A stretch of 64,000 bases of DNA from NCBI GenBank assembly GCA_050178035.1, contig JBFXGK010000001.1, positions 128,679 to 192,678 of the forward strand, in the 5' to 3' direction. The number at the start of each line of letters is the position of its first letter. Positions within the stretch are counted from its first letter, which is position 1. Below are positions 1-64,000 of this stretch, one piece after another. The stretch is from Kiritimatiellia bacterium (lineage in GTDB: Bacteria; Verrucomicrobiota; Kiritimatiellia; JAKQHR01). Position numbers and translations under genes: made by a program. The notes beneath the pieces are model-generated. The model saw only the letters and a program-made list of their open reading frames with translations, was not told where the DNA came from and did no database searches.

Positions 1-827
1 GGGGCGAGGACAAGCTGCAGGTTTTTGAATTCACCGCACAGGGCTTTGTATGTGCTGAGAAGCGCCTTTTCTTCGCCCGGCCATGTGGATCCGCCCAGCA
101 GGATCGGGGCATTGGCGTCCATGCCGGCTGCCTTGAGAATGGACGCGACTTTTTGCTCACCCGCGGGATCTTTGCCCACCACTTCGTATTTGGCGCTCCC
201 CATCACCTTCACGTTCTGTTCGGGCGCGCCAAGGCTGATCAGGCGGCCGGCATCGGCCTGGCTCTGCACGTAGAGCATGTCCACCATCGCCAGAATTCTT
301 TTCGTAAAGATCCGCACCTTGCGGTAGCCCCGGTAGGAATGATCGGAAATGCGCCCGTTGACCAGCACGACCGGAGCGCCTTTTTTCTTTGCCAGGCGGA
401 TCAGGTTCGGCCACAGCTCGCATTCGACCAGGATCAGCGCGGCGGGATTGATCCGTTTGAGGATGCGCCGCATAACGCCCGGGAAGTCCACCGGAAAATA
501 GATGAGAACATCCTCATCGCTGATTTTCTTCCGCGCGATGGAGTAGCCCGTGGAGGTGTTCGTGGAGAGCACAAAATGCGCATTGGGATTCCGGCGGCGG
601 ATTTCCTCCATGAAGCGGAACGCGACAAAAACCTCGCCTACGCTGACGGCCTGAATCCAGATGTGGCGGTTGGCGGCCAGTTTCGCGCGGATGGACCGGC
701 TGTAGAATCCGAGGCGCTGGATGAAATTGCGGGCGTAGCCGCCGCGCCGCAGCATCCGATAGATGAATTTCGGAAGCATCAGCACGAAGCCGACCGCAAA
801 CAATATGTTGTAAACAATCCAAACCAT
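1..827 (-). CDS. waaA: 3-deoxy-D-manno-octulosonic acid (Kdo) transferase WaaA/KdtA, N-terminal part; gene continues beyond window start
   Basis: Own translation of minus strand from ATG at 827: MVWIVYNILFAVGFVLMLPK...HIWIQAVSVGEVFVAF...ECELWPNLI...VNGRISDHSYRGY, matching the conserved WaaA N-terminus. Absent from ORF track because truncated by the window edge; + strand ORF 153..881 is its antisense shadow. Confidence 0.8.
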   Translation of the reverse strand, partial: MVWIVYNILFAVGFVLMLPKFIYRMLRRGGYARNFIQRLGFYSRSIRAKLAANRHIWIQAVSVGEVFVAFRFMEEIRRRNPNAHFVLSTNTSTGYSIARKKISDEDVLIYFPVDFPGVMRRILKRINPAALILVECELWPNLIRLAKKKGAPVVLVNGRISDHSYRGYRKVRIFTKRILAMVDMLYVQSQADAGRLISLGAPEQNVKVMGSAKYEVVGKDPAGEQKVASILKAAGMDANAPILLGGSTWPGEEKALLSTYKALCGEFKNLQLVLA

Positions 828-843
828 CAGAAATCCGTTCCGG

Positions 844-1833
844 TCACGCGCGCGGGTGCGCCTGCTGGTACACCTCTTTGAGCCGCTCAACCGTTATATG
901 CGTATAAATCTGCGTGGTTGACAGGCTGGCATGGCCTAAAAGCTCCTGAACACTACGTAAATCGGCCCCGTTGTCGAGCAAATGCGTCGCAAAACTGTGC
1001 CGCAGCACATGCGGTGAATGCTCCGGGTTCAGATTGGCCGCCTGCAGATATTTTTTCATCATCCGCTCAATGGACCGCGTGGTGATCCGCCCGCCCTGCC
1101 GGTTCAGAAAAAAACCCGCGGCCCCGGGCCTTTCACCAATGCTGATGCAGAAGGCGTCCCGCTTGTCCACCGCTTCACGCAGCGAACGCGAGGCCGGTCC
1201 GCCCAGCGGGCACAGCCGCTCCTTTTTGCCCTTGCCGCGCACCTTGATGATGCCCGCAAGAAAATCCACCTGCGACGTGGTCAGCCCCGCCAGCTCGCTG
1301 ACGCGCATGCCCGTGCTGTAGAGCACTTCCAGGATGGCCTTGTCGCGGGCCGTTGCGTAATCCATCCACGCCTTGTCGCCGGGCGACTGCGGCGCTTCCT
1401 GCTGCGCGGCGACAAGTTTGGGGGCATCCAGAAGCCGGTTGACTTCGGCCACCGAGAGCACCTCCGGCAGATATTTCCCCTTCTTGGGCATCGCCAGCCC
1501 CGAGAACGGATTGAACGTCACCATTTCCTCGCGGAGCATGTACCGGAAAAACGACCGCATGCTGGATAGCTTGCGCAGAACCGTCGTCGGGTTGCGCCCG
1601 TCCTTCATCATGTGCACAAGGAACTTGCGGCCCGCGTAGCGATCGCACTGCTTCCAGCCGTAGGGCGGCTTCGCATCGGCACCCCACGAAAAGACGATGA
1701 ACTGCTTGATGTCCAAAAGGTAGTTGCTGATCGTGTGGCGCGAGGCGTTTTTCTCGCCCTCCAGATAATCCATGAACGCCGCCAGCGACGGATCGGCCTC
1801 CTTGCGCTGGTCTTTGGCTTTGCCCTCGTTCAT
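844..1833 (-). CDS. tyrosine recombinase, XerC/XerD family
   Basis: ORF 844..1875; C-terminal catalytic motifs (HVLRHSFATHLL, LLGHASLSTTQIYTH). Start moved to ATG at 1833 (MNEGKAK...) to avoid overlap with gatB; 1875 is the alternative. Confidence 0.8.
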   Translation of the reverse strand: MNEGKAKDQRKEADPSLAAFMDYLEGEKNASRHTISNYLLDIKQFIVFSWGADAKPPYGWKQCDRYAGRKFLVHMMKDGRNPTTVLRKLSSMRSFFRYMLREEMVTFNPFSGLAMPKKGKYLPEVLSVAEVNRLLDAPKLVAAQQEAPQSPGDKAWMDYATARDKAILEVLYSTGMRVSELAGLTTSQVDFLAGIIKVRGKGKKERLCPLGGPASRSLREAVDKRDAFCISIGERPGAAGFFLNRQGGRITTRSIERMMKKYLQAANLNPEHSPHVLRHSFATHLLDNGADLRSVQELLGHASLSTTQIYTHITVERLKEVYQQAHPRA

Positions 1834-1840
1834 GCCGGGT

Positions 1841-3262
1841 TCAGCCGAGATTCTTCTTGAGGATTTCGATGACAACGGCCGGATTGGCCTTGCCCCTGCT
1901 GAGTTTCATGACCTGTCCCACGAGATGCTGCAGGGCGGCTTCCTTGCCCGCTTTGTAGGCGGTCACGGATTTTTCATTTTCGGCAATCGCCTGTTTCGCC
2001 ATTGCCTCCAGCGCGCCGGTGTCGCTGACCTGCGCCAGCCCGCGCGCCTTCACAATCGCAGCCGGATCGCCGCCCTCTTCCAGCATCACGGCGAATACTT
2101 CCTTTGCGCCGGTGCTGCTGACGGTTTTGGAATCGACCAGCTTGATCAGCGCCGCCAGAGCAACGGGAACGATCTTGAGGTTCCTGATTTCAATCTCCTG
2201 CGCCGAAAGCACGCGCATGACTTCGCTCATGACCCAGTTGGAAGCCGCTTTGCCGTTGCCGGAGAGTTTTGCGGCCTCCTCAAAATAGTCGGCCACATTT
2301 TTGTCGGCCGCCAGCACGCCCGCGTCATATTCGGGAATGCCGTACTGCGCCATCATCCGCTCGCGCCGCTTCGCGGGCAGTTCAGGAAGCTGACAGCGCC
2401 ACTGCTCAACGATTTTCTCGTCCAGCACCACGGGCATGAGGTCGGGTTCCGGGAAATAGCGGTAGTCGTGCGCGTATTCCTTCGAGCGCATGGCCAGCGT
2501 GACGCCGGCCACATCATCCCAGCGACGCGTTTCCTGCAAAATGGTCCCGCCCTTTTCCAGAACGGAAATCTGCCGGGCGATCTCGGCTTTGAGTGCGCGG
2601 TGCACGCCCTTGAACGTGTTCATGTTCTTCAGTTCGGTTTTGACGCCCAGCTTCTCCTGCCCCTCGGGGCGGACGCTGCAGTTCACGTCGCAGCGCATGT
2701 TGCCCTCTTCGAGATTGCAGTCGCTGATGCCGCCGTAGACCAGAATCTGCTTGAGCGCCTGCAGATAGGCAAAAGCCTCGTCGGCCGACTCGATCACCGG
2801 CTCCGTTACAATCTCCATCAGCGGCGTGCCCGCGCGGTTGAAATCCACGCCGCTGTAATTTTCGAAATGGATGTTCTTCGCGACATCCTCTTCAAGGTGA
2901 ATGCGCGTGACATCAATCGAACGCTTGCCGGCTTCCGTTACGATATCAACCGACCCACCGAGGCACAGCGGCTGATCGTACTGTGAAATCTGGTAGTTTT
3001 TGGGCATGTCGGGATAGAAATAGCTCTTGCGGTCAAACTTGCTGTACGTGTTGATCTTGCATCCGATCATCAGCCCGGTCATTACCGTGAGGCGGACGGC
3101 CTCCTCGTTCAGCACCGGCATTGCGCCCGGATAGCCGAGGCATACCGGACAGACATGCGTGTTGGGCTCGTCGCCGAAATCCTTCCGGCATCCGCAGAAA
3201 ATCTTGCTCTGCGTCTTGAGCTGAACATGCGTTTCCAGACCTATGGTGACTTTGTAGTTCAT
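1841..3262 (-). CDS. gatB: aspartyl/glutamyl-tRNA(Asn/Gln) amidotransferase subunit B
   Basis: 473 aa; N-terminus MNYKVTIGLETHVQLKTQSKIFCGC typical of GatB; full-length. Confidence 0.95.
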   Translation of the reverse strand: MNYKVTIGLETHVQLKTQSKIFCGCRKDFGDEPNTHVCPVCLGYPGAMPVLNEEAVRLTVMTGLMIGCKINTYSKFDRKSYFYPDMPKNYQISQYDQPLCLGGSVDIVTEAGKRSIDVTRIHLEEDVAKNIHFENYSGVDFNRAGTPLMEIVTEPVIESADEAFAYLQALKQILVYGGISDCNLEEGNMRCDVNCSVRPEGQEKLGVKTELKNMNTFKGVHRALKAEIARQISVLEKGGTILQETRRWDDVAGVTLAMRSKEYAHDYRYFPEPDLMPVVLDEKIVEQWRCQLPELPAKRRERMMAQYGIPEYDAGVLAADKNVADYFEEAAKLSGNGKAASNWVMSEVMRVLSAQEIEIRNLKIVPVALAALIKLVDSKTVSSTGAKEVFAVMLEEGGDPAAIVKARGLAQVSDTGALEAMAKQAIAENEKSVTAYKAGKEAALQHLVGQVMKLSRGKANPAVVIEILKKNLG

Positions 3263-3382
3263 CTCTTCATTTCTTTCATGCCCGAGCCATTATCATAAAT
3301 GAGTGGACTGAACAAGAGATTGGTTCGAGGGATGATCAAAGACGGATATTATCTGACAGGATCAACAGGATTTACGAGATTC

Positions 3383-4228
3383 TCAGCCCAGCATTGTGTT
3401 GTCAATCAGGCGGGGTTGGCCGATCCAGACAGCAAGGGCAACAAGAGATTTCCGGTTAAGGGTTTCGATTTTCTGCAGCGTCTCCCAGTCCACGATTTCG
3501 GCGTAATCAATCCGGGCTGCGGGAAACTTCGCTATGTGTGCGCGCATCGCCTCTTTAATGGCCGCCGCCGAGCGCTCGCCTTTTGCGTGCATTTTTTCGG
3601 CAATATCCAGCGCCTGTCGCAGACACAGGGCCTGCGGGCGTTCCTCCTTTGTCAGGAATACGTTCCGTGAACTCATGGCCAGCCCGTCGGACTCACGAAC
3701 GGTCGGACCCGGAATGATTTCCAGAGGGAAGTTCAAATCTTTCACCATCTGCTGAAGAATTCGAAGCTGCTGGGCATCTTTCCGGCCAAAAACGGCGATG
3801 TCTGGCATGACGATGTTGAACAGCTTGGCGACAACCGTCAGAACCCCCTTGAAATGGCCTTCACGCGACGCCCCGCAAAGCTCGCGGCTCAGAAATTCGT
3901 TGTTCACATAGGTTGTTTCGCCGGGCGGATACATTTCCTCAACCGGCGGATGGAAAATGATGTCTACCCCTTCGCCCTCGCACATTTTGCGGTCACGCTC
4001 AATATCGCGCGGATAGGCCGCCAGGTCAGCGGCCACATTGAACTGCTTCGGGTTCACAAATATGCTGACCACGACCACATCGGAATGCTTCTTCGCGATC
4101 CGCAGCAACGACAAATGGGCCTCGTGCAGATATCCCATCGTCGGCACAAAACCAATCTTCTTCCCCTGCCGCCTCAAGTTTTGAGCGGTCTTCTGCATTT
4201 CGGCTATGGATTCGATGACTTTCATCAA
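3383..4228 (-). CDS. panC: pantoate--beta-alanine ligase
   Basis: 281 aa; motifs [16 protein letters not shown] and [12 protein letters not shown]; start overlaps panB stop (ATGA). Confidence 0.9.
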
Positions 4229-5022
4229 TACCCGTGTGATTCGGTCGGGAACCGGCCCTGCTCGACTTCGTCCTTGTAGCTGGTCAGGGCGCGGGTGATT
4301 TCGGTGCCGAGTTCGGCGTAGCGTTTCACGAAGCGCGGCTGATTCCCATGATAGAGGCCAAGCAAATCGTGCCAGACCAGCACCTGACCATCACACCCGG
4401 GGCCTGCACCGATTCCAATGGTTGGAATATTTATCGAGGCGGTAATTTCTGCCGCCAGTTTCTGCGGAATGCATTCAAGCACCAGCGAAAAAGCTCCGGC
4501 CTCGGCCAGGTCTTTCGCGTCCTGTTTGAGCTGCTCCGCATCTTGTTCTGTTTTGGCCTGAACCCTGAACCCTCCAAAAACATTTACGCTCTGCGGGGTC
4601 AAACCAAGATGGGCCTGCACCGGGATCCCGTTGGCCACCATTCGTTGAACCAGTTCAACGCGCACGGCCCCGCCCTCGACCTTGACGGCATCAGCCCCGG
4701 CTTCTTTTAAAAACCGCCCGGCATTGATCAATGCTTCGTCTTCGGAGCCCTGATAGGAAAGAAAAGGCATGTCCGCCACCACCATGGCCTGTTTCACGGC
4801 TCGCGAAACCGCGCGGGTGTGGTGAAGCATTTCTTCCATGGTGACGGGAAGCGTTGTGTCGTATCCAAGAACAGTCATGCCCAGCGAGTCTCCCACAAGC
4901 ACCAGCGGGATGCCCGCCTCGTCCGCGATCCGGGCGGATGAAAAATCATAGGCCGTGATGCAGGCAATTTTCCGCTGACCCTTCTGGGCCTTGATCGTGA
5001 GCACTGTCCACTGTTTTTTCAT
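4225..5022 (-). CDS. panB: 3-methyl-2-oxobutanoate hydroxymethyltransferase
   Basis: ORF 4225..5073; [24 protein letters not shown] motifs. Start set to ATG at 5022 (MKKQWTVL), just after folK stop. Confidence 0.9.
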
Positions 5023-5023
5023 T

Positions 5024-5527
5024 TTACCAGTCTTCCGAAACAAGCTTGGCATTCCCGGTGTCGCCGAACGCATCCAGCAGTTCTTTCACCGACATTTTTG
5101 CGCCGGGCAATTTCAAGTCGGGGCGGATATCCGCGAGCGGCCGCACCACGAATTCGCGCCTCTGCCAGCGCGGATGAGGGATGGTGAGTTTTTCCTCGTT
5201 GATCACGAGACTGCCGGTGAAGATGATATCAATGTCAATCGTGCGCGGATCGTTCGCATGCTGTCCCCGGCGGCGCCACATGCTGCTTTCGATCTGCTGC
5301 ACGGCGGACAGCCATTCAAACGGGGTTTTCACGCTTTCGAATATCAGAACCGCATTCAGGAATACCATGTCCTTGTAACACTCGCGCACATCCACGGGAC
5401 GGGTTTCATAAAGTCTCGATTTCGCCGCCAGTTCAACATCATCCAGCGCCATGAGCGCCTCCATGGCGCGGTGCAGGGAATCCTGCCGGTTTCCGATGTT
5501 GCTTCCCAGACTGAATCCCGCTTCCAT
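5024..5527 (-). CDS. folK: 2-amino-4-hydroxy-6-hydroxymethyldihydropteridine diphosphokinase
   Basis: ORF 5024..5578; FSLGSNIG...RLYETRPV...IDIDII motifs; start set to ATG at 5527 (MEAGFSLGSN). Confidence 0.85.
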   Translation of the reverse strand: MEAGFSLGSNIGNRQDSLHRAMEALMALDDVELAAKSRLYETRPVDVRECYKDMVFLNAVLIFESVKTPFEWLSAVQQIESSMWRRRGQHANDPRTIDIDIIFTGSLVINEEKLTIPHPRWQRREFVVRPLADIRPDLKLPGAKMSVKELLDAFGDTGNAKLVSEDW

Positions 5528-5531
5528 CGCC

Positions 5532-6038
5532 CTATTTCCCCGCTTTCTTCCCAAGCGCGTAATGCAGCAGGATCTCATCCGTTTTGTAGAGCCGCCTGCA
5601 GGCCTCGCGCGCGATGTTTAAAATCACCATGCCGAATATATCCTTGTCCGTTTTGTAAAGCGAATGGATCGCCTCGCGCGAAAGAATGATCAGTTCCGTG
5701 TCCTCCATCGCCACGGCGGTGGCCGAGTGCGGCTGAATGCCTATCACCGAGGTCTCGCCGAAGCACTGCCCCGTGCCGAATTCAATCAGTTCCATGGTTG
5801 TGCCGTCCACGTCCACCACCATCTTCACACGCCCCGACTGCACAATATAAATGTGGCTGGGCCTGCCGCCCTGCTCAAAAATCATCGTCCCTTCTTTATG
5901 GTGCATCGAACCCAGCAGCGGAAATATCCGATGCAGTTGCTCATCGGTCAGCCCGCCCAGCAGAGAAATCTGGTTGAGGATCGCCATGACGCGGCTCACA
6001 TCCAGCGGGAACTGCCTCTCCTGCTCGGAAAAGCTCAT
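5532..6038 (-). CDS. stand-alone cyclic-nucleotide-binding domain protein (no HTH)
   Basis: C-terminal 168 aa of ORF 5532..6401 from MSFSEQERQ; cNMP-binding fold signature (IYIVQSGRVKM...GQCFGETS...ATAVAMEDTELI). The upstream 121 aa of the ORF overlap dapB in another frame and are rejected. ATG at 6038, 1 nt after dapB stop. Confidence 0.7.
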   Translation of the reverse strand: MSFSEQERQFPLDVSRVMAILNQISLLGGLTDEQLHRIFPLLGSMHHKEGTMIFEQGGRPSHIYIVQSGRVKMVVDVDGTTMELIEFGTGQCFGETSVIGIQPHSATAVAMEDTELIILSREAIHSLYKTDKDIFGMVILNIAREACRRLYKTDEILLHYALGKKAGK

Positions 6039-6039
6039 C

Positions 6040-6843
6040 TTAGAGGCCCAGCACGTCCTGCATGGTATAAAGCCCAGGCTTTCGGCCCGCGACCCACGCA
6101 GCCGCGCGCAGTGCGCCCAAAGCAAAGGTCTCGCGGCTTGTCGCACGATGCGAAAGCTCAAGGCACTCGCCTTCGGCCGCAAACAGCACCGTGTGGTCGC
6201 CGATGATGTCTCCGCCGCGGACAGCGTGTATTCCGATCTGCTCACCCGGACGCTCGCCCACGAGGCCGGAACGCCCGTGAACGGCCACGCGGTTGAGGTC
6301 CCAGCCCAGCCCGTCCGCCGCCGACTTTGCCAGCGTGACCGCCGATCCGCTCGGGGCATCTTTCTTGCGGCGGTGATGCCGCTCGATGATTTCCACATCA
6401 TAGCCCTTGCCTGACAGCGCCTTCGACGCCTGTTTAACCAGGGAGAAGAGCAGATTCATTCCAAGGCTCATGTTGGCCGAAAAAACCACCGGCACCTTTT
6501 TAGCCGCCTCGTGGACCATGCCCTCCTCATCCGCCGACATGCCGGTGGTGCCCACCACCAGTGCAACTCCAGTCTGCGCAGAAATTCTTGCATGCTCGGC
6601 CGTGTTCGTATGGAAACTGAAGTCAATCATCACATCAGAAGCCCTGGCCGCAGCGGCCACGTCCGTCGTGAAAAAAACGCCCAGCTTGCCGGCCGCGCCG
6701 GCATCACTGCCAAGCGCTGTGAAATCGGGCCGCTCGACCGCGGCAGATATAGCGAGATCCTGCACAACCCCTGTTTGCACTGCACGGATCATGGCTTGAC
6801 CCATGCGTCCGCCGGCCCCAATAATCGCGACTTTTTTTGTCAT
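6040..6843 (-). CDS. dapB: 4-hydroxy-tetrahydrodipicolinate reductase
   Basis: 267 aa; N-terminal Rossmann VAIIGAGGRMG, ERHHRRKKDAPSG motif. Confidence 0.9.
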   Translation of the reverse strand: MTKKVAIIGAGGRMGQAMIRAVQTGVVQDLAISAAVERPDFTALGSDAGAAGKLGVFFTTDVAAAARASDVMIDFSFHTNTAEHARISAQTGVALVVGTTGMSADEEGMVHEAAKKVPVVFSANMSLGMNLLFSLVKQASKALSGKGYDVEIIERHHRRKKDAPSGSAVTLAKSAADGLGWDLNRVAVHGRSGLVGERPGEQIGIHAVRGGDIIGDHTVLFAAEGECLELSHRATSRETFALGALRAAAWVAGRKPGLYTMQDVLGL

Positions 6844-6856
6844 GTCTTTTCCTTCC

Positions 6857-7723
6857 TCAAATGAGGTTCACTTCGCGCAGGCAGTCCGCCAGCTTCTTCT
6901 TGAGCGCATCGCTCATCGGGCACAGCGGCAGACGGTAGACCTCCTCGATCCTGCCCATCATCGCAAGCGCGGCCTTCACCGGAATCGGATTGGTGTCCAG
7001 GAACAGGTCGCAGAACAAGCGGTGATACTTCAGATGAATCTTGCGCGCATCTTCCCAGCGTCCCGCCAGCGCATCGGCGACCATCGCGGATACCGGCTCC
7101 GGCGCCACGTTCGTGGCGACGCTGATCACGCCAACTGCGCCGACGACCATCATGGGGAGTGTCAGCGAATCATCGCCCGACAGAATCTCAATGTTGCACA
7201 GCCTGCGGATATGGCTCACGCGGTCCACGCTTCCGCCCGCCTCCTTCACACAGACAATCTGCGGATGCTTTGAAAGCTCGGCAATCGTCTCGACGGCGAT
7301 CTCGCGCGAGGACCGGCCGGGCACATTGTAGAGCACCACCGGCAGGCCGAGGTCGGCCACCGCCGAAAAGTGCGCGATGAGTCCCGCCTGGTTGGGCTTG
7401 TTGTAGTAGGGCGTCACCTGCAGCGTGGCGTCCACGCCCATTTCCTTCACGGCCTCCGTCAGTTCAATGGCCTCGGAAGTGGAGTTGGCGCCCGTGCCGG
7501 CGATGACCTTTGCGCGGCCCTTGCAGCGCATGGCGACGGCGCGAATCACCTCGAGGTGCTCGTTCATCTCCAGCGTAGGCGACTCGCCGGTCGTTCCGAC
7601 CGGAACGATGCCGGTCACCCCGCCTTCAATCTGCATCTCCACCAATGCGTCAAGCCTCTCGTAGTCCACCGACCCGTCCTTGCGGAACGGCGTGACAATC
7701 GCGGTATATGTACCTTCAAACAT
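6857..7723 (-). CDS. dapA: 4-hydroxy-tetrahydrodipicolinate synthase
   Basis: 288 aa; TAIVTPF...GIVPVGTTGE...YNKP motifs. Confidence 0.95.
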   Translation of the reverse strand: MFEGTYTAIVTPFRKDGSVDYERLDALVEMQIEGGVTGIVPVGTTGESPTLEMNEHLEVIRAVAMRCKGRAKVIAGTGANSTSEAIELTEAVKEMGVDATLQVTPYYNKPNQAGLIAHFSAVADLGLPVVLYNVPGRSSREIAVETIAELSKHPQIVCVKEAGGSVDRVSHIRRLCNIEILSGDDSLTLPMMVVGAVGVISVATNVAPEPVSAMVADALAGRWEDARKIHLKYHRLFCDLFLDTNPIPVKAALAMMGRIEEVYRLPLCPMSDALKKKLADCLREVNLI

Positions 7724-7752
7724 GCTTTGCCTCCATCGGCCTTTTCAAAAAG

Positions 7753-7829
7753 TTCCAATGATTGGAAGTTTCTTTCTGAAAAGTTCCAACCATTGGAAAA
7801 TCTAAACACGATTCCTCCAATGATTGGAA
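7753..7829. promoter_or_regulatory. array of three 7-1-7 palindromes TTCCAAT-N-ATTGGAA, 31-bp centre spacing, 30-106 bp upstream of dapA start
   Basis: Read directly: TTCCAATGATTGGAA 7753-7767, TTCCAACCATTGGAA 7784-7798, cTCCAATGATTGGAA 7815-7829. Confidence 0.5.
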
Positions 7830-7919
7830 GTTTTTACGCATTATTTTCCAGCGGCTGGAACTTAAAGTCAGCCTCCGGCCGACACCCGGAACGCTGGTGT
7901 CCTTCCGCAGAAAATCCGC

Positions 7920-7974
7920 GAAAATGCAAAATTTCGCAAAAAATTGGCATTTTTGACCGTTTTTTGCCATTTTT
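7920..7974. repeat. phased A/T-tract array, left part (interrupted by IS insertion)
   Basis: gaaaatgcaaaatttcgcaaaaaattggcatttttgaccgttttttgccattttt; T/A runs recur every ~10-11 bp. Confidence 0.5.
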
Positions 7975-9290
7975 GCACATCTGTCCCAGTATTACCGCCA
8001 CAGCATCAACTGGTTAGAAGAGGGAGGTGTTTCTGGGGAGGCGTCTGCCTGCTGAAAAGCCTGTAAAATGGGCACTTTTTCAAATAGCGAGACACTCAAG
8101 ACCTGTAGAATAATGTAGAGTGAAGCTTCTATTTTCAGCCGCTTCTTTATGATGGCGACCAGCAGATATACTGTGATCGCAATCCAGATTTGAGATTTAA
8201 CCGCATTGGGCGAGGTTCCGTAGAATGACTTGATCCGCAGATTCTGCTTGATCCATTTAAAAAATATTTCGATGTTCCAGCGGCCCTTGAAAAGTTCTGC
8301 AACCGTGAGGGGAGGAAGTGAAAAATTATTGGTAAGGAAAACCAGCGTCCGGTTTTCCTGATCACGATACTTGATGCGCCGGAGATGTTCCGGAAAGTAT
8401 CGGGCTGTCTGTGTACCCGTGAGAATGATGGTCTGATCGCAAAGGATGCCGCAGTCTCTATCGGATGGATGGGAGTAGATACGTTGGAACTGAAGATTGG
8501 ATCGGGCCCGTGTAACAAAATAGGCTTTAAGCGAGTGTAGCAGATAAAGGCGTTTGAAATCCAAATAGGCGCGGTCCATTACATAGTAGGCTCCGGGAAC
8601 CGGCAGGATGTGATCCAATACACTGGCATCACCTCGTTTGCCATCTGTAATCAGTATATATTCCGGGATATTGCCGGATAAGTTGAGAAGGGTATGCATC
8701 TTCACGGCCCCTTTGGTCCGGCAGAAATGAGCCCAAGGAAACATCGAAAGACACAGGTCGATCACCGTTGAGTCCAATGCGTATACATCGGCACCCAAAT
8801 CCGGCATCAGCGGATCATCCGCGTATAATCGTCTGGCCTCAGGAATCAGGACGTGAGCAAAATCAGCGTAGATGCGCCAGTCCCGGGTTTCGTTCGCAAC
8901 AGAAAGATTGTTGCGCGAGACGCGACTGTGAATCCCCAAGTGGTACAGCTTGCCGCTCACAGCCCGCAAACAGGATTCGATGTCCCGCAAACTTTCACGG
9001 CAAGTCAACTGAGCAAAGGCCATCACACGGAACTGCTCAGAGCACCGGAACGTCTTCACCTTGTAATCGCCCTGATAGCGATTCACCAACGTCTGAAATC
9101 GCCACCAGGGCAACTGCTGCATCAGCTGAGAAAATACGGTTGTTCCAGAATACATAAGGTTGATCTCCTCCTCCTGATCAACCTTATAGGAAAAACCAAT
9201 TTCAAGTCGGAAAGGATGTAATATCAACACATCCTTATGATGTAACGTGCGTTATAACTATTTTATGCGAAAACGTTGGGACAGATGTGC
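7975..9290 (-). mobile_element. IS element, IS4-family-like, ~1.3 kb, with terminal inverted repeats and flanking direct repeat
   Basis: Perfect 14-bp inverted repeats gcacatctgtccca (7975-7988) and tgggacagatgtgc (9277-9290); flanking direct repeat cattttt at 7968-7974 and 9291-9297 (7-9 bp depending on exact IR end); one DDE transposase ORF inside. Confidence 0.8.
7992..9155 (-). CDS. DDE transposase (IS4 family-like)
   Basis: ORF 7992..9230; start set to ATG at 9155 (MYSGTTVFSQLMQQLP...). Candidate DDE residues in YALDSTVIDL, YVMDRAYLDF, WNIEIFFKWIKQNLRIK. Confidence 0.85.
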   Translation of the reverse strand: MYSGTTVFSQLMQQLPWWRFQTLVNRYQGDYKVKTFRCSEQFRVMAFAQLTCRESLRDIESCLRAVSGKLYHLGIHSRVSRNNLSVANETRDWRIYADFAHVLIPEARRLYADDPLMPDLGADVYALDSTVIDLCLSMFPWAHFCRTKGAVKMHTLLNLSGNIPEYILITDGKRGDASVLDHILPVPGAYYVMDRAYLDFKRLYLLHSLKAYFVTRARSNLQFQRIYSHPSDRDCGILCDQTIILTGTQTARYFPEHLRRIKYRDQENRTLVFLTNNFSLPPLTVAELFKGRWNIEIFFKWIKQNLRIKSFYGTSPNAVKSQIWIAITVYLLVAIIKKRLKIEASLYIILQVLSVSLFEKVPILQAFQQADASPETPPSSNQLMLWR

Positions 9291-9350
9291 CATTTTTGGG
9301 CTTTTTGGGGGCATTTTTGACCATTTTTTGCACTTTTTCGTGGTTTTCAG
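9291..9350. repeat. phased T-tract array, right part (continuation across the IS)
   Basis: catttttgggctttttgggggcatttttgaccattttttgcactttttcgtggttttcag. Confidence 0.5.
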
Positions 9351-9371
9351 GTTGATGTTTTAAGGGCTTAG

Positions 9372-10739
<1,368 letters not shown>

Positions 10740-10756
10740 ATCAAATGAGACAAATC

Positions 10757-10790
10757 AAAACGGCGCCGTCCATTCAGGCGGCGCCGTTTT
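10757..10790 (+). terminator. intrinsic terminator candidate downstream of eno
   Basis: aaaacggcgccg-tccattcagg-cggcgccgtttt: GC-rich perfect inverted repeat followed by TTTT. Confidence 0.55.
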
Positions 10791-10804
10791 GACTGGATAC
10801 AGGC

Positions 10805-11113
10805 ATGACATTCTGGGACATGGTAACCAAGATTACGTGGGCGATCCTGATCGGGCTGCTGATCGTGGTGGGGATCAGCATGTTCATTCCCAGGATCCGG
10901 GAATATCATGAATATCAGCGCACGGCCGCACGACTCGCCGAGGAGACGCGCCATGAGGAGGAAATGATCAAGCATTTGAAGATGCAGCAGGAGCGTTTTC
11001 AGACCGATCCCCGCTTTGTGGAGTACATCGCCCACGAGATGGGCATGGCAAAAACAAACGAAACGATTTTCACCTTCATTGACGATCTCCCGCCAGCGGG
11101 CTCCGCGCAGTGA
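10805..11113 (+). CDS. ftsB: septum formation initiator family protein (FtsB/DivIC-like)
   Basis: 102 aa; N-terminal TM helix, coiled-coil segment, C-terminal motif FVEYIAHEMGMAKTNETIFTF resembling the FtsB conserved region; eno-ftsB adjacency is common. Confidence 0.6.
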   Translation: MTFWDMVTKITWAILIGLLIVVGISMFIPRIREYHEYQRTAARLAEETRHEEEMIKHLKMQQERFQTDPRFVEYIAHEMGMAKTNETIFTFIDDLPPAGSAQ

Positions 11114-11301
11114 AGATTGACGCACATAAGAAATTCGGGAAACGGGAATGCCCGGCGTGCGCGTGCGAGGTTTCCGCCAACAGCAACCGCTGCCCGATCT
11201 GCGGATACCCGTTCCCCAACCCCACCCCCGCACGGCGGATGTTCAAGATCATTGCCGCGCTGGTCATGCTCGGACTTTTCCTGCTGCTGATCCTGCGGTA
11301 G
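11110..11301 (+). CDS. small zinc-ribbon membrane protein (hypothetical)
   Basis: 63 aa; CPAC...CPIC zinc-ribbon pattern then hydrophobic C-terminal helix; start overlaps previous stop (ATGA). Confidence 0.4.
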   Translation: MKIDAHKKFGKRECPACACEVSANSNRCPICGYPFPNPTPARRMFKIIAALVMLGLFLLLILR

Positions 11302-11339
11302 AGATAATCAGTTTATGCAATCCGGCGGAATTCGCCCGG

Positions 11340-12395
11340 TCAGGGGGCCGGGCCTGCAACATTTACGGACGAACAGCATTTCTTCTTCGCGGGTTTGCGG
11401 CCGGACCAGAGGGCGCAGCCCAGCACAGCGGCCAGCGCAGCCGTTGACACCAGCTTCATCCAGTACGGCATCATGGCGTGCGCCATGTGGTCCACATGCA
11501 CATGATCCGGGATGATCACGTTGTCCAGCAGCAGCCCGAAGGCCAGCGCCGAAACGGCGATGGTCGCCAGATAGATCAGAACGGACTTGTTGCCCATCAT
11601 GCTGCGGATGATGGCAATGGTGGCCGCATTGGTGGCGGGGCCGGTCATCAGGAACACAAACGCGGCACCCGGCGTGATGCCCTTCATCATGAACGCCGCC
11701 GCCACGGGCACGGAAGCTGTCGCGCAGACATAGACAGGAATGCCCATCAGCATCATCACCACCATGGACAGGAAGCCGGTGCCCAGATATTCCGCAAAGA
11801 AATCCTCGGGGATCAGCGCGGTGATCAGGGCCGCTACCGCGAGGCCGATCACCATGTCGCGCGCAATGTGCTTCGGGAGGGTGATAAAGCCGTGGCGAAG
11901 CCCGTCCAGAAACCGGTTTCTTTTGTGGTCATGCTTCGCGCAGCAGGGATCTTCGCAGGGCTCAGGCACCTGATCGGGTCCCTTCCCGGATGAAAAATCC
12001 ACCAGCCATCCGCCCAGGATTCCCGTCAGCAGGGCGGCAATGGGACGCACAATCGCAAACACCATTCCCAGCAGGCTGTAGGTTACAAAAATACTGTCCA
12101 CCCCGGTCTGCGGTGTGGAAATGAGGAAAGCGGTGGTGGCACCCCTGCTGGCGCCGTGCTTGCGGAGGGAGGCGGAGACGGGGATCACGCTGCAGCTGCA
12201 CAGCGGAAGCGGCACACCAAAAGCGGAGGCCTTGATCACCGGCCATATGCCGCGGCCGCCCAGATGGCGTTCCACCGTAGAGGCGGAGAGGAACATGGAA
12301 AGAATGCCGGCCACAAAGAATCCAAACAGGAGGTATGGGGACATCTGCACGAGCACGTCCCAGAACGAATTCAAGACAGCCCAAATAGTTTCCAC
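11340..12395 (-). CDS. permease, ArsP/DUF318-like (putative metal or metalloid transporter)
   Basis: 351 aa, polytopic; Cys motif PLPLCSCSVIP reminiscent of ArsP-type permeases. Confidence 0.65.
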   Translation of the reverse strand: METIWAVLNSFWDVLVQMSPYLLFGFFVAGILSMFLSASTVERHLGGRGIWPVIKASAFGVPLPLCSCSVIPVSASLRKHGASRGATTAFLISTPQTGVDSIFVTYSLLGMVFAIVRPIAALLTGILGGWLVDFSSGKGPDQVPEPCEDPCCAKHDHKRNRFLDGLRHGFITLPKHIARDMVIGLAVAALITALIPEDFFAEYLGTGFLSMVVMMLMGIPVYVCATASVPVAAAFMMKGITPGAAFVFLMTGPATNAATIAIIRSMMGNKSVLIYLATIAVSALAFGLLLDNVIIPDHVHVDHMAHAMMPYWMKLVSTAALAAVLGCALWSGRKPAKKKCCSSVNVAGPAP

Positions 12396-12445
12396 TTCAC
12401 TATCTCCTTCCAGTAAAAATACTGCACCGATGGCTTTAGATCAAC

Positions 12446-12925
12446 TCAGAGCACCTCTTTCAGGGCGGATTCGTAGACCGAACGGTGATTGAAACCGCTG
12501 ATCTGGCGGAGCTGGCGGCCGTTCTCATAAATGCGGACATCGGGAATGCCCACTATCCCGGCAGCCTGCGCTTCGGCTGCATGTTTGTCCACATTCACCC
12601 CGACAAAGAGCACGCGGCCGGCATAATCCCCCGCGAGCTTGTCCAGCACCGGCTTGAGGCTCTTGCAGGGTGGACACCAGTCGGCATAGTAATCAACAAG
12701 AACCGCGCGGTTGCTTTGGACAATCCCCGCGATGGTTTCGCCGGGGGCAGGCAGATAAATGTTTTGCGGGGTGCGGGTGCCGATTTCATGCCACGCAATC
12801 AAACCCGCGATCACAGCGCCGATGAAGGCGCCGTTCACGGGGGCCAGATGCAGTCTTTTCACCTTCAGGCACGCAATGAACCCAATCAGTGCCCCAAAGG
12901 CCGCCGTTAAAATCAGGATCAGCAT
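12446..12925 (-). CDS. membrane-anchored thioredoxin-family protein
   Basis: 159 aa; N-terminal TM helices, WCPPC active site. Confidence 0.8.
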   Translation of the reverse strand: MLILILTAAFGALIGFIACLKVKRLHLAPVNGAFIGAVIAGLIAWHEIGTRTPQNIYLPAPGETIAGIVQSNRAVLVDYYADWCPPCKSLKPVLDKLAGDYAGRVLFVGVNVDKHAAEAQAAGIVGIPDVRIYENGRQLRQISGFNHRSVYESALKEVL

Positions 12926-12928
12926 GGA

Positions 12929-13447
12929 TCAGTCCGCTGCGGGAGCGGCCGGCGGGACGAAGACGCGCGCGGCCAGCTCGCGGTCGAGCATGAACAGGCC
13001 CTGCTTGGAATCGCCGGAAATCCGGATCTGGTCAAGGATGCCTGTAGCGTTTTCTTCTTCCTCGATCTGCTCGGTGACAAACCACTGCACAAAGATTTCA
13101 GAGGCATAATCGCCGTCTTCGCGCGAAAGCTTCATCAGGTTGTTGATGCGGGAGGTGACATATTTCTCATGCTCCAGCGTCAGTTCAAAAAGCTCCTTCA
13201 TGGAGGTTCCCTTTAATTCAGGCTTTTCGATCGCTTCCATGACCGGCAGCGCGCCCTGGCTGCAGAGATATTTGAAGAACTTGTCGGCATGAGTCATTTC
13301 TTCCAGAACCTGGACATGGAACCAGTTTGCGCAGCCTTTATAACCCTGGGTTTCCGCCTGGGCGGACATGGCATAATACAAGTAGGCCGAATAGATTTCC
13401 TTGTTGATCTGCTCGTTGATGGCTTTTGCCAGTTTCTTCGATATCAT
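12929..13447 (-). CDS. ferritin (non-haem)
   Basis: 172 aa; ferritin-like four-helix ferroxidase signature (EIYSAYLYYAMS, LEEMTHADKF). Confidence 0.85.
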   Translation of the reverse strand: MISKKLAKAINEQINKEIYSAYLYYAMSAQAETQGYKGCANWFHVQVLEEMTHADKFFKYLCSQGALPVMEAIEKPELKGTSMKELFELTLEHEKYVTSRINNLMKLSREDGDYASEIFVQWFVTEQIEEEENATGILDQIRISGDSKQGLFMLDRELAARVFVPPAAPAAD

Positions 13448-13473
13448 CTGATCTGCTCCTTATCTAAGATGAA

Positions 13474-13497
13474 GCGGGGGCCGTCATCGGCCCCCGC
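13474..13497 (-). terminator. GC-rich hairpin between dfx and ferritin gene (possible terminator/attenuator)
   Basis: gcgggggccg-tcat-cggcccccgc perfect 10-bp stem; no strong U-tract, so weak as an intrinsic terminator. Confidence 0.35.
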
Positions 13498-13518
13498 GTT
13501 CAATTGCTTGATTATGGT

Positions 13519-13896
13519 TCAGGACTTCCAGAGGCCGTGCACGTTGCAATACTCGCGTGCCGATACATTCTTAGCGCTGATGCCTTCAAAAACGGCAACA
13601 GGCTGGTCGCCCGGCTTCAGGAATTTCCGTCCCACTTTGTCATCAAACTGAATTTCGATCCATTCAATATAGTGTTCCGGGAGCATGGGATGAAGCGTGC
13701 TTCCCACGGTGACCTTGTAGCCCGTGGCGGTTTTCTCGATCAAGGGAACATGCTTCTCCTTGGTCTTGTCCGCCGTCTGTTCCACCATGAGCTTCATGGG
13801 TTCGCCGCAGCAAACCAGTTCCCCGTCGCCGGCATGCAGGACGCTGACAATATTACTGCAGGCCGCACATTTATAGATTTCCAGTCGCTTTGTCAT
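13519..13896 (-). CDS. dfx: desulfoferrodoxin (2Fe superoxide reductase)
   Basis: 125 aa; N-terminal desulforedoxin Cys cluster ([10 protein letters not shown]...CCGEPM) plus SOR domain. Confidence 0.9.
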
Positions 13897-13912
13897 TGTT
13901 CGCTCCTTGTTG

Positions 13913-14485
13913 TTACCAGTTTTCCGCCAACAGTTCGAAATGGGCCTGGGGATGGGCGCAGGCCGCGCAGATATCCGGGGCTTCTTTTCCGGTATGAATA
14001 TATCCGCAGTTCATGCAGCGCCAGACAACCGGTTTGTCTTTTTTGAAAACAGTCTGGGCGTCCACGTTGGCCTTGAGCCCGAGGAAGCGCTTCTCGTGCT
14101 GCTTCTCGGCGACGGCAATGGCTTCAAACACCTTCGCAATTTCGGGGAAACCCTCTTTGCGGGCGGTGTCGGCGTACGAGGGATACATCTCGGTCCACTC
14201 GTAGTGCTCGCCGGCTGCGCCGTGCTCAAGGTTCTCGGAGGTCGAGGCGATTGTTCCGGCCGGGAAGGACGCGGTGATCTCCACCTCGCCGCCCTTGAGA
14301 AACTTGTAAAGACGCTTTGCGTGCTCGCTTTCCTGATCAGCCGTCTCCTCGAAAACCTCGGAGATCTGGCGGAATCCCTCTTTTTTTGCCTTGCCCGCAT
14401 AAAAGGTATAACGGTTCCTTGCCTGCGATTCACCTGCGAATGCGGTCAGCAGATTTTTCTCCGTCTGGCTTCCTTTCAGTTCCAT
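13913..14485 (-). CDS. rbr: rubrerythrin
   Basis: 190 aa; diiron domain ([23 protein letters not shown]) plus C-terminal rubredoxin-like CxxC...CxxC. Confidence 0.95.
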
Positions 14486-14494
14486 TTTTCTCTC

Positions 14495-15643
14495 CTATGA
14501 CAATTTCTGTCCAAGCTGTTTTTCGTATTTTCTGAAATCCGCTGCGGACCCGGCCATTTGGATACCGACGAGTACGCCATCCTTCACCAGAAGGCCGCGG
14601 AAAATTTCAGCACTGTGCTCCAATATTACCGTATGAATCCCATTTGCGCAAGCCGGACCGATTGAATTTACGGCGAAGCCCGCGTGAGAGTAGAATATGG
14701 GCGAATCTGAAGGCTGGTGAGCCGACAGGGCCATTCCCTGCGCCGCCGAAAGCGCGTTGACTGCGGCCACCTTGCCCTGCAGCACGGCCTCCAGCGCGCA
14801 AAAGATATCTACATGGTCCCATTCAGCAATATCTCCGCAGGCAAAGACCGAAGGTGCGGATGCCTGCATCTTCATATCCACCCGTATCCCCTTCCCGCAA
14901 ACGAGCCCCGAGGATTTCGGAAGCGTCACATCGCGGCGCGCGCCCACCGCCAGCACCACCAGGTCCGCTGTCATCACGTCGCCGGACTCCATTATGAGTT
15001 GGAAATCCCCGGCATTCTGCCTGGCAATGGACGACACCGTGGTCCCCAGAAGGATTTTAACGCCCATCGACCGGAGTAAATTCTCGACGACTTCAGACGC
15101 ATCCGTGCACAAGTTGGACAGCATCAAATGCTCCAGGCGCTCCACCAGCACCACGTCCAGACCGGCAAGTGCTCCGCGATGCGCCACTTCCACCCCCAGA
15201 ATTCCGCCCCCGATCACCACCAACTTCCTGCCGGGAGCCAGCGTCCCGCGGATGTCTTCGGCATGCTCTATGTGCCATAGCGGATGAATATGTTTCCGCG
15301 CGGAATGCGCGAACGGCGGTATGGCTGGACCGGATCCGATGGAAAATATAATAGCATCATACGACTCTGTTCCCCGTCCGGATGTCAGGGTTCGCGCAGC
15401 TGAATCACAGGCCGTGACCGGAGTGTCCAGCCGCAAATCGATTTTGCGCGACGCATACCACGCCAAGTCATGCATCGTGATGTCCTCCAGCGAGGACTGC
15501 GCAAAAGCGTACCCGACCAGCTTGGGGCGGTAATACGGCAAGACCTTTTCCGCCGAATACAAATGGACTTCCGCTCCCTGCGCGGCGGCCGTTTCGGCCG
15601 CCTTCACGCCCGCATGGCCCGCGCCAATGATTCCCAGCTTCAC
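14495..15643 (-). CDS. NAD(P)H:rubredoxin oxidoreductase-like FAD-dependent pyridine nucleotide-disulfide oxidoreductase
   Basis: ORF 14495..15709; two Rossmann motifs (LGIIGAGHAG, LVVIGGGILGVE). Start set to GTG at 15643 (VKLGIIGAG), overlapping the PtsI-like stop (GTGA). Confidence 0.75.
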   Translation of the reverse strand: MKLGIIGAGHAGVKAAETAAAQGAEVHLYSAEKVLPYYRPKLVGYAFAQSSLEDITMHDLAWYASRKIDLRLDTPVTACDSAARTLTSGRGTESYDAIIFSIGSGPAIPPFAHSARKHIHPLWHIEHAEDIRGTLAPGRKLVVIGGGILGVEVAHRGALAGLDVVLVERLEHLMLSNLCTDASEVVENLLRSMGVKILLGTTVSSIARQNAGDFQLIMESGDVMTADLVVLAVGARRDVTLPKSSGLVCGKGIRVDMKMQASAPSVFACGDIAEWDHVDIFCALEAVLQGKVAAVNALSAAQGMALSAHQPSDSPIFYSHAGFAVNSIGPACANGIHTVILEHSAEIFRGLLVKDGVLVGIQMAGSAADFRKYEKQLGQKLS

Positions 15644-17253
15644 GAAACCGCCGCCTTTCGGACCGCGGGTATTGCGCGCGGGCTGCAGCTCACGGATTTT
15701 ATGCCGCATTCCATCAGTTTCCTGACCATCACCGGATCACTCGCCAGTTCGCCGCATACGGACAGCGACCGCCGGTGTTTTTCGGCGGCCGCTGCGATTC
15801 CGCGCAGCACCTGCCAGAACACCGGATGGTCAGAGGTGTATTCGTCAGTCACCAGCTCATTGCCGCGGTCCACCGCAAAAAGATATTGAGTAAGATCATT
15901 CGTGCCGATACTGGCAAATTGAGCCTCGGCCAGAATGGCATCCGCCTGAAGGGCGGCCGACGGGACTTCAAACATCACCCCGAATTCAATGCTGCCGGTT
16001 TTAATGTCCTCCACCATTTCTTTGAACATGTCGCGCAAGCGCCGGAATTGCGCAACATCAACGATCATGGGGAACATCACACGAACAGGGCCCTTCAGCG
16101 ATGCGCGTGCAATGGCACGCGCCTGATCACGAAACAGGTTCGGATGGCGGATCAGCAAACGGCTGCCGCGCAGGCCCAATGCGGGGTTTTCCTCCTTCGG
16201 AATCCTCATTGCCGGCAACGGCTTGTCTCCTCCGGCATCGAGCATCCGGAATGTGGTCACACGGCCTTCCATGGCCTCGACCACAGGCGCATAACGCGTA
16301 TACTGCGCTTCTTCAGACAGCAATTCGCCTGCGGATATGAATTCGAATTCCGTCCGGTAAAGTCCAATGCCCTCTGCCTTCATTTCGCGGGCTTCGGACA
16401 CTTCCCGGCCCAGTGTGATGTTGGCCATCACCTGAAGTTGCGGGACGGTGTCAACGGCTCCGTCACGGCGCGCCCTTCCCGCCTCGCAAGAGCAGGCGGC
16501 AATTGTTCTTTCATCCGGAGAAATGATCACTTCACCGGTGTCTCCATTCACAATCAGCTCTGTGCCGCAAGCAACGGTGCTGTGAATGTTCTTGATGCCG
16601 CTGACCGCGGGAATGCCCAGCGCGCGCGCAAGGATCGCAGCATGCGAGTTGACACCGCCATGTTCGGTGACAAATGCCAGAACCTCCCCGGTGTTCAAAC
16701 TGACGGTAAGGCTGGGCGTCAGCTCTTCGGCAATGACAATGCGGTTTTTGCCCCGGCGGCAGCGGCCGGCGCAACTGAACCCCGGTGCGGTATTGGACAG
16801 GTTGTCCAGCAGGCGGCGGCGAATCTCACCGATGTCAGACGCCCGCTCGCGAATGTACTCGTTGTCGAGAGCGCCCAGTTTCGTCTCATAGGCATCGAGC
16901 ACCGTATGAATCGCATTTTCAGCGTTGCGCAGGGCGGAACGGATGTGTTCGCGCAGCTGCTTAAGGATCATTGGATCCTCGACAATCATTTTCTGCGCAA
17001 CAAAAATGCCGGCCTCGGCCTGGCCCATCCGGTTTTCCACATGCGCGCGGATATTTTCAAGCTGCTGGGCTGTGGCTTCCACGGCATCTTCCATACGCTT
17101 GACTTCATCGTTGAGCTGTGCGGGTTCAATGGCGTAGTCGGGAACCTCCTGATGACGGTGATCATCAAAAAGGCAAACGCGGCCAAGGGCCACTCCTTTG
17201 CTCAGAGAAAGGCCTTGAACGCGTTTTTCAGCAGTTTTGTTTCCAGTGGCCAA
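15640..17253 (-). CDS. ptsI: phosphoenolpyruvate--protein phosphotransferase (PTS Enzyme I-like)
   Basis: 537 aa; EI motifs: catalytic His region GGVNSHAAILARALGIPAV, IGTNDLTQYLFAVDR, CGELASDP; N-terminal domain aligns with EI. Confidence 0.85.
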   Translation of the reverse strand: MATGNKTAEKRVQGLSLSKGVALGRVCLFDDHRHQEVPDYAIEPAQLNDEVKRMEDAVEATAQQLENIRAHVENRMGQAEAGIFVAQKMIVEDPMILKQLREHIRSALRNAENAIHTVLDAYETKLGALDNEYIRERASDIGEIRRRLLDNLSNTAPGFSCAGRCRRGKNRIVIAEELTPSLTVSLNTGEVLAFVTEHGGVNSHAAILARALGIPAVSGIKNIHSTVACGTELIVNGDTGEVIISPDERTIAACSCEAGRARRDGAVDTVPQLQVMANITLGREVSEAREMKAEGIGLYRTEFEFISAGELLSEEAQYTRYAPVVEAMEGRVTTFRMLDAGGDKPLPAMRIPKEENPALGLRGSRLLIRHPNLFRDQARAIARASLKGPVRVMFPMIVDVAQFRRLRDMFKEMVEDIKTGSIEFGVMFEVPSAALQADAILAEAQFASIGTNDLTQYLFAVDRGNELVTDEYTSDHPVFWQVLRGIAAAAEKHRRSLSVCGELASDPVMVRKLMECGIKSVSCSPRAIPAVRKAAVS

Positions 17254-17264
17254 AACGGCCTCAT

Positions 17265-17426
17265 CTATGCGACAGGCTCAAAGTCGCTTTTGGGAACACC
17301 GCATTCAGGACAAACCCAGCTGTCGGGAATGTCGGCAAAAGCGGTTCCGGGAGCAATCCCGTTGTCCGGATCTCCGACGGCGGGGTCATAAACGTATCCG
17401 CAGACGGTGCAAACATATTTCTGCAT
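17265..17426 (-). CDS. rubredoxin
   Basis: Not in ORF track (53 aa). Own translation: [53 protein letters not shown]; canonical CxxCG...WxCPxCG rubredoxin. Confidence 0.85.
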
Positions 17427-17431
17427 GTTGT

Positions 17432-18640
17432 TCACTCCTGTTTGATCTGTTTACAGATTTCCAATGCCTGATCTGCAAGCATACTACCGGCTTCCCGGCA
17501 AAGCGCAAGATCATCTGCCCGCGGCACATATTGGACCTGGATGGGCTCGCGGAGAATCCGGACTTTCATATCCTCAAGATATTCATTCACCTCCTGTGCC
17601 CCGCCCTTCGCCCAGCCATACGATCCGAATGCGAATCCCGCCTTGCCGGCGGGCTTCAAGCCCTTGAGATACGTCAGCACGGCTGCCGCCTGCGGCATCA
17701 GCGTTCCGTTCAGCGTCGGCGACCCGAAAGCAAATGTTGCCGCATCCAGCATCTCCGTGGCCAGCGTGGTGGTGTTGCTTGCCCGGATGTAGAACAGCTT
17801 GGCGTCAACTCCGGGCTTTGCGGCGCCTTCCAGGATGGCGTGCGCCATTTTCTCGGTGCTTTTCCACATGGTGTCATAAATGACCAGCACCTTGGGCTTC
17901 GGTTTGCAGACCATCCATTCGCTGTAGGCCTGCATGATTTCCTTTACATGCCTGCGCCAAATCACCCCGTGGCTGGGGGCAATCATTTCGACGTCCAGCC
18001 CACCCACCCCGCTCAGCACGCGAGCGATGGGTTTGCTGTAGAGCATCAGGATGTTTGCATAGTATGTCTTTGCCTCGAACATGACCGTGTTCAGCGGTTC
18101 CTCATCGTCAAAGCGTCCGGATGAGGCATAATGCTGGCCGAAGCCATCCATCGAGAAAAGAATCTTTTCCTCCGGCACATAGGTGGCCATGGATTCCGGC
18201 CAGTGCGCCATCGGCGTTTCCACAAAGACCAGCGTCCGCTTGCCCAGGGAGAGTTTGTCTCCGTCTTTAACAATCTTGAACTTCCAGCCGGTGATGTCGT
18301 GATGAAGCGCAAGAGCCTTCTGGCATTTGTCATCACAGACAATCTCCGCCTGCGGACAGGCGGCCACAACTTCCGGAAGAGAACCGGCATGATCCAGCTC
18401 GGCGTGATTGCAGACAATGTAATCAATCTTCCGAAGATCAATCAGCCTGCGGACATTGTCCAGCAGCTGTTTGCCAAAACCGGCCTTGACGGTGTCAATC
18501 AGCGCGTTCTTGCCGTCACGCACCAGATAGGCGTTATAGGTGGATCCGCGACGGGTTTCGTATCCATGAAAATCGCGGACATTCCAGTCCACGTATCCCA
18601 CCCAGTCAATGTTGTTCCGCAGGCTCGTGTTCATATGCAA
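17432..18640 (-). CDS. flavodiiron protein (FprA / rubredoxin:oxygen or NO oxidoreductase)
   Basis: 402 aa; metallo-beta-lactamase-like diiron domain ([14 protein letters not shown]) plus C-terminal flavodoxin domain. Confidence 0.9.
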
Positions 18641-18703
18641 TCTCCAGAATCAGCCCATATTAGACGCAACCGGCCGGGAGGTAAAGGTTCTTCGAACCGC
18701 GCA

Positions 18704-19045
18704 TCACGTCGCCGGCTGGCGAATCATGATCAGCAGCATTTTGAACTGCTTTTCCGCCCAGAGAGAATGCGGAACATTTGCCGGCATGATCACCAATTGC
18801 CCGGCCCGGGCAGTCAGCGGATTTCCGCCGATGTTGATAACCACCTCGCCGTCCAGAATCTGAACAGCCGCATCATACGGTGATGTGTGCTCGCTGAGCC
18901 CCTGCCCCGCATCAAAGGCAAACAGGGTCAATGAGCCCACGTCTTTGTTCATCAGAGTCTTGCTGACGACCGAACCGGAGGCATAGGCGACCTCTTGAAC
19001 AAGTTCAAGGGGCCGCCCTTTGTAGTCTTCGCTGCCCATGATCAC
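18704..19045 (-). CDS. cupin domain protein
   Basis: 113 aa; cupin motifs (GLSEHTSPYDAAVQILDGEV ... PANVPHSL). Confidence 0.65.
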   Translation of the reverse strand: MIMGSEDYKGRPLELVQEVAYASGSVVSKTLMNKDVGSLTLFAFDAGQGLSEHTSPYDAAVQILDGEVVINIGGNPLTARAGQLVIMPANVPHSLWAEKQFKMLLIMIRQPAT

Positions 19046-19410
19046 TCCGCGGGCGCGACAGGCGCTTCCGCCTCAGGGGCCTTTGAAACGCAGCCCGCTT
19101 TTTCCATCATCGGGCATCCGGCCTTGCCTTCAGCCTTCATGCTTTTGCAGCAGGCCATGCAACCAGGCGATCCCGCATGCTTTCCGCACTTCGGGCATAC
19201 CGCGGCGCCTTCTTTGCAGCACAGTTCCGAACCCGCAACCTGGCCGCATTTCCCGCACAGCGCGGGCGCAGCTTCCTCCGATGTCGAAGAGGCCTTCATT
19301 TCTGCTGCCGGTTCAACCGCCGCAGCGGCCTTCGCCGCGCAGCAGGGCCCGGCAAAGGAAACCGATGAAACGGCCAGCACCATTAAAATAACCATTATTC
19401 CGACTTTCAT
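19042..19410 (-). CDS. secreted cysteine-rich small protein (hypothetical, putative metal-binding)
   Basis: ORF 19042..19545; start set to ATG at 19410 (MKVGIMVILMVLAVSSVSFA signal peptide). Mature part has 14 Cys in CC and CxxC arrangements. Confidence 0.5.
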   Translation of the reverse strand: MKVGIMVILMVLAVSSVSFAGPCCAAKAAAAVEPAAEMKASSTSEEAAPALCGKCGQVAGSELCCKEGAAVCPKCGKHAGSPGCMACCKSMKAEGKAGCPMMEKAGCVSKAPEAEAPVAPAE

Positions 19411-19466
19411 AACACTCACCTTTCTTCCCTTGTGGGAATTGAAGTATACGCACCAGGGGCAATAAA

Positions 19467-20249
19467 TCAAATGGCCTTGATCGAAAGAATGTCGCCGGTG
19501 AGACTCATGACCGCTTCTTCCACCACCAAATCCTCCCGCCCGCATCTTTCAGCGGCAGCGCGAACCATCATGGTCAGTCCACCGCAGCAGGGAACCTGCA
19601 TTCTGACGACAATGACTTTGGGGATGGACGGCTCAGCAAATATATCGGCCATTTTTTCCACATAGCCGTCTGTACGATCCAGCTTTGGGCAGGCTACAAC
19701 CAAGCCCCTGCCCCGCAGAAAACGCCAGTGCACGTCAGCCGAGGCGATTGGTCCGCAGGTGCTCATCACCACCAGCTCGCGGTTCTTGAAGAACGGCGCA
19801 CCCGCCTGCACCAGATGCAGCTGCACAGGCCACTGCTGAAGCTCCGACGGAATCGCCGTGGGCATCTGCGCGTGGGTCGCCACCGCCGGCTTTGCGGCGG
19901 GAGCATCCGGCACACGCATGCGTGTGCCGGGACATCCCCCGCCCGACGGGGCCAGGCCATGCTTTTTCCCCGCCTCGTCGAACTTCACAACCGCCGCCGC
20001 GCCCTGAGTCTCCGCCACATGCATGCGCGTGGCATTGAAGTCAAAACCATCCGCCTCGCGCTCTTCAATGGTCAGCGCGCCGGTCCGGCATTCACCGATG
20101 CAGTCTCCGAAACCATCGCAGAACTGCTCCTTGACCAGTTTTGCCTTGCCGTTGACGATCTTCAGCGCGCCCTCTGCGCAGGATGTGACGCATTCGCCGC
20201 ATCCGTTGCAGAGGTCTTCATTGATCCTGATGATCTTGCGCTTTGCCAT
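19467..20249 (-). CDS. 4Fe-4S dicluster domain-containing protein
   Basis: 260 aa; N-terminal CNGCGECVTSCAEGAL and CDGFGDCIGECRTGAL ferredoxin motifs; further Cys pairs C-terminally; directly downstream of hcp. Confidence 0.7.
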   Translation of the reverse strand: MAKRKIIRINEDLCNGCGECVTSCAEGALKIVNGKAKLVKEQFCDGFGDCIGECRTGALTIEEREADGFDFNATRMHVAETQGAAAVVKFDEAGKKHGLAPSGGGCPGTRMRVPDAPAAKPAVATHAQMPTAIPSELQQWPVQLHLVQAGAPFFKNRELVVMSTCGPIASADVHWRFLRGRGLVVACPKLDRTDGYVEKMADIFAEPSIPKVIVVRMQVPCCGGLTMMVRAAAERCGREDLVVEEAVMSLTGDILSIKAI

Positions 20250-20250
20250 A

Positions 20251-21900
20251 TCACTTCCCGGCCATCATGGCCGCGACATCGGCCTGCACTTCGCCAGTCG
20301 GTTTGATGTCGAAGTTCTCAACCAGCACTTTGGCGACAGCGGGCGAAAGGAACGCCGGAAGCGTCGGCCCCAGGCGGATGCCTTTCACCCCCAGATGCAG
20401 CAGCGCCAGCAGCACCGCAACGGCCTTCTGCTCGTACCAGGCGATGTCGAACGAAAGCGGAAGGTCATTGATGGAGGCCAGACCGAACGCCTCCTTCAGC
20501 TTCAGGGCGATGACCGCCAGCGAGTAGCTGTCGTTGCACTGCCCAGCATCCAGCACGCGCGGAATGCCGCCGATGTCGCCGAGGTTCAGCTTGTTGTAAC
20601 GGTACTTCGCGCAGCCCGCGGTCAGGATGATCGTGTCCTTTGGCAGAGCCTCGGCTACTTCTGTGAAGTAGCTGCGGTTTTTGTGACGACCATCGCATCC
20701 GGCCATCACCACAAAGCGCTTGATCGCACCGGACTTGACAGCCTCCACCACCTTGCCGGCCACGGCCATGACCTGATTGTGTGCGAAACCACCGACGATT
20801 TCGCCGTTTTCAATCTCCTGCGGCGGCGGACACTTCTTCGCCTGCTCGATGATCGCGGAGAAATCCTTCTGCTTGCCCGGTTTGCGGTCGGGGATGTGCT
20901 TTGCGCCCGGCCAGCCGGCCATGCCCGTGGTGTAAAAACGGTTGAGATAAGAATCCTTCACCGGAATGATGCAGTTGGTCGTCAGCAGGATCGGCCCGTT
21001 GAACGAGGCGAATTCCTTGTCCTGAAGCCACCAGCTCCCGCCGTAGTTGCCGGCCAGGTGCTTGTATTTCTTGAAGGCCGGATAGTAATGGCACGGAAGC
21101 ATTTCTCCGTGGGTATAGACATCCACCCCCGTGCCCTCTGTCTGCTGCAGCAGTTCGTCCATGTCCTTCAGGTCGTGGCCCGAAATCAGAATGCCCGGAT
21201 TTTTGCGGACGCCGGTGGCAACTTTTGTGATTTCCGGATTGCCATAGGTCTCGGTATTGGCTTTGTCGAGCAGCGCCATGGTCGTTACGGCAATTTCGCC
21301 CGCCTTCAGGACCATGCCCACCATTTGATCAACACTGAGTTTCTGAGTGGTCGAGATCAGACCATCAACCACAAACCGGTAGATGGCGTCATCCTCATAG
21401 CCGAGAACAAGCGCGTGATCAGCGTAGGCCGCGATGCCCTTCAGGCCAATGATCAGAAGCTGCTGGAGCGACCGCACGTCCTCGTTCGGCTCGGACGGGA
21501 TGCCGACCAGAAGCGCCTTGACCTGCAGATCCTCGCCCTTCTTCGGAGCCCATGTCGCCGCGTCGGGCAGACTTTTCGCCCAGGCGGCGTCCTTCTTCTC
21601 GCACTGCTTGCGAATGGCGTCGCGCTGCGCAACAGCCTCATGGATCAGGCGGCTGATGACTGCATCGTCAAAGTTGGCATTGGTGATTGTGGAAAAAAGA
21701 CCGCGGATAATGGTCTGTCCGACTGCGCGGTCATACAGGCCCAGTTCATCGGCTTTCTTGCCGGCAATGGCCAGTCCTTTCAGAGAATGGATCAGAAGAT
21801 CCATCAGATTTGCCGTGGGCTCCTGTTTTCCGCAAACGCCCCGGACGGTGCATCCCTGATTCTTCGCGGTCTCCTGACACTGGAAGCAGAACATACTCAT
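20251..21900 (-). CDS. hcp: hybrid cluster protein / hydroxylamine reductase
   Basis: 549 aa; N-terminal [11 protein letters not shown]...CTVRGVCGK Cys cluster and full-length Hcp architecture. Confidence 0.95.
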
Positions 21901-22370
21901 GATTTTCCCTTTCCTTTTTTTGGTTGTTTATAAATTTCAGCCAGCGTTGTTTTCTCAAAGAAAGCGTTCAGGCGGTTTTGAAGAATGCAGACGGACCCCT
22001 TCATCGGGCATTTCCCGCTGTAGGGACAGGGCTGCCCCTTGCGGTTGCAGACATTCATATAGACCGGCCCCTGCACGGCCTCGACAATCCGTGCGAGGCT
22101 GATCTTCCGGGTCGGAAGGGCCAGCAGATATCCCCCGCGCTTTCCGCGCACGGTTTTCACGACTCCGGCTTTTGCGAGCGTCTGCATGATCTTGCGGAGG
22201 GCGGGCAGCGGCACTTTGCAGTCCTTCGCCAGTTCAAGCGTGTCGGTGCGGGTGCACCGCCGGTCCAGCACATGCAGTGCCCGGAGCGCGTAATCGGTCT
22301 CTCTTCTGAGTATTTCCATAAGCCATCCTTTAAATGCGACCAATTTAGTCCTATTTAACTCCCGCGTCAA
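21897..22370 (-). CDS. Rrf2-family transcriptional regulator (NsrR/IscR-like)
   Basis: 157 aa; [10 protein letters not shown]...GGYLLALP wHTH signature; C-terminal Cys residues; 4-nt overlap with hcp start. Confidence 0.85.
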
Positions 22371-22389
22371 CTAATTATATGAAATTATT

Positions 22390-22761
22390 TCAGGAAGTCT
22401 TTTTCGGCCAGGCCTTGAGGACGGCCATCACCTCTCGGACCCAGGTGCAAACGCACTTGACGGGACATCGGCCGTCCTGACCCAGATGGGAGCAGTAACC
22501 CGGACAGTCCGGTCCCCGGTAGGCACACGTCTGCCACACAGGTCCGTCGTAAAGGTTCCGGAAGTCTTCCACCGCCAGGGCAAGCGTGGTCGTGCATTCG
22601 GTCACATGGTTGAAAAGGAAATATCCCAACCGTTCCTCTTCAAAAAAAGGCTGATAGCCAAGAAATTCGACCGATGGATCTGACAGGAATGAATCCCGGT
22701 CCTTCCATGCCGTGCCGCAGGTCGTGCAGCGCTTGTAGATATGTACGCTCTCTTCTTTCAC
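22390..22761 (-). CDS. cysteine-rich hypothetical protein
   Basis: 123 aa; CTTCG, CAYRGPDCPGYCSH, CPVKCVC motifs; first gene of the hcp operon; no family recognised. Confidence 0.45.
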   Translation of the reverse strand: MKEESVHIYKRCTTCGTAWKDRDSFLSDPSVEFLGYQPFFEEERLGYFLFNHVTECTTTLALAVEDFRNLYDGPVWQTCAYRGPDCPGYCSHLGQDGRCPVKCVCTWVREVMAVLKAWPKKTS

Positions 22762-22854
22762 ATTCCCTCTTGCTCATGACAGTTTATTCGACGATCCCCG
22801 ACAAAGCAAGGGGGTGCTTCAACAATATCCGCGGCCTGCCGCCGGTTCAAAAAG

Positions 22855-22931
22855 TTCCAATCATTGGAAGTATTTCCGGGAAAAGTTCCAACCATTGGAA
22901 GTTTTGTGAAGAAAAGTTCCAATGATTGGAA
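22855..22931. promoter_or_regulatory. array of three 7-1-7 palindromes TTCCAAT-N-ATTGGAA, 31-bp centre spacing, upstream of the Cys-rich/rrf2/hcp operon
   Basis: TTCCAATCATTGGAA 22855-22869, TTCCAACCATTGGAA 22886-22900, TTCCAATGATTGGAA 22917-22931. Confidence 0.55.
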
Positions 22932-22961
22932 AAACCGCACCCTGTCTTTCGCGTGCTGCGT

Positions 22962-24107
22962 TCAGAAGCTGATGTTGCCGCCGCCATCCGTGGCGGTTCC
23001 TGCGATGTTTGTGCTCAAAACGCTGAAGCGGTTGTCAGCATACACGTTGCCGGCTGCTGAAAATACGATGCCGGTGTCAGATCCGGTGATCAGGTTGTTC
23101 TCAATGCAGTTGCGCGCGTTGTTCACATGAATGCCGTTGATCCAATTCCACGACACATTGTTGCCTGCGACATGGCAGGAAAGACTCGCGGAAAGCCCCC
23201 CGCAATCCGGGTCTCTCAGGGAGTTGTTGTTTCCAATGGTGTTGTTGTGCACCGAGCACCCGGTAGAGGCATAAATTCCCCATTCCGCATTGTGCATGCA
23301 AACGTTTTCCCCGATACGGTTGTAATCACCTCCAGAAATTCCATTTTTTGCGTTTTCAGACGCCACATTGCCCTGAATCAAACTCGAATCCCCTGCAACA
23401 ATGCCGGAACTCCCGTTTCCGCATGATGCGTTTCCGGAAACAACGCACCCCTCACCGGCATAGATGCCCCAGTATCCGTTCCCGTACACAATGCACTCTT
23501 CAACCTGCCCGCAGTTCCCTATCTCGATCCCGATTGAGCTGTTGGAAACAACTGTCACACCGTCCAGGATGCAGCCCTCAGTAGGAAAATAGATCCCGAT
23601 GCCTCCGTTGTTTATGATGCGCAGACCAGTCACCCGGTGAGCCCGAGGTTGAGATGAAAGCATAGACTCATAGGCATAAACACCGTTTGCCCCGAACTGG
23701 GCAACCGTTCCGTTGCGTACTTCCACGTTGCGCACGTTTCCGATGTAAATGCCATAGTGTGACACATCCAGCGGATTTCCCGTCAGCGTGAATCCGTTCA
23801 GATCAAGGGCAACATGATCGGCTGAAACAGAGATCCCTCCTTGTGTCACTGTCATGTTGTCTGTCAAATAATAGGATCCGCTGTTGGTGATTGCATAATG
23901 ATAGCCTGAAGAACCCGGCGTGTTGATTGCGCTCAGCGCGGTCCGCGGCTCGGACAGCAGGGTTTGCTGGTGAATTTGATACAGAGTCTTCATTGACGGG
24001 GCGGGCGCGCCCGCCGGCATCAGCAGGCCCTGGGCCAATATGCACTGGGCCCACAGAAGTGCCGACGCAAAAATCATCAGATGTTTCAAGCCAGCCTTCA
24101 TAAGCAT
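22962..24107 (-). CDS. secreted right-handed parallel beta-helix repeat protein
   Basis: ORF 22962..24299; start set to ATG at 24107 (MLMKAGLKHLMIFASALLWAQC signal peptide); Gly/Asn-rich repeats typical of beta-helix (pectate-lyase-like) folds. The N-terminal extension in the track is translation of the T-tract array. Confidence 0.7.
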   Translation of the reverse strand: MLMKAGLKHLMIFASALLWAQCILAQGLLMPAGAPAPSMKTLYQIHQQTLLSEPRTALSAINTPGSSGYHYAITNSGSYYLTDNMTVTQGGISVSADHVALDLNGFTLTGNPLDVSHYGIYIGNVRNVEVRNGTVAQFGANGVYAYESMLSSQPRAHRVTGLRIINNGGIGIYFPTEGCILDGVTVVSNSSIGIEIGNCGQVEECIVYGNGYWGIYAGEGCVVSGNASCGNGSSGIVAGDSSLIQGNVASENAKNGISGGDYNRIGENVCMHNAEWGIYASTGCSVHNNTIGNNNSLRDPDCGGLSASLSCHVAGNNVSWNWINGIHVNNARNCIENNLITGSDTGIVFSAAGNVYADNRFSVLSTNIAGTATDGGGNISF

Positions 24108-24224
24108 CCTCCCTCTTCGGCCTTTGCAGGCTTTTGTTGGAAGAAATGCTATCAAATATTCCGCAGGAAACAATCGAAGAAACGAACCGGTTTGCGCGCT
24201 TCTCGATCTTTTGCGGCGAATTAT

Positions 24225-24315
24225 GAAAAAATTGACGAAATTCGGCCAATTTTGAGCATTTTTAGCCGTTTTTGGCGTGTTTTCGCTAATTTTGGCCATT
24301 TCGATGCTTTTTCAG
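24225..24315. repeat. phased A/T-tract array
   Basis: gaaaaaattgacgaaattcggccaattttgagcatttttagccgtttttggcgtgttttcgctaattttggccatttcgatgctttttcag; T runs every ~10 bp. Confidence 0.5.
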
Positions 24316-24330
24316 GCCCTGCGAAGAACA

Positions 24331-24540
24331 TCATTTGTTACAGCAGGAACCGGCGGATTTCAGACCCATTTTTTTGAAGATCATCTCCGCGGGGCAGAAA
24401 CCCGTAAAGGCGGACTGGATCAAATTGACGCCCACAAAGCAGGCCAGCAACAGCCACCATTGATTCACAAAATGCGCCAGCGCCACACTCACCAGCACAA
24501 GCGTTCCCGCTAGAATACGAATTGCATTTTCAACTGTCAT
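24331..24540 (-). CDS. DUF2892-like small inner-membrane protein (YgaP-like TM domain)
   Basis: 69 aa; two hydrophobic helices and C-terminal FTGFCP motif. Confidence 0.5.
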   Translation of the reverse strand: MTVENAIRILAGTLVLVSVALAHFVNQWWLLLACFVGVNLIQSAFTGFCPAEMIFKKMGLKSAGSCCNK

Positions 24541-24555
24541 GGTTTCTCTCCTGAT

Positions 24556-25815
24556 TTAGAAACTGTAGCGGGCGGAGGCATACACGTTATTGTTGTCCTC
24601 AAATTGCCCGAAGAACGTATAATCCTCGCTGCCCATAAAGACATTCCCGCCAAGCGTGAACTTCCAGTCATCTGTCGCCTTGTACGAAACCGACGGGCGC
24701 AAATAGGCATCCTCGTCCGAGGGCGAATAGAAGGCGAAGAATGACAGCATCAGGTTCTGGTTGAGAAGCTGCTGCGTGAGCCGCAGGGTCAGCACATGGC
24801 GGTCCTCATCCGCCGCATTCATTCCCACTGGCAGAGTCTCTTCGTAAGCATCGTAATCCGCCATCAGTTCCAAATAATATTGAACCGCAAGGGTTAAATC
24901 CTGCATCAGTTCCTGCTGGTATCCGGCCATCAGGCGGGTTTCGCTGTTGCGGATCATAGGGTCATCCCCGTCACAGTCATCGCGCGAGTCATAATAGCCC
25001 GCCTCCAGGTTCGCGATGCCCTTCATGAACTGACCGCGCAGGCTTGCGCCGTACACGCCCAGCTCAGGGAATATCGCGCGGCCGGTCGCCATGTCGGAAC
25101 CTGCCGGACTCTTCCAGAATCCCTCATGGCCATAAACCGCAAGTTCATAACCTTTCACATTGCGTGATACACGGACGCTGATTTCATCGTCCTCGAACCA
25201 TTCATCGGGAATGTCGGCCTCCACAACGGCATCCTGTCCCGATCGCGCGCCGAGCCCGGCGTTCCAGAAGGAAATGCGGTCGCCGGAAATATAACGGTCG
25301 TGATCAAAACGCGGCGTGTAGACCACATCAATGTTCGCCCACGACGGGAACAGGCTCAGCTTCAGCGCATCAGACGGGGCCTTCAAATATTCCTCGTCGC
25401 GACCGATGAAAAATGAATTCCAATCTTTTGGGAACATGTCGTTGATGAACAGCAGGTCGCCCGTGCCCCAGGTCAGGATCTGGCGGCCGGCCTTCAGGTC
25501 CGCCCAGCTCACCGGCGATGCCGAAACATTGGCCTCGCGCAGGTCGATGGCCCCCTCGCCCGTTTCCAGGTCAATGTCATGCTCGTCCAGAACCCAGTCA
25601 TAGAGGAAATCCGACCGTAACTGGAGCGTCAGCGGACCCGCATACTCCAGAACGTCAAGCTGCAGGCGCAGTTCTCCAAGGCTTTCTTTCTCCTGGTTCG
25701 GATCAGTCTGCGTCCGCACGCCCGCGCGCACATCGGCAAAGCCATGCAGATCAACTGCCCGCGCAGCCCCGGCGGCGAGCATGAAGACGGTGAGAAAAAC
25801 AAGCGATCTTTTCAT
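24556..25815 (-). CDS. putative outer-membrane beta-barrel protein
   Basis: 419 aa; signal peptide MKRSLVFLTVFMLAAGAARA, alternating amphipathic strands, C-terminal aromatic YSF. Confidence 0.65.
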   Translation of the reverse strand: MKRSLVFLTVFMLAAGAARAVDLHGFADVRAGVRTQTDPNQEKESLGELRLQLDVLEYAGPLTLQLRSDFLYDWVLDEHDIDLETGEGAIDLREANVSASPVSWADLKAGRQILTWGTGDLLFINDMFPKDWNSFFIGRDEEYLKAPSDALKLSLFPSWANIDVVYTPRFDHDRYISGDRISFWNAGLGARSGQDAVVEADIPDEWFEDDEISVRVSRNVKGYELAVYGHEGFWKSPAGSDMATGRAIFPELGVYGASLRGQFMKGIANLEAGYYDSRDDCDGDDPMIRNSETRLMAGYQQELMQDLTLAVQYYLELMADYDAYEETLPVGMNAADEDRHVLTLRLTQQLLNQNLMLSFFAFYSPSDEDAYLRPSVSYKATDDWKFTLGGNVFMGSEDYTFFGQFEDNNNVYASARYSF

Positions 25816-25823
25816 TTCACTCC

Positions 25824-26612
25824 TCAGCGGGTGGCTTCACGCGGCGGACGTTTCAAAAAGCGCTCGGAGAAAATGGCGTCGTTCAGTCCAATATCGTACT
25901 TCACGCCGCTGAACGCATTGACGGTTTTACCGCCAGTGTTCAGGTCGCTGACCACCGATTCCATGACCGTCGGATACCCCTGAATGGTCTCAACCTTCGT
26001 GCCCTCGACGCGGCGGTAGAGTTTGCCGTTCTTGTCGTAATACTCGGCTTTGCGCGGAAGGAATGTGTCCCGATCAATCCAGACATTGTAAAAGGAAAAC
26101 TCCACTGATCCGGGATCTTTGGGAGTGTTCTTGATCTGGTACTGGCCGCCCTCAGAGGAGACCAGTTCATGCTCATCCGCATTCAGGTTGCGGCCGGATA
26201 CATCCTCGTACACGAAATCCGAACCGACAAAGCTCGTGCGCTTGTCGCCGGGAGCGATGCGGCGGACCAGATCCAGCGCCGGCAGATACATCCATCGGTC
26301 ATCATCCTGCCCCTCGCCCACTTTCTTCCAGACCAGATACACCATGCGGCGCACATCGGCGGGTTCATTGAAATAGACATAGAACTTCTGATTCTTGTCC
26401 TCCGTGTTCAGGCGCAGGATGCGGAACTCGCGGACACGTTCGCCGCCTTTGGCGTCGGTGATCGACATCTTCACATCCGCCTGTCCGTCTTTGCCCGCGT
26501 AATACGCGGCATCATTGGCCTTCGTGATGATTTCATCAACGGTCAAATCAGCGGCAGAAGCAATACCAGCAAATGCAATTATGAATAATGCAGCAAGATA
26601 TATGGTCTTCAT
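25824..26612 (-). CDS. LolA-like outer-membrane lipoprotein-sorting family protein
   Basis: 262 aa; signal peptide; domain family usually paired with MMPL transporters. Confidence 0.55.
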   Translation of the reverse strand: MKTIYLAALFIIAFAGIASAADLTVDEIITKANDAAYYAGKDGQADVKMSITDAKGGERVREFRILRLNTEDKNQKFYVYFNEPADVRRMVYLVWKKVGEGQDDDRWMYLPALDLVRRIAPGDKRTSFVGSDFVYEDVSGRNLNADEHELVSSEGGQYQIKNTPKDPGSVEFSFYNVWIDRDTFLPRKAEYYDKNGKLYRRVEGTKVETIQGYPTVMESVVSDLNTGGKTVNAFSGVKYDIGLNDAIFSERFLKRPPREATR

Positions 26613-26624
26613 ATCAGTCTCCTC

Positions 26625-29603
26625 TCAATTCTCTGTTTCATTCTTGAAAAGCACCTTCCGCAGCAATGTCACAAGCGCCACGAGAATAAACAGCGTCGCC
26701 AGCCAGGACACGAGCATGATCGCGGCCATGAAAAAGCCAACCGTCTTGTAGGGCACCAGCGGTGCGGCCAGCAGAGGGGTAAAACCAAAAGCAATCACAA
26801 TTGCATTGCGGCTGATGGCCATGGCCGGTTCCTTGAACATCTCGCGGCAGGCCAGTTTCCAGCTTCCGGCCTGCTTCTGGATTTCACGGGCGCGCTCAAG
26901 GAAGTGGATCGCAAAGTCCACGCTCAGGCCCAGGGTCAGCGCCGAGAGCACCGCCACCGGCATGTCGTAGTCCTTGCCGACGAGGCCGATCAGGCCATAG
27001 ATGAACGAAATGGTGACGGTCAGCGGGAGCATGGAGAGCAAACCCATCAGCGGCGAACGGAACAGAACCATCATCATAATGAGGACGATAATGAAACTGC
27101 TGCCGAGCGATGATAGCATGCCAACCACCATCTTATCCTGCCAGACGACATTCAAATAGGTCAGCCCGGCCCAGCCCGCCTGCAGGCCGCCCGGAGGAGG
27201 ATTGACCGCCATGTAATCTTCGACATCTTTCACCACAGCTTCCATGAACTTGTTGTCGCCGCTCTTGAGCTGCACCCAGATGTTGGCCTGCTGATAGTCT
27301 TTGGTCACCAGGTGGAACAGGCTGTCCTTTTTCTTGGAGCCCTCGAGCTGGGTGAACACCTGTGCGCAGGCGGAAGGTGTCTGCGGAATCGAATAGAAGG
27401 ATTCGTTGCGCTTTTTGTCGCCGTCATTTCCAGGCTCGAGATAGTTCAGTTCATACGAAGCCTTTTTCAATGCATCCACCGCCGAGCTGACTTTGCCGAC
27501 CACCTCATTCCCGACAATGTGCGCCTGCAGCTTCTCCACATAGGCGAGCACCTCCGGCTGCTTGAACAGCGGCGCGGAAAGATTGGCCTCCATTTCATAA
27601 ACAAACTCGCTGAACGACAGCGCCGTATATTCGTCACAAACCGCCAGCGCGGCGTTCTGCAAATCAGCGGCCGTGAGATTTTTCTGAGCTTCCAACTTCG
27701 ACAGCAGCGCAGCCCTGTCGCCCTCCCCCGCGCCCGCAGTTGCGTTGACGGCGGAAACCAGCGCGTCAAATGTCAGGCCTTCGGGATCAAGATAGTTGAT
27801 CTGGTCCGCCAGCGCATACCAGGAGGCCGAGGCTTCCTGATCAATCGCTTCGGCAGCCCGCACAAGACTTACAAAACATTTCCGCAAATCAGCCGACTGG
27901 ATATTCCGGTGCAACTGCTCCTGCTGCGCCAGTTGCGCAAGAAACCGCTTCAACGCTTCCGGCATTTTTTCGCCAAAACGCTTCTGAGCCTCTTCGCGAA
28001 TGATGGCCGCCTTCTCGAAGCAGTTAACAGCCTGCACTTCGGGTGAAGCCAGCGTCAGATAAGCGGTATACGTTCCGCCGAAATGATGATTCAGCACATC
28101 ATCCGCGACCCGGATGCGGTGCGATTTCACAAACCATTTGACGGGATTGTCGTTCACCTCGATGCGGGTTATGCCATAGACGGCGATCCCGATCACCAGA
28201 AGCGTTGCCACAATAATGAATTTCCAGCGCGCATACGAAAACTCTCCCAGCCATTCAAGGAACCGATCCAGCCTGGAATCCTTCATTTCACAACTGTGCT
28301 GGTCGTGAACTCTGCAGGCCTTGTCGAGCGACTTCTTCGAGACAAATATCATGATGTATGCCGGAACCAGCGTCATCGTGAGAACCCACGCCAGCATCAC
28401 GCCGAAGGCGACATGCAAACCAAAAACCTTGACCGGAGGAATCGGAGTGGTGGCCAGAGACGCAAAGCCCGCAATCGTGGTCAGGCTGGTGTAGAGCATG
28501 GGCATGAAAAGATGGCTGATCACATGCTGGATGGTTTTGCTTTTGTCCTGAAAGCGGTGATAAGTGTCGAAAAACTCGCTCAGGATATGAACCGAATCCG
28601 CCACGGAAATAGGCATCAGAAAAATGGCGATCATCGAGCTCATGATGTGCACATCATAACCCAGCCCAATCAGCAGCCCCATGGTGGTGATCACGCTGAC
28701 AATCGCGACTATCATCGGCGGGATGATCAGCGATATCCTGCGGAAGAACAGCAGCAGGAGCAGGAAAATCGCGACGCCGGCCAGCGGCGCGGAGGTGGCC
28801 ATCTGCACCAGCATCTCAACGCCAAATGTGTCCTGCGCCACCGGCTGACCGGTAATCAGCACGCGGTCCTCCGCAGGCCAGTCTTTCGTAAGCGCTTCCA
28901 CCAGATTGGCGACATTGAAACTGTAGGTTTTGGCGATGATTGGAATGTATACGCAGACAGCCTTTTCATCCTCGGAGACCAGCATCCCGTTATAGAGCGG
29001 GTTGTTCATGGCATCCTTGCGGATGGCCATGGCTTCCTCCCGAGTCTGCGGGGGCTTCTCCATGAGGTATTCGATCTTGAGCTGTCCCATGGCCGCCTGC
29101 TTGATGTTGTCCACCACGCCGGGGGCCATGATCTCGGGATTGATGATGACGCTTTGCCCCTCTCCATCGAACAGATTGTTCACGTCATGCCTGAACACAA
29201 CGCCCAGGGCGCGTTTCCACAAGCTCGCAGGGCGCAGCTCGGGAGTGACCACCTGGCCATCCGCGGGATTCACAACCGCCGGGCGGCCATCCTCCGTGCG
29301 GTTGAGACTGATGAGCTGCTTTGTCAGCGCATCCACACGGCCAAGAGTTGCGACATTGAAAATGCCGTCCGCGTGATTCGTGTTCACAATGCCGACGATC
29401 ACAAAATCATAGAGATTATACTTCTGCTTGATCTGGTTGTGGAACACCCGGACATATTCCTCCGGGGAAAGCATGTTCTCCGGGTCGTTGTCGAACTTCA
29501 CTTTTGGAAACTGAAGGGAAAACCCAATCACCATGGCCAGCACTGCAGCCATGACAAGCCACGGGTGCCGCACGCTGAAATTCGTCATTGCCAGTCTTTT
29601 CAT
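26625..29603 (-). CDS. MMPL/RND-superfamily transporter
   Basis: 992 aa; two 6-TM bundles each following a large periplasmic domain. Confidence 0.85.
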   Translation of the reverse strand: MKRLAMTNFSVRHPWLVMAAVLAMVIGFSLQFPKVKFDNDPENMLSPEEYVRVFHNQIKQKYNLYDFVIVGIVNTNHADGIFNVATLGRVDALTKQLISLNRTEDGRPAVVNPADGQVVTPELRPASLWKRALGVVFRHDVNNLFDGEGQSVIINPEIMAPGVVDNIKQAAMGQLKIEYLMEKPPQTREEAMAIRKDAMNNPLYNGMLVSEDEKAVCVYIPIIAKTYSFNVANLVEALTKDWPAEDRVLITGQPVAQDTFGVEMLVQMATSAPLAGVAIFLLLLLFFRRISLIIPPMIVAIVSVITTMGLLIGLGYDVHIMSSMIAIFLMPISVADSVHILSEFFDTYHRFQDKSKTIQHVISHLFMPMLYTSLTTIAGFASLATTPIPPVKVFGLHVAFGVMLAWVLTMTLVPAYIMIFVSKKSLDKACRVHDQHSCEMKDSRLDRFLEWLGEFSYARWKFIIVATLLVIGIAVYGITRIEVNDNPVKWFVKSHRIRVADDVLNHHFGGTYTAYLTLASPEVQAVNCFEKAAIIREEAQKRFGEKMPEALKRFLAQLAQQEQLHRNIQSADLRKCFVSLVRAAEAIDQEASASWYALADQINYLDPEGLTFDALVSAVNATAGAGEGDRAALLSKLEAQKNLTAADLQNAALAVCDEYTALSFSEFVYEMEANLSAPLFKQPEVLAYVEKLQAHIVGNEVVGKVSSAVDALKKASYELNYLEPGNDGDKKRNESFYSIPQTPSACAQVFTQLEGSKKKDSLFHLVTKDYQQANIWVQLKSGDNKFMEAVVKDVEDYMAVNPPPGGLQAGWAGLTYLNVVWQDKMVVGMLSSLGSSFIIVLIMMMVLFRSPLMGLLSMLPLTVTISFIYGLIGLVGKDYDMPVAVLSALTLGLSVDFAIHFLERAREIQKQAGSWKLACREMFKEPAMAISRNAIVIAFGFTPLLAAPLVPYKTVGFFMAAIMLVSWLATLFILVALVTLLRKVLFKNETEN

Positions 29604-29788
29604 ATAATCTCCTGATCCTCTTCGGGCGTTTTATACCACAAAAACGGCTTGTCCGAAGCAAAAACATAGCTCAAAATATCATTATATCTTGATATGTCAA
29701 TATATAGATTGCGTTTTCTGCGGAAAATCCTTTTGTTTGAATCCCGCACGCCCATCGGGTAACCTGTATCCGCTTTTAGAGTACGGAG

Positions 29789-31246
29789 ATGAACATGCAG
29801 AAATATGCGGACATTGGCGTGATCGGACTCGCCGTCATGGGCGAGAACCTGATTCTTAATATGGAGTCAAAAGGCTTCACGGTCGCCTGCTTCAACCGCA
29901 CTGCCGCCCGTGTGGAGGAGTTCACCGCCGGCCGCGCAAAAGACAAAAACATCATCGGATGCCGCACGCTCGCAGAACTCGTTGCTTCGCTTCAGAGACC
30001 CCGGAAGATCATGATGATGGTCAGGGCCGGCGCAGCCGTTGATGACCTGATCGAATCCCTCCTTCCCCTGCTCGAACCCGGTGACATCATCATTGATGGC
30101 GGGAATTCCCACTACCCGGACACCATCCGTCGCGTGAAATATGTTGAGCGCAAAGGCCTGCTCTATATCGGCACCGGAATTTCCGGCGGTGAGGAAGGCG
30201 CCCTGACCGGCCCGTCCATCATGCCCGGAGGCTCTCCTGCCGCATGGCCGGCGGTGAAACCGATTTTCCAGAAGATCGCGGCCAGAACCGCCGACGGGGA
30301 AATCTGCTGCGACTGGGTCGGAGAAGGCGGCGCCGGGCATTTTGTGAAGATGGTTCACAACGGCATCGAGTACGGCGACATGCAGCTCATCGCCGAAGCT
30401 TATCATATGATGAAATCCGGCCTGCGCCTCTCCAACGAGGAAATGCACATTATTTTCGCCAACTGGAGCAGCGGTCCGCTGGATTCCTATCTCATCGAAA
30501 TCACGAGCGATATTCTTGCATACCAGGAGGATGGGGATTTCCTCCTCGACAAGATTCTGGATGCCGCAGGACAGAAAGGCACCGGCAAATGGACGGCCGC
30601 CGCGGCGCTCGATCTGGGCCAGCCGCTCACGCTCATCGCGGAGGCGGTTTATGCCAGAGGCCTCTCCGCCCTGAAAGAGGAACGAACCGCAGCCAGCAGG
30701 GTCTATGATTTTCCTCCCGCCATGGTTACCGGGCACACCAGCGAATCAGTCCAGCAGCTTGAATCCGCGCTCTATGCGTCAAAAATCGTCTCCTATGCGC
30801 AGGGCTATCAGCTCATGCGGGCCATGGCCCAGGATCAGAAATGGAATCTCAATTACGGAGGAATCGCGCTCATGTGGCGCGGGGGCTGCATCATCCGGTC
30901 AGCGTTTCTAGGAAAGATCAAGGAGGCCTTTGACCGGAATCCGGAACTCACCAACCTCCTTCTCGATCCGTTCTTCAAGGATGCCATCATAAAGGCGCTT
31001 CCCGGCTGGCGGCGAGTGGTCGCCGGCGGAGCGATGACCGGCATTCCGCTTCCGGCGATGGGCAGCGCCCTTTCCTGGTTCGACGGATATCACAGCGAGA
31101 ATCTCCCGGCCAACCTGATCCAGGCCCAGCGCGATTATTTTGGAGCTCACACGTATGAGCGCACGGACAGGCCGCGCGGCGAGTTCTTTCACACCAACTG
31201 GACCGGACGCGGCGGAACAACGGCCGCCGGCACCTACGGGGCGTAG
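29789..31246 (+). CDS. gnd: 6-phosphogluconate dehydrogenase (decarboxylating)
   Basis: 485 aa; IGVIGLAVMGENLILN Rossmann, full-length Gnd motifs (GAGHFVKMVHNGIEYGDMQLIAE). Confidence 0.95.
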   Translation: MNMQKYADIGVIGLAVMGENLILNMESKGFTVACFNRTAARVEEFTAGRAKDKNIIGCRTLAELVASLQRPRKIMMMVRAGAAVDDLIESLLPLLEPGDIIIDGGNSHYPDTIRRVKYVERKGLLYIGTGISGGEEGALTGPSIMPGGSPAAWPAVKPIFQKIAARTADGEICCDWVGEGGAGHFVKMVHNGIEYGDMQLIAEAYHMMKSGLRLSNEEMHIIFANWSSGPLDSYLIEITSDILAYQEDGDFLLDKILDAAGQKGTGKWTAAAALDLGQPLTLIAEAVYARGLSALKEERTAASRVYDFPPAMVTGHTSESVQQLESALYASKIVSYAQGYQLMRAMAQDQKWNLNYGGIALMWRGGCIIRSAFLGKIKEAFDRNPELTNLLLDPFFKDAIIKALPGWRRVVAGGAMTGIPLPAMGSALSWFDGYHSENLPANLIQAQRDYFGAHTYERTDRPRGEFFHTNWTGRGGTTAAGTYGA

Positions 31247-32643
31247 GATAGAAGATAATCCTTTGCCCACTGGCTGACGACTTCGACATCGCCGGCGCCA
31301 ATCACAAGAAACAGGTCGCCGGGCTGAAGCATTATGCGGGCCTTGTTCCACGCATCCTGAAGCGATTCGGCCAGTTCAACATTCAGCGCGTTTGCCTTTA
31401 AAAAGTGCCCGTGCAAATCGCCAATGCGGCCGCCGTCAAGCGGAGCTTCGGAAGCCGGATAAACCGGTGCGAGAATCAATTGATCAACCCCTGCGCACGC
31501 GGGAACGAACTGTGGGCCGAGCGCCAGTGTGCGCGTGTAGCGGTGCGGCTGAAATACAGCGATAATCCGCTTGTGCGGCTGCATCCGCGCAAGGTCAATG
31601 AGCGCGCGGATTTCCGTGGGATGATGGGCATAGTCCGAAATCACCCGCACGCCATTCAAATCGCAAACCTGCTCAAACCGGCGGCGTGCAAGACGCAGAC
31701 TTGAAAATCCTTTTCTGATTTCATCGAAACTGCACCCGTACAAATGTGCCACCGCCGCCGCACTGGCCGCATTGAGTGCATTGTGCCGGCCCGCGACCGC
31801 ATACGTGAACAGCCCCTGATCATCTCCCCGCCAAAAAAGCCGGATCGTCGCGGAATCGGCCGACATGGTTTCAACAGCCGCACGGCAGTCGGCATCGCCG
31901 GAAAAACCAAAAGTGACACCGCCATTCAAATCGCTGAGGACGCGGCAAAGCCCCGGATCATCTTTGCACCATACAACATTTTTTCGGGCGGCGCGCGCAA
32001 AGGTCAGGAAGCAGTTTTCCATGTCCGCTTCATTTCTGAAATGCTCCATGTGATCGTATTCGATGTTGGTCAGCACGGCCGTCTCGGGCCGGTACAGCGC
32101 AACCGTCCCGTCACTCTCATCAGCCTCCGCAACCAGCAATGGCCCCCCGCCCGCGCCCGCCACGGCGCCATCGCCCGCAACCTCCGCGCCGATGCAGAAT
32201 GACGGATCGCGCCCGCACGCGGTCAGAAGCTGCGCAGTGAATGTGGCGGTCGTGGTTTTCCCGTGCGTGCCCGTAACCGCAATGGAGGCGCGGCCATCGA
32301 TCAGCGCGGCCAGCACGGCTCCGCGCATATAAACCGGGATTCCCTGCTCCCTTGCGCGGCTCACTTCCGGCGCGTTCGATTTCACGGCTGTGGTCCGGAC
32401 AACGGCCGTGACGGTGTCGTCAATGTGCACCGGGTCATGGCCCGTGAAAACTTCTATGCCGTTCGCGCGAAGCCATGCGGTGATGCGGGATTCAAGAAGA
32501 TCGCATCCGGAGACCCGTATGCCGGTTTTGCTGGCGAGAAAGGCAAGGCCGGCCATGCCGACACCGCCAATGCCGACAAAATGCGCGTGACCGCGGCCGG
32601 ACTGAAGCCAGCGCCGGATGGATGGGACGTCGCGTTCCGGCAT
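31234..32643 (-). CDS. murC: UDP-N-acetylmuramate--L-alanine ligase
   Basis: 469 aa; HFVGIGGVGMAGLA, GTHGKTTTA P-loop. Confidence 0.95.
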   Translation of the reverse strand: MPERDVPSIRRWLQSGRGHAHFVGIGGVGMAGLAFLASKTGIRVSGCDLLESRITAWLRANGIEVFTGHDPVHIDDTVTAVVRTTAVKSNAPEVSRAREQGIPVYMRGAVLAALIDGRASIAVTGTHGKTTTATFTAQLLTACGRDPSFCIGAEVAGDGAVAGAGGGPLLVAEADESDGTVALYRPETAVLTNIEYDHMEHFRNEADMENCFLTFARAARKNVVWCKDDPGLCRVLSDLNGGVTFGFSGDADCRAAVETMSADSATIRLFWRGDDQGLFTYAVAGRHNALNAASAAAVAHLYGCSFDEIRKGFSSLRLARRRFEQVCDLNGVRVISDYAHHPTEIRALIDLARMQPHKRIIAVFQPHRYTRTLALGPQFVPACAGVDQLILAPVYPASEAPLDGGRIGDLHGHFLKANALNVELAESLQDAWNKARIMLQPGDLFLVIGAGDVEVVSQWAKDYLLSYAP

Positions 32644-33749
32644 CAGACCGGCTCCCGGCTCCCGGTGGCGGTCTGCTCAACCAGGTCCGCCAAAGCCTCG
32701 GCACCGCGTCCGCTGGAGCGCTTTCGGGCTGCCGCACTCATGGCAGTCAAACGTTCCGGCGACACGAGAATCCTGGAGAGATAATCCACCAGAAATTCGC
32801 AAGTCATGTCTTTTTCATCCACAACATCGGCGGCCTGCTTCTTTTCGATGGCGCGGGCATTGGCCGTCTGGTGATCCTTGGCCGCGAACGGATAAGGAAC
32901 CAGAAGCGCGGGGATTCCAAATGCCGAAAGTTCAGCGCAGGAGGCCGCGCCGGAGCGGCAGATGGCCAGATGGGTTTTCGCATAAACCGGGGCCATGTGC
33001 TGAATGAAAGCCTCGACGCTATGAGGAACACCCGTTTCCTCATAGAGGCTCCGCACTTCTTTTTCATCAGGAATACCGGTCAGGTGAATCACTTCAACCG
33101 GGATCCCCTTCCGGTGCACTTCGCAGATCGCACGGGACGCGACCTCATTCAGTTTTCGCGCTCCGCGGCTGCCGCCCATGATCAGAACCGTGAAGGGGCC
33201 ATCGGCAGGTTTGCGCGGAATATCGCCGGCAGCCGCATCTTCAAGCTCCTTGCGGAGGGGCATGCCCGTGAGCACAATATCCTTGCGTTTCAGATAATAC
33301 CGGGTTTCCTCAAAGCATCCGGCCACAGCCGAGGCGCGGCGGGCGTACAGGGCCGTTGTGCGGCCGGGCAAAACGTTGGACTCGTGCAGCACCACCGGGA
33401 TCTTCAGCCGGAGGGCCGCCCCAACCGGCCCGACGGAAGCATAGCTGCCCATGGCGAGCACCACATCCGGACGGTCATTGCGCATGATCTTCCGGCACTT
33501 GAGGATGGCGGCCATCAGCTGCCACGCGGCCCCGAGCGCTTTCAGAGAAAATCCGTGAGGGAATCCGCGGGCTTTCACGGTGAGAACGGGCCCGTCCCAT
33601 CCGGCCAGGGCCGTGCTTTCGACATCCTTGCCGGACATCCAGAGGGTGACTTCATGCCCGCGGGCCCGGAGAACATGCGCCGTGGCCATGCCGGGGAAAA
33701 TGTGTCCGCCGGTGCCGCCGCAAGCCAAAGCTATTTTCAGTTTCTTCAT
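32643..33749 (-). CDS. murG: undecaprenyldiphospho-muramoylpentapeptide beta-N-acetylglucosaminyltransferase
   Basis: 368 aa; GGTGGHIFP N-terminal motif, GT-B fold. Confidence 0.95.
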   Translation of the reverse strand: MKKLKIALACGGTGGHIFPGMATAHVLRARGHEVTLWMSGKDVESTALAGWDGPVLTVKARGFPHGFSLKALGAAWQLMAAILKCRKIMRNDRPDVVLAMGSYASVGPVGAALRLKIPVVLHESNVLPGRTTALYARRASAVAGCFEETRYYLKRKDIVLTGMPLRKELEDAAAGDIPRKPADGPFTVLIMGGSRGARKLNEVASRAICEVHRKGIPVEVIHLTGIPDEKEVRSLYEETGVPHSVEAFIQHMAPVYAKTHLAICRSGAASCAELSAFGIPALLVPYPFAAKDHQTANARAIEKKQAADVVDEKDMTCEFLVDYLSRILVSPERLTAMSAAARKRSSGRGAEALADLVEQTATGSREPV

Positions 33750-33788
33750 GTGTTCAAATCCGGCGGCACATCATAGCGGGAGAGCCGC

Positions 33789-35105
33789 TTAAATAAAGTT
33801 CAATCTGCCCTGCTCCAATTCCAGCACCTCGCCCGCCAGATACAGCGAACCGGTGATGCAAACCATCCCGCCGTTTTCCGCGGCCCATTTTTTGGCCGAT
33901 GCCAGCGCCTCCGGAAGCGCAGCCGTTTCGCAGGGAATCTGATGCCTCCGTAAAACCGAAACAATATCCGCAACCGGGCGGGCGCGCTCGCCGTGAAGCT
34001 GGACAGCCCACGCATGTTCGGCCATACGGCTGAAGTGTTTCAAAAACCCGTCCGCATCCTTGTCAGCCAGAAAGCTGACCACCAGACGCAGCGGGCGCTT
34101 GCCCTTCAGGCTCTTCAATGTGCGCGCGAGGGCTTCCCCGCCGTCTGTATTGTGGGCGCCGTCGAGGATGACCGGCGGCTCGCGGCTGAGGATCTGGCAC
34201 CGCGCGGGCCAGAATGTTTTTTCCAGGCCCTTTTTGATCACCTCGGGAGGGATGTCCGTTCCAAGGCGGTCCGCAAGTGTTTCCAGGGCTGCGACGGCAA
34301 TTGCCGTATTCTCAAGCTGATGATCGCCAAGCAGCGGAAGCAGAACCGGCGGACAGCTCCCCTGCTGCGTTTCGATGCTGATCCGCTGGCCGTCCAGATC
34401 CTGATTCATGCGGCGCACCGACGCGTATTGGGCGGCATCCACGGCAGGAGCTCCCAGTTCCTTTGCGCGGCGCAGAATGACCGCAGAGGCCTCTTCCGGC
34501 ATTTTCCCGAAAACAACCGGTACGCCGGGTTTGATGATGCCGCTTTTTTCGCCGGCAATCTTTTCCAGCGTGCTGCCCAGATACTCCATGTGATCCATGC
34601 CGATGCGCGTGATGACAGAAACCAGCGGAGTGATCACATTCGTGGAATCCCACGTCCCGCCCATGCCGGTTTCAATGACCGATATTTCCGCATTCTGCCG
34701 CGCGAAATATTCAAAGGCGAGCGCCGTGGCTATTTCAAAAAAGGTGGCGGGCCTCAGTCCGTGCTTTTGAGAAACCGCATCGGCGGCCGCATCCGAATTT
34801 TCCAGAAGCGCGGCCAGTTCTTCATCCGCAATGGGCTGTCCGGCAATGCGGAAGCGTTCGTTGAAGCGGACCAGATGGGGCGAAGTGTAGAACGCGGTCC
34901 TGATGCCGGCGGCGCGCAGCACGGATTCGACCATGGCCGCCACCGAGCCCTTCCCGTTGGTTCCCGCGACATGGACGCAGGGGATTTTCCGGTGAGGATT
35001 TCCGAGTTCCGCAAGGATGGCTTCCGTGACCTCCAAGCCGGGCTTGATTCCAAAGGCTGTGCGCCGGAAAAGTTTTTCCAGCGCATCCGGAAGCGAAATG
35101 CTCAC
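33789..35105 (-). CDS. folC: bifunctional folylpolyglutamate synthase / dihydrofolate synthase
   Basis: 438 aa; VAGTNGKGS P-loop and Mur-ligase family architecture. Confidence 0.9.
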   Translation of the reverse strand: MSISLPDALEKLFRRTAFGIKPGLEVTEAILAELGNPHRKIPCVHVAGTNGKGSVAAMVESVLRAAGIRTAFYTSPHLVRFNERFRIAGQPIADEELAALLENSDAAADAVSQKHGLRPATFFEIATALAFEYFARQNAEISVIETGMGGTWDSTNVITPLVSVITRIGMDHMEYLGSTLEKIAGEKSGIIKPGVPVVFGKMPEEASAVILRRAKELGAPAVDAAQYASVRRMNQDLDGQRISIETQQGSCPPVLLPLLGDHQLENTAIAVAALETLADRLGTDIPPEVIKKGLEKTFWPARCQILSREPPVILDGAHNTDGGEALARTLKSLKGKRPLRLVVSFLADKDADGFLKHFSRMAEHAWAVQLHGERARPVADIVSVLRRHQIPCETAALPEALASAKKWAAENGGMVCITGSLYLAGEVLELEQGRLNFI

Positions 35106-35971
35106 GATGCCTTGGCCTCACCCGGACGCGACGGACGGAAAAAGTCCAGGAGCTGGATCAGTGTGGACTTGAGTTCCTTGCGGTTCACCACCATGTCCAG
35201 CAGGCCGTGCTTGAGCAGGAATTCCGATTTCTGGAAACCGTCCGGCAGATCCTGCTGTGTCGTTTCCTTGATGACGCGCGGGCCGGCAAAGCCGATCAGC
35301 GCATCGGGTTCGGCCACGATGACATCGCCCAGCGTGGCAAAGCTGGCCATGACGCCGGCCATGGTCGGATGCGTCAGCACAGGAATGTAGGGAAGCCCCG
35401 CGGCCGCGTGGCGCGCCAGCGCGCCGCTGGTCTTGGCCATTTGCATCAGGCTGAAGAGCCCCTCGTACATGCGCGCGCCGCCGGAGGTGCAGACGATCAC
35501 CACTGGAAGCCGCTCGGCAGTTCCGCGCTCGATCAGGCGGGTGATTTTTTCGCCTACGACAGAACCCATGCTGGCGCCGAGGAAATCAAAATCCATCACG
35601 GCAAACGCCACCGCATGCTCGCCCATGCGCCCCTTGCCGCAGAGCACTGCATCCTTGCGGCCGGTTTTCTTCATGTTGGATTCCAGCTTGGAGACATAAG
35701 AGGAAGTGCCGGTGAACTCCAGCAGGTCCATGGACTCCAGGCCGGCGTCCCATTCCTCAAAGGACTTGGGCTCGAGAAGCATTTCGAGGCGCTCGGTGCA
35801 GCTCAGCGGAAAATGGAATCCGCATTTCGCGCAGACCCCGTGCTCCCGGTGCATCTGCTTGCGGTACACCATTTCGCCGCACGAGGGGCACTTGGTCCAC
35901 AAGCCGTCCGGGATATCCCTCTTCTCCGACGTCAGCCTTGCTATTTTCTTCCTGAAAAACGGAAACATCAT
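35102..35971 (-). CDS. accD: acetyl-CoA carboxylase carboxyltransferase subunit beta
   Basis: 289 aa; N-terminal zinc ribbon CPSCGEMVY...CAKCGFHF and CT-beta domain. Confidence 0.95.
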   Translation of the reverse strand: MMFPFFRKKIARLTSEKRDIPDGLWTKCPSCGEMVYRKQMHREHGVCAKCGFHFPLSCTERLEMLLEPKSFEEWDAGLESMDLLEFTGTSSYVSKLESNMKKTGRKDAVLCGKGRMGEHAVAFAVMDFDFLGASMGSVVGEKITRLIERGTAERLPVVIVCTSGGARMYEGLFSLMQMAKTSGALARHAAAGLPYIPVLTHPTMAGVMASFATLGDVIVAEPDALIGFAGPRVIKETTQQDLPDGFQKSEFLLKHGLLDMVVNRKELKSTLIQLLDFFRPSRPGEAKAS

Positions 35972-35979
35972 TTCTCCTC

Positions 35980-36690
35980 TTAACCGCGGGCCACGGTCAG
36001 CACATAAACCCTCGCGGCGCCGCTGTTCTTGAGCGCCCTGGATGCCTCATGCACCGTGGCTCCGGTGGTCATGACATCATCAATCAAAAGAATTCGCTTA
36101 CCCTCAATCCAGCCGCGGCTGACGGCCGAAAAAGCATCCTTGACGTTAGCCAGCCGATCCCCCGCTGTCAAATCCGTTTGCGTGGGAGTTGCGCGGATAC
36201 GCCGGAAACCCTTTGAGATAAAAGGCTTGTGCATGAGCTTTGCAAGCTCCGCCGCGAGCACCTTGGACTGGTTATAGCCGCGCTGACGCTGACGGGCGCC
36301 GTACAGGGGCACGGCGCAGATCACGTCAATGGATTCCGCGTCGAAGTGGGCGCGCGCGCAGATTTCAAGTATCCGGGCCAGATCGCGCACCAGCCAGACG
36401 GCATCATGATATTTCAGGTCGCGGAGCATCTGCCGCACGACCCCCTCGTAGCGCGCTACCGACCGCGCCTTGTCGAAAGCCGGATGGTTGTCCGCGCAGA
36501 AGGAGCAGATGTATTCGTGGTCGATGAATCCCGACACCGGATCCCCGCACTGCGAACAGAACGGAGGCTGGATGAACAGGATCGAGGCCTGGCAGTCCCA
36601 GCAGAGATAAGGGGAATTTTCCGGGGCCTGTGCGCCGCATCCCGTACAGGCGCGCGGATACACAATATCCAGGATCGCGCCCGGGTTCAT
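35980..36690 (-). CDS. comF: ComF family protein (phosphoribosyltransferase-like)
   Basis: C-terminal 236 aa of ORF 35980..37428 from MNPGAILDIV; Cys pairs N-terminally, PRTase motif ILLIDDVMTTGAT. Upstream part of the ORF overlaps the CPBP gene and is rejected. ATGA overlap at 36687-36690. Confidence 0.8.
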   Translation of the reverse strand: MNPGAILDIVYPRACTGCGAQAPENSPYLCWDCQASILFIQPPFCSQCGDPVSGFIDHEYICSFCADNHPAFDKARSVARYEGVVRQMLRDLKYHDAVWLVRDLARILEICARAHFDAESIDVICAVPLYGARQRQRGYNQSKVLAAELAKLMHKPFISKGFRRIRATPTQTDLTAGDRLANVKDAFSAVSRGWIEGKRILLIDDVMTTGATVHEASRALKNSGAARVYVLTVARG

Positions 36691-37634
36691 GCTGCGACCA
36701 TCTTTTGTTTGCGGGCGTACAGCAGGACGGCCGCCGTGAAAAAGAGAATCACCTCGAGGATGGCCATGCCGCTCTTGGCCACGGACATGCTCGGCCCGAA
36801 CATCATCACCAGCACATTGTCGTCGCGGTCCAGCAGATAGCCGCCGATGCGCATCAGCCAGACCCAGCCGGCGTGAAGGCCGATTGCCAGATACAGATTG
36901 CCGTAGGCGGCATACAGATAGCAGAGCGTCATGCTCATGAAGAAAACGGTGATGAACATGAAACCGAACTCCCAGCGCATGTCCAGGTCGGTGATTAAAT
37001 ATGGGAACATCTGAAAGCCCGAATACCAGTGGCCGCGGACAACGCCGACCGCCGGCTCCGGCGTCGCGAAATGCGCGAACGCGAAAACAAAGCTCAGCAG
37101 CAGGGCGGCGGGCAGAAGTTTCATGCTCTTGCGCAGCATCCCCAGCGCCGCGCCGCGGAAAAGAATCTCCTCGATAATCCCGACCACCACCGCGCCGATC
37201 ATGTAGCTGATGACCTTCCCCACAAGCGGCCAGCCGATGCGGCCGGGAAGATAAAACATCGCGCCCGACGCCCAGCCCGTCAGCAGGAGGACAATCATTG
37301 AAACCGTTCCAATGCTCCAGCCCGACCAGAAAAGTTTCACGCCGCGATGATCCCGGGAAAGGCCGAGCGCCTTCCAGTTGTTGAGGCCGGTGATGCGGAT
37401 GGCCGGATAAAGCGCCAGCAAAACGCAAACCAGCACGCAGCGGTTCATCACCTTCTCGAATTCGGTCTTGCGCAGGCTTTCAAGCCACGCGAACTCGCGG
37501 CCGAGCCAGGTGACCAGATTGAAAACCGGAGGCGCGAGCAGCGTGCCCGCGACCAGCGCCAAAGCGAAAAACAGCAGCGCGGCCACACCCGGCCGGCATG
37601 CCGTCCATTTCCGTTCTGTAGGCGACAACGTCAT
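36687..37634 (-). CDS. CPBP family intramembrane metalloprotease (CAAX protease-like)
   Basis: ORF 36687..37865; start set to ATG at 37634 (MTLSPTERK); EEILFRG motif and polytopic membrane profile. The Lys-rich N-terminal extension in the track is translation of the T-tract array. Confidence 0.75.
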   Translation of the reverse strand: MTLSPTERKWTACRPGVAALLFFALALVAGTLLAPPVFNLVTWLGREFAWLESLRKTEFEKVMNRCVLVCVLLALYPAIRITGLNNWKALGLSRDHRGVKLFWSGWSIGTVSMIVLLLTGWASGAMFYLPGRIGWPLVGKVISYMIGAVVVGIIEEILFRGAALGMLRKSMKLLPAALLLSFVFAFAHFATPEPAVGVVRGHWYSGFQMFPYLITDLDMRWEFGFMFITVFFMSMTLCYLYAAYGNLYLAIGLHAGWVWLMRIGGYLLDRDDNVLVMMFGPSMSVAKSGMAILEVILFFTAAVLLYARKQKMVAA

Positions 37635-37707
37635 TTGAAGCAGAGAATGACTGTAAACATGGCGTTTCGCAATCCATTTTGCGGCATCCCTTGAAAAGCA
37701 TAAAAAT

Positions 37708-37800
37708 GCGGTTTTAACCTGTTTTTGGCCATTTTTGAGCATTATTAGCCGTTTTTTGGCCTTTTTGAGCACTTTTTGGGCATTTTTAAGAGAATTTTCA
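37708..37800. repeat. phased T-tract array (best example)
   Basis: gcggttttaacctgtttttggccatttttgagcattattagccgttttttggcctttttgagcactttttgggcatttttaagagaattttca; T runs start at about 37712, 37722, 37732, 37752, 37762, 37773, 37784, 37795. Confidence 0.55.
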
Positions 37801-37928
37801 CCATTATGAAGATTTATCGCGCAGACTTGTCCGCCTATGGTGGAGGCGCAGTGACGCAGAGGCAACAGATATTCTGAATGCTTCCTTCGGCCTAAAGGAC
37901 TACAGCCTAAAAGACTTCTTCCCCGGAA

Positions 37929-38666
37929 TCAGGCTTTGAGTTTGCGGTTAAGGGCGTACATGGCGATGCTGCCGGCCACGGAGGCGTTGAGGGAGTTGAT
38001 CTGGCCGTGCTGTTCGATGCGGACCACATAATCCGCCATGTTCAGGATGTACTGGCCGACGGACTTGTCTTCGCCGCCGATCACCAGCATCACGCGGTCA
38101 TTCGCGGAAACATTCACCTCTTCCAGCGCGGTCTTTCCGGCCCCGTCGAGCGCAATGATGGTGAAGCCCGCCTCATGAGCCTTGCGCGCGTAGAGGTTGG
38201 CCGCGGAATCCTTGCAGATTTTCAGAAACTCGGTTGCGCCCGCCGAGACCTTGACCACCGAGGGATAGATGTCCGGCACGCCCTTCATCGGCGCCAGAAT
38301 GCTGCTGAAGCCGAAAATTTCCGCCGTGCGGAGGATCGCGCCGACGTTATGCGGGTCTTCGACATTATCGAGCAGAAGCACGCGCTGCGCGCTGATCACT
38401 TCCTCAAAGGAAACGTACGGATAGGTGCTGGAGCGGATGACAGCCCCCTGGTTGTCCTTGCTTCCGGACAGGTCCATCACGCGCCCCTTCTCCACCCACT
38501 CCACCGGAATCTCCTTGCGGACGAGATATTCCTCCAGCTTCTTGATGCGGGGATTGTTTGCGGATGAAAGACTGAGAAACGCCTGCTTGATGTTTCGACG
38601 CCCGGCGCGCACCACCTCGAATATCGGGTTGATTCCGTAAATATACTCGACGGAGCGCTGGCTCAT
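37929..38666 (-). CDS. rlmB: 23S rRNA 2'-O-ribose methyltransferase, SpoU/TrmH family (RlmB-like)
   Basis: ORF 37929..38822; start set to ATG at 38666 (MSQRSVEYIYG) just after efp stop; SPOUT motifs (LLLDNVEDPHNVGAILRTAE, VIGGEDKSV, SLNASVAGSI). Confidence 0.8.
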   Translation of the reverse strand: MSQRSVEYIYGINPIFEVVRAGRRNIKQAFLSLSSANNPRIKKLEEYLVRKEIPVEWVEKGRVMDLSGSKDNQGAVIRSSTYPYVSFEEVISAQRVLLLDNVEDPHNVGAILRTAEIFGFSSILAPMKGVPDIYPSVVKVSAGATEFLKICKDSAANLYARKAHEAGFTIIALDGAGKTALEEVNVSANDRVMLVIGGEDKSVGQYILNMADYVVRIEQHGQINSLNASVAGSIAMYALNRKLKA

Positions 38667-38668
38667 GG

Positions 38669-39235
38669 TCAGGCCCTTGAGACGAAGGCTTTGGTGCGGG
38701 TGTCCACGCGAATCACTTCGCCCTGCGATATATATTCGGGAACAAGAACCGTGAGCCCGGTGGTCATGGTCGCCGGCTTGTTCCGCGCGGTGGCGGAGGC
38801 GCCCTTGATGGACGGATCGCACTGTTCAATTTTCATCTCGACCACGTCCGGCATGCGGATGCAGAGCACGCGGCCGTCGCTCATCAAAGCGGTGATGCCC
38901 TCCATGTCCTCGACCAGATAAGGAATGGCATCCTCAATATCCGCCTCGTTCAGTTCAAACTGCGAATAATCCTCCACATCCATGAAGGTATAGATATCGC
39001 CGTTCTTGTAGAGATACTGGACCTCGCGCGTGTCAAAATCGGCCTCCTTGAACGGGTCATCGCCCCGCAGGGTCTGGTCCACCTTCTGCTGCGTCTTGAT
39101 GTTGCGGAAGCGGATTTTATAGAGCGTTGCCCCGCCGCGCGCAGAGGGGGTCTGCACGACGATGTTTTCCACCGTATGCGGCGCACCTGCGATTTCCACA
39201 ACCGAATTCTTTGTAATGTTGCATGCCTTGATCAC
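38669..39235 (-). CDS. efp: elongation factor P
   Basis: 188 aa; full-length EF-P with KPG-equivalent region and OB domains. Confidence 0.95.
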   Translation of the reverse strand: MIKACNITKNSVVEIAGAPHTVENIVVQTPSARGGATLYKIRFRNIKTQQKVDQTLRGDDPFKEADFDTREVQYLYKNGDIYTFMDVEDYSQFELNEADIEDAIPYLVEDMEGITALMSDGRVLCIRMPDVVEMKIEQCDPSIKGASATARNKPATMTTGLTVLVPEYISQGEVIRVDTRTKAFVSRA

Positions 39236-39309
39236 AGCTTCTTCTCCTGTTCCAACGGGGGCGCAGTGTAGAACATGGAGCCCGCGCGTGCAATCCGAAG
39301 GTTAAACTT

Positions 39310-40041
39310 TCATTCCGGAAGCACTTCGAAATCGCACACCAGCGGGAGATGGTCTGAAAGCGTGACATGCGGCGCCCAGAAGCAGGTGGGCCGGATCCGG
39401 GGGCTGTGCAGGATGAAATCCAGCGACCGCTTTGGCGCCCAGCTTGGATGCGTGGGCAGGCCGGGCGGGCCGGCCTGCGTCAGGCCCGAGGCCGCCAGAA
39501 AAAGACTGATTTCGACGTCGCCCCAGAACGCGTTGAAATCTCCGGCCACGATGAGCGGCTTCTTTGTGTTGCGCACAAGCTGGTACAAATGCTCAAGCTG
39601 ATGGTGCCGGATCTTGAAGCCGAGCGCGAGGTGCACGAGGAAAATCGTGACGTTCTCCAGTTCCAGTTCGATGACCAGTCTTTTCATTCCGCGGGCAAAA
39701 TAGTGGAATTTCAATTCGGCAAAGGAGTCCTTTGTGACAAACGCGTTCCCCTGCTTGTTCAAAAGCGGCAGGCGGTTGGCCAGATGCGTTTCATGATATT
39801 TCGACGCATAGGCGTGGTAATGACCGAGGCGCGAGGCGATGAGTTCGGCCTGGTTGTTGCGGGCGGAACGGTAAGACCCGGCATCCACCTCGACGAGTCC
39901 GATAACGTCCGGATTCAGCGTGTGGAAGAAGCTGATGATTTCCTCCAGGTTGGCGTTGGTCCGACGGAGATAGTTCATAAAGGGAACCACCCGGCTCCGT
40001 CCGCCGGTGGCATAGCACATGTTGTAGAGCACAAACCTCAT
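39310..40041 (-). CDS. endonuclease/exonuclease/phosphatase (EEP) family protein
   Basis: 243 aa; EEP catalytic motifs (IGLVEVD, AGDFN, SDHLPL). Confidence 0.75.
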   Translation of the reverse strand: MRFVLYNMCYATGGRSRVVPFMNYLRRTNANLEEIISFFHTLNPDVIGLVEVDAGSYRSARNNQAELIASRLGHYHAYASKYHETHLANRLPLLNKQGNAFVTKDSFAELKFHYFARGMKRLVIELELENVTIFLVHLALGFKIRHHQLEHLYQLVRNTKKPLIVAGDFNAFWGDVEISLFLAASGLTQAGPPGLPTHPSWAPKRSLDFILHSPRIRPTCFWAPHVTLSDHLPLVCDFEVLPE

Positions 40042-40130
40042 TTGCCGGATATTTTACAGCGATCGCCCCGAATGTGAAGCAGGAAGCAATAGGATTTGAA
40101 AATCCCGATGCACACCGCTAAGCTGTAACT

Positions 40131-41660
40131 ATGAACTGGACTTCATTCACGGAGCGGTTTCCCGGATCGGCCGTGCCCATGCCCTGGTGGGAGTGGGCAT
40201 CCGTGGCCGGGCTCCTGCATCTGCTCTGCTTCACACTGGTTCTGCTTCATTGTCTTCGGCATCGCCGCGAAGCCCCTGCGACGCTGCTCTGGATTTTTGT
40301 GGCGTGGGGCTTCCCGTTTGTCGGGCCGCTGATTTATCTGGCGCTCGGAATAGACCGGGTGCCCCAGAAGATATTCCGGAAGCGCAGCAAAGATCAGGCG
40401 CTGTGGACGGAGCTCAAGGCGCGCAACGCCGAGACGCTTCCCCTTGCCTATTGGCGCGCCGTGCACGAGTCGGCCGCGGAAATCCCGCACGGGCAGCCGG
40501 GCTACCGGTTTAACCGCGCGGTGAACTCCATTCTTGCCCATCACCCGCTTCTGGACGGGAACCGCATCCGGCCGCTTGTTACCGGCGATGAGGCCTATCC
40601 CAAAATGATGGAGGCTATCCGGTCGGCCGGCCATCACATCCATCTGCAGTGTTTTATCATCAGCAACGATGACACCGGGCGGGCCTTCCTGGATCTGCTG
40701 GCCGAAAAAGCGCGTGAAGGCGTCACCGTTCGCCTGCTCTATGACCGGTTCGGATGCACCAAAGCCGTTTTTTCGGGCTTGTTCCGGAAGTACCGGCGCA
40801 TTCCCAACCTCCACATCGCCGGCTGGACGCTGGCGAATCCTCTCAAGAGGCAGTTCCAAATCAATCTGCGCAACCACCGCAAAAGCCTGATCGTGGACGG
40901 ACGCCTCGCCTTCACGGGCGGAATCAATATCTCCTTGGACAATGTCGCCCGGGACATGCAGCCTGCCATTCGCGACTATCATTTTGAGGTCGTCGGCCCC
41001 ATTGTGCAGGAGCTGCAGTACACCTTCCTGCGCGACTGGTATTTCATTACCGATGAAGACCCAGACAACTTTCTGCAGGAGGTCTATTTCCCTCAGCTCC
41101 CGGCCATTGGCGCCGCGAAAGTGCGGCAGGTGGACAGCGGCCCGTCGCATGTCTCCGAAATCCTGACGGATGTCTATTTTGCGGCCATTGTGTCGGCACG
41201 GAACGAGCTGATGATCGTAACTCCCTATTTCATTCCCAACCGCGACCTGGTGCGCGCGCTGCGCGCGGCGGCCTTGCGCGGCGTCAACGTGCGCCTGGTG
41301 GTTCCCCGGAAGAACAACCACCGCTATGCGGGGCTCGCAGGCCAGGCGCTTTACGAGGAACTGCTGGAAGCCGGAGTACGCATATTCGAGCGCCGGCCGC
41401 CGTTTCTGCATGCGAAAGCCCTCATCGTCGACGATGCGGCCGCGCTGGTGGGCACGGCGAATTTCGACGCCCGCAGTTTCCGTCTCAATTTCGAAAGCAC
41501 CATGGTTGTCTTGGACGAAGCGTTCTGCAATCAGCTGAAGCCCGTCGTGCTCGCCGACCTTGCGGAAAGTGATGAAGTGATCCTGGAGGAATGGCAGAAG
41601 CGCCCCAACCGCCGGAAGATGCTGGAAAATCTCGCGTTCCTGATGATGCCGGGGCTGTAG
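40131..41660 (+). CDS. cls: cardiolipin synthase (phospholipase D family)
   Basis: 509 aa; N-terminal TM helices and two HKD motifs (HRKSLIVDG, HAKALIVDD). Confidence 0.9.
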   Translation: MNWTSFTERFPGSAVPMPWWEWASVAGLLHLLCFTLVLLHCLRHRREAPATLLWIFVAWGFPFVGPLIYLALGIDRVPQKIFRKRSKDQALWTELKARNAETLPLAYWRAVHESAAEIPHGQPGYRFNRAVNSILAHHPLLDGNRIRPLVTGDEAYPKMMEAIRSAGHHIHLQCFIISNDDTGRAFLDLLAEKAREGVTVRLLYDRFGCTKAVFSGLFRKYRRIPNLHIAGWTLANPLKRQFQINLRNHRKSLIVDGRLAFTGGINISLDNVARDMQPAIRDYHFEVVGPIVQELQYTFLRDWYFITDEDPDNFLQEVYFPQLPAIGAAKVRQVDSGPSHVSEILTDVYFAAIVSARNELMIVTPYFIPNRDLVRALRAAALRGVNVRLVVPRKNNHRYAGLAGQALYEELLEAGVRIFERRPPFLHAKALIVDDAAALVGTANFDARSFRLNFESTMVVLDEAFCNQLKPVVLADLAESDEVILEEWQKRPNRRKMLENLAFLMMPGL

Positions 41661-41689
41661 ATTTCTGCTTGTGTCCAGGCCCCAAAGAA

Positions 41690-42199
41690 ATGATGATGAT
41701 TCCCATGCGAGCATTTGTTTACATGTTGATTGCGGCGGCATGCGTGCTTCACGTCCGCGCCGCCGAGCAAATCATAGATGTCGGTATGCCGGAAGCCCGG
41801 GAACATCTCGGCTACGGCTGGGGCGGCGACGAGCGCGGGCGCGGCGGAAGGTTCGCGTGGATCAAGGAACTGGAAGGCGATGTCCGGTTTGATCTGGATG
41901 CCGTCGCAGACACGGAGATCACGATTCGGGCGGTTCCCTATTATGTGGCTGACCGGAAGCAGATCGTGGCGCTTTACATCAACAACCGCTTTGTGAAGGA
42001 ATGGATTTGCACACACACGCGCCAGTGGAACTATGATCCATATACGATCAAGGTTCCGGCAGAAATGCTTCAGCAGGGCCGAAACCAAATGACACTCCGC
42101 ATGGGATACCGCGCGCGCGGAAACAAGCGGTATCACGCGCTGGCGGTTGAATCCATCCTGATCCGTTCCAACGCGCCCGATGAAAAAAAGGACAACTGA
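41690..42199 (+). CDS. secreted hypothetical protein
   Basis: ORF 41591..42199; start set to ATG at 41690 (MMMIPMRAFVYMLIAAACVLHVRAA signal peptide), after cls stop. Confidence 0.5.
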   Translation: MMMIPMRAFVYMLIAAACVLHVRAAEQIIDVGMPEAREHLGYGWGGDERGRGGRFAWIKELEGDVRFDLDAVADTEITIRAVPYYVADRKQIVALYINNRFVKEWICTHTRQWNYDPYTIKVPAEMLQQGRNQMTLRMGYRARGNKRYHALAVESILIRSNAPDEKKDN

Positions 42200-42201
42200 A
42201 C

Positions 42202-42627
42202 ATGGCCGACAGGATATCCATCGAACTTCCGGAACAGTTCCCCTTCACCACGCGTCTTACGGTGCGCATTGGCGACATCAACTACGGCAATCATGTCGGC
42301 AATGACGCCATGCTGCGCCTGATGCAGGATGCGCGTCTCCGGTTCCTGGCCGAACGCGGCTGGAGCGAACTGGATGCGGCCGGCGCCAGTCTCATCATGA
42401 CCGATGCCGCCGTGATCTACAGGTCGCAGGCGCGGTTCGGGGATGAACTCCAGATCGGCGTGGCGGTGCGGGATCTGACGCGCACCGGATTCGCTTTCGT
42501 GTACCGTATTTCGCAGGTCAAGGACGGAGCAGAAGTCGCCCGCGGGCAGACGGGCATGGCCTTTTTTGATTATACCCGCAACCGCGTGGCCCGCATGCCC
42601 GAGGCCTTCCGTCAGGCCTTCGGCTGA
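42202..42627 (+). CDS. acyl-CoA thioesterase, hotdog fold (YbgC/4HBT-like)
   Basis: 141 aa; hotdog thioesterase motifs (DINYGNHVGNDAML, MAFFDY). Confidence 0.75.
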   Translation: MADRISIELPEQFPFTTRLTVRIGDINYGNHVGNDAMLRLMQDARLRFLAERGWSELDAAGASLIMTDAAVIYRSQARFGDELQIGVAVRDLTRTGFAFVYRISQVKDGAEVARGQTGMAFFDYTRNRVARMPEAFRQAFG

Positions 42628-43313
42628 TCCGCTCTGGCTGACTCGCGCTTTTTCCTTGCTTCCATCCAAAGGCGGTGGGCGATGAGCGCAGCAATCAAAA
42701 CCGTCGTGAAAATCACCGGGATTTCGGAATTGATGTTCTCCAGCCAGCCGTAAAGATTGTCGTACGTGTAAAGCCAGCAGACCGCCGCCGACAGGGTCCC
42801 CAGCGTGACCGTCACCATGTTGGTCCACGTTTTGAGTCCGAGCAGATAACCCAGCACGGCGCCCACAACCACGCCGGTCATGAAAAATGGCAGCCACACG
42901 AAAACTAAAATGCCGATGATTTTATATTTCGCAAAGCGGTTGACGTTCTTCTCCGCCGATTCAATGATGCCCTTCATGCGTTCGTCCACGAACCGCCCCT
43001 CGAGCAGGTTGCGGTACGCCAGGATCAGAACGGGGTAAAACAGAAAGACTGTGACGGCATCTATATAGGTGGCAAGGAATATGATCAGGCCGTTGTGCAT
43101 ATCCATCTCCACAGCCTTGGCGATGGCGACCCCGCGGCCGAGGATCAGTTCGGTGAAGCCCATGATGACCCACTGCTCCCACGGGTGCCCGAGACGCCAC
43201 AGGACGGCAACCGCCAGAAGCCATGCGATAAGCATCCAGCTTCCGACGACAAACACGCTGCTCTCCTCCGAGAGCATAATCTGCTGTCTAAAACGTCCCG
43301 GCTGCAGTTTCAT
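42612..43313 (-). CDS. polytopic membrane protein (uncharacterised)
   Basis: 233 aa; about 5-6 predicted TM helices; no confident family assignment. Confidence 0.5.
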   Translation of the reverse strand: MKLQPGRFRQQIMLSEESSVFVVGSWMLIAWLLAVAVLWRLGHPWEQWVIMGFTELILGRGVAIAKAVEMDMHNGLIIFLATYIDAVTVFLFYPVLILAYRNLLEGRFVDERMKGIIESAEKNVNRFAKYKIIGILVFVWLPFFMTGVVVGAVLGYLLGLKTWTNMVTVTLGTLSAAVCWLYTYDNLYGWLENINSEIPVIFTTVLIAALIAHRLWMEARKKRESARADQPKA

Positions 43314-44422
43314 TGCAGACCACTTTCCACATTATATTCCATGGCGGCAAGCAATTTTGCGCCTGCGCTGTTCACAAGATCGTATCCTTCTTTCGAAAAA
43401 CGCGTCGCGTGACGCCTGCCGGTAAATGCATCAATCCAGCACGCGACAAGATTCAGCGAAGGGACCACCAGAAGCACATCGTGCCCCGAATGACCCTGAG
43501 CCAGGAAGGCATCCTCCGGCAGTGCCGGGAGCAGGCGCTGACCCTTCTTATCCTTTCCATTCACCCACCAGGTGTAGCTGTAGCTCCCAAGGTGCCTTTC
43601 CTGATTTGCGCCGGAACCCAGACTGCGCTGGTTTTCGATCATCTCCGTCTCCACCTGTTCCGTGCGCGGGAAATCCGGAGGCAGAGGAGAAGAAACCGCC
43701 TGCACCGCCAGGTCTCGCGGAACAATTTGCTTGCGGCCCCACCGGCCCCTGTTCAGGTACAGAAGCCCGAACCGCGCAAAGTCGCGCACCGAAATCCTCA
43801 GGCGGCCGGGATGCGACCGCTCGTGATGCAGCGTGGCGCCGTCCTGGAATCCAAGCGGTCCGGCCAGATATTTGTCCAGAATATCAATATCTGCGCCGTC
43901 ATACCCCACTTCATGAACATAGAACACCAGCGTATCGGCCAGAAGCGCCGCCTGGTAATCGCTGTAGTTGAACGCCGTGCCGGGCAGCTCCTCCATGCCG
44001 TAGCAGGCCGTCTGTTGCAGCAAATGACGCCAGGTGACTTCCCTGTCCTTGAATCCGAGCGGTTCATTGATGCGCCCCAGATCGGGCTGATGCAAACCGA
44101 CCTTCTCATCCAAATCCCTGATCACGCCCTCCTTGATGGACATATAGACAAAGTGGGCATAGACCGGTTTGCAGGCGGAGGAAACATCCAGCAGATGCGC
44201 ATAATGACCCCACCGCTTCACCACATAACCGTGTCGCACAATAATGCCGTGTCCGCCCACTTCCTTCACAAACTCCGCGAGACGGTCGGGCATAAAACCC
44301 GCGCGTTCCGGCGCGATGTGCTCCCAGTGCTCCCCGGGGAAGACCGGCTTCACCCGCCGATTGTCCGCGCATCCGGCCGAAAACAGAGCCGCGCAGAACA
44401 GGATGTGCAACAAATTCTTCAT
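43310..44422 (-). CDS. lipoprotein, serine hydrolase / beta-lactamase-like
   Basis: 370 aa; lipoprotein signal (LFSAGCADN), SxxK motif (SACK). Confidence 0.55.
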   Translation of the reverse strand: MKNLLHILFCAALFSAGCADNRRVKPVFPGEHWEHIAPERAGFMPDRLAEFVKEVGGHGIIVRHGYVVKRWGHYAHLLDVSSACKPVYAHFVYMSIKEGVIRDLDEKVGLHQPDLGRINEPLGFKDREVTWRHLLQQTACYGMEELPGTAFNYSDYQAALLADTLVFYVHEVGYDGADIDILDKYLAGPLGFQDGATLHHERSHPGRLRISVRDFARFGLLYLNRGRWGRKQIVPRDLAVQAVSSPLPPDFPRTEQVETEMIENQRSLGSGANQERHLGSYSYTWWVNGKDKKGQRLLPALPEDAFLAQGHSGHDVLLVVPSLNLVACWIDAFTGRRHATRFSKEGYDLVNSAGAKLLAAMEYNVESGLQ

Positions 44423-44510
44423 GCCTGCATACTAAACAGCGGCTGGACGCCTGAACAGGGAATAATAAGTCCGAAATTGAATCGCCGCGCGGATTATGTA
44501 TATTCATTGC

Positions 44511-44744
44511 ATGAAAGTAACAGTTAACCATACGGCCCATCTGAAACTGACGGGCATAGAACCGGGCAAGTCGGCGGAGATTGAAACCGGCGCCTCCATC
44601 GCCGATTTACTGCGAAAGTGCGGCGTGCAGGAATCCCATCTGCAGTTTGTGACACCCTATGTCAACGGGAAGGAAGTCCGCATCCATCACGTCCTTCAGG
44701 ACGGCGATGAATTAAAACTTTTCCTTCCGGTCGGCGGAGGCTGA
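44511..44744 (+). CDS. ThiS/MoaD-family sulfur-carrier-like small protein
   Basis: ORF 44496..44744; from MKVTVNH, 77 aa, ends in ...LFLPVGGG (C-terminal Gly-Gly). Confidence 0.6.
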   Translation: MKVTVNHTAHLKLTGIEPGKSAEIETGASIADLLRKCGVQESHLQFVTPYVNGKEVRIHHVLQDGDELKLFLPVGGG

Positions 44745-44747
44745 AAC

Positions 44748-44793
44748 TTCCAATCATTGGAAGTATTATAACGAATAGTTCCAGGGATTGGAA
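44748..44793. promoter_or_regulatory. two 7-1-7 palindromes, 31-bp centre spacing, 63-108 bp upstream of iorA
   Basis: TTCCAATCATTGGAA 44748-44762; TTCCAGGGATTGGAA 44779-44793 (degenerate left half). Confidence 0.5.
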
Positions 44794-44855
44794 CTTTTAC
44801 AAAGGCCTGCCTCCTTGCATAAATTCTTTCATTTGTTAAAGTCGGCCATTCTTGT

Positions 44856-46631
44856 TTGCGGCAGGATATGAAACCGACAAAAACACTGATGCTGGGAAAT
44901 GAAGCGATTGCGCGCGGCGCCTGGGAAGCCGGCGTGCGCGTGGCCACGGCCTATCCCGGCACTCCCAGCACCGAAGTCACCGAACACATCGCGCAGTACA
45001 AGGAAATAGATTCCGAGTGGTCGGTGAATGAAAAAGTCGCACTGGAAGTAGCGATTGGCGCTTCCGTGGCCGGCGCGCGCGCAGTCTGCACGATGAAGCA
45101 CGTTGGCCTCAATGTGGCCATGGATCCCCTGCTCTCGATTTCTTATCCCGGCGTCAATGCGGGGCTGGTGGTCGTGGTGGCGGACGACCCCGGACAGCAC
45201 AGTTCCCAGAACGAGCAGGACACCCGCTATTTCGGCATGGCCGGAAAGCTGCCGGTGCTCGAACCGTCCGACAGCCGCGAGTGCCGCGATTTCATGATCC
45301 GCGCGTTTGAAATCAGCGAGAAATTTGACACCCCTGTGATCGTTCGCACAACCACGCGCGTGGCCCACGCCTATGGTCTCGTGGATCATGGCGAGCGCGC
45401 TGACGTTCCGCTGCGCGAGTACGACAGCCGATTCGGGAAATACATGGTCGCGCCCGCATTCTCGCGCAAGCGCCGCGTGGTGGCCGAGGAGCGTCTTGGG
45501 AAACTGCGCGGGTTCGCGGAAACCACCGACTTGAATGTTTATGAGGAAGGCCGGTCTGATACCTGCATCGTCACCGGGAGCATTGCTTATCAGTACTGCA
45601 AGGAAGTCATGCCCGAGGCCGGTTTCTGCAAACTGGGGCTTTCGTATCCCCTGCCCGAAAAGAAGCTGAAAGATTTCTGCAGACGGTACCAGCAGGTTTT
45701 CGTTGTTGAGGAACTGGAACCCATTTTCGAAAACCACCTGAAGACGCTCGGAATCCCAGTGATTGGAAAAGATAAAGTTCCAATCATTGGAGAATTGAGC
45801 ACGGAGATCGTCCGAAAGGCGCTGACCGGGATTGCTCCGAAGCCGGCAGCATCCCAATTTGAAAACCTTCCTGTTCGTCCTCCGGTGCTCTGCCCCGGAT
45901 GCCATCACCGCGGACCGTTCTATGTGATGAAGAAACTCAAGCTGAAAGTGGCCGGCGACATCGGATGCTACACGCTGACCGCCTCGCCGCCGCTGAGCAT
46001 CATGGACACCGCGATCTGCATGGGCGCGGGCATCGGCATGGCCTTCGGCATGCAGAAGGCGCGCGGAAAGGATTTCGCGGGAAAATCTATCGCGGTCATC
46101 GGCGACTCGACCTTCTGGCATTCCGGCATGACCGGCCTCCTGGACATTGTCTATAACCGCGGCATCACCACGGTTGTCATTTTGGACAACAGCATCACCG
46201 CGATGACCGGGCATCAGGAGAATCCATCCAGCGGCAGGACTCTCAGCGGAGAAACCGTGCCTGCGATCAGCTTTGCGGATTTTGCAAAATCCATCGGCAT
46301 CAGGCATGTGCGCGAAGTGGATGCCTTCAACCTGAAGGAACTCGAAACAGTCATGCGCGAGGAACTGGCGCGCGAGGAGCCGTCGGTGATCATCACCAAA
46401 CGCATCTGCATCCTGCACCCGTGTGCGGTCAGGCATTTCCCGCTGAAGGTGAATCCGGATCTCTGCAAGAGCTGCATGAAATGCCTTTCGATCGGATGCC
46501 CCGCCATTTCCTTCGACGGCGACAAGGTGAAGATTGATCAGGTGCTTTGCGTGGGATGCGAACTGTGCGCGGGCATATGCCCGTTCCATGCGATTGAAAA
46601 GCAGCCCAAACCCGACGGAGGCGAATCTTGA
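44856..46631 (+). CDS. iorA: indolepyruvate ferredoxin oxidoreductase subunit alpha
   Basis: 591 aa; TPP-binding and 4Fe-4S ferredoxin motifs (CKSCMKC...CPAISF, CVGCELCAGICP). Confidence 0.95.
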   Translation: MRQDMKPTKTLMLGNEAIARGAWEAGVRVATAYPGTPSTEVTEHIAQYKEIDSEWSVNEKVALEVAIGASVAGARAVCTMKHVGLNVAMDPLLSISYPGVNAGLVVVVADDPGQHSSQNEQDTRYFGMAGKLPVLEPSDSRECRDFMIRAFEISEKFDTPVIVRTTTRVAHAYGLVDHGERADVPLREYDSRFGKYMVAPAFSRKRRVVAEERLGKLRGFAETTDLNVYEEGRSDTCIVTGSIAYQYCKEVMPEAGFCKLGLSYPLPEKKLKDFCRRYQQVFVVEELEPIFENHLKTLGIPVIGKDKVPIIGELSTEIVRKALTGIAPKPAASQFENLPVRPPVLCPGCHHRGPFYVMKKLKLKVAGDIGCYTLTASPPLSIMDTAICMGAGIGMAFGMQKARGKDFAGKSIAVIGDSTFWHSGMTGLLDIVYNRGITTVVILDNSITAMTGHQENPSSGRTLSGETVPAISFADFAKSIGIRHVREVDAFNLKELETVMREELAREEPSVIITKRICILHPCAVRHFPLKVNPDLCKSCMKCLSIGCPAISFDGDKVKIDQVLCVGCELCAGICPFHAIEKQPKPDGGES

Positions 46632-47227
46632 AGTCCGCGACCAACATCCTGATTGCCGCCGTAGGCGGACAGGGCGCGCTGCTGGCTTCGAAGATTCTGG
46701 GAGCCTGCGCGACCGCGCGCGGCGACGATGTGAAGATGTCGGAAATCCACGGCATGGCCCAGCGCGGCGGAAGCGTGGTGACCCATGTGCGGTTCGGGCA
46801 GAAGGTTTTTTCGCCGACCATCGAACAGGGAACTGCGGATGTGCTGCTGGCCTTTGAGATGCTGGAAGCGGCACGTTACGCAACGATGTTGAAAGCCGGC
46901 GGGACCGTGATTTTGAACACGCAGGCCATCGCGCCGCTCCCGGTGCTCACCAACGAAATGCCCTACCCCGCCGATATCATCGGCCGTTTGCAGAAAATGG
47001 ATCTCCGGGTGTGGCACGTGGATGCCCTCGACCTTGCGCGAAAGGCCGGCCATGTCAAAACCGTGAACACCGTCCTCATCGGCATGTATGCGCGGATGGA
47101 CGGCGGATCCGCCGAACCATGGCTGAAGGTGCTTTCAGAAAATCTGCCCGAACGGCTTTTTAAAGTGAACCAGGCCGCCTTCATGGCCGGTTATGAAATC
47201 AGTCCTCCGTGGACAAAGCAGGAGTAA
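46628..47227 (+). CDS. iorB: indolepyruvate oxidoreductase subunit beta
   Basis: 199 aa; IAAVGGQGALLASKIL motif; TTG start overlapping iorA stop. Confidence 0.9.
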   Translation: MKSATNILIAAVGGQGALLASKILGACATARGDDVKMSEIHGMAQRGGSVVTHVRFGQKVFSPTIEQGTADVLLAFEMLEAARYATMLKAGGTVILNTQAIAPLPVLTNEMPYPADIIGRLQKMDLRVWHVDALDLARKAGHVKTVNTVLIGMYARMDGGSAEPWLKVLSENLPERLFKVNQAAFMAGYEISPPWTKQE

Positions 47228-47230
47228 TCC

Positions 47231-48532
47231 GTGATCTGGAATAGAATCTTTGAATGCATGTCCCGCAATGAATTAACCGCATGGCAGACCAAGCGCCTGA
47301 AGGAGACTGTAGAGCGGGTCTATGAAAAAGTTCCCTTCTACCGTCGCAAGATGGATGAGCTGGGCATCAAGCCGAAGGATATTAAAAGCCTTGAGGATAT
47401 CCGGCATCTGCCCATGACCACCAAGCAGGATCTGCGCGACAACTATCCCTTTGGGATGTTCTCCTCGCCCATGTCCGAAATCATCCGCCTGCACGCCTCG
47501 TCGGGCACAACCGGTAAACCCACCGTAGTCGGCTATGCGCGGGAGGACATTGATCTGTGGGCCGACGTCATGGCGCGCACGCTCTGCAGCGCGGGCGCGA
47601 CGGAACACGATATCATCCAGATTGCCTACGGCTACGGCCTTTTCACCGGTGGGCTTGGCGTGCACTACGGGGCGGAAAAGCTCGGTGCAACGGCCATCCC
47701 GGTTTCGGGCGGCAACACCCAGCGGCAGATTCAGATTCTGCAGGATTTCGGGCCCACGCTGCTTGCCTGCACCCCGTCCTATTCCCTTTTCCTCGCGGAA
47801 GCGCTCGCGGAGCGCAATATTCATCCGGGCGATCTCAAGCTCAAGGCCGCCGTGCTGGGCGCGGAGCCGTGGACCGAGAACATGCGCACCGCCATTGAAA
47901 AGAATCTTGGCGTCAAGGCCATTGATATTTACGGCCTCAGCGAAATCATCGGCCCCGGAGTGGCCTATGAATGCATGGAGCAGAATGGCCTGCACATCAA
48001 CGAGGATCATTTCTATCCCGAGATCATAGATCCTTCCACGCTGAAGGTTCTTGAGCCGGGGCAGCACGGCGAACTGGTCTTCACCACGATCACGAAGCAG
48101 GGAATGCCGCTCCTGCGCTACCGCACGCGCGACCTGACCAGCCTGATTACGGAAACCTGCCCTTGCGGGCGCACCACCGTCCGCATGCACAAGTGCCAGG
48201 GCCGCAGCGACGACATGCTCATCATCCGCGGCGTGAACGTATTCCCGTCGCAGATCGAAAGTGTTCTGCTGGAAATGGACGGAACGCGCCCGCACTACCT
48301 GCTCATCATTGACCGCGTGAACAATCTCGATCAGCTCACGCTCCAGGTTGAGGTGGACGCGCAGTTCTTCTCGGACGAGATCAAGCAGCTCGAGGCGCTG
48401 AGCAGGCGCATCAAGCACAATGTGGAAAGCACGCTGGGCCTGTCGGTGAACGTAAGACTGGTGGAGCCGCAGACCATCGAACGAAGCGAGGGCAAGGCCA
48501 AACGCGTGATAGACAACCGCAAACTTTCATAA
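47231..48532 (+). CDS. paaK: phenylacetate--CoA ligase family protein
   Basis: 433 aa; [14 protein letters not shown]-binding motif and PaaK-type N-terminal domain. Confidence 0.9.
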
Positions 48533-48544
48533 GGAGGATTCGCC

Positions 48545-48970
48545 ATGATCATTCAGCAGGTTTCAATATTTCTTGAAAACAAATCCGGGCGGCTGGTGGA
48601 AGTCACCGGGGCTTTGGCTGAAGCCGGCGTCAACATCTCCGCGCTGAGTATTGCGGAGACGTCTGACTATGGCGTGCTTCGCTGCGTCGTATCGCATCCC
48701 CAGAAGGCCATGGATCTTCTCAAGGCCAAACACTTCTCGGCCCGCCTGACGGATGTCATCTGCATGGCGACGCCCAACCAGCCGGGAGCACTGCACCGCT
48801 GCCTGAAAATACTCGCTGATGCCAATATCAGTGTGGAATACATGTATGCCTTCGCCATCGGCGACCGCGCGCTGGTCGTCATCCGCACCGACAACATCAA
48901 GGAAACCATCAGTGTCCTTCAGCACCACAAAGTGGACCTGCTGAAATCGAGCGAACTGTATCAGGTGTGA
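48545..48970 (+). CDS. ACT domain-containing protein
   Basis: 141 aa; two ACT-like segments; commonly follows paaK-like ligases in anaerobes. Confidence 0.8.
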   Translation: MIIQQVSIFLENKSGRLVEVTGALAEAGVNISALSIAETSDYGVLRCVVSHPQKAMDLLKAKHFSARLTDVICMATPNQPGALHRCLKILADANISVEYMYAFAIGDRALVVIRTDNIKETISVLQHHKVDLLKSSELYQV

Positions 48971-49070
48971 GCAGTTTTTGGCGCCTGGGGAGCCATGGCC
49001 ATACGACGAGCCATGATGATTAGGCCTTTTGTCTGTCTTTAGCGGGAGGGCGTAGTGTATATAGAAATTC

Positions 49071-50063
49071 ATGCGCAGGATGACTGTCATCTTGGTTCTG
49101 GCGGCGGCCGTTTGGATGCCGGCGGCTGATGGCCGGGATTACCTTGTTTTCGATGTGGTCGGCGACAGCATTTCCGCGGGGGTGAATCCGGAGTGCGGAA
49201 CCTATGGCTGGGTCCACATGCTGTTTGGACAAACGAACTGCGGGCAGGCGCTTAATTCCCAAACCCTCACAAACCTCTGGCCCGGCATCACTGCTTACAA
49301 CAGCGCCGTTTCTGGCTCCACCGCGAGGCAGTGGGCATGGGCGGCGCCTTCTTATCTGCAGACTGTCTCCAACCACCATCCCGATCTTGTCGTGGTTTTC
49401 ATCGGCGGAAATGACGGACTCGGCTATGCGTGCGACGGTTTCTATTCACCGCAGGAACAGGGAGAGTTTCGAACCAACCTGACGCTGATCCTGCAAAAGC
49501 TCCACAGTTTCTGCCCCGCGCCGGAAATCATCGTCGCAAACTACTACGACCTCTTCGACGGCTTCAGCAGCAGCCTTCCCCCGCTCTACGCGGCCTATAC
49601 CAATCTTTCCGCCGCTGTGCGCGAGGGAAACCGCATGATTGAAGAGATTGCATTCAGCAACGGATGCTTCCATGTGGACGTTCATTCAGAGTTCATGCAC
49701 CACTGCTATGGCGCGGAACTGGGTGACACGAACCATCTCTCCCCCGCCTACGTGCGCACGCCGCTCTCGGCATTCGACATTCATCCCGTGACTGCGGGCC
49801 ACAATACGATCCGAGAACTGATATTCGAACGGCTCACAGAGCTGCATCGGATTCCCGAGTTCACGGCGGCTTCCGCCGGGATCAGCACCATCAGCCTCCA
49901 ATGGAGGAGCGGCATCGGCCAGAGCTATGTGGTTGAACGCTCAACGAATTTGACCGGAGCATTCATCGGAGTGGCCACCAACATCGCCACGCCGCCGGCC
50001 AATGTGTTCAACGAGGACATCGGGGAAATCAACCGCGCATTCTATCGCATCAGGGTTGAATAG
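49071..50063 (+). CDS. secreted SGNH/GDSL-family hydrolase
   Basis: 330 aa; signal peptide, GDSIS block, GGNDG block, DxxH catalytic motif region. Confidence 0.75.
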   Translation: MRRMTVILVLAAAVWMPAADGRDYLVFDVVGDSISAGVNPECGTYGWVHMLFGQTNCGQALNSQTLTNLWPGITAYNSAVSGSTARQWAWAAPSYLQTVSNHHPDLVVVFIGGNDGLGYACDGFYSPQEQGEFRTNLTLILQKLHSFCPAPEIIVANYYDLFDGFSSSLPPLYAAYTNLSAAVREGNRMIEEIAFSNGCFHVDVHSEFMHHCYGAELGDTNHLSPAYVRTPLSAFDIHPVTAGHNTIRELIFERLTELHRIPEFTAASAGISTISLQWRSGIGQSYVVERSTNLTGAFIGVATNIATPPANVFNEDIGEINRAFYRIRVE

Positions 50064-50069
50064 CCGTCA

Positions 50070-51638
50070 TTATGCCGTGCGAATGCCTTCCGAGTCCGTG
50101 TGGATCAAGCCGTTTATCAAGTGCCCTTTGCCCGCCAGACCCAGGATGAAGCAGACGGCGGCGGCGAGCAGATAGCCGTGGCCGACACTTGATGTGAGTG
50201 CGATTTGCATTTTGGGGGAATGGATCACGCCCACGAAGCTCAGCAGCGCAGCCGCGAGGAAGAATCCGGCGGCCTTTTTGAGCTGGCGGTCAATCAGCGC
50301 AGCGGTTGCCGCGCCCCAAAGGAGTCCGACCACAATCGCGCCGCCGGCGACAGTGGTGTGCCCCGTCACATACGCGCCCTGCTGCAGCATGTTTTTCATC
50401 AGTTCAGGATCGGTCACGATCGCAGGCGCCGTTGTGTCGCCCATCGCGCGCAGGGCCTGCAGCAGGCTTCCCCACTGCTTCACGAGCAGATCGGAGACGT
50501 GCGGAATGAGCGCAATGCCCACGGCCATGGCATGGTGCTTCGGGCAGGCCGTGAAGGCCTGGCCGGTGATCACCAGCGCAATATAGACCAGCATGGGCGC
50601 GACCGCGGCAATCGGGATGATCTTGTGCATGAAGCCCACAAAGCCCAGCACGGCGCCGAGGCAAAGCACAACGCCCACGGCGAGGGCATAGCCCGCGCGC
50701 GCGTTCATGCGTTTGTAGCCGGGGTGGCCGATATAAACGGTCGTCGGAAAGGCCGAACCGCAGAGCGCGCCAACCATAGTTCCCACTCCGTCCATGATCT
50801 GGCATTTTCGGACATCATACTTGTCGCCGGCGGCCTCGGCGGATTCAACGTTGTTCATGGTCTCGAGGAAGTTGTAGATCTCCACTGGAATAATGATGGC
50901 CAGCAGTTCCGGATGCGAGAAGAGCGCTTTCATGCCGACGATGATATCCTTGATCACGGGAACCGGAAAATGAAAACCAAGCTGTTCAAATTCCACTTTC
51001 GTGTGGCCCATGCAAAGGGAAATTACAGACCCGACAATTACGGCCAAAAGTCCCGCGGGAATGCCAAACGGCAGGCGGAGACCGGCCACCAGCCCGATAA
51101 GGATGATGATCATGGCTGGAAAGCCGATCAGGGGCGCTTCGAAGATTTCCGCAAAGGGAACGACCGCGATCCATGCGATGGCAATGCCCGCAAGGGTGCC
51201 CAGCATGCCCGCGCGCGGCGTGACGCGCTTGATCACCGGCCCGATCACGCTTCCCAGCGCCTCGATCACTCCGCCAAGAAGGGCGGCCGCTATGCCAACC
51301 TGCCAGGCGAGAACCGGATCCTGCGTGGCAAAATAAATCGGGCCGATCACGCCGAAAAGATAAACGAACATGACGGGCGTGCTGATGCCATAGGGAAGCG
51401 CCGTCACATTATCGCGTCCCTCTTTCTTGGCGAGCTGGACGGCAAGATAAGCGTAGAATGCGAGGCCGACGATCAATCCAACGCCAACGCCGGGCAGGAT
51501 GCGGCCAAAGACGATGGAGTCCGGCATTTTGAAGACAAACTTGCAGACACCGCTCAGAATGATCATGTTCGCGAGGTTGTCCGCAAACAACGCCCAAAAT
51601 GCGTTCCATTCGCCCTTTGAGAATATTCTTCCGCCCAT
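50070..51638 (-). CDS. NCS2-type (xanthine/uracil/vitamin C or AzgA-like) permease
   Basis: 522 aa; 13-14 TM helices; weak similarity by eye to purine permeases; family assignment tentative. Confidence 0.55.
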   Translation of the reverse strand: MGGRIFSKGEWNAFWALFADNLANMIILSGVCKFVFKMPDSIVFGRILPGVGVGLIVGLAFYAYLAVQLAKKEGRDNVTALPYGISTPVMFVYLFGVIGPIYFATQDPVLAWQVGIAAALLGGVIEALGSVIGPVIKRVTPRAGMLGTLAGIAIAWIAVVPFAEIFEAPLIGFPAMIIILIGLVAGLRLPFGIPAGLLAVIVGSVISLCMGHTKVEFEQLGFHFPVPVIKDIIVGMKALFSHPELLAIIIPVEIYNFLETMNNVESAEAAGDKYDVRKCQIMDGVGTMVGALCGSAFPTTVYIGHPGYKRMNARAGYALAVGVVLCLGAVLGFVGFMHKIIPIAAVAPMLVYIALVITGQAFTACPKHHAMAVGIALIPHVSDLLVKQWGSLLQALRAMGDTTAPAIVTDPELMKNMLQQGAYVTGHTTVAGGAIVVGLLWGAATAALIDRQLKKAAGFFLAAALLSFVGVIHSPKMQIALTSSVGHGYLLAAAVCFILGLAGKGHLINGLIHTDSEGIRTA

Positions 51639-51689
51639 ATCACTCCTCCAATGTTATGCAGCCGCTGAATGAAGATTTTAAAGAAATTT

Positions 51690-51785
51690 AGGTGTTTTTA
51701 AGCATTTTCGAGCATATTTTGGCCGTTTTTTGCCATTTTTAGGCATTTTTTAGCCCTTTTTGCTCATTTTTGAGCATTTTTTAAG
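51690..51785. repeat. phased T-tract array
   Basis: ggtgtttttaagcattttcgagcatattttggccgttttttgccatttttaggcattttttagccctttttgctcatttttgagcattttttaagccc; nine T runs at ~10-11 bp period. Confidence 0.55.
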
Positions 51786-51792
51786 CCCTGAA

Positions 51793-53208
51793 TTATTTTG
51801 CTTTCAAATGTTTGGCAAGGCCCTCGTAGGCCTTTTTGAACGGGTCCATCGGTGCGTTCAGCACGCCCGCGCCCACCTGCCCCACGCCGGGCTCCTTGTG
51901 AGCCACGCCGGTGTCAATGAACGGCAGAATGTTCTTTTCAACCACCTTCACAACATCAATGCCCGTCGGTGTACCGCGGAAGTTCAGGGATGGAATCTGA
52001 TACATGTTGTTTTCCGCCGCCGTGATTTCGTACATCGTCATCGTGTACTGCAGCGCATCCGCCGCGGTTCCGCCCACGAACTGCACAATGGCCGGCGAGG
52101 CTGCGATCGCGAAGCCGCCGAGCCCGCCCGTTTCCGTGATGGCGCTGTCGCCAATGTCGCGCGCAGCGTCGGCCTTGCTGAAGCCGGGGAAATACAGCGC
52201 ATCCGGAACCAGCGCTTCGCCGACATACCACTTCCCTCCGGTGGCGGAAATCTGCACGCCGAAGTCCGTGCCGTTGCGGGCCATGACCGTCGCGACGCTG
52301 CTGTTTTTGATCCCGCGCGCGGCATCCAGCACGCATTTGCTGGCGGGCATGGACAGGTTCAGGAAGAAATGGTCGTTGCTGTGGATGAACTCCAGGACGG
52401 CCGCCGCATCGGTGCGGTTCCCGGTGGTCTTGATGATGGCCGGGGCCAGCAGGCGATAGAGAAGCGAAGTTCCCGCGCGGTTGCGGTTGTGCACTTCGTC
52501 GCCCATGTGCAGGGCCTGCGCGATCAGGTTCTTGAGATCAATGAAGCCAAGCTGTTCAACCGCACGCTGCAGGACCGGATAGAGCACCTTTTCCATCCAG
52601 CGCAGGCGATCAATCACCTCCGGGCTGTAGGCTCCGTAGCGGAGCACCTTGCCGAGTCCCTCGTTCAGCGTGCAGTAGGCCTTGTTGCCAAAGGTCTTGT
52701 TTTCGATGATCCACACCGGCATCGAAGGCGTGACCACGCCCGCCATCGGGCCGACCGCGCAGTGCTCGTGGCAAGGCGCAAATTTCAATTTCCCTGACTT
52801 GGCTAACTTCTCCGCCTCTGCCGGGGTTTTCGCCATGCCCTCATAAAGCAGTCCGCCCATCATTGCGCCGCGCATCGGGCCGCACATGCGGTCCCAGGTG
52901 ATCGGCGGGCCGGAATGCAGGAACAGATTCTTTTTCATTCCGGGGATCACGTCAATCGCGCGCGCAAGGCCCACCACGCGCGGCATGCCGCGCAGGATGA
53001 TGTCCATCGCCTTCTTGTTGGCCTTTTCGATCTGGGCCTTTTTGCCAGCAATGATTCGAACCGCCTCCGGCGAAACATCCACCGGCGGCTTCCACTGCAC
53101 CTGAATGGCGGGCGTCCCGACTTCGTCCAGCGCGGCCTTGAAGGATTCGAGTCCAATATTGACCACTTTAACTTGACTGTTGAAAAGTTCTTTCACGGCC
53201 ATGATCAT
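51793..53208 (-). CDS. DUF1116 domain protein (YlbE-like)
   Basis: 471 aa; near-collinear to E. coli YlbE as I recall it (HSGPP, CHEHCAVGPM, NEGLGKVLRYGAY, FFLNLSMPASK, GIAHKEPGVGQVGAG). Confidence 0.85.
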   Translation of the reverse strand: MIMAVKELFNSQVKVVNIGLESFKAALDEVGTPAIQVQWKPPVDVSPEAVRIIAGKKAQIEKANKKAMDIILRGMPRVVGLARAIDVIPGMKKNLFLHSGPPITWDRMCGPMRGAMMGGLLYEGMAKTPAEAEKLAKSGKLKFAPCHEHCAVGPMAGVVTPSMPVWIIENKTFGNKAYCTLNEGLGKVLRYGAYSPEVIDRLRWMEKVLYPVLQRAVEQLGFIDLKNLIAQALHMGDEVHNRNRAGTSLLYRLLAPAIIKTTGNRTDAAAVLEFIHSNDHFFLNLSMPASKCVLDAARGIKNSSVATVMARNGTDFGVQISATGGKWYVGEALVPDALYFPGFSKADAARDIGDSAITETGGLGGFAIAASPAIVQFVGGTAADALQYTMTMYEITAAENNMYQIPSLNFRGTPTGIDVVKVVEKNILPFIDTGVAHKEPGVGQVGAGVLNAPMDPFKKAYEGLAKHLKAK

Positions 53209-54743
53209 TCTCCCAGTTTTTCAATGATGCTGCCGGCCAGCCTGCAGGCTTCCGCATTGGTCGGCATAACGATTGCGCCCGCCTTGCGCAGGGTTTCCCT
53301 GACCTTGCTCCGGTTCTGCGGATCGCGGGCGGTGCCCGTGATCGAACAGACCACCAGCACTTTTTTGCAGGCCTTTTTAATGACGTCCTGAAGTTCCCCT
53401 GCGGGATCCATGTTGGAACCGTATCCCAGCACCACATCGAGCAGAATGACGGCTGTTTCAGGGTCGCTGGCCTCCTGCAGGATGCGCTGGTTGCGGAGCG
53501 AGAAATCAATCATCGGATGCGGACGGCCCACTGTGAATTCGTCCTCGCCAAGATCAATGACGGTGTTCTTCCGGCTCCTGAGCAGATCCTTTAACTGCTT
53601 CGCGGTTCCGGAAGGCGAATTGGCATACAGCCCGCCCGGCAGCTTCTGGAAAAGAATCTGTGCCTCGGTGCAGAAGGTGCCGCCGCTGAACAGGCCGCGC
53701 AGATATTTCTGCTTGGGCTTGCAGCGGTTCGCGAGCGCCGAGGCCTGCGACCGGATGGCCGCATCATTTGCGGCCAGCTGGCTGTCCACATCCCTGACCT
53801 TTGCGCCGCGCGAAAGCGCCACCGCCTTGAGGGCGGCCTCTTCCAGCGTGACCGCCATCAAAGCATCCTTTGGCTTAGCCCCAAGGAACATTGAGACCAC
53901 CGGCTTGCTGATTTTTGCCGTGATTTTTCCGATCTCGCGCATCACGCTCTCATGCGGCGGCTTTGAAACCAGCAGGATGACCTTCGTCTGCCGGTCTTCC
54001 GCCAGCGCCTTCAACGCCTCGATGAACATGATGCCGCCGATGTCCTTTTTGACATCGCGGCCGCCTGTGCCGATCGCCTGCGATATGCCGCAGCCTTCGT
54101 TGGAAATGATGCAGGTGACTTCCTGGCAGCCCGTGCCGGAAGCGGCCACCACGCCGATGTCGCCACGGTTCACGACATTCGCAAACGCCAGCGGAACGCC
54201 GTTGATGATGGCTGTTCCGCAGTCGGGCCCCATGACCAGCAGGCCTTTCCTGCGGGCAAAGAGTTTCAGCTTCTTCTCATCCTCAATGGAAACATTGTCG
54301 GAAAACAGCATCACATGCAGCCCTTTTTCGAGCGCCTTCATGGCTTCGGCCGCTGCATATCGGCCGGCAATGGAAATGATGGCGAGGTTTGCGTCGGGAA
54401 CTTTCTCCAGCGCGCTGGCAAGGTTCGTGGCGGTGGCCGATGCCTGTCCTCCGGAGGATACCTTCTTGCGGCTTGCCGAAAGCAAATCCTCGGCGGCCTT
54501 CAACGCCGCCTCGGCCGCGGCCTGCGTTTTTGCGCGAATGCCGATCAGCAGGTCTGTATCCGTGGCATTTTTGAACTCGTTCAGCAGAAGCCCCGAATTA
54601 GCCAGGATACTCCTGTTTTCCTTCGTGCCCATCACCACGGCGGCATCCACAACGCCATCGCGGGCGGAAAGTTCACGGCCCACATTCATCAGCGCCACAG
54701 AATCAAAGTAGGCGCCCTTTTTAATCACACCTTTAACCACCAT
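53205..54743 (-). CDS. fdrA: FdrA family protein (CoA-binding, succinyl-CoA synthetase-alpha-like)
   Basis: ORF 53205..54797; start set to ATG at 54743 (MVVKGVIKKGAYFDSVALM); motifs KLPDANLAIISIAG, GLLVMGPDCGTAIINGVPLAFANV, LGEDEFTVGRPHPMID. Confidence 0.85.
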   Translation of the reverse strand: MVVKGVIKKGAYFDSVALMNVGRELSARDGVVDAAVVMGTKENRSILANSGLLLNEFKNATDTDLLIGIRAKTQAAAEAALKAAEDLLSASRKKVSSGGQASATATNLASALEKVPDANLAIISIAGRYAAAEAMKALEKGLHVMLFSDNVSIEDEKKLKLFARRKGLLVMGPDCGTAIINGVPLAFANVVNRGDIGVVAASGTGCQEVTCIISNEGCGISQAIGTGGRDVKKDIGGIMFIEALKALAEDRQTKVILLVSKPPHESVMREIGKITAKISKPVVSMFLGAKPKDALMAVTLEEAALKAVALSRGAKVRDVDSQLAANDAAIRSQASALANRCKPKQKYLRGLFSGGTFCTEAQILFQKLPGGLYANSPSGTAKQLKDLLRSRKNTVIDLGEDEFTVGRPHPMIDFSLRNQRILQEASDPETAVILLDVVLGYGSNMDPAGELQDVIKKACKKVLVVCSITGTARDPQNRSKVRETLRKAGAIVMPTNAEACRLAGSIIEKLGE

Positions 54744-54757
54744 GATACAAACTCCCT

Positions 54758-56921
<2,164 letters not shown>

Positions 56922-57081
56922 TTACCTCTTTTTATCCTGCGCAATTCACATGAACTGCTCTTGTGGGCGCAGAAAATGAATGAAATGTCATTTCGAATCA
57001 AGCATCTTTCTTCAAATTCTTGCTATCAGCCGGGAAATCTGGAAATAATGATCCGTTCAAACAAATGAAAGTGTTTCAATC

Positions 57082-58701
57082 ATGAACAGCAAAGTATCGC
57101 ACGCGGCAAACGCTTATGCGGCAGGCGGCCGGAAAACCGTTGATCCGTCCAATATTGTCCCTTTTCTCGAGGCCGTGCTGAAGCCCGGCATCCGCGTGTG
57201 CCTCGAGGGCGACAACCAGAAACAGGCTGATTTTCTGGCCCAGGCTCTCACGCAGGTGAATCCGGAAAAGGTCAACCGCCTGCACATGGTGCAATCGTCG
57301 CTGGTGCTGCCGGAGCACCTTGATGTTTTTGAGAAAGGCATCGCCGAGAAACTTGATTTTGCGTACTCCGGCCCGCAGGCCAAGCGCCTTTACAAGATGG
57401 TGGGTGAAGGCAAGGTCAAGATCGGCTCGATTCACACCTACCTTGAACTGTATTCCCGGTATTTCTCCGATCTGAATCCGCAGGTCTCTCTGATTGTGGC
57501 GGACTACGCTGATCCCTCGGGGAATCTTTACACGGGATACAACACGGAAGACACCCCGCTCATCTGCGAGGCCACCGCATTCAACCGCGGCATTGTCATC
57601 GCGCAGGTGAAGGAGGTTCGAGACGCCCTGCCCCGTGTGGACATCCCGGGCGACTGGGTGGATTTTGTCGTGCCCACCGGAAAGAATTACTATATTCAGC
57701 CGCTGTTCACAAAGGATCCGGCAAAGATTTCCGAGATGCAGATTCTGCTGGCCATGATGGTTATCAAGGGGATCTACGAGAAATACAAAATCAATTCGCT
57801 GAATCACGGGGTCGGCTACAATGCAGCAGCCATCGAACTGCTGCTCCCAAAACTCGCCGGCCACCTGAAGGGCAAAATCTGCCAGTACTGGGCGCTGAAC
57901 CCCCATCCCACGCTGATCCCCGCCATCGAAAGCGGCTTTGTAAAGCGCATCTATTCCTTTGGAGGCGAGCCGGGCATGGAGGAATACTGCAAAGCCCATC
58001 CGGACATCTTCTCCATCGGTCCCGACGGATCCATGCGGAGCGGACGGTTGAACGCCCAGCTTCTGGGTTTGTACGGGGTGGACTGCTTCGTGGGCTCCAC
58101 GCTCCAAATTGACCGGTTTGGCAACTCCTCAACCGCCATTGACGGCATGATCGCCGGCTTCGGCGGCGCACCCAACCTCGGCAGCACGCCTCCCGGACGC
58201 CGGCATTCCTCGCCGACCTGGGAAAAGAGCTCACGCGAAAACAAGACCTTTAAGAAGTATACCGGTTATAAATCCGGCCGCAAAATCGTGGTTCAGATGA
58301 CGCCGACCGTGAGCGAGAAAAAGGAAATACCCGTATTCGTGGAGGAACTGGACGCAGCGAAACTTTTCAGGAGCGGGAAGTTTGAAACCCCGCCGGTCAT
58401 GCTCTATGGGGACAGCATCACACACATTGTCACCGAATGCGGCATCGCCAACCTGATGAAATGCGCCTCGCCCAGAGAGCGCATGAAGGCCGTGGCCTCC
58501 GTCGCCGGCAGCACCGATGTGGGCAAAGCATCCACCGCCGAAGACAAGGCCGCGCTGCGGAAGAAGGGCATTCTGCAGACACCTGAAGATTTGGGCATTG
58601 ACCCGGCAGCGGCCAAAAAGGATTTGCTGGCCGCGCACAGTTTGGAGGACCTCGTGAAATGGTCCAAGGGGCTCTATCACATTCCGGAGGGACTGAAATG
58701 A
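57082..58701 (+). CDS. malonate decarboxylase alpha-subunit homologue (MdcA-like acyl/CoA transferase)
   Basis: 539 aa; strong collinearity by memory with MdcA (LEGDNQKQADFL, LDFAYSGPQ, IGSIHTYLELY, GNLYTGYNTEDTP, LNPHPTLIPAIESG, GSTLQIDRFGNSS); no other mdc subunit genes in the window. Confidence 0.75.
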   Translation: MNSKVSHAANAYAAGGRKTVDPSNIVPFLEAVLKPGIRVCLEGDNQKQADFLAQALTQVNPEKVNRLHMVQSSLVLPEHLDVFEKGIAEKLDFAYSGPQAKRLYKMVGEGKVKIGSIHTYLELYSRYFSDLNPQVSLIVADYADPSGNLYTGYNTEDTPLICEATAFNRGIVIAQVKEVRDALPRVDIPGDWVDFVVPTGKNYYIQPLFTKDPAKISEMQILLAMMVIKGIYEKYKINSLNHGVGYNAAAIELLLPKLAGHLKGKICQYWALNPHPTLIPAIESGFVKRIYSFGGEPGMEEYCKAHPDIFSIGPDGSMRSGRLNAQLLGLYGVDCFVGSTLQIDRFGNSSTAIDGMIAGFGGAPNLGSTPPGRRHSSPTWEKSSRENKTFKKYTGYKSGRKIVVQMTPTVSEKKEIPVFVEELDAAKLFRSGKFETPPVMLYGDSITHIVTECGIANLMKCASPRERMKAVASVAGSTDVGKASTAEDKAALRKKGILQTPEDLGIDPAAAKKDLLAAHSLEDLVKWSKGLYHIPEGLK

Positions 58702-59519
58702 AAAAGTGTGTCGTATCCTGCGTGCAAATGTTCATCCGTCCTCTGGACGTGCTCGGCAACACCGAACGCGCCCTCCATTTTCTGGAAAAGGCCAAAAAGG
58801 ACTGCAAATCCGACCTGGTTGTCTTTCAGGAATCCGTGACGACCGGTTTTACGCCCAACATGCCCGCGAAGGAGTTTCTGAAGGTCATTGACAAGGTTCC
58901 CGGCAAGCAGATTGCACCGATCCTGGATGCAGCCAAGAAACTGAAACTGCACATTGTGTGGCCGGATTACGAGAAAGTCGGCCAGAAAATATTCAACTCC
59001 GCATTCCTGATCGGCTCGAACGGAAAGATCATTGGCAAGTACTGCAAAACGCATCCGTTCGACAAAGAGAGCACCGAACGCGGCGGATGGACCACACCCG
59101 GCACCGAGATGCGAGTTTTCCAGACGCCGTTTGCGAAAATCGGCATGATCATTTGTTTTGACGGCGACTATTCCGAGGCTTCGCGCCTGCTGGCCAAAAA
59201 GGGCGCTGAAATCATCGCCCGCCCGTCGGCCCTGCTGCGGAACTATGAAATCTGGTCGCTCACCAACCGCGCACGCGCGTTCGACAATCACGTCTTTCTG
59301 GCGGCCGCGAATGCGACCGGGTTTGACGCCGCGGGCAGGCACTATTACGGGCACAGCATGATCGTCGGCCCCGCAGGAAACATCATGGCGCTGGCGGCCG
59401 CGCAGGAGGACATAATCAGCGCAGAGCTCGACCCGAAAATGATCCGCCAGACGTTCCCGGGCTCCCCCGCGCAGCGGGTATACGACCATCTCGCCGACCT
59501 GAATCCGCGTTTGAAGTAA
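58698..59519 (+). CDS. carbon-nitrogen hydrolase (nitrilase-superfamily amidase)
   Basis: ORF 58659..59519; start set to ATG at 58698 (MKKCVVSCVQM), overlapping the MdcA-like stop (ATGA); catalytic E-K-C triad context (VVFQESVTT, CKTHPF, MIICFDGDY). Confidence 0.8.
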   Translation: MKKCVVSCVQMFIRPLDVLGNTERALHFLEKAKKDCKSDLVVFQESVTTGFTPNMPAKEFLKVIDKVPGKQIAPILDAAKKLKLHIVWPDYEKVGQKIFNSAFLIGSNGKIIGKYCKTHPFDKESTERGGWTTPGTEMRVFQTPFAKIGMIICFDGDYSEASRLLAKKGAEIIARPSALLRNYEIWSLTNRARAFDNHVFLAAANATGFDAAGRHYYGHSMIVGPAGNIMALAAAQEDIISAELDPKMIRQTFPGSPAQRVYDHLADLNPRLK

Positions 59520-59528
59520 GCGGTTTTC

Positions 59529-60821
59529 ATGAGAATCCGGACAAAAATGATCATCGGAATCGGACTGCCGGTTCTGCTGATGTGGGCCCTCACGGCATGG
59601 GCCCTTCGGGGCATATCCTCAGCCGCGATCATTTTGGAAGTCACCATCATAGCGACCCTGGCCTCCATCGCGGCCGGAGCCATGCTGGTTCGTTCTGTTC
59701 TCTATCCGATCCGCAAACTCCGGGACAGCGCAGAACGGCTCGCAAACGGCGACATGTCTTTCAGGATCAACGATTCCGGATCGGACGAAGTGGCTGATCT
59801 TTGCCAAACTTTTAATGATATGGTTGCCAGGCTTGCGCACTGCCGCGAGGAAACAGAGACCAAGCTTCAGGCCCAGACCGAAAAGATATCCTCCAATCTC
59901 AAGGTCTATGCCGAACAGCGCCAGGAACTGGAGGACAACCGCATTGCAATGGAGAAGGTGATGGACAGTTTGCGCCTTAAGCAGGCTGAACTGCTTGAGG
60001 AAGTGAACCAGAGAAAACTCGCCGAGGCCCGTCTGAAAAACCGCGTGGAAGAGGTTGAGATCCTCAACAGGGGCATGACGAACCTGCTGGAGGATCTGCA
60101 GGAGGCCAGCCGGCTGCAGACCCGAACCACTGCGCAACTGAAGGAGGCCAACAAGGAGCTGGAATCATTCTCTTATTCCGTGTCTCACGACTTGCGCGCG
60201 CCGCTGCGCGCCATCAAAGGTTTTGCGGATGCCCTTTTGGAAGAAGCCGGGGATCAAGTCGGGGAGGCCGGACGCCACTATATTGACGTGATCACCCGGA
60301 ATGCGCGAAGCATGGGACAGCTCATCGAAGATCTGCTCGCATTCTCCCGCCTGGGCCGGAAACCGCTGGAACGGGTCACGGTTGACATTGATCGAATGGT
60401 CAGGGAGGCGGTTGCGGATTGCAAGCCAGATCCGGCGATGCGCAGTGTCGAGTTTCAAATCGAGTCCCTGCCGCCGGCGCAGGCTGATGCTGCTTTGATG
60501 CGCCAGGTCTGGATTAATCTCATATCCAATGCCGTGAAATTCACCGGGCGGAAGAAGAAGGCCGAGATCAGGATCTGGTCATTCGAAGAAAACGGTCAGA
60601 TTGTTTATGCCATCCGGGACAACGGCGTGGGCTTCAACATGGATTACATCGACAAAATATTCGGGGTCTTTCAGCGCCTGCACCGGCCGGAGGATTTCGA
60701 GGGCACCGGTGTCGGCCTGGCCATTGTCCAGCGCATCATCGAACGTCATGGCGGAACTATCCGTGCCGAGGGTAAGGAAAACGAAGGTGCCGCGTTTTTC
60801 TTCACAGTTCCGGCATCCTGA
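59529..60821 (+). CDS. sensor histidine kinase (TM-HAMP-coiled coil-HisKA-HATPase)
   Basis: 430 aa; H-box FSYSVSHDLRAPLRAIKGF, N/G boxes (NLISNAVKFT, DNGVGF, GTGVGLAIV). Confidence 0.85.
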   Translation: MRIRTKMIIGIGLPVLLMWALTAWALRGISSAAIILEVTIIATLASIAAGAMLVRSVLYPIRKLRDSAERLANGDMSFRINDSGSDEVADLCQTFNDMVARLAHCREETETKLQAQTEKISSNLKVYAEQRQELEDNRIAMEKVMDSLRLKQAELLEEVNQRKLAEARLKNRVEEVEILNRGMTNLLEDLQEASRLQTRTTAQLKEANKELESFSYSVSHDLRAPLRAIKGFADALLEEAGDQVGEAGRHYIDVITRNARSMGQLIEDLLAFSRLGRKPLERVTVDIDRMVREAVADCKPDPAMRSVEFQIESLPPAQADAALMRQVWINLISNAVKFTGRKKKAEIRIWSFEENGQIVYAIRDNGVGFNMDYIDKIFGVFQRLHRPEDFEGTGVGLAIVQRIIERHGGTIRAEGKENEGAAFFFTVPAS

Positions 60822-60830
60822 CCGACGCGG

Positions 60831-62045
60831 TCAGCGCAGTTGAGCAAACCGGTCCACGACGGCTTGCAGCCAGGCTGTTCCCGAGCGGGCCTCTTCCGGC
60901 GTGAGGCTTTTTACAGCCTTGAGGTAATCGTGATCCTGTTTTGAGACGCGGTCCCAGGCCGAGGCAAATGTGTCCTGAAGCTGATCAACGTCAAAATCCG
61001 GCTCCGGCTCCTTGCGCAGGCACTCTTCAAGGCGCGGCCACGATTCTGCAAAGGCGCGCTGCGCTGCAAGTTCGGGGCCGTCGCCTTCTGCGGCAAGAAT
61101 CGCGATGGACTCACGCAAATTCTTTGCAAGTTCGCCAAGTCGCTTGATCCTTTCAGACCGGTTATCTTCCAGAAGGCGGAGGGCGCCGTTGTAACAGGCG
61201 CGTTCAAAAGCATTGCCATCCATGAAATGACGGCGGATAAACCGGTACCATTGTGTCAGGGCCCAAAGGTTGCCGATGTAATTCAGGTTATTGGAGACAA
61301 TGCGTGCAATTCCCCGATAGGCGCCGATCTTGCAGGGCATGGGCTGTCCGGTCCCGCGGGACTTTTCCGTCAGCAACATGTTCGGCTGCAATGCATCTCC
61401 ACGCCAAACCGTTCCGGCCGCTGAAACACATCCGTATTCAATCCGGACCGGCCCCACCAGACCGCCCTGCCCTCCGAGAAATATGGGATCGCTGTTCAAC
61501 ATCACTCCGCGCGGAACATCTCCAATGAGCGACGGCGTCGCCTTGTCGCGATGAGGCGTGTAATTGAAATGAATGAATGACGAACCGATTTCGCTGTGCT
61601 CCCTGCGGCTGCGGCCGCCCGCCATCAACGCGTCGCAGAAATTAATCAGGCTCCCGGCCGTGACATAGGGCAGGAAAATGGTCTGCTTGAATCCGACCGC
61701 GTGAGCGCCGCTGGCCGCCTCTTCAAGGAGCGTACCCGGGCGCACATGGGCACAGGGGCCCATGGAGGACTTGTCCAAAAACACCGAGCCCTCAAACGAG
61801 CCGCCCTGCAGCTTCACTCCGCTGCCCAGCTGGCAGTTTTTCAGCGTCACCGGACCTTCCTCACCGAGAACGGAGCCCGGACCGACGCTGGTGTGCTCGC
61901 CCAGCAGTTTCGTCCCGGTATGCAGGACTACGCCCGGCGCGATCAGTGCCGGGTTTAGCCGTTCATCCACTTCGACCGACACGGGCGCGGGAATGGAGAC
62001 TCCCCGTTCAATCAGTCCTCTGACATGTGGCGGCAGTGTCATCAT
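60831..62045 (-). CDS. hexapeptide-repeat (left-handed beta-helix) protein, function unknown
   Basis: 404 aa; N-terminal half shows Gly/Val-rich hexapeptide-like periodicity; C-terminal helical domain. Confidence 0.5.
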   Translation of the reverse strand: MMTLPPHVRGLIERGVSIPAPVSVEVDERLNPALIAPGVVLHTGTKLLGEHTSVGPGSVLGEEGPVTLKNCQLGSGVKLQGGSFEGSVFLDKSSMGPCAHVRPGTLLEEAASGAHAVGFKQTIFLPYVTAGSLINFCDALMAGGRSRREHSEIGSSFIHFNYTPHRDKATPSLIGDVPRGVMLNSDPIFLGGQGGLVGPVRIEYGCVSAAGTVWRGDALQPNMLLTEKSRGTGQPMPCKIGAYRGIARIVSNNLNYIGNLWALTQWYRFIRRHFMDGNAFERACYNGALRLLEDNRSERIKRLGELAKNLRESIAILAAEGDGPELAAQRAFAESWPRLEECLRKEPEPDFDVDQLQDTFASAWDRVSKQDHDYLKAVKSLTPEEARSGTAWLQAVVDRFAQLR

Positions 62046-62071
62046 TTTTGCGGATTCCCTAAATTGCGCAT

Positions 62072-62248
62072 TTACTTCAGCAGAAGCCCGATCACCACTC
62101 CGATGCTGGTGAAAAGGAGCAGAGCCAGCGGTGTGTGCATGTGCACCTTGCCGACGCCCAGATTGACAGTGGTGCTGCCGCTCGTGAAAATCAGCACAAT
62201 GGCGACCAGCGCGATTATAAGCAGGGCAATGACGGTTCTCTTACTCAT
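62072..62248 (-). CDS. small membrane protein (58 aa, hypothetical)
   Basis: Not in ORF track. Own translation: MSKRTVIALLIIALVAIVLIFTSGSTTVNLGVGKVHMHTPLALLLFTSIGVVIGLLLK; two hydrophobic helices. Confidence 0.4.
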   Translation of the reverse strand: MSKRTVIALLIIALVAIVLIFTSGSTTVNLGVGKVHMHTPLALLLFTSIGVVIGLLLK

Positions 62249-62930
62249 TGTTTCTCTCCGTTTTCTTCACCGGTTGCTGAAGCATGTTCAGTTCCTTCAG
62301 CTGCATGTAAATCCGGCGGCTGATCCAGGCATCCGTGGCGGCGTATGCAATCTGATGCTGCGACAGTTTTCTCCTTGCCCAGTTCGTAAGCTGGGCCCGC
62401 TTGGAAATCCTTTCTCCAAGAAGAACGGCAGCCAGACCCTTGAGGCCCAGATTCTTGATGCCGCCCAGGCGGCCCGCCTCTGAGACATCAAAGAAGCCAG
62501 CCGATTCGAACGGGGCCAGAGCCTTGAGTTCAAGGGCATCACGCCCGGGTGCAACCCCCGCCTTGATCACGGACGGGTTGGACAGAATCTCAACGAGCGG
62601 CTTCGGAAGACCGATAAGATTCAACTGAAATATGCAAACCGTGTTTTCTCCCGCCAACTGCAGAAGTGCGGGCTTGTAGTTGGTGCCTTTGGTGAAGGAT
62701 GGACGGGTTTCGGTGTCAAAGCCCAGAATGGAATCTCCACTGAGCGCGGCGACGGCCGCAGGCACATCTTCCGGAACGCTGACCAGCAACACCGGGCCGT
62801 TATAGGAAGTCAGAGGAAGGACATTGATTTCATGATGAGACATACGATAATCATAACCCGGGCGGCCGACCGGCTTCTCTGCCTGAGGAATGATATCCGG
62901 CGTATCGTTATTCATCTTTGTCTTTGACAA
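62241..62930 (-). CDS. 3'-5' exonuclease domain protein (RNase D / DEDDy-like)
   Basis: 229 aa; exo motifs (LGFDTETRP; YAATDAWISRRIY). Confidence 0.75.
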   Translation of the reverse strand: MSKTKMNNDTPDIIPQAEKPVGRPGYDYRMSHHEINVLPLTSYNGPVLLVSVPEDVPAAVAALSGDSILGFDTETRPSFTKGTNYKPALLQLAGENTVCIFQLNLIGLPKPLVEILSNPSVIKAGVAPGRDALELKALAPFESAGFFDVSEAGRLGGIKNLGLKGLAAVLLGERISKRAQLTNWARRKLSQHQIAYAATDAWISRRIYMQLKELNMLQQPVKKTERNNE

Positions 62931-63945
62931 GCTTGAAACGGCCGCCGGTTGTGCGTGAAAGTTCTTTCATGAAATCAATGGCTCTTTGGCCCTTTTCATT
63001 ATTATACGGTTTGTAGGCAATCGTATTGATTTTCACCTGCCGGCCAAAGCTGGATTCAATGTTGCGTGCGAAATCAAGAATCTCTTTTTGATGTTCCGGC
63101 AATTCCACACCCGACTCAAAGTCGCCCTTTTTCAAATACGGCGGATCATCCGTGAGCACAAACATGGTGTCGCAGCCCATCTCAACGGCAAGTTTAATGG
63201 CATCTCCCGGGGTGCTGCCCGAATAACCCCGCTTGTTGCCCATTCTACGGCCATCAAACTGCTGATTGAGCCATGCGATTCCCGCCAGCCGGTTGGTTTT
63301 GGTCCCGTAGACCATCTGCGGCGAGAACGGCTGGGCGCCATCCACAAACACAATGACATTGAACTTGGTGTTTGGATTGAGAGCTTCAAGCATCTTGAGC
63401 GCTTCGGCCCGGACATCCTCCACAACGCCCTTGGCAACCATACTGGGGCTGATGTCCATCAGGATGCAGACGGCTCGGGTGCGGATGTTCTGACCGAAGA
63501 ACTGCGCATCCGAATAGCCCATGCCTCCGGTCAACCCGCGGCCGGCGCCGCCCCCTTCCCCGCCAAGCCCGCCCAAAGAGGATCCGGCCTTGGAGCGCGA
63601 CATGATGGTGTCGCGCATGTTTTTCATGTCCGGCACTTCCATCTCAGGAAGTTCCGGCAATGCCACCGACGACGGAGTTTTGGAAACCATCCTTTGCAGA
63701 ATCTGCGGCTTGCGCACCTGCTTTTCCATCTGCTTCACGCGGATCGCATGCTCCAGTTTCTTGGCGGGAACGGAAGGCGGCTCCTTGCCCTCGAACATCA
63801 GCTTCTGCCGCCCCTGAATCACCAGCACCGTTACAGACGCCGCGCCGATCAGAAGCAGAATGTGCACGACAATGCTGGCGACAATTCCCTCCAGCTTGAG
63901 GCGTGCCCCCTTGGATACATGATGCGGATGGGCGCCGTTTGTCAC
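62908..63945 (-). CDS. von Willebrand factor A (vWA) domain protein with N-terminal TM anchor
   Basis: 345 aa; TM helix then vWA fold with MIDAS-like DISPSM motif. Confidence 0.75.
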   Translation of the reverse strand: MTNGAHPHHVSKGARLKLEGIVASIVVHILLLIGAASVTVLVIQGRQKLMFEGKEPPSVPAKKLEHAIRVKQMEKQVRKPQILQRMVSKTPSSVALPELPEMEVPDMKNMRDTIMSRSKAGSSLGGLGGEGGGAGRGLTGGMGYSDAQFFGQNIRTRAVCILMDISPSMVAKGVVEDVRAEALKMLEALNPNTKFNVIVFVDGAQPFSPQMVYGTKTNRLAGIAWLNQQFDGRRMGNKRGYSGSTPGDAIKLAVEMGCDTMFVLTDDPPYLKKGDFESGVELPEHQKEILDFARNIESSFGRQVKINTIAYKPYNNEKGQRAIDFMKELSRTTGGRFKLVKDKDE

Positions 63946-64000
63946 ATCTCCTCCACAGCAAAGGTTACATTGTTGATCTTGGCGTCCGCGCAGGCATTGA

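Follow-up and report, generated by a model that had tools for sequence, protein, structure and literature searches.

Phased arrays of a TTCCAA-NSN-TTGGAA palindrome in the intergenic regions of Kiritimatiellia genomes

Families of REP elements are usually specific to a species or a genus. Sites for Fis at rrnB P1 are spaced in helical register, as are those of Lrp, and the NrdR box has the consensus acaCwAtATaTwGtgt. Spacers between NrdR boxes are 15 to 16 or 24 to 27 bp long, corresponding to three or four helical turns from center to center; this spacing is dictated by an oligomer bound to one face of the helix, phyla and genera prefer one spacer class, and the geometry is backed by binding assays (PMC12051234). 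Regulators of the Lrp family occupy sites two or three turns apart and wrap the DNA (PMC2995911). The palindrome arrays examined here have a comparable layout, and no published description of them was found in the searchable literature.

The window, that is, the whole 64-kb stretch of Kiritimatiellia DNA analyzed, was scanned with the pattern TTCCAATNATTGGAA, tolerating up to two mismatches. Across the whole window TTCCAAT-N-ATTGGAA gave 11 such matches where 0.33 were expected, and a total of 11 matches of TTCCAATNATTGGAA was reached in none of 100 shuffles of the window at the same tolerance, so an earlier interpretation of this DNA (the sequence-only reading) was right that the motif is not a chance pattern. 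Eight copies, located where that reading had placed them, form three intergenic arrays with a spacing of 31 bp; the phase of the first array is continued by a ninth copy, which is degenerate. In Array A, site 1 (positions 7753 to 7767, center 7760; TTCCAATGATTGGAA) is nearest to dapA and begins 30 nt upstream of its ATG at 7723, also as previously described. Sites 2 (7784 to 7798, center 7791; TTCCAACCATTGGAA) and 3 (7815 to 7829, center 7822; CTCCAATGATTGGAA) each lie 31 bp, center to center, from the preceding site, and site 4 (7846 to 7860, center 7853; TTCCAGCGGCTGGAA) is degenerate, palindromic, and extends the 31-bp phase. The degenerate site was also found in the relatives L118 to L120. 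Array B comprises three sites (22855 to 22869, 22886 to 22900, and 22917 to 22931, with centers at 22862, 22893, and 22924) and Array C comprises two (44748 to 44762 and 44779 to 44793, with centers at 44755 and 44786).

Arrays are present in only three of the 27 intergenic gaps of the window. The three matches outside the arrays are weaker, and all are inside genes, where they encode P-x-I-G peptides of the general pattern [ILVF]-P-x-[ILVF]-G. One is in panB (4413 to 4427, encoding IPTIGIG) and recurs at position 7305 of L118; two are in iorA (45754 to 45768, encoding IPVIGK, and 45778 to 45792, encoding VPIIGE) and recur in L126. None is an array member, the two in iorA are 24 bp apart and thus out of phase, and their recurrence in relatives is explained by conservation of the proteins. 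The description of the motif as always intergenic is therefore correct for the arrays, though some matches depart from it. No Fur-family gene was identified among the window open reading frames (ORFs) scanned, which included nearly all called genes of at least 100 amino acids, in line with what had been reported from the sequence. Likewise, no transcription factor other than an Rrf2 regulator was detected among the window ORFs scanned (nearly all called genes).

The gene adjacent to Array A, dapA (6857 to 7723, minus strand), is the first in the order dapA-dapB-(cNMP-binding)-folK-panB-panC, and the array, including its degenerate site, extends from 30 to 137 nt upstream of it. An IS4-type element sits between eno and Array A, with a minus-strand transposase gene at 7992 to 9230 (DUF4372 and DDE_Tnp_1) and inverted repeats at 7975 to 7988 and 9277 to 9290. 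Close relatives do not have this element, and in them eno and dapA are divergent at this location; the element is no part of the array system. Array B lies 31 nt past the stop codon of a NosD-like gene, and 94 nt separate it from the minus-strand operon, downstream of it, that encodes a cysteine-rich 123-amino-acid protein, the Rrf2 regulator, Hcp, and a ferredoxin. The promoter-like sequence TTGCTT-17 nt-TAAACT (22781 to 22809, minus strand) lies in the interval from the array to the operon start; it is kept in L129 and L130 and is the putative promoter of this operon. Array C starts 4 nt past the stop codon of a thiS-like gene, upstream of iorA-iorB-paaK-ACT; directly downstream of it, TTGCAT-16 nt-TAAAGT (44815 to 44842, plus strand), kept in L126, probably serves as the promoter of iorA.

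DapA and the cysteine-rich protein of the window matched proteins named Kiritimatiellia bacterium at 93% and 100% identity, which places the window in that class. For the search across genomes, one genome per GTDB species was scanned for two TTCCAANNNTTGGAA cores separated by any gap of 6 to 36 nt. Arrays of TTCCAA-NSN-TTGGAA, from pairs to sextets, were found at at least 117 loci in at least 46 PVC/Kiritimatiellia metagenome-assembled genomes (MAGs). As the pattern searched for itself contains the 12-nt core, part of the conservation of that core among these genomes follows from the search, and the taxonomic range is at least this wide. Independent support for both core conservation and taxonomic range came from loci that were chosen by protein identity, blind to the motif. 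The matches listed were in MAGs labelled Kiritimatiellae or Kiritimatiellales, Pontiella, Tichowtungia, Lentisphaerae, Verrucomicrobia, or unclassified, from sources that included rumen, lake, and sediment. At least 428 sites were present among the loci listed, in runs of two (112 runs), three (24), four (13), five (2), and six (3), and genome CAIVKH carried up to three arrays per 8 kb. The three window arrays thus appear to belong to a high-copy intergenic family distributed across many Kiritimatiellia genomes. In L123 and L124, two relatives without the core, the 20 kb inspected for each contained no repeated palindrome, whatever its sequence.

Matches were also obtained in viral contigs, where about half of 16 resemble the Kiritimatiellia arrays, and one contig with a portal gene carries a pair spaced by 42 bp. 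Apart from the portal protein, no gene families were recognized beside the arrays in the viral contigs. Phages of Kiritimatiellia hosts therefore also carry arrays, and the phage-borne pair is consistent with a host factor whose sites a phage can borrow.

Spacing between site centers fell into three classes among the at least 117 loci listed from at least 46 genomes: 21 to 22 bp (23 cases), 30 to 33 bp (184 cases, of which 98 were 31 bp and 78 were 32 bp), and 41 to 43 bp (10 cases). No spacing between these classes occurred among the loci listed, though the search admitted every value from 21 to 51 bp. The classes correspond to two, three, and four turns of B-DNA; the 31-bp phasing does represent an integral number of turns, as first suggested for the window, and the best mechanistic reading is still a dimeric protein bound to one helix face. 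The class in use follows lineage, with 41 to 43 bp in Tichowtungia MAGs and a mixture of 21 to 22 bp and 30 to 31 bp in rumen MAGs. In some arrays (L084, L039, and L012) units of 31 or 62 bp have recently been duplicated in tandem, and part of the regular spacing could have been inherited through such duplication rather than selected. The sequence of the spacers is uninformative except for A/T tracts beside the core (TTGGAAaaaa or TTGGAAactttt), and constrained spacing combined with unconstrained spacer sequence is the expected outcome of protein contacts on the same helix face.

The sites can be summarized by the logo wT-TTCCAA-t-S-a-TTGGAA-Aw, a palindrome unit of 15 to 19 bp with a 6-3-6 layout that is extendable to 9-1-9, with half-sites of equal conservation around a loop of just 3 nt. 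At sites from the matches listed the central base was C in 98 cases and G in 91, with a single A and no T. Center triplet and flanks are uniform inside one genome and differ between genomes. In CAIVKH the triplet is T-S-A at 71 of 72 sites, and positions +/-1 are also T/A in RZZM; G-S-C is dominant in CAISWQ, SCQF, CALGXT, and CAIWHP, and other genomes favor noncomplementary triplets. The similarity to a Fur box that had been recognized in the window is therefore superficial, as AAT-N-ATT is the least conserved part of the motif, being genome specific at +/-1 and restricted to C or G at the center.

The genes at array loci were called with a purpose-built codon usage gene caller. Among the matches listed there were 155 multisite arrays, of which 78 were in codirectional gaps, 15 in divergent gaps, and 14 in convergent gaps, while 19 had one side unknown at the edge of the locus and 29 were inside a called ORF; about 81% of the multisite arrays listed were thus outside called genes. 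About half of the 29 intra-ORF arrays lay no more than approximately 120 nt from the called start and resemble extensions of the start call, and the others were deeper in long ORFs. Some convergent gaps of 60 to 110 nt between two stop codons are filled by arrays, and four such convergent pairs were validated with Pfam: a member of the isocitrate/isopropylmalate dehydrogenase family and a PATR protein, UxaE and an FAD oxidoreductase, Wzy and MurJ, and SBF and a GH57-like protein. Gaps of at least 60 nt were occupied at similar rates in all classes: outside CAIVKH, arrays were present in 25% of codirectional, 21% of divergent, and 14% of convergent gaps, and in CAIVKH all five convergent gaps were occupied. 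Arrays show no preference for gaps that would bear a promoter. Within codirectional gaps the median distance was 37 nt to the upstream stop codon versus 70 nt to the downstream start codon (sign test, P ~ 0.04), with many arrays starting 2 to 30 nt past a stop codon. The distance from the last site to the best -35/-10 match showed no peak for sigma-70-like promoters.

No functional theme was apparent among the neighboring genes. BLASTP comparison of the 108 directly downstream genes identified nearly all as singletons, and Pfam assigned 177 families to 105 of these genes, with no family in more than three of them. Large arrays precede LysA, AlaRS, MreC, KpsF, a sulfatase, and a Dam methylase, among others, and array neighbors include tRNA synthetases, SecA, MreC, sulfatases, and glycoside hydrolases. 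Among 722 neighboring proteins there was no recurrent family, the best being an ABC ATPase in six of the 46 genomes listed, nor a recurrent transposase or regulator, although at approximately 2.5 loci per genome a single-copy gene could have been missed. As the flanking genes are unrelated and arrays also fill convergent gaps, no regulon can be discerned, and the targets are not metal or redox genes in general.

To follow the window arrays through divergence, the corresponding loci of relatives were retrieved by protein identity and not by motif. Arrays precede dapA in three lineages, in which DapA is 93%, 75%, and 68% identical to that of the window and the upstream genes are three different ones. 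The 93% relatives have kept the array with one unit more than the window. Four perfect sites spaced by 31 to 32 bp were found in the 75% relative, where the upstream gene is NYN/YacP and the downstream genes also differ, and the 68% relative, with another different neighbor, carries a pair of sites that stops 6 nt short of the ATG. Two relatives with 70% identical DapA, in which dapA is inside a lysA-dapA operon, had no sites in 20 kb each. In L118, the array lies in a divergent promoter region. The sole close relative at iorA (92%, L126) carries four sites versus two in the window, and a different gene is found upstream. At the rrf2-hcp operon, four lineages were compared, each with a different upstream gene; three carry an array, of two sites in the 78% relative and of three in the 72% relative. 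No array was present in the 80% relative (L130), where a different sequence replaces Array B with no clean empty site and the promoter-like TTGCTT-17-TAAACT region is kept.

Across these comparisons whole units have been gained or lost and spacers randomized with the cores intact, and synteny breakpoints coincide with arrays at all three window loci. As only three of 27 window gaps contain arrays, their repeated coincidence at the same operons is unlikely, and the arrays remain on the 5' side of dapA, iorA, and the rrf2-hcp operon over long divergence. The case of L130 indicates that an array is dispensable for the adjacent promoter.

We infer, with moderate confidence, that the arrays are cooperative same-face sites for a dimeric protein that is either architectural or a global regulator. 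The motif, its phasing, its distribution across genomes, the diversity of its contexts, and its persistence and turnover are observed, with protein binding, cooperativity, and any effect on expression being putative. Each palindrome would bind one dimer of a single sequence-specific DNA-binding protein, and dimers on adjacent units would touch along one face of the helix, making binding cooperative. An architectural or global role is proposed because of the high copy number and the diverse contexts, and the putative binder would be abundant, not a pathway-specific repressor. Its effects might differ with position: occlusion or a roadblock where an array is near or over a gene start, as at dapA; modulation or insulation where it lies upstream of a promoter, as at iorA and rrf2-hcp; and a boundary or roadblock between convergent genes.

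Several features would also be expected of REP/BIME-like interspersed repeats that are spread and homogenized by a RAYT-like or other enzyme, by gene conversion, or by tandem duplication, with effects on genes being incidental or secondary, a reading that is the strongest alternative and that we regard as doubtful but possible. The abundance of copies (as many as three arrays per 8 kb of CAIVKH), occurrence in every class of intergenic gap, tight convergent gaps included, and neighbors without a functional theme all agree with it, but the tetranucleotide GTAG or CGTC that flanks such repeats is absent, and the palindromes are short and perfect, not bulged hairpins of 20 to 40 nt. The genome-specific center triplet and flanks resemble concerted evolution more than the conservation of a classical operator, and the spacing class is specific to lineage; against this, the 12-nt core is common to Pontiella, Tichowtungia, and rumen and lake MAGs, and spacing in helical turns is maintained even where the spacers have fully diverged. 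Whole units have been gained or lost between close relatives, a whole array has been lost in L130, some arrays contain evident tandem duplicates, and arrays mark the synteny breakpoints at all three window loci, as expected of repeats; yet the arrays keep the same downstream operon, with cores intact, between lineages whose proteins are only 68 to 75% identical. No recurrent transposase adjoins the arrays, in a sample too small to exclude a single-copy gene. With respect to features of miniature inverted-repeat transposable elements (MITEs), the arrays consist of a variable number of units, and neither conserved ends nor duplications were apparent in them. The binding-site and repeat-family models are compatible, as a repeat family may persist because a host protein uses it.

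It is improbable that the arrays act as RNA elements, in which transcribed palindromes fold or pair from site to site to serve as terminators, attenuators, or mRNA stability elements in untranslated regions. Predicted folds of the window transcripts are strong (-52.5, -35.4, and -22.8 kcal/mol; z-scores, -6.4, -4.6, and -3.9), a strength due entirely to the repetition of one palindrome, and a single-site stem has 6 bp with two G-C pairs. The arrays are nearer to the upstream stop (37 nt) than to the next start (70 nt; P ~ 0.04), which agrees with this reading, and arrays in divergent promoter regions (L118) argue the other way. Most sites in the window's lineage are followed by CTTTT in the sense orientation, but the transcription-oriented logo is symmetric with no T-tract polarity. 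Spacing in helical turns would be meaningless for RNA, and no Rfam family matched. Degenerate sites showed no strand bias on the transcribed strand, with five G-U-type against five C-A-type changes, and neighboring sites shared the same center base more often than they had complementary ones (77 versus 50), which would place a mismatch in an intersite helix. Together, the dyad symmetry, the lack of strand bias, and the same-center preference favor recognition of double-stranded DNA over an RNA hairpin. Intrinsic terminators were rejected specifically, given the A/T-rich stems, the symmetric logo, the arrays in divergent gaps, and the restriction of CTTTT tails to the window's lineage.

Still less credible is an operator for a pathway-specific Fur-like or Rrf2-type regulator with a small regulon containing dapA, hcp, and iorA, which is close to what the sequence-only reading had proposed. 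In this genome the 7-1-7 layout and the sites upstream of three operons point that way, as does the rrf2 gene in the operon downstream of Array B, and phylogenetic footprinting was positive, with relatives conserving arrays ahead of all three operons (dapA, iorA, and rrf2-hcp). The same arrays, however, adjoin more than 100 unrelated genes in at least 46 genomes, also lie between convergent genes, and do not conserve the AAT-N-ATT core between genomes. There is no Fur-family gene among the window genes scanned, neither a homologue of the window Rrf2 nor an Lrp-like gene was found beside arrays elsewhere, and the different Rrf2 family encoded at three loci is not adjacent to the arrays there. 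What stands of the operator reading is a phased, putatively protein-binding array conserved at promoters; the discrete regulon, the Fur-like box, and the dapA-specific operator do not. Further candidates were set aside. Rrf2 was considered as the binder on the grounds of an extended 11-1-11 shape and the proximity of rrf2 to Array B, but arrays occur genome-wide with no homologue adjoining the others. A Desulfovibrio-type regulon, considered since the hcp, iorA, and rubrerythrin content had suggested a sulfate reducer, was dismissed as the protein matches and the motif-bearing genomes listed point to Kiritimatiellia, and a sigma-54 enhancer or ECF-type promoter, suggested by GGAACTT in the flank, as arrays lie 3 to 40 nt from starts and also in convergent gaps.

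Extending the proposal of cooperative binding by a dimeric protein, it is conceivable, though we offer this only tentatively and consider it unlikely in full, that Kiritimatiellia have a dedicated, abundant, sequence-specific architectural protein that polymerizes on phased arrays at the borders of transcription units throughout the chromosome. Such a bacterial boundary or insulator system might act as a roadblock, a topological barrier, or a promoter modulator, with the recognition sequence and spacing coevolving with the protein by lineage and phages copying it. The genome-specific center triplets and the 31-bp versus 42-bp spacing classes would be evidence for coevolution of this kind.

The Kiritimatiellia are a clade of almost entirely uncultured polysaccharide degraders of gut, rumen, and sediment. 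If a protein binds the arrays, then this clade owns a genome-wide DNA-binding system with a sharp, easily scanned site, which would provide a handle for finding the binder by pulldown or phylogenetic profiling and for mapping transcription unit borders in MAGs. It would also allow the coevolution of binding specificity and oligomer geometry with hundreds of sites to be tested. Should they prove to be a repeat family, the arrays would be REP-like elements of deep phylogenetic range that follow a helical-turn ruler and are tied to synteny breakpoints, useful for the study of genome plasticity and as a taxonomic marker in binning. Either way, the sites should not be annotated as a dapA, hcp, or iorA regulon.

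Compared with described systems, the arrays share with Fur, PerR, and Zur boxes, in this genome, the 7-1-7 layout, an AAT-N-ATT center, and multimerized sites. They differ in that the center is variable across genomes with only C or G as the central base, the outer arm TTCC/GGAA matches no Fur-family box, the neighbors are unrelated to metal or peroxide stress, and arrays are found at the 3' ends of genes too. With the REP/BIME sequences of Enterobacteria and Pseudomonas they have in common that high-copy intergenic palindromes are clustered with stereotyped linkers, occupy both codirectional and convergent gaps, differ between relatives in how many copies there are, and are uniform inside any one genome. 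Unlike REP/BIME, they are short perfect dyads (6-3-6) without GTAG or CGTC, separated by unique-sequence spacers of quantized length, and they also occupy divergent promoter regions and remain with the downstream operon. Their core is shared well above the genus, so the species or genus specificity of REP/BIME is not seen here except in the subvariants, which are genome specific.

NrdR boxes, palindromes of approximately 16 bp, resemble the arrays in that lineages prefer one spacing class. They are found only at nrd operons, in one or two pairs per genome, whereas the arrays have up to six units at many unrelated loci. No nrd genes were found among the array neighbors at the loci listed, and the motif is unrelated in sequence to the NrdR consensus. 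The E. coli Lrp protein gave no tblastn match at an E value of ≤1e-3 in the window and approximately 0.9 Mb of array-bearing loci, and E. coli Fis and HU gave no tblastn match in the window and array-bearing loci. On present evidence, neither NrdR nor a member of the Lrp family is likely to be the binder.

Arrays of Lrp/AsnC sites, and of Fis sites at the promoters of stable RNAs, come close in architecture, consisting of dyads of approximately 13 to 15 bp in helical register two to three turns apart. Both proteins bind cooperatively and are global or architectural, with heterogeneous targets (PMC2995911). Their sites are degenerate with A/T-rich centers, whereas the sites described here are near perfect with an obligatory C or G at the center. 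We know of no systematic filling of convergent gaps by Lrp or Fis sites. The helical register typical of Lrp is nevertheless shared by the Kiritimatiellia arrays, at 21 to 22 bp and 30 to 33 bp, and is extended in them to a further class at 41 to 43 bp.

Between eno and dapA, the window carries an IS4-type insertion sequence (positions 7880 to 9375; DUF4372 and DDE_Tnp_1), with a transposase containing these two domains on the minus strand (7992 to 9230) and inverted repeats at 7975 to 7988 and 9277 to 9290. About 15 to 30 nt separate it from the distal site of array A, the palindrome array upstream of dapA, whereas in the relatives L118 to L120 the eno-dapA gap is 273 bp and uninterrupted. 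A G+C-rich, terminator-like hairpin on the minus strand (7867 to 7883; GTCGGCCGGAGGCTGAC, then TTTAAGTT) is placed between array A and the end of the element.

Stretches of T4-5 tracts repeated at 10- to 11-bp intervals (e.g., ccaattttgagcatttttagccgtttttggcgtgttttcgctaattttggcc) were found at both ends of the IS4-type element (7900 to 7990 and 9290 to 9345) and upstream of the NosD-like gene (24215 to 24300). In L130, an rrf2-hcp relative, a similar stretch (5840 to 5930) takes the position held in the window by array B, the array between the NosD-like gene and the rrf2-hcp operon. These stretches look like intrinsically curved DNA, and they may be IS-end sequence or belong to a second family of repeats.

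Palindrome matches also occurred within coding sequence, as the peptide [ILVF]-P-x-[ILVF]-G can encode the motif; examples are IPTIGIG in PanB and IPVIGK/VPIIGE in IorA. Such matches lie at 4413 to 4427 (panB) and 45754 to 45792 (iorA) in the window, at 7305 in the dapA relative L118, and at 1493 and 1517 in the iorA relative L126. Among the 117 array-bearing loci listed, single intra-ORF sites used all three reading frames (FQxLE, PxIG, and SNxWK). Phased pairs were identified far inside long ORFs of L062 (3713/3746), L005 (2756/2788), L049 (1763/1794), L100 (479 to 1002), L107 (1044 to 4706), and L006 (1490 to 4586), all with good coding scores; these pairs are either true intragenic arrays or the result of gene-call errors.

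The first gene of the rrf2-hcp operon (22390 to 22761, minus strand) encodes a cysteine-rich protein of 123 amino acids that belongs to no Pfam family. Its homologues share 39 to 48% identity, some being in MAGs labelled Desulfobacterales or Deltaproteobacteria; the protein possibly works with Hcp or Rrf2 as a partner not yet characterised. Within the dapA-dapB-folK-panBC operon, a 168-amino-acid protein (5532 to 6038, minus strand) consists of a cyclic-nucleotide-binding domain only, lacking a DNA-binding domain, and is kept in L118 to L120 (83% identity). Genes for oxygen and nitrosative stress are densely clustered from 12446 to 20249, where thioredoxin, a ferritin-like protein, desulfoferrodoxin, rubrerythrin, a flavodiiron protein, a cupin, a ferredoxin, and Hcp are encoded; this gene content fits an anaerobe.

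Palindromes were also noted on two viral contigs. L146, which is a genuine phage, has a 42-bp-spaced palindrome pair (1396 to 1452) about 250 nt upstream of a lambda-type portal gene (1707 to 3287). Between 7600 and 7850, L142 (IMGVR_UViG_3300018422_000008) carries a longer palindrome, GGAGTTCCAAACTTTGGAACTCC, in six copies irregularly spaced at 36 to 60 bp; its arms, TTCCAA/TTGGAA, are those of the array palindrome, and the set has the appearance of a phage operator array.

Follow-up and report, generated by a model that had tools for sequence, protein, structure and literature searches.

The analysed window is a 64-kb stretch of DNA from a Kiritimatiellia bacterium. In this window dapA and eno are divergent, and a complete insertion sequence sits in their intergenic region. 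The features of the locus, in window coordinates, are as follows.

6857–7723, minus strand: dapA (DHDPS, PF00701), starting 243 bp away from the dapA-side target-site duplication
7753–7860: four TTCCA-N5-TGGAA palindromes upstream of dapA, with an exact 31-bp spacing
7910–7945, plus strand: four A-runs before the dapA-side T-runs
7950–7974, plus strand: three T-runs of the phased array, dapA side
7967–7975: target-site duplication, dapA-side copy, CCATTTTTG, 9 bp, perfect (defined by empty sites)
7976–9289, minus strand: complete insertion sequence of 1314 bp, assigned to the IS4 family, with IS4Sa-like features (defined by empty sites and by the ends and duplications of relatives)
7976–7988, plus strand: right terminal inverted repeat, downstream of the transposase stop, CACATCTGTCCCA reading inward
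7992–9155, minus strand: transposase gene, 387 aa plus stop, likely ATG start at 9155
9153–9187, minus strand: hairpin spanning the start of translation, with a 13-bp stem, UAUAAGGUUGAUC/GAUCAACCUUAUG
9277–9289, minus strand: left terminal inverted repeat, upstream of the transposase gene, CACATCTGTCCCA
9290–9298: target-site duplication, eno-side copy, CCATTTTTG, 9 bp, perfect (defined by empty sites)
9293–9347, plus strand: six further T-runs of that array, eno side, spacing 9, 12, 10, 10 and 10 bp
9453–10739, plus strand: eno (enolase, Enolase_N/C), starting 163 bp away from the element end

The element stands out by its composition: its GC content is 48.2% compared with 57.5% for the rest of the window, and every 1314-bp segment of host DNA exceeds the former value. 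The first-pass annotation had described a 1316-bp element with perfect 14-bp terminal inverted repeats and a flanking direct repeat (cattttt, 7–9 bp). The repeats are indeed perfect, as GCACATCTGTCCCA (7975–7988) and TGGGACAGATGTGC (9277–9290) are 100% complementary, and no other match to this pair with up to two mismatches is present in the 64-kb window. However, the fourteenth base pair already belongs to the duplication, as its first or last base. Junctions that can be read without ambiguity in more than 20 relatives, and also in a copy of the ISGme2 family, show CA/TG ends and 9-bp duplications. Based on these junctions, we placed the element at 7976–9289, with perfect 13-bp terminal inverted repeats, ends 5'-CA...TG-3' and the duplication CCATTTTTG. 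Its 9 bp agree with the length expected of the IS4 family, about one helical turn (about 9–12 bp). The earlier boundaries were one base off at each end. The same holds for the 7-bp version of the direct repeat: a duplication is present, reading ...CCATTTTT / CATTTTTG... in the flanks, but its exact form is the 9-bp sequence. At the right terminal repeat an imperfect match continues (18 of 23 positions).

A single long open reading frame occupies the minus strand between the repeats (7992–9230 when read from GTG). It is uninterrupted and fills the element, as a single transposase frame without programmed frameshift. The ATG at 9155 is preceded by GGAGGAGGAG and is the likely start, giving a protein of 387 aa. 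The initial description of an IS4-family-like element with a single DDE transposase gene is well supported by this protein. Its Pfam domains are DUF4372 and DDE_Tnp_1 (PF14294, 100.9 bits against a cutoff of 25; PF01609, 96.5 bits against 23), it scores 252 bits (cutoff 115) with the NCBIfam IS4 equivalog NF033592 (transpos_IS4_1), and the NCBI name of an identical protein is 'IS4 family transposase [Kiritimatiellia bacterium]'. The catalytic triad (D128, D194 and E296) is invariant in 26 homologues, and its spacers of 65 and 101 residues fall inside the D(60–110)D(100–150)E spacing of the IS4 family (PMC2266710). As judged from the protein sequence, membership in the IS4 family is confirmed. 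For the Y-(2)-R-(3)-E-(6)-K signature of region C1 (YREK), the element has F289-x2-R292-x3-E296-x6-K303: the R, E and K are present and the tyrosine is replaced by F. Tyrosine occurs at this position in 23 of the 26 aligned relatives, and a relative at 89% identity carries F289 like the window element. Neither the protein nor a profile of 26 sequences found a match among PDB sequences, the solved Tn5 transposase chains included, and an AlphaFold model from 18 homologues was poor (pLDDT 44.6, pTM 0.38).

By end, size and duplication the element resembles the IS4Sa subgroup, described as having CA------T ends, a size of 1150–1750 bp and duplications of 8–10 bp (De Palmenaer et al. 2008, PMC2266710, Table 1); the corresponding values here are C1 A2 ... 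T9 (CACATCTGT), 1314 bp and 9 bp. The single frame without frameshift and the DDE spacing agree as well, and the difference lies in the YREK tyrosine. By RefSeq annotation the nearest named elements are ISGme2 and ISPosp4. ISGme2, from Geobacter metallireducens GS-15 plasmid NC_007515 (RefSeq 'IS4-like element ISGme2 family transposase'), is the closest named element found. It is about 1.3 kb long, has a single 389-aa transposase frame with 53% identity over the full length, ends of the same type as CACATCTGTCCCA, namely (C/T)ACTACTGTCCGG...CCGGACAGTAGTG, and a 9-bp duplication, AGTGGAATA. However, its target is not an A-tract array, and with only 53% amino acid and about 66% nucleotide identity it represents a different IS species.

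The insertion point lies within a phased T-tract array. Excision in silico of the element and one copy of the duplication yields one array of eight T-runs with spacings of 10, 10, 9, 12, 10, 10 and 10 bp, in agreement with the first-pass annotation, according to which the flanks rejoin into one uninterrupted array. The same joined sequence exists in nature. The search for an empty site, also proposed there, found it in three other assemblies (L001, L003 and L004), which have about 99% identical flanks, lack exactly the element and one 9-mer, and carry the array uninterrupted; the empty spacer measures 406 bp. The array at the insertion point thus pre-dates the element. Since assemblies with such closely matching flanks carry the empty site, we regard the insertion as recent and polymorphic. 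The idea that the array is part of the element was rejected, because the empty sites keep the whole array and because neither the array sequence nor the neighbouring genes are the same from copy to copy.

In the restored site, runs of four or more A or T recur in phase with the helical repeat (about 10–11 bp) over several turns, which is the criterion for phased A-tract DNA. Such clusters are far from expected by chance: the excised window contains five, whereas 200 random sequences from a first-order Markov model of the window had 0.165 on average and 2 at most. Three further arrays in the window carry no insertion sequence. Periodicity of this kind has been linked to DNA curvature (PMC3431218, PMC3940949), and curvature is read here from A-tract phasing.

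One might ask whether the element itself built the arrays, if repeated insertion and excision left 9-bp duplications that became tandem A-tract units. The duplicated 9-mer does approximate one array unit, and the spacing at the insertion point is 9 bp. However, the period of the arrays is 10–11 bp rather than 9, three arrays have no element at all, and the empty alleles already hold the full array. Moreover, cut-and-paste excision, as in Tn5 and Tn10, ends in a double-strand break and not in a tidy footprint. Arrays as footprints of the element were therefore rejected on the grounds of their period and the IS-free arrays, and we give this origin practically no credence. It could also be argued that the locus carries a fixed and inactive relic, its presence and absence reflecting ancient lineage sorting. 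Only one copy is present in 64 kb, the metagenome and gene-position collections yielded no further exact copy, and the YREK tyrosine is replaced by F. Yet the repeats and the duplication are perfect and the 387-aa frame is intact with invariant DDE residues, which a relic would hardly show, and the flanks of filled and empty alleles are about 99% identical; in addition, the 89% relative, which also has F289, occupies several different sites. We consider a relic very unlikely.

The next question is whether the site was hit by accident. We counted insertion sites in the clade of relatives with transposase identity of at least 81%. Ten loci came from a metagenome scan relaxed to include the 89% relative; L097 and L103 were left out of the site count since they diverge from the element sequence immediately inside the matched pattern. 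Only seven distinct sites are known in the clade, most of them rebuilt from metagenome contigs of short reads, a few of which are chimeras of several copies. Phased A5-6-tract arrays hold six of the seven. The six are CAAAAATGG (the window), CAAAAAATG/CTAAAAATG, CCAAAAATG, CAAAAACAC, CCAAAACGG and CGAAAACAG/CGAAAATCG; paired duplications are imperfect in two cases (8/9 and 6/9). The remaining site, TGTTCAGCC, has a perfect duplication and is apparently inside a gene. The share of DNA in arrays is 0.45% for the window and 0.49% for roughly 100 kb of related host contigs, and the binomial probability of at least six of seven sites falling in them is about 6e-14 to 1e-13. The relatives at 89% and 81% identity represent independent array insertions. 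The suggestion that a bent-DNA target reflects insertion-site preference, to be examined by comparing the targets of other copies, thus gains considerable support. Because close relatives insert in curved-DNA arrays elsewhere, the site in the window looks chosen rather than accidental, as far as sequence comparison can tell.

The array sites agree in further details. In every one of them the A-run begins at position 2 or 3 of the duplication, and in all six the A-rich strand is the sense strand of the transposase (two-sided p = 0.03). The consensus of the 9-mers in element orientation is C-N(0-1)-AAAA(A)-N-N-G. A transposase dimer that acts on two nearly identical ends would not be expected to keep a fixed orientation. 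Relatives at 53–74% identity also make 9-bp duplications, but no use of arrays was seen among them; their hosts may lack arrays. Those at 66–74% identity often have AT-rich 9-mers with an A...T frame (for example AATATTTAT, AATAAATAT, ATATAAAAA and ATAAATTCT).

These details bear on another explanation, in which the transposase reads a short word (C-A4-6-T-G) or AT-rich DNA, the arrays merely concentrate such words in a 57% GC background, and curvature is irrelevant. The common C...A-run...G pattern and the AT-rich 9-mers of the 66–74% relatives are what it would predict. On the other hand, the window contains 533 A/T runs of at least four, most of them outside arrays, and still six of the seven clade sites are in arrays; the 9-mers are also degenerate outside the A-run. 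We regard word recognition as rather unlikely, although it deserves to be kept in mind.

An ISL3-family element and a second IS4-family element were also observed in or next to arrays in L090 and L092, and in L092 both abut arrays. The appearance of three insertion sequences in one array in L092 carries little weight, since coverage of this contig is about 1 and a 40-bp flank is repeated on both sides of the second IS4-family element, which suggests a graph-traversal chimera.

Only insertions that selection has let through can be observed, and hence the enrichment could in part be due to tolerance and not to choice. Taken to its limit, this means that insertion is near-random, or directed to any intergenic DNA, and that arrays are neutral safe havens in which insertions survive purifying selection. 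The unrelated or distant elements in or beside arrays would fit this, as would the clade member at the apparently intragenic, non-array site with its perfect duplication. However, even if only intergenic DNA is considered, of which arrays are about 6%, the probability of at least six of seven is 3e-7. Selection also leaves unexplained why the duplication constantly starts 1–2 nt 5' of the A-run, and arrays upstream of the essential eno, dapA and mreB are hardly the most neutral places. Survival as the sole cause therefore seems to us distinctly unlikely.

Taking these considerations together, we are largely confident that the locus holds an intact, probably mobile IS4-family element that entered recently, presumably by cut-and-paste, and whose lineage prefers phased A5-6-tract arrays. 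According to this interpretation, DDE cut-and-paste transposition would have brought the element into the dapA–eno intergenic region, duplicating 9 bp of target (CCATTTTTG). The lineage would capture phased A5-6-tract arrays that are intrinsically curved with a 10–11 bp period, and the cuts would be placed such that the 9-bp stagger brackets one A-tract unit. IS4-family transposases must bend the target to reach two phosphates 9 bp apart, which makes attraction to pre-bent DNA likely. The sequences themselves show the structure of the element, its IS4 membership, the empty site, the 9-bp duplication, the enrichment in arrays, and the constancy of register and orientation. We infer that the recognised feature is curvature and not a bound host protein. 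Passage through hairpin intermediates during cut-and-paste may be expected from family membership only. That the element is still active we likewise only infer, because a second copy of exactly this element was found neither in the 64-kb window nor in the gene-position index nor in the metagenome scan: an exact look-up of the window transposase and of the identical protein P0001 in the index returned no record, and a scan of metagenomes with a pattern specific to the two ends of the window element returned no match.

The element itself is an ordinary new member of the IS4 family; its bent-DNA preference is notable and partly precedented by IS231A and IS10. For IS231A of Bacillus thuringiensis, also an IS4-family element, specificity has been attributed to a loose consensus together with bending of the target DNA (Hallet et al. 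1994, cited as reference 21 in PMC2266710). IS231 elements differ from the present one in CAT ends, duplications of 10–12 bp and sizes of at least 1450 bp. The IS231A target is GGG-N5-CCC flanked by A/T-rich arms rather than a long phased array, and we know of no report of a fixed orientation. For IS10, a hot spot situated in intrinsically bent DNA has been described (PMC2758499). IS10/Tn10 and IS50/Tn5 resemble the window element in duplicating 9 bp, in using a DDE transposase and in bending the target as it is captured, but their ends are CT or CW, and IS10 has a symmetric hot-spot consensus instead of A-tract arrays. Homing to a dispersed class of repeated intergenic sequence is also known: IS1397 and ISKpn1 home to REP/BIME palindromes, which are repeated extragenic elements, and so avoid genes. 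However, those belong to the IS3 family and use palindromic units, whereas here an IS4-family element uses a curved A-tract array.

The same data can be read more boldly. A small clade of IS4 elements in Kiritimatiellia may have evolved structure-directed homing to curved arrays upstream of genes, in fixed register and orientation, with the transposase co-directional with the A-rich strand and the downstream gene; the arrays would then act as a safe haven found by DNA shape instead of a sequence-specific, protein or RNA guide, and as recurrent landing pads for several IS families. We put this forward tentatively, as a plausible proposal of which we are not quite persuaded. Natural filled and empty alleles together with independent insertions of relatives provide a clean natural data set on the selection of curved arrays. 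If this is confirmed, the element would be a simple system in which to study how a DDE transposase chooses its target by shape, and arrays upstream of eno, dapA and mreB would be flagged as places where regulatory variation concentrates within populations of Kiritimatiellia. For annotation, the gain is that the true ends of the element (CA...TG) and the 9-bp duplication are fixed.

As to the neighbouring genes, the insertion had been thought to separate a palindrome triplet and dapA from eno. The TTCCA-N5-TGGAA sites are outside the element and do remain joined to dapA, but there are four of them, not three, and the motif is dispersed through the window. A sigma-70 and terminator scan of 7650–9500 revealed no recognisable eno or dapA promoter and no outward promoter at the element ends; promoter-like sites inside the transposase gene numbered 1, compared with 2.6 expected. 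No riboswitch was detected in the dapA/eno leaders by an Rfam scan of 7600–9560, in which E-values up to 1 gave two chance-level matches. Since the insertion leaves each of the two essential genes with its proximal upstream DNA (160 bp or more of native sequence) and the element-bearing genotype was assembled twice, the consequence for dapA or eno is probably mild, if there is any.

Finally, the hairpin at the start of the transposase gene places the Shine-Dalgarno sequence AGGAGGAGGA in the loop and the AUG within the 3' arm. Relatives have hairpins at the same place but of different sequence. In IS10 and IS50, mRNA secondary structure limits transposase translation, and by analogy the start-codon hairpin probably does so here.

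The perfect inverted pair reported in the first-pass annotation, GCACATCTGTCCCA (7975-7988) and its reverse complement (9277-9290), is present, and no further match to it at up to two mismatches occurs in the 64-kb window. Between its two halves lies a single long ORF on the minus strand; translation probably begins at ATG 9155, after GGAGGAGGAG, which would give a transposase of 387 aa ending at 7992. The flanks of the insertion sequence (window IS) read ...GCCATTTTT (IS) CATTTTTGG... Since the 11-mer TGCCATTTTTG is present at both junctions (7965-7975 and 9288-9298), the ends are ambiguous in the window alone, and it is the relatives that settle them. A 59%-identical element, found in dozens of copies in long-read Bryobacterales MAGs, has the ends 5'-CAGTGCTGTCC...GGACAGCAGTG-3' and perfect 9-bp duplications that are mutually unrelated (e.g. 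AGACGATGG, CCAGGCGAT and ACCCCATAT). Relatives at 73-74% identity end in CACT(A/G)CTGTCCCAACGTT and have the 9-bp duplications TTCGGAGGT, ATATAAAAA, AGAAGGATA, AATAAATAT and AATATTTAT; duplications also flank relatives at 66-67% (ATAGGTAAT, ATAAATTCT, AACGAAAGT, ACATCGCTT) and an ISGme2-family copy (AGTGGAATA). We therefore place the window IS at 7976-9289 (1314 bp), with 13-bp inverted repeats (CACATCTGTCCCA; imperfect extension, 18 of 23 positions) and a 9-bp target duplication, CCATTTTTG, at 7967-7975 and 9290-9298. The earlier interpretation was thus essentially right, with the boundaries moved by one base per end. The 14-bp inverted repeat is real, but included one coincidental base at each end; the 7-bp form of the direct repeat lacked one base per end, while the range given for it (7-9 bp) covers the true length. 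Absence of direct repeats at other copies had been named as evidence against the proposal; the relatives do carry them.

In one Bryobacterales MAG (CBDFIS010000006.1, ~966-983 kb), two opposite-orientation copies of the 59% relative (L046 and L049) lie ~11 kb apart and have the 9-mer ACTTGCGAT in common on non-matching sides, a pattern that is the predicted signature of inversion via recombination between IS copies.

An exact look-up of the dapA protein returned four contigs. One of them, L002 (Logan SRR27751817), matches the window at 100% identity across 5.6 kb and stops inside the IS. The other three, L001 (ENA ERZ773361), L003 (JGI 3300010353) and L004 (NCBI GCA_029559795.1), share 98.9-99.6% identity with the window flanks, have a dapA-eno spacer of 406 bp and read uninterrupted ...TTTTTTGCCATTTTTGGGCTTTTTT..., with a single copy of the 9-mer. 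These contigs, with one 9-mer and no IS, directly support a simple insertion for which a single species is polymorphic. The first-pass annotation had advised searching related assemblies for the empty site; these three natural examples show the joined sequence, confirming that excision restores one uninterrupted T-tract array. That the IS arrived recently is indicated by perfect repeats, an intact ORF and a GC content of 48.2%, lower than that of any 1314-bp stretch in the surrounding DNA (median 57.5%). The IS-bearing and empty alleles are also separated by a dense substitution patch in a GC-rich hairpin-like segment (7864-7885; AAAGTCAGCCTCCGGCCGAC in the window, TTTGGCCGCCTCCGGCCGGC in the three contigs) and by a T/G change in the T-run adjoining the duplication (9304-9310); the rest of the spacer is identical.

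The excised site comprises eight T5-6 runs spaced by 10, 10, 9, 12, 10, 10 and 10 bp, preceded on the same strand by four A-runs. Periodic A-tracts at 10-11 bp are a classical signature of intrinsic curvature (PMC3431218, PMC3940949), and by this period the target is predicted to be intrinsically curved. The window holds only four such arrays, together 0.45% of its DNA; the expectation from 200 first-order Markov random sequences is 0.165 clusters.

Phased arrays in the window
7950-9347, T-rich on plus, intergenic, divided by the IS
24250-24293, T-rich on plus, intergenic
37712-37798, T-rich on plus, intergenic
51695-51782, T-rich on plus, intergenic

The three IS-free arrays have a unit of about GSCMTTTTTK with a period of 10-11 bp. 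By ORF lists and sequence they sit upstream of minus-strand genes (gene starts putative), with the A-tracts on the sense strand. Phased arrays are a recurrent feature of this genome, possibly a curved upstream promoter element.

No second copy of the exact window IS was found in the 64-kb window or in the searched metagenome and gene-position collections. The collections do contain an 89%-identical element (transposase P0003; 33 contigs) and an 81%-identical one (transposase P0004). After merging identical flanks, the clade occupies seven distinct sites.

Insertion sites of the clade (L numbers, contigs; duplications in IS orientation)
Window: CAAAAATGG; array
L085/L086/L098 and L100: CAAAAAATG / CTAAAAATG (8/9); array
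L092/L104 and L099: CCAAAAATG; array
L089/L102 (right flank only): CAAAAACAC; array
L090/L092 (right flank only): CCAAAACGG; array
L105 (81% element): CGAAAACAG / CGAAAATCG; array
L089/L094/L095 and L088/L096/L101: TGTTCAGCC; no array

Six of the seven sites are inside phased A-tract arrays, which are unlike in sequence and in neighbouring genes (among them an ABC permease, a 23S-rRNA-IVP-like gene and mreB). In about 100 kb of these host contigs, arrays without an adjacent IS account for 0.49%. The binomial probability of at least six array sites is about 6e-14 against this genome share, and 3e-7 on the generous assumption that arrays occupy 6% of intergenic DNA (itself 8.3% of L001). At every array site the A-run starts with the second or third base of the duplication, and the A-rich strand is the transposase sense strand (6/6; two-sided p = 0.03). 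The fixed register and strand argue for choice and not mere tolerance. The suggested preference for bent DNA, for which a count of other copies and a comparison of their targets had been proposed, is extended to a well-supported, readily testable and clade-specific preference for curved A-tract arrays in fixed register and orientation. Relatives at 53-74% keep the 9-bp stagger and show no array use, so that the preference either arose in this clade or is visible only in hosts having arrays.

As a member of its family, the window IS would be expected to move by DDE cut-and-paste, attacking the target at staggered positions 9 bp apart. On our best reading, pre-curved arrays would be captured preferentially, the cuts bracketing one A-tract, by a transposase of a family whose members deform their target DNA. 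Partial precedent comes from IS231A, whose specificity involves target bending (Hallet 1994, as cited in PMC2266710), and from IS10, found in intrinsically bent DNA (PMC2758499). Alternatively, the transposase may read the short word C-A4-6-T-G, or a host protein bound on the arrays. The orientation bias could be intrinsic to the transposase, or could reflect selection to keep its gene running in the same direction as the gene downstream, as it does in the window, L085 and L089.

Other elements adjoin arrays as well: a second IS4-family IS (389-aa transposase, ends CACTACTGTCCGG) and an ISL3-family IS, located in L092 (1-1433 and 2750-4131) and L090. In L092 the former has identical 40 bp on both sides, which suggests that this low-coverage contig is chimeric or that one site has alternative occupants; as L092 is seemingly part-chimeric, these neighbours weigh little. 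Several metagenome contigs (L086-L088, L090, L091 and L093) carry an IS3-family element, with rve-domain ORFs of 141 and 329 aa, nested within the 89% relative about 70 bp in from its left end.

The IS4-family assignment of the single DDE transposase holds. It contains DUF4372 (4e-29) and DDE_Tnp_1 (2e-27) Pfam domains and scores 252 bits with the NCBIfam IS4 equivalog NF033592 (cutoff 115), all other NCBIfam transposase-family models being far under their own cut-offs. The identical 387-aa protein is recorded at NCBI, on a 461-kb contig, as 'MAG: IS4 family transposase [Kiritimatiellia bacterium]', which gives the host lineage. Across 26 aligned homologues, D128, D194 and E296 never vary, and their spacers (65 and 101 residues) fit the family hallmark D(60-110)D(100-150)E (PMC2266710). 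The signature Y-(2)-R-(3)-E-(6)-K reads F289-R292-E296-K303; position 289 is F in the window IS and the 89% relative, Y in 23 of 26 sequences and H in one.

Features of the transposase gene
7995-9155, minus strand: gene with F for Y at residue 289 (alignment of 26 homologues)
9153-9187, minus strand: leader hairpin (folding)

The two F289 carriers are the array-targeting elements in which the residue was readable; Y is present in the 81% relative and in nearly all the rest. The closest named element found is 'IS4-like element ISGme2 family transposase' from a Geobacter metallireducens plasmid (53% protein and about 66% DNA identity). ISfinder isoforms exceed about 95% nucleotide or 98% amino acid identity; the window IS is below these thresholds and would count as a new IS species. 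In size, CA------T ends and 9-bp duplication it matches the IS4Sa subgroup (Table 1 of PMC2266710), and it adds a new member to a known family.

The 5' leader of the transposase is predicted to form a 13-bp hairpin whose loop contains the Shine-Dalgarno and whose stem includes the AUG. Relatives also have hairpins at this position; their sequences are unrelated, and the Shine-Dalgarno usually lies in the 3' arm. In most of the 22 elements folded, a hairpin just 5' of the transposase ATG covers the start codon or ribosome-binding site (noted in the window, L005-L084, L085, L105, L106 and L126). Unrelated stems in the same place point to structural conservation and suggest conserved translational occlusion as a control of the transposase. 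Such occlusion by leader structure is known for the IS10 and IS50 transposases.

The IS is upstream of both genes: one end is 163 bp from the eno ATG, with six T-runs left beside eno, and the other is about 250 bp from the dapA ATG; the dapA side keeps three T-runs, four A-runs and four TTCCA-N5-TGGAA palindromes. A scan for sigma-70-like promoters found none assignable to dapA or eno and none directed outward from the IS, and an Rfam scan of the region found no element. Given essential-type genes and a filled allele assembled twice, any effect on dapA or eno is presumably tolerable.

The palindrome (mostly TTCCAAYNATTGGAA) occurs 16 times in the window at up to one mismatch (2.3 expected). 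Sets at exact 31-bp spacing comprise four copies upstream of dapA (7753-7860), three at 22855-22931 and two at 44748-44793, with further sites at 4413 and 45754-45792; it looks like a putative dispersed operator array or REP-like element. The dapA-dapB-folK-panB gene string of L001 includes a gene (6686-7192) for a 168-aa protein whose sole domain is cNMP-binding (PF00027); this gene is found in the window too, downstream of dapB (about 5532-6040, minus strand). Its product is a possible candidate partner of the palindromic operators.

Follow-up and report, generated by a model that had tools for sequence, protein, structure and literature searches.

Is a run of oxidative and nitrosative stress genes, all on the minus strand of a 64,000 nt stretch of an uncultured, anaerobic Kiritimatiellia bacterium (contig JBFXGK010000001.1; hereafter the window), a single stress island with a shared palindrome array at its upstream edge, as a preliminary description had it, or a set of operons with separate controls? 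The block, which spans about 11 kb, is a vertically inherited cluster of oxidative/nitrosative stress operons and not a mobile island. Its conserved genes detoxify oxygen, superoxide, peroxide and nitric oxide and are ordinary in kind, the one unusual component being a four-cysteine Enzyme I (EI) that recurs beside stress genes in several bacterial phyla.

Table 1. Features of the block in order of transcription (positions in the window).
Feature	Position	Strand	Evidence
Palindrome array	22855..22931	-	three 31-bp units, each with TTCCAATNATTGGAA; marks upstream edge of block
Cys-rich protein, 123 aa, orphan family	22390..22761	-	ORF
Promoter-like site TTGACG-17-TAAATT overlapping Rrf2-type operator	22334..22370	-	70-nt gap ahead of rrf2
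Rrf2-family regulator, 140 aa	21897..22319	-	PF02082 1.8e-27; TIGR00738 89.5 bits vs cutoff 73.3
Hcp (hydroxylamine reductase), class-I type	20251..21900	-	PF03063 8.9e-171; NF003658 831 bits vs cutoff 367
2x[4Fe-4S] ferredoxin-domain protein, 260 aa	19467..20249	-	Fer4 families; PF27217 on identical L001 product
Secreted (signal-peptide-like) low-complexity Cys-rich protein, 122 aa	19042..19410	-	ORF and L001 gene call
Cupin_2 protein, 111 aa	18704..19039	-	PF07883 3e-10; L001 gene call
Class-A flavodiiron protein, FDP (ODP/metallo-beta-lactamase-like + flavodoxin)	17432..18634	-	Pfam; first gene of core
Rubredoxin, 53 aa, CxxC...CxxC	17265..17426	-	PF00301 6.1e-26; NF045768 109 bits vs cutoff 90
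Enzyme I (PEP-protein phosphotransferase), four-cysteine subfamily	15640..17253	-	three PEP-utiliser domains; TIGR01417 424 bits vs cutoff 341.7
FAD/NAD(P)H pyridine-nucleotide-disulphide-family reductase, 382 aa	14495..15643	-	PF07992 7.4e-51
Classical rubrerythrin	13913..14485	-	NF045767 293 bits vs cutoff 200; Pfam
Desulfoferrodoxin, Dfx (2Fe superoxide reductase)	13519..13896	-	TIGR00320 189 bits vs cutoff 147; Pfam
G+C-rich hairpin, 10 G-C pairs	13474..13497	-	in 71-nt dfx-ftn spacer
Non-haem ferritin, 172 aa	12929..13447	-	PF00210 1.1e-38
Thioredoxin-fold protein, WCPPC	12446..12925	-	PF00085 4.9e-22
ArsP_1 / SO_0444-family Cu/Zn efflux-type permease	11340..12395	-	NF033936 367 bits vs cutoff 300

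The ORF listing of the window has a minus-strand reading frame at each of the 14 gene positions originally reported between 12446 and 22761, and searches with Pfam and NCBIfam profiles bore out the identities given to them, the two Cys-rich ORFs matching no family in either collection. An independent gene call on a public contig of identical sequence (L001) recovers the same genes with some starts refined, namely those of the Rrf2 regulator (22319), the secreted Cys-rich protein (19410), the cupin (19039), FDP (18634), rubredoxin (17426) and the reductase (15643). When synteny in relatives was compared, a check already suggested in the preliminary description, gene order proved identical, flanking genes included, in a Verrucomicrobiota-labelled MAG of a different species (L002), with proteins 67-93% identical, although fdp is missing there; it also matches in two same-species contigs from metagenomes (L041, L117). 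In a contig from Lentisphaerota (L007) the genes run fdp-EI-rbr-dfx...rd...CysRich...SOR...hcp. Since the order is conserved in L002 and the G+C content of the block (0.555-0.579) is that of the remaining window, the block is inherited, rather than the product of chance adjacency or a transferred island. Past its former end the block has one more gene in the same orientation, the 15th, which encodes a permease of the Cu/Zn-efflux type, begins 50 nt past trx and is 83% identical and in the same place in L002; this gene is part of the conserved block though it lies outside the earlier coordinates.

The notion of a single shared unit was not sustained. An internal promoter with an Rrf2-type operator, a second promoter-like site and a hairpin between dfx and ftn, together with gene spacing (gaps of 5, 11, -4, 9 and 16 nt within the core as opposed to 70, 56, 69 and 71 nt between the units proposed here), indicate that the block is divided into several predicted transcription units. 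The first would consist of the orphan Cys-rich gene alone, whose product has a set of invariant residues (C12, C15, H52, C56, C86-P-G-Y-C90, C99 and C103) and probably binds metal. The second, rrf2-hcp-ferredoxin, would be transcribed from its own sigma-70-like promoter under a predicted 21-bp Rrf2-type operator (ATAGGACTAAATTGGTCGCAT, 22334-22354) and would probably respond to NO or Fe-S damage. This 7-7-7 palindrome also stands ahead of rrf2 in L002 (ATAGTACTATTTTAGTACTAT), has a counterpart in five Omnitrophota-type loci (ATGATAC-N7-GTATCAT), and is the sole match within the window at one mismatch or fewer. The regulator carries a three-Cys motif (C-x6-C-x5-C), and its stop codon shares 4 nt with the start of hcp. 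The proposed Rrf2-Hcp pairing holds. By NCBIfam the regulator is not an orthologue of NsrR (39 bits vs a cutoff of 182), and it reaches no equivalog. The Hcp translation has the N-terminal motif C-x2-C-x8-C-x5-C. The 260-aa ferredoxin protein, which begins 1 nt past hcp and combines an N-terminal 2x[4Fe-4S] region with an AF_0155-type C-terminal domain, is 90% identical in L002 and is the probable electron donor to Hcp. The third putative unit pairs the secreted Cys-rich protein, possibly a periplasmic metal binder, with the cupin, which starts 2 nt further on and is 89% identical in L002; the secreted protein has a counterpart of similar character at the equivalent position in L002 and a 42% match in L007. 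No PerR or Fur homologue was found within the 64-kb window.

The core is formed by six tightly coupled genes, fdp-rd-EI-nror-rbr-dfx, and would represent the fourth, translationally coupled unit. All parts of the previously proposed route from NAD(P)H through an NAD(P)H:rubredoxin oxidoreductase (NROR) and rubredoxin to FDP, Dfx and rubrerythrin, the detoxification chain known from anaerobes, are indeed contained in one co-oriented block; its three-component part, NAD(P)H-NROR-Rd-FDP, is well established (PMC6033852). The FDP translation contains the diiron motif H-A-E-L-D-H, and among PDB structures the protein comes closest to FprA of Moorella (1YCF, 1.5e-113); ROO of D. gigas (1E5D) also matches, at 1.9e-93. 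A promoter-like site (TTTACC-17-TAATAT) precedes fdp, with a counterpart ahead of rd in L002 (TTGCAC-16-TACTAT); neither a regulator nor an operator was identified for the core. Rubredoxin starts 5 nt past fdp and EI 11 nt past rd; the EI stop overlaps the reductase start (GTGA, -4 nt), and rubrerythrin follows 9 nt after the reductase gene. Rubrerythrin has two ExxH motifs and a C-terminal CxxC...CxxC rubredoxin-like domain, while centre I (CxxC...CC) and centre II (EKHVP ... CNVHG) can both be read from the translation of Dfx. The hairpin after dfx (RNA fold of -28.7 kcal/mol, z = -4.7) has an equivalent at the same location in L002 in which the letters of both stem and loop differ, and is a probable terminator or processing site that would close the core unit. 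The fifth unit would comprise ftn and trx, perhaps with the permease. Ferritin scores 129 bits with NF007638 (under the cutoff of 178), and the thioredoxin-fold protein, which lies 3 nt past ftn and has two N-terminal hydrophobic segments, scores 80.5 bits with TIGR01068 (under 96.8). An ArsP_1 gene is also present in the stress cluster of another locus (L141).

The "PtsI-like" label given to EI was confirmed by its profile score, but the unusual nature of the protein had been missed. It retains the catalytic His204 and Cys500 and has, in addition, C27, C161, C165 and C229, where E. coli Enzyme I has L17, I146, S150 and N214. The 120 closest homologues all have these four cysteines, as do 15/15 locus copies from PVC/Omnitrophota, and eight gammaproteobacterial copies lack them; the four define a subfamily that is apparently undescribed so far. 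The trio made up of C27 and C-x3-5-C co-occurs in all 21 full-length representatives that bear the insertion, within the top-scoring group only. The positions map to the hinge between the alpha and alpha/beta parts of the phospho-histidine domain and to neighbouring elements, where the CxxxC loop of the predicted model has a pLDDT of only ~63-65. Of 18 Cys-EI loci, drawn from Kiritimatiellia, Lentisphaerota, Omnitrophota and relatives, 14 have stress genes next to EI (rubredoxin, FDP, rubrerythrin, ferritin, Rrf2-Hcp or Msr/Suf genes), in at least six arrangements, and the other four have no stress neighbours; because many of these loci are relatives of one another, they do not count as independent cases. 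Across phyla, copies that are 50-55% identical are found in arrangements such as rd-EI-ftn, fdp-EI-rbr, rrf2-EI-hcp, msrBA/EI/suf and rbr-EI-...-fdp-rd. In contrast, EI has HPr and PtsN as neighbours in 8/8 gammaproteobacterial loci, whereas no Cys-EI locus has them there.

One may nevertheless read several of these observations differently. The palindrome array was previously taken for a common control element, that is, for an array of transcription factor binding sites controlling the island, in which case the regulon would take in the other arrays as well. Strong conservation of a 25-bp palindrome between variable 6-nt spacers and a 31-bp period close to three helical turns would fit that idea, as would the location of the window arrays 37-94 nt ahead of the starts of dapA, the Cys-rich gene and iorA, and the fact that in L002 the array is kept at the equivalent site, still preceding the Cys-rich gene though its upstream neighbour has changed. 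However, the same element (extended consensus AAAA-C-TTCCAAT-S-ATTGGAA-C-TTTT) recurs in the window at 7753-7829 and 44748-44793, and as 137 arrays, usually 3 x 31 bp, beside unrelated genes across 114 stretches of related metagenome contigs. In the latter the arrays mostly lie just past stop codons (median 23 nt, mode 4-5 nt) and are enriched between convergent genes (convergent:divergent 20:9 vs a background of 76:101). Folded as RNA, three units make one long hairpin ending in a U-run (-37.4 kcal/mol, z = -4.0). The copy at the block, 31 nt past the stop of a NosD-like gene and 94 nt ahead of the Cys-rich ORF, precedes only this first, uncharacterised gene, and the downstream units carry signals of their own. 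The array is one copy of a genome-wide dispersed REP-like repeat, not a stress operator, and a regulon built on it is quite improbable. Less improbable, though still unlikely, is that the flavoprotein encoded after EI is an NADH oxidase or a ferredoxin- or CoA-disulfide-type reductase, with rubredoxin drawing its electrons from elsewhere, for instance from pyruvate:ferredoxin oxidoreductase. Its assignment as NROR stands at the level of the family (it carries two GxGxxG motifs) and not as a specific identity: it reaches no NCBIfam equivalog (NorW, 126 bits vs a cutoff of 392), and its top PDB relatives, which include ferredoxin reductases, are TodA, putidaredoxin reductase and monodehydroascorbate reductase. 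Yet the characterised NRORs of C. acetobutylicum and P. furiosus (3KLJ, 1XHC) and a rubredoxin reductase (2V3A) score in a similar range to these (~1e-25), NRORs are described in the literature as having little in common besides nucleotide-binding motifs, and the gene is translationally coupled inside the core and conserved in L002. From this context we infer that it acts as the NAD(P)H:rubredoxin oxidoreductase.

As for EI, it could be the genome's ordinary PTS enzyme, present by chance in a housekeeping neighbourhood whose genes are separately regulated and share no common purpose. Several promoter and terminator signals do divide the block, the Rrf2 operator occurs once, TIGR01417 classes the protein as a normal EI with its catalytic residues intact, and HPr and an HTH_17-EIIA_2 protein, unlinked to EI, are encoded elsewhere, on contigs tied to the lineage by the shared repeat only. 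We regard this as very unlikely given the gene order and identity shared with L002, the tight junctions of EI with rd and the reductase gene, and the different company of the control EI loci; furthermore, retention of stress neighbours by diverged copies in several phyla while the arrangement changes is not the pattern expected from gene-order drift. A milder objection would be that the four cysteines form a purely structural zinc site, or have no joint role, and sense no redox change, the stress linkage reflecting, for example, pyruvate supply or control of carbon flux. In proteins of anaerobes, Cys4 sites often bind zinc in a structural role, the fourth cysteine occurs in just 13 of 22 distant representatives, and metabolic enzymes do accompany stress genes: glutamate dehydrogenase is in the rbr operon of C. 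difficile and adjoins the Omnitrophota-type operon, and G6PD and 6PGL are found in L007. The hinge position, a possible switch site, and the fusion of one member with an ArsC/LMW-phosphatase-type domain that bears redox-active Cys motifs speak against it without being decisive, and we consider this objection tentative, on the unlikely side but worth keeping in mind.

Overall, we favour, with a probability of about 0.7, an inherited cluster of several stress operons with an NROR-rubredoxin chain at its core, a redox link through Cys-EI and an array that is a REP-like repeat. Electrons from NAD(P)H would pass to the flavoprotein and from there to rubredoxin, as in the known three-component chain, and rubredoxin would supply FDP for the removal of O2 or NO, desulfoferrodoxin for that of superoxide and rubrerythrin for that of H2O2; ferritin, the thioredoxin and the permease would help to contain damage caused by iron and metals. 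The four cysteines of EI may form a metal or thiol switch where the phospho-histidine domain has its hinge, and since HPr and an EIIA-containing regulator are encoded on the repeat-sharing contigs, partners for EI may be available. Judged from sequence and gene context, Cys-EI most likely connects the PEP/pyruvate-dependent PTS phosphorelay with redox stress.

An ORF scan recovers 14 successive minus-strand ORFs in the block of stress genes, and an independent gene call on L001, an identical public contig, gave the same genes with refined starts. Families were assigned with Pfam and NCBIfam, comparing bit scores with model cutoffs, and motifs were read from the translated ORFs; in ORFs, families and motifs alike, the results agree with the gene identities that the preliminary description had proposed. 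Neither of the two "Cys-rich" ORFs matched a family in Pfam or NCBIfam. Cys-rich protein 1 also had no relative among PDB folds, and its homologues in Desulfobacterales have META and DDAH as neighbours, with no stress link found there. The SO_0444-family permease encoded beyond the thioredoxin gene is also a member of the conserved block. Rfam and tRNA scans of the window returned no matches. A gene between YgaP and the block encodes a NosD-like protein of the right-handed beta-helix type, whose start resembles a signal peptide. Phased A-tract runs (6-9 units, GCCAAAAAnGG-like, with a period of about 10-11 bp) occur 5' of several genes on the minus strand; they have the appearance of promoter DNA that is intrinsically curved or UP-element-like, and they lengthen the apparent N-termini of the longest ORFs, the NosD-like ORF being one example.

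Features of the stress block, listed in order of transcription, and of related sequences (window coordinates unless a contig is named)
Feature	Position	Distance to next gene	Evidence or gene order
Stress block	22761-12446 (-)		
Cys-rich gene		70 nt	
rrf2, Rrf2 regulator		4-nt overlap	C-x6-C-x5-C
hcp, Hcp		1 nt	NF003658, 831 bits (cutoff 367); prismane fold, full length; N-terminal C-x2-C-x8-C-x5-C
Ferredoxin gene, 2x[4Fe-4S] protein		56 nt	Pfam/NCBIfam
Secreted Cys-rich gene		2 nt	
Cupin gene		69 nt	Pfam/NCBIfam
fdp, class A flavodiiron protein (FDP)		5 nt	PF19583 + PF00258; 400 aa, no extra domains; HAELDH diiron motif
rd, rubredoxin		11 nt	NF045768, 109 bits (cutoff 90); about 50 aa; CTVCGY...CPECG, two CxxC pairs
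EI, PTS Enzyme I	15640..17253 (-)	4-nt overlap (GTGA)	TIGR01417, 424 bits (cutoff 341.7); three domains (PF05524, PF00391, PF02896)
nror, reductase		9 nt	PF07992 + PF00070; two GxGxxG motifs
rbr, classical rubrerythrin (Rbr)		16 nt	NF045767, 293 bits (cutoff 200); PF02915 + PF21349; two ExxH and C-terminal CxxC...CxxC
dfx, desulfoferrodoxin (Dfx, 2Fe-SOR)		71 nt	TIGR00320, 189 bits (cutoff 147); PF06397 + PF01880; both iron centres, in an N-terminal desulforedoxin-like Fe(Cys)4 and a C-terminal Fe(His)4Cys domain
ftn, ferritin		3 nt	Pfam/NCBIfam
trx, thioredoxin-fold protein		50 nt	Pfam/NCBIfam; WCPPC downstream of two hydrophobic segments
15th co-oriented gene, SO_0444-family Cu/Zn-efflux-type permease			367 bits (cutoff 300)
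Palindrome array before the block	22855-22931		three copies of TTCCAATNATTGGAA, period 31
Array before dapA	7753-7829		TTCCAATNATTGGAA
Array 4 nt after a ThiS-like gene and before iorA	44748-44793		TTCCAATNATTGGAA
Weaker palindrome match	4413-4427		
Two weaker palindrome matches	45754-45792		within a coding sequence, as codons for PVIG/PIIG, hence probably coincidental
NosD-like gene	22962-24299 (-)		
Phased A-tract runs (minus strand)	7904-7976; 24230-24300; 37720-37790; 51690-51785		
"GLHARA" match, rejected as HPr	39117-39368		out-of-frame shadow of the EF-P gene
Segment with fdp	17432-18634		corresponds to L002:9718-9811, which lacks fdp
Stress cluster in L007	L007:12900-19955		includes DsbD, glucose-6-phosphate dehydrogenase (G6PD), 6-phosphogluconolactonase (6PGL), a GDT1-rubrerythrin fusion and a rubredoxin-like-SOR fusion
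Sigma-54 activator upstream of that cluster	L007 3561-5300		N-terminal LMW-phosphatase/ArsC-like domain
EI locus, L017 (Kiritimatiellae)			rd-EI-ftn
EI loci, L004, L005 (Kiritimatiellae, Victivallales)			EI-rbr
EI loci, L007, L015 (Lentisphaerota, Kiritimatiellia)			fdp-EI
EI locus, L003 (Kiritimatiellia)			msrBA divergent from EI; sufBD/sufC downstream
EI loci, L018, L021, L022, L023, L024 (Omnitrophota-type; L018 labelled Omnitrophota)			rrf2-EI (26-nt overlap)-(hemerythrin)-hcp-radical SAM-nadA-ilvD-ftn/fdp
EI fusion P0050	L141:2449-4572		pntB-rbr-[ArsC-like domain fused to EI]-DUF255 thioredoxin-ArsP_1-fdp-rd
Stand-alone HPr gene	L056:7488-7775 (-)		PF00381, 1.7e-19
HTH_17 + PTS_EIIA_2 fusion, 252 aa	L039:2728-3486 (-)		

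A search with the EI protein, in which each species was represented by a single genome, led to L002, a Verrucomicrobiota-labelled MAG in which the same gene order is kept, from DUF1302 and YgaP upstream through the permease downstream, at 67-93% protein identity; rearrangement or absence in relatives, which would have spoken for fortuitous adjacency, is thus not what is seen. Only the FDP gene and the upstream NosD-like gene are missing from the L002 version, the latter from its corresponding position, and there rd comes next after the cupin gene, 95 nt further on. Since FDP is absent from an otherwise syntenic locus, it is a variable member of the block. Two metagenome contigs (L041 and L117) come from the same species (about 87-100% identity), and L007, from Lentisphaerota, has a looser version with thioredoxins, fdp-EI-rbr-dfx, rd, a second Rbr-like gene, DsbD, G6PD, 6PGL, the Cys-rich protein, an Rd-SOR fusion and hcp. 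A horizontally acquired genomic island was considered and rejected, as the GC content of the block (0.555-0.579) is that of the window, no tRNA is present and the flanking genes are syntenic in L002. The synteny in L002 and L007, the matching GC content and the lack of a tRNA therefore indicate a real, inherited cluster.

The picture of a single unit behind one shared palindrome array found no support in either of its parts. Internal promoter signals, a hairpin and several wide gaps would divide the block: there is a second promoter-like site 5' of fdp, with a counterpart 5' of rd in L002, and the dfx-ftn gap can form a hairpin of 10 G-C pairs (-28.7 kcal/mol, z = -4.7), whose equivalent in L002 occupies the same place with different letters in stem and loop. 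Taken with the spacing of the genes, these signals are best read as predicting about five transcription units.

The array, for its part, belongs to a repeat that is dispersed genome-wide at the 3' ends of genes. Its palindrome has 11 matches in the window, where 0.33 would be expected, and forms three arrays in 64 kb. When metagenome contigs were scanned with the exact pattern, 137 arrays were found in 114 stretches; 77 of these arrays had three copies, and the spacing was exactly 31 bp in 202 of 211 instances, with the consensus AAAA-C-TTCCAAT-S-ATTGGAA-C-TTTT followed by six unconserved bases. By a crude ORF caller, the median distance between an array and a stop codon is 23 nt (mode 4-5 nt), and the arrays are commoner between convergent and rarer between divergent genes (20:9, against a background of 76:101). 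As RNA, a three-unit array would form a single long hairpin with a U-run at its end, unit 1 pairing with unit 3 and unit 2 folding on itself (-37.4 kcal/mol, z = -4.0). With its many intergenic copies and 3'-end bias, the array is a lineage-specific REP-like repeat that marks the edge of the block, and it probably acts at transcript 3' ends. It resembles REP/BIME repeats: the palindrome is short, is present between genes in many copies per genome, favours 3' ends and the gaps of convergent gene pairs, and has a strong tendency to form hairpins as RNA. It differs from them in that its units are strictly direct, usually three at exactly 31 bp, with a 25-bp conserved palindrome and 6-nt variable spacers. 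The array might also be bound by a protein, as its conserved palindrome, its helical phasing and its retention before the Cys-rich gene in L002 would suggest; bound or not, it does not serve as an operator that is "shared" or specific to stress. Two more specific assignments were rejected: a Fur/PerR-type 7-1-7 box governing the island, given the genome-wide dispersal at gene 3' ends and the lack of a Fur or PerR homologue in the window, and a sigma-54 or ECF promoter, as the distance to any -12/-10 element, read from the sequence, is unsuitable.

The Rrf2 gene does form a pair with hcp, as had been proposed: the two genes overlap and have a predicted operator-promoter upstream. In the 70-nt gap before rrf2, a sigma-70-like promoter (TTGACG-17-TAAATT) overlaps the 21-bp palindrome ATAGGACTAAATTGGTCGCAT, which has a single occurrence in the window, with no further Rrf2 operator in the block within 3 mismatches. 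A palindrome of like 7-7-7 architecture, ATAGTACTATTTTAGTACTAT, precedes rrf2 in L002, and ATGATAC-N7-GTATCAT, with the same architecture, does so in five Omnitrophota-type loci. On the simplest prediction, ATAGGACTAAATTGGTCGCAT is the operator through which the Rrf2 protein controls its own gene. This protein exceeds the cutoff of the Rrf2 superfamily model alone and falls short of NsrR (NF008240, 39 bits; cutoff 182). With three cysteines, a predicted operator at the promoter of its own gene and hcp as the next gene, it may nevertheless function like NsrR. The arrangement is like NsrR/IscR-type control of hcp in that a three-Cys Rrf2 gene lies directly 5' of hcp with a palindromic operator over the promoter, and unlike it in three respects: the Rrf2 protein is below the NCBIfam cutoffs for both NsrR and IscR, the operator is a 21-bp 7-7-7 palindrome (AT-R-N-K-AC...GT-M-N-Y-AT), and the gene after hcp encodes a ferredoxin/AF_0155 protein, not Hcr. 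The rrf2-hcp-ferredoxin unit is plausible as an NO/hydroxylamine module.

The anaerobe detoxification chain is textbook biology, and the one encoded here is ordinary in kind. It is compactly encoded, the six-gene unit fdp-rd-EI-nror-rbr-dfx holding every part of the rubredoxin-centred system. The FDP is closest to Moorella FprA (1YCF, 1.5e-113, full length) and to D. gigas ROO. The reductase fits a two-dinucleotide-fold FAD/NAD(P)H flavoprotein of about 380 aa (NirB/ferredoxin-reductase group) and matches the PDB entries 3KLJ and 1XHC, the NAD(P)H:rubredoxin oxidoreductases (NRORs) of C. acetobutylicum and P. furiosus, as well as 2V3A, at 1e-22 to 1e-25. It reaches no equivalog model (NorW, 126 bits against a cutoff of 392), and ferredoxin reductases score as well as NRORs do, so its putative NROR role rests on gene context and it is the weakest link of the chain; NRORs in general share little outside the nucleotide-binding motifs (PMC6033852). 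In the proposed scheme, the NAD(P)H-dependent flavoprotein would reduce rubredoxin, and rubredoxin would in turn donate electrons to FDP (for O2 or NO), to desulfoferrodoxin (for superoxide) and to rubrerythrin (for H2O2). A three-component NAD(P)H-NROR-Rd-FDP chain has been described, and in anaerobes such as Clostridium acetobutylicum, Desulfovibrio, Pyrococcus and Moorella rubredoxin also feeds desulfoferrodoxin and rubrerythrin (PMC6033852). Like that system, the block has all five protein types with their catalytic motifs, co-oriented, five in one tightly coupled unit; unlike it, an EI gene sits between rd and the reductase gene, and no PerR-type regulator is near, no PerR or Fur homologue being present within the window. 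For the core unit, no operator could be found.

Enzyme I, called PtsI-like in the preliminary description, is the unexpected component of the block. It is a full three-domain PTS EI whose catalytic His204 (GGVNSH) and Cys500 (VCGELA) align with H189 and C502 of E. coli, and its homologues at 51-57% identity are from Kiritimatiellia, Omnitrophota, Planctomycetota and Verrucomicrobia. Stress-gene neighbours are present in 14 of 18 loci, counting the window and L002; they are absent from L006, L020 and L019, in the last of which EI follows a Cus-type RND efflux operon. In contrast, none of eight gammaproteobacterial EI loci (32-34% identity) has stress genes; in every one of them HPr directly precedes EI and PtsN lies about 2.5 kb upstream, and neither HPr nor PtsN was found in the window or in any locus of the present subfamily. 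Fisher's test for this difference in stress genes gives p = 3e-4, which overstates the evidence because the loci are related by phylogeny, and the variety of arrangements is the stronger argument for the linkage. The same stress theme recurs in differing arrangements at other loci. The conserved Omnitrophota-type operon, preceded by TTGACA and its palindrome and often by a glutamate dehydrogenase gene, unites O2/NO-labile Fe-S enzymes, detoxification genes and an EI of this kind. Two natural fusions were also seen, one (P0050, in the rbr ... ArsP_1-fdp-rd cluster) with an N-terminal ArsC/LMW-phosphatase-type domain (CVGNSCRS ... C-x6-C) and another (P0064) with a C-terminal pterin-4a-carbinolamine-dehydratase-like domain.

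These Enzymes I are distinguished by four cysteines, and we refer to them as Cys-EI. In an alignment of the 120 best EI homologues C27, C161, C165 and C229 are invariant, and all four are found in each of the 15 PVC/Omnitrophota locus copies, the corresponding residues of gammaproteobacterial EIs being H/Y, G/S, T/V and H/Q; the E. coli counterparts are L17, I146, S150 and N214. C161 and C165 lie within an insertion, P-[SG]-[LF]-x-C-x(3-5)-C-x-[RKH]-G. Among the best 150 representatives of 50%-identity clusters, 22 have the insertion, all of them in the top-scoring group (340-490 bits), and canonical EIs (about 300-330 bits) are gapped at this site; C27 is present in 21 of 21 full-length insertion carriers and C229 in 13 of 22. 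An AF2 model (mean pLDDT 82) has C27 in strand 21-30, C161 and C165 in the loop from the HPr-binding helical subdomain to strand 171-175 (pLDDT about 63-65), and C229 just before strand 232-236, which would place all four within, or at the hinge of, the phospho-histidine subdomain. Compared with PTS EI and EI-Ntr (PtsP), Cys-EI shares the full three-domain architecture with the catalytic His and Cys, and differs in the four invariant extra cysteines, including the C-x3-5-C insertion at the hinge between the alpha and alpha/beta subdomains, in the lack of the GAF domain of EI-Ntr, and in being embedded in stress operons, never next to HPr or PtsN. Like EI-Ntr, it may serve a regulatory relay. 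A stand-alone HPr gene and an HTH_17-EIIA_2 fusion, presumably a DNA-binding protein controlled by PTS phosphorylation, were found on contigs that carry the lineage's repeat family, and they make an EI-HPr-EIIA relay plausible, the contigs being tied to the organism by the shared repeat alone.

We tentatively propose, with a probability of roughly 0.3, that Cys-EI is an undescribed subfamily in which the four cysteines, at the phospho-histidine domain hinge, would either bind a metal or Fe-S cluster or serve as a dithiol switch, so that the PTS phosphorelay would respond to O2, ROS or NO at its first step. It would be dedicated to Rrf2-Hcp and rubredoxin operons in Kiritimatiellia, Lentisphaerota, Omnitrophota and their relatives, and would couple PEP/pyruvate status and PTS regulation (HPr, HTH-EIIA) to stress. 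The main alternative is that the cysteines form a structural Zn site and that the linkage of EI to stress genes is metabolic in origin. For a metabolic linkage there is a precedent in the C. difficile operon rbr-perR-rbo-(rubredoxin-glutamate dehydrogenase), which includes a glutamate dehydrogenase carrying a rubredoxin domain and has its own PerR (bioRxiv 10.1101/2024.09.17.613384). That operon and the block are alike as compact ROS operons with an enzyme of central metabolism beside Rbr and Dfx; they differ in that the enzyme here, metabolic or signalling, is a Cys-rich EI and not a glutamate dehydrogenase with a rubredoxin domain, and in that the only regulator of the block is the Rrf2 protein, encoded in a separate unit. 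A full-text literature search found no paper tying ptsI to rubrerythrin or rubredoxin, or to Fe-S and nitrosative stress, and nothing relevant on hcp with Rrf2 and EI. As far as we found, no description exists of the Cys-EI subfamily or of its linkage, across phyla, to Rrf2/Hcp and rubredoxin operons. The PTS is among the best-studied bacterial signalling systems, and we know of no redox-sensing Enzyme I.

In an uncultured member of the Kiritimatiellia from digester and sludge communities, a complete detoxification chain mainly helps to explain how organisms of this kind tolerate oxygen. The lineage-wide Rrf2 operator and the dispersed repeat, with its very regular 3 x 31 bp layout, are now defined and aid the annotation of genomes of this lineage. 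Enzyme I is the part of the locus that may matter more widely than the chain. The Cys-EI subfamily and its linkage raise the importance of the locus from low to moderate. A conserved four-cysteine EI in the Rrf2/Hcp and rubredoxin operons of several poorly studied phyla offers a concrete way to test whether central carbon status (PEP/pyruvate) is linked to defence against oxidative or nitrosative stress.

What the first reader, a model, noticed from the sequence alone, without database searches (positions are those of the whole stretch)
15640..17253. Orphan PTS Enzyme I-like gene embedded between rubredoxin and NROR genes
A full-length EI homologue (His-domain and PEP-binding motifs intact) sits inside the redox island, with its stop overlapping the NROR start (GTGA). 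No HPr or Enzyme II genes are visible in 64 kb. This suggests a regulatory or non-sugar phosphorelay role, or PEP-dependent phosphorylation linked to the redox stress response.
Basis: partly seen in the sequence, partly recalled or inferred. Interest (0 to 1): 0.5.

Follow-up and report, generated by a model that had tools for sequence, protein, structure and literature searches.

The report
Four-cysteine Enzyme I in oxygen-stress operon
A genuine PTS Enzyme I gene sits, translationally coupled, inside an oxygen/nitric-oxide defence operon of an uncultured anaerobe. It belongs to a large, apparently undescribed Enzyme I subfamily with four invariant extra cysteines that is repeatedly found in such stress operons and never next to its usual partner HPr.

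Summary
ORF 15640-17253 (-) encodes a full-length, selectively constrained PTS Enzyme I (EI): TIGR01417 scores above its cutoff, all catalytic residues are present, and the model has the EI fold. It is not PEP synthase, PPDK or PtsP.

The gene lies 11 nt after rubredoxin, and its TGA overlaps the GTG start of NROR. It sits in a 14-gene same-strand cluster of a Kiritimatiellia MAG, headed by an Fe-S-type Rrf2 regulator. No PTS partner was found in the 64 kb.

Two new findings:
- **Extra cysteines.** This EI carries four cysteines (C27, C161, C165, C229) in the phospho-histidine domain. They are invariant in 119 of its 120 closest homologues and absent from every solved EI. A sister group replaces C229 with an extra linker cysteine, which suggests a metal site.
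- **Recurrent context.** This subfamily is repeatedly embedded in O2/NO-stress operons in Kiritimatiellota, Lentisphaerota and Omnitrophota. In an unselected metagenome sample, 11/25 loci had such neighbours against 0/18 for EIs without the cysteines.

Best reading: this is the EI of a regulatory, transport-less PTS that is coupled to oxidative and nitrosative stress. Whether the cysteine site acts as a sensor or is simply an oxidant-labile site is unresolved. Whether HPr is encoded elsewhere in the genome could not be tested.

The parts
15640..17253 (-). ptsI: PTS Enzyme I, 537 aa, of the four-cysteine ('class A') subfamily
   Evidence: Pfam N, mobile and C domains. TIGR01417 424 bits, above the 341.7 cutoff. 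Aligns to PDB EI structures at E 1e-86 to 1e-88. AF2 model with pLDDT 82 whose best Foldseek hits are full-length EI. dN/dS 0.08-0.12.
16642..16644 (-). Codon of the catalytic phospho-histidine H204 (GGVNSH; equals E. coli H189)
17173..17175 (-). Codon of C27, the first of four subfamily-invariant cysteines (E. coli has L17)
   Evidence: 120/120 top homologues. Co-occurs with the other three cysteines.
16759..16773 (-). C161-AGR-C165 motif in the linker that re-enters the His domain (C-x3-6-C across the subfamily)
   Evidence: C161 in 120/120 and C165 in 119/120 homologues. The linker is expanded to 3-4 Cys in the sister class B.
16567..16569 (-). Codon of C229 (C-G-T motif; E. coli has N214), the fourth invariant cysteine
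   Evidence: 120/120 homologues. Lost exactly where an extra linker Cys appears.
15754..15756 (-). Codon of C500, the catalytic cysteine of the PEP-binding domain (equals E. coli C502)
15640..15643 (-). GTGA overlap: EI stop TGA overlaps NROR start GTG, indicating translational coupling
   Evidence: The overlap is conserved in L002-L006 and L008.
14495..15643 (-). NADH:rubredoxin oxidoreductase-like flavoprotein (NROR), 382 aa
   Evidence: Pyr_redox_2 at 7e-51; related to NorW and ferredoxin reductase families.
17265..17426 (-). Rubredoxin, 53 aa
   Evidence: PF00301 at 6e-26.
17432..18634 (-). Flavodiiron protein (ROO/FprA), an O2/NO reductase
   Evidence: ODP/Lactamase_B plus Flavodoxin_1 domains.
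18704..19039 (-). Cupin_2 protein, 111 aa
19042..19410 (-). Cys-rich 122-aa protein with an N-terminal hydrophobic segment and no Pfam family
19467..20249 (-). Ferredoxin-like 4Fe-4S protein (Fer4 plus AF_0155 domains), encoded directly downstream of HCP
20251..21900 (-). Hybrid cluster protein (HCP/Prismane)
   Evidence: 93% identical in L002.
21897..22319 (-). Rrf2-family regulator with a C-x6-C-x5-C Fe-S-type motif, heading the cluster. The likely true start is the ATG at 22319.
22338..22370 (-). Promoter-like TTGACG-17-TAAATT overlapping a unique AT-rich site, AAATAGGACTAAATTGGTC, which is a candidate Rrf2 operator
   Evidence: A related palindromic site lies at the same place in L002.
13913..14485 (-). 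Rubrerythrin
13519..13896 (-). Desulfoferrodoxin (superoxide reductase)
13474..13497 (-). G+C hairpin with a 10-bp stem after dfx. It is a possible terminator or attenuator, though its T-tract is weak.
12929..13447 (-). Ferritin
12446..12925 (-). Membrane-anchored thioredoxin
11340..12395 (-). ArsP_1-family permease, the last gene on the same strand

Best explanation
The gene encodes a catalytically competent PTS Enzyme I. EI autophosphorylates on H204 from PEP in the C-terminal barrel and passes the phosphoryl group on through its N-terminal HPr-binding subdomain.

It is most likely the cell's general EI, serving a transport-less, regulatory PTS of the kind inferred for Kiritimatiella. It is co-transcribed and translationally coupled with rubredoxin and NROR, inside an operon for O2, ROS and NO detoxification headed by an Fe-S-type Rrf2 regulator.

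It belongs to a distinct EI subfamily whose phospho-histidine (swivel) domain carries four invariant cysteines, which most likely ligate a metal: Zn, Fe or an Fe-S cluster. This subfamily has been recruited again and again into stress operons containing Rrf2, HCP, FprA, Rd, Rbr or Dfx, and once into a copper-efflux operon. I therefore infer that the PEP-dependent phosphorelay in these anaerobes is induced by oxidative or nitrosative stress, and that its activity is probably modulated by that stress through the cysteine site.

**Shown:**
- identity, integrity and constraint of the EI
- operon anatomy
- the cysteine signature and its co-variation
- the recurrent genomic association
- the lack of adjacent HPr

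**Inferred:**
- metal binding
- sensitivity to redox, NO or copper
- a regulatory rather than transport output
- an HPr encoded elsewhere
For: **Identity.**. Purifying selection: dN/dS 0.08-0.12.

**Operon.** The gaps are 11 nt (Rd-EI), -4 nt (EI-NROR) and 9 nt (NROR-Rbr). The only promoter-like site at the head of the cluster lies just upstream of the Rrf2 ATG, and there is a hairpin after dfx.

**Deep conservation of gene order.**
- HCP-ROO-Rd-EI-NROR-Rbr-Dfx-Ftn is kept in L029, although its EI is only 53% identical and its NROR 39%.
- Lentisphaerota locus L013 has ROO-EI-Rbr-Dfx-Rd-DsbD.
- Kiritimatiellia and Victivallales loci have EI-Rbr-DsbD.
- Omnitrophota have Rrf2-EI-(hemerythrin)-HCP-rSAM-NadA-IlvD-FprA-nitroreductase.
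- A Verrucomicrobia locus has EI overlapping the end of a copper-efflux operon.

**Unselected metagenome sample.** Stress genes lie within 3 kb in 11/25 four-cysteine EI loci, against 0/18 Cys-less EI loci below 40% identity (Fisher p = 0.001). HPr is adjacent in 0/25 against 3/18 in that sample. Over all loci held, HPr is adjacent in 0/70 Cys-bearing loci against 14/30 Cys-less loci.

**Cysteine site.**
- C27, C161 and C229 are present in 120/120 close homologues and C165 in 119/120. All four are absent from every EI with a solved structure.
- Among 50%-identity cluster representatives, the four cysteines co-occur in 10. In 8 others C229 is absent while the linker has 3-4 Cys. In 82 there are none. 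This pattern of ligand replacement is typical of metal sites.

**Literature.** The only cultured Kiritimatiellae is described as having a 'rudimentary PTS' proposed to sense PEP/pyruvate for regulation (PMC5148204).
Against: - About half of the four-cysteine EI loci with adequate flanks sit in unrelated housekeeping contexts. The stress linkage is therefore frequent but not obligatory.
- Class B (cysteine-rich linker) shows no stress neighbours in 0/10 loci.
- No coordinates were available, so it is untested whether the four cysteines meet in space. The AF2 confidence of loop 154-170 is low.
- A purely structural Zn site would explain the conservation without any sensing role.
- Part of the contrast with Cys-less EIs may reflect an anaerobe versus aerobe lifestyle. 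Chance adjacency should nevertheless be only a few percent.
- HPr, EII genes and possible EI paralogues in the rest of the genome could not be examined.
Confidence: 0.55

Rival explanations
1. This is a conventional EI of an ordinary sugar PTS whose HPr and EII genes lie elsewhere. Its place between rd and nror would then be a neutral accident of gene order with no functional meaning.
For: All canonical EI features are present. ptsI is unlinked from ptsH in many bacteria (general knowledge). About half of related EI loci have unrelated neighbours. The rest of the genome was not readable.
Against: The association recurs in at least 10 different gene arrangements across three phyla. It is 11/25 against 0/18 in an unselected sample. 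Rd-EI-NROR order is retained even at 39-53% protein identity, and translational coupling is conserved. No EII or HPr lies beside any of about 70 Cys-bearing EI loci.
Confidence: 0.15
2. 'Replenished victim': the cysteine site holds an oxidant-, NO- or copper-labile Fe-S or Fe centre that EI needs for activity. On this view ptsI sits in Rrf2/IscR-type stress operons so that damaged EI is replaced, as for the Fe-S enzymes NadA and IlvD in the Omnitrophota operons. EI would not be a sensor.
For: In Omnitrophota, EI shares an Rrf2-headed operon with HCP, a radical-SAM protein, NadA and IlvD, which are all Fe-S proteins. In Verrucomicrobia it ends a copper-efflux operon, and copper's main targets are exposed Fe-S clusters (general knowledge). 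The window's Rrf2 has the three-Cys Fe-S motif.
Against: There is no evidence on which metal, if any, is bound. The window operon otherwise contains detoxification proteins rather than biosynthetic Fe-S enzymes. This reading overlaps heavily with the best explanation and differs only in purpose.
Confidence: 0.2
3. EI acts as a PEP-dependent kinase on a non-HPr target encoded in the island (for example NROR, Rd or the small Cys-rich proteins). It would then control the O2-reducing electron chain directly.
For: EI is translationally coupled to NROR. No HPr was found near any class A EI. Fusions of EI to other domains exist (LMWPc in P0050, Pterin_4a in P0064/L031).
Against: The HPr-binding alpha-subdomain is intact and conserved: PEP-utilisers_N scores 5e-27, and I83/F84/M89/D93 correspond to E. 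coli I72/F73/M78/D82. The neighbouring genes differ between lineages (NROR, Rbr, HCP, DsbD, ROO), so there is no constant candidate substrate. No precedent is known to me.
Confidence: 0.05
4. The gene is not an EI but a PEP synthase, a pyruvate phosphate dikinase or a PtsP (EI-Ntr).
For: The mobile and PEP-binding domains it shares with those enzymes give partial HMM hits.
Against: PEP synthase and PPDK models match only the C-terminal part, and score 132-187 bits against cutoffs of 598-843. There is no ATP-grasp domain. There is no GAF domain, and the PtsP model scores 316 against a cutoff of 583. The TIGR01417 EI model passes its cutoff. The best structural matches are full-length EI.
Confidence: 0.01

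Closest known systems
PTS Enzyme I (PtsI) of E. coli, Staphylococcus and Thermoanaerobacter (PDB 2HWG, 2KX9, 2WQD, 2HRO, 2XZ7)
   Same: It has the same three-domain architecture and fold. It also has the same catalytic His, the same catalytic Cys and the same PEP/Mg-binding residues, and it conserves the motifs of the HPr-binding helices.
   Different: It is only 31-34% identical to the solved EIs in structure-based alignments. It scores below the cutoff of the enterobacterial PtsI equivalog model (372 against 824). It carries four extra invariant cysteines in the His domain that no solved EI has. It is about 40 residues shorter at the C-terminus. It is never next to ptsH or crr, and is instead embedded in stress operons.
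EI-Ntr (PtsP) of the nitrogen/regulatory PTS
   Same: It is probably used for regulation rather than sugar transport. Its gene is unlinked from the phosphocarrier gene. An extra sensory element may be attached to the EI core.
   Different: It has no N-terminal GAF domain, and the PtsP model scores below its cutoff. The putative sensory element here is a Cys4 site inside the His domain. The signal would be redox, NO or metal stress rather than glutamine/2-oxoglutarate.
'Rudimentary PTS' proposed for Kiritimatiella glycovorans (Spring et al. 2016, PMC5148204)
   Same: It comes from the same class of bacteria. That PTS is proposed to be a PEP/pyruvate-sensing regulatory phosphorelay without sugar translocation.
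   Different: The main text of that paper does not link the system to oxidative stress or mention a cysteine motif. Its supplement was not available. Whether the K. glycovorans EI has the four cysteines was not checked.
Rubredoxin-dependent O2/ROS detoxification operons of anaerobes (rd-roo of Desulfovibrio; the PerR regulon nror-rd-fprA-dfx-rbr of Clostridium acetobutylicum), cited from general knowledge
   Same: It has the same set of proteins: NROR, Rd, FprA/ROO, Dfx and Rbr, plus HCP under an Rrf2/NsrR-like regulator.
   Different: As far as I know, none of the described operons contains a PTS gene. Literature searches found no report.

Membership tests
PTS Enzyme I (PtsI; TIGR01417 / PF05524+PF00391+PF02896) | Three-domain architecture: N-terminal HPr-binding domain, mobile phospho-His domain and C-terminal PEP-binding barrel | tested here: met
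   Pfam hits 13-137, 170-240 and 267-535, all far above their cutoffs. Fold search returns full-length EI structures.
PTS Enzyme I (PtsI; TIGR01417 / PF05524+PF00391+PF02896) | Score above the curated family cutoff | tested here: met
   TIGR01417 scores 424.2 against 341.7. It is below the narrower E. coli-type equivalog NF008382 (372 against 824), so it is an EI but not of the enterobacterial orthologue group.
PTS Enzyme I (PtsI; TIGR01417 / PF05524+PF00391+PF02896) | Catalytic His (Ec H189), catalytic Cys (Ec C502) and PEP/Mg ligands (Ec R296, R332, K340, E431, N454, D455) | tested here: met
   H204, C500, R300, R336, K344, E429, N452 and D453 are present, and they are invariant in a 50-sequence alignment.
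PTS Enzyme I (PtsI; TIGR01417 / PF05524+PF00391+PF02896) | A cognate HPr (and EII proteins) in the same genome | not testable with these tools
   None is present in the 64-kb window or within 10 kb of about 70 related loci. The remaining genome (NCBI contig of 461 kb) could not be fetched.
PTS Enzyme I (PtsI; TIGR01417 / PF05524+PF00391+PF02896) | PEP-dependent autophosphorylation and phosphotransfer to HPr | not testable with these tools
   This needs biochemistry.
EI-Ntr (PtsP) | N-terminal GAF sensory domain | tested here: not met
   No GAF hit. The protein starts directly with the EI N-domain. NF008283 scores 316 against a cutoff of 583 and matches only profile positions 166-700.
PEP synthase / pyruvate phosphate dikinase | N-terminal ATP-grasp nucleotide-binding domain, and a score above the family cutoff | tested here: not met
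   Only the C-terminal part matches. Scores are 132-187 bits against cutoffs of 598-843.
Cys4 metal-binding site (structural Zn, rubredoxin-like Fe or Fe-S) | Four conserved Cys ligands that co-vary as a set | tested here: met
   Three of the four cysteines are present in 120/120 close homologues and C165 in 119/120. Among representatives the pattern is all four (10), or C27 plus 3-4 linker Cys without C229 (8), or none (82).
Cys4 metal-binding site (structural Zn, rubredoxin-like Fe or Fe-S) | The four sulfurs converge in three dimensions, and a metal is present | not testable with these tools
   The AF2 output gives no coordinates, and loop 154-170 has pLDDT of about 58. No EI with this motif has a solved structure.
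Rrf2-controlled O2/NO-stress operon | Same-strand genes with short or overlapping junctions, behind a promoter and an Rrf2 gene with Fe-S ligands, and conserved in relatives | tested here: met
   Junctions from ROO through Dfx range from -4 to +16 nt. A promoter-like site and a unique AT-rich site lie upstream of Rrf2. Rrf2 has C-x6-C-x5-C. Synteny is conserved.
Rrf2-controlled O2/NO-stress operon | Co-transcription and stress induction | not testable with these tools
   This needs transcript data.

The most novel reading that the evidence does not exclude
The four-cysteine site in the swivelling phospho-histidine domain is a redox-, NO- or copper-labile Fe(Cys)4 or Fe-S centre, possibly poised by the co-encoded rubredoxin/NROR couple. 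It gates PEP-to-HPr phosphotransfer. The PTS phosphorelay of Kiritimatiellota, Lentisphaerota, Omnitrophota and relatives would then be a direct sensor of oxygen and oxidants, an input never described for Enzyme I.
Probability: 0.25. Interest if true: 0.85.

Novelty: new variant of a known kind. Interest (0 to 1): 0.62.

Why it matters
Enzyme I is the entry point of one of the best-studied bacterial signalling and transport systems. Its known inputs are the PEP/pyruvate ratio, 2-oxoglutarate and, in EI-Ntr, glutamine.

A widespread EI subfamily in uncultured anaerobes appears to differ in three ways. It carries a probable metal-thiolate site in the catalytic swivel domain. It is never linked to HPr. 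It is repeatedly wired into operons for oxygen, nitric-oxide and copper stress. Together these would add a redox or metal-stress input to the PTS.

It would also give a concrete handle on what the 'rudimentary' PTS of PVC-group and Omnitrophota bacteria is for. In addition, it flags an unrecognised member of the rubredoxin/flavodiiron oxygen-defence regulon of anaerobes.

The hypothesis is directly testable with one recombinant protein.

Tried and rejected
1. **PEP synthase, PPDK or PtsP assignment.** Rejected by the HMM cutoffs and the domain architecture.
2. **Desulfovibrio origin.** I guessed this from the gene content, and it is wrong. The identical protein is annotated as coming from a Kiritimatiellia MAG.
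3. **HPr, NPr, PtsN or Crr in the window or next to related EIs.** None was found by tblastn or by a purpose-built HPr HMM. The positive controls worked.
4. **Finding the rest of the genome.** The genome-contig scan did not contain this species, and the closest locus is 75% identical. The exact-protein look-up returned only a 9.8-kb Logan contig. A genome-wide PTS inventory was therefore impossible.
5. **Named, cultured organisms carrying the four-cysteine EI.** The cluster look-up gave only metagenome and MAG entries.
6. **Literature on EI with Zn, Fe-S or cysteine motifs, or on ptsI in rubrerythrin, HCP or Rrf2 operons.** Nothing relevant was found. The supplement of PMC5148204 is not held.
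7. **Three-dimensional test of the Cys4 site.** The AF2 job returns no coordinates, so this was not possible.
8. **A second copy of the Rrf2-proximal AT-rich site inside the cluster,** for example upstream of roo or ftn. None was found.
9. **Stress-gene neighbours of class B (Cys-rich linker) EIs.** None in 13 loci.
Full report
**1. The observation**

The minus-strand ORF 15640-17253 encodes 537 aa. Its TTG start is preceded by GAGG and lies 11 nt after the rubredoxin stop. Its TGA stop overlaps the GTG start of the next gene as GTGA. An independent gene call on an identical public contig gives the same 537-aa product and a 382-aa NROR that starts at that GTG.

Pfam finds the three Enzyme I (EI) domains, and NCBIfam TIGR01417 scores 424 bits against a cutoff of 341.7. 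PEP synthase, PPDK and PtsP models match only in part and fall far below their cutoffs.

Alignment with E. coli and staphylococcal EI shows that these residues are all present:
- the phospho-histidine H204, in GGVNSH
- the catalytic cysteine C500
- the PEP/Mg ligands R300, R336, K344, E429 and N452/D453

An AlphaFold2 model (pLDDT 82) is most similar to full-length EI structures. dN/dS against relatives is 0.08-0.12. So this is a real, constrained EI.

**2. Organism and operon**

The identical protein is annotated as coming from a Kiritimatiellia MAG, not from a sulfate reducer. The gene is one of 14 on the same strand, in this order:

Rrf2 - HCP - ferredoxin-like protein - Cys-rich 122-aa protein - cupin - flavodiiron ROO/FprA - rubredoxin - EI - NROR - rubrerythrin - desulfoferrodoxin - ferritin - thioredoxin - ArsP-type permease

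The junctions are mostly -4 to +16 nt. The Rrf2 protein has a C-x6-C-x5-C Fe-S-type motif. A promoter-like site and a unique AT-rich site lie directly upstream of it, and a G+C hairpin follows dfx.

No PTS partner is present in the 64 kb:
- tblastn with HPr, NPr, PtsN and Crr found nothing.
- An HPr HMM run over all six-frame ORFs found nothing.
- Pfam scans of 40 further predicted genes found no PTS family.

The same HPr/PtsN searches find NPr and PtsN beside EI in every gammaproteobacterial locus fetched, so they do work.

**3. The placement is not an accident**

Relatives with 86% and 75% identical EI keep Rd-EI-NROR with the 4-bp overlap. A 926-kb metagenome contig keeps HCP-ROO-Rd-EI-NROR-Rbr-Dfx-Ftn although its EI is 53% identical and its NROR only 39%.

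Other lineages pair EI with different stress genes:

| Lineage | Arrangement |
|---|---|
| Lentisphaerota (L013) | thioredoxin-like DUF255 - ROO - EI - Rbr - Dfx - Rd - DsbD |
| Kiritimatiellia and Victivallales | EI - Rbr - DsbD |
| Kiritimatiellia (L009) | MsrAB, divergent from EI |
| Omnitrophota | Rrf2 - EI - (hemerythrin) - HCP - radical SAM - NadA - IlvD - FprA - nitroreductase |
| Verrucomicrobia | EI overlapping the end of a copper-efflux operon |

I then took an unselected sample of 80 metagenome loci and classified them by cysteine pattern. Stress genes lie within 3 kb in 11 of 25 loci of this EI type with adequate flanks. The figure is 0 of 18 for Cys-less EIs below 40% identity (Fisher p = 0.001) and 0 of 10 for a sister type. 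HPr is adjacent to none of about 70 Cys-bearing EI loci but to 14 of 30 Cys-less ones.

The partners change while EI stays. That pattern argues for selection on co-regulation rather than inherited synteny. About half of the loci do sit in unrelated contexts, so the link is frequent but not obligatory.

**4.

Four cysteines lie in the N-terminal alpha/beta (phospho-histidine, swivel) domain: C27, C161, C165 and C229. All four are present in 119 of the 120 closest homologues (at least 51% identity); one homologue has Gly at C165. They persist in representatives down to about 40% identity. E. coli EI has L17, a non-aligned linker and N214 at these places, and no EI with a solved structure has the cysteines.

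A sister group lacks C229 but has one or two additional cysteines in the linker (C-x2-C...C-x4-C-[RQ]-L-G-N-D-H). Among the 50%-identity cluster representatives:
- 10 have all four cysteines
- 8 have C27 plus 3-4 linker cysteines and no C229
- 82 have none

This all-or-none co-occurrence with ligand replacement is what metal sites show. I therefore infer a Zn, Fe or Fe-S site. Its geometry could not be tested because the structure tool returns no coordinates, and the loop 154-170 is modelled with low confidence.

The window clade has four further clade-specific cysteines: C254, C256, C516 and C523.

Cluster look-ups gave only metagenome and MAG sources. Literature searches found no description of such an EI, or of ptsI in these operons.

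**5. How it most likely works**

- **Shown:** a competent EI, operonic with the rubredoxin-dependent O2/NO defence genes under an Fe-S-type Rrf2.
- **Shown:** membership of a Cys4 subfamily that is repeatedly recruited to such operons and is not linked to HPr.
- **Inferred:** it is the general EI of a regulatory PTS like the 'rudimentary PTS' proposed for Kiritimatiella glycovorans (PMC5148204), with HPr encoded elsewhere.
- **Inferred:** its amount rises with the stress regulon.
- **Inferred:** the Cys4 site makes its activity depend on redox, NO or metal status.

Two versions cannot be separated here. In one, the site is a sensor that gates phosphotransfer. In the other, it is an oxidant- or copper-labile centre, and the enzyme is co-induced so that it can be replaced. 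The second version is suggested by its company with the Fe-S enzymes NadA and IlvD and with a copper-efflux operon.

A neutral-accident reading is disfavoured by section 3. A direct kinase role on island proteins has no constant candidate substrate, and the HPr-binding helices are conserved.

**6. Comparison and novelty**

By every sequence and fold criterion tested, this is a member of the EI family. It is not PtsP, because it has no GAF domain, and it is not a dikinase. It differs from characterised EIs in three ways: the Cys4 signature, a shorter C-terminus and its genomic wiring. I rate it a new variant of a known kind.

The main limits are:
- no genome-wide PTS inventory
- no three-dimensional or chemical evidence for the metal site
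- a possible lifestyle confound in the neighbourhood statistics

Noticed in passing
window 7992-9230 (-): IS4-type transposase (DUF4372 plus DDE_Tnp_1) with a much lower coding-potential score than its neighbours. It lies between dapA and enolase and is probably a recent insertion.
   Followed up: partly
window 9453-10739 (+): Enolase, the enzyme that makes PEP, lies about 5 kb from the EI gene on the opposite strand. It is not part of the operon.
   Followed up: no
window 19042-19410 (-): A 122-aa protein with an N-terminal hydrophobic segment and many CxxC/CC motifs, and no Pfam family. It is conserved inside the island between the ferredoxin-like gene and the cupin (also in L002 and L006).
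   Followed up: partly
window 22390-22761 (-); L002 5760-6131; L013 18930-19289: A 123-aa protein with an N-terminal C-x2-C and no Pfam family. It is conserved directly upstream of the Rrf2 gene, and a similar ORF lies near the island in a Lentisphaerota locus.
   Followed up: partly
window 24331-29603 (-): An MMPL/RND-like transporter, a TP_0789/LolA-like protein, a DUF1302-like outer-membrane protein and a YgaP-like protein. The cluster is syntenic with the island in the 75%-identity relative (L002).
   Followed up: partly
window 44496-48970 (+): ThiS-like protein, indolepyruvate:ferredoxin oxidoreductase (IorA/IorB), phenylacetate-CoA ligase-like enzyme and an ACT-pair protein. This is an aromatic 2-oxoacid fermentation module.
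   Followed up: partly
window 51793-58701: An FdrA-like CoA-ligase protein with AllG and AllH (oxamate carbamoyltransferase subunits) next to glutamate dehydrogenase. A malonate-decarboxylase-alpha-like protein and a CN-hydrolase follow.
   Followed up: partly
P0050 (707 aa); P0064 and L031 2314-4311 (665 aa): Natural fusions of the four-cysteine EI to a low-molecular-weight phosphatase/ArsC-like domain (PF01451) and to a Pterin_4a domain (PF01329).
   Followed up: no
L013 3561-5300: A sigma-54 activator with an N-terminal LMWPc/ArsC-like domain and a PAS domain lies a few kb upstream of the ROO-EI cluster. L021 3189-4985 starts with the same LMWPc-type motif but was not scanned. It is the same domain that is fused to EI in P0050.
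   Followed up: partly
L021 12543-17984: A four-gene block (421, 192, 913 and 287 aa) is inserted between EI and the downstream dfx/ferritin/rubredoxin genes. The related locus L033 has no such block.
   Followed up: no
L007 11696-15612: In another Kiritimatiellae MAG the four-cysteine EI is followed directly by nqrB-F-like genes (Na+-NQR/RNF-type). Spring et al. proposed that the PTS there signals to pH and sodium homeostasis.
   Followed up: no
L060, L062, L063: EIs about 45% identical to the window EI have lost the cysteines but still lie next to ferritin or IlvD.
   Followed up: no
window EI residues 254, 256, 516, 523: Four additional cysteines (a C-S-C motif in the inter-domain linker and two in the last barrel helices) occur only in the window clade (P0001-P0005).
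   Followed up: partly
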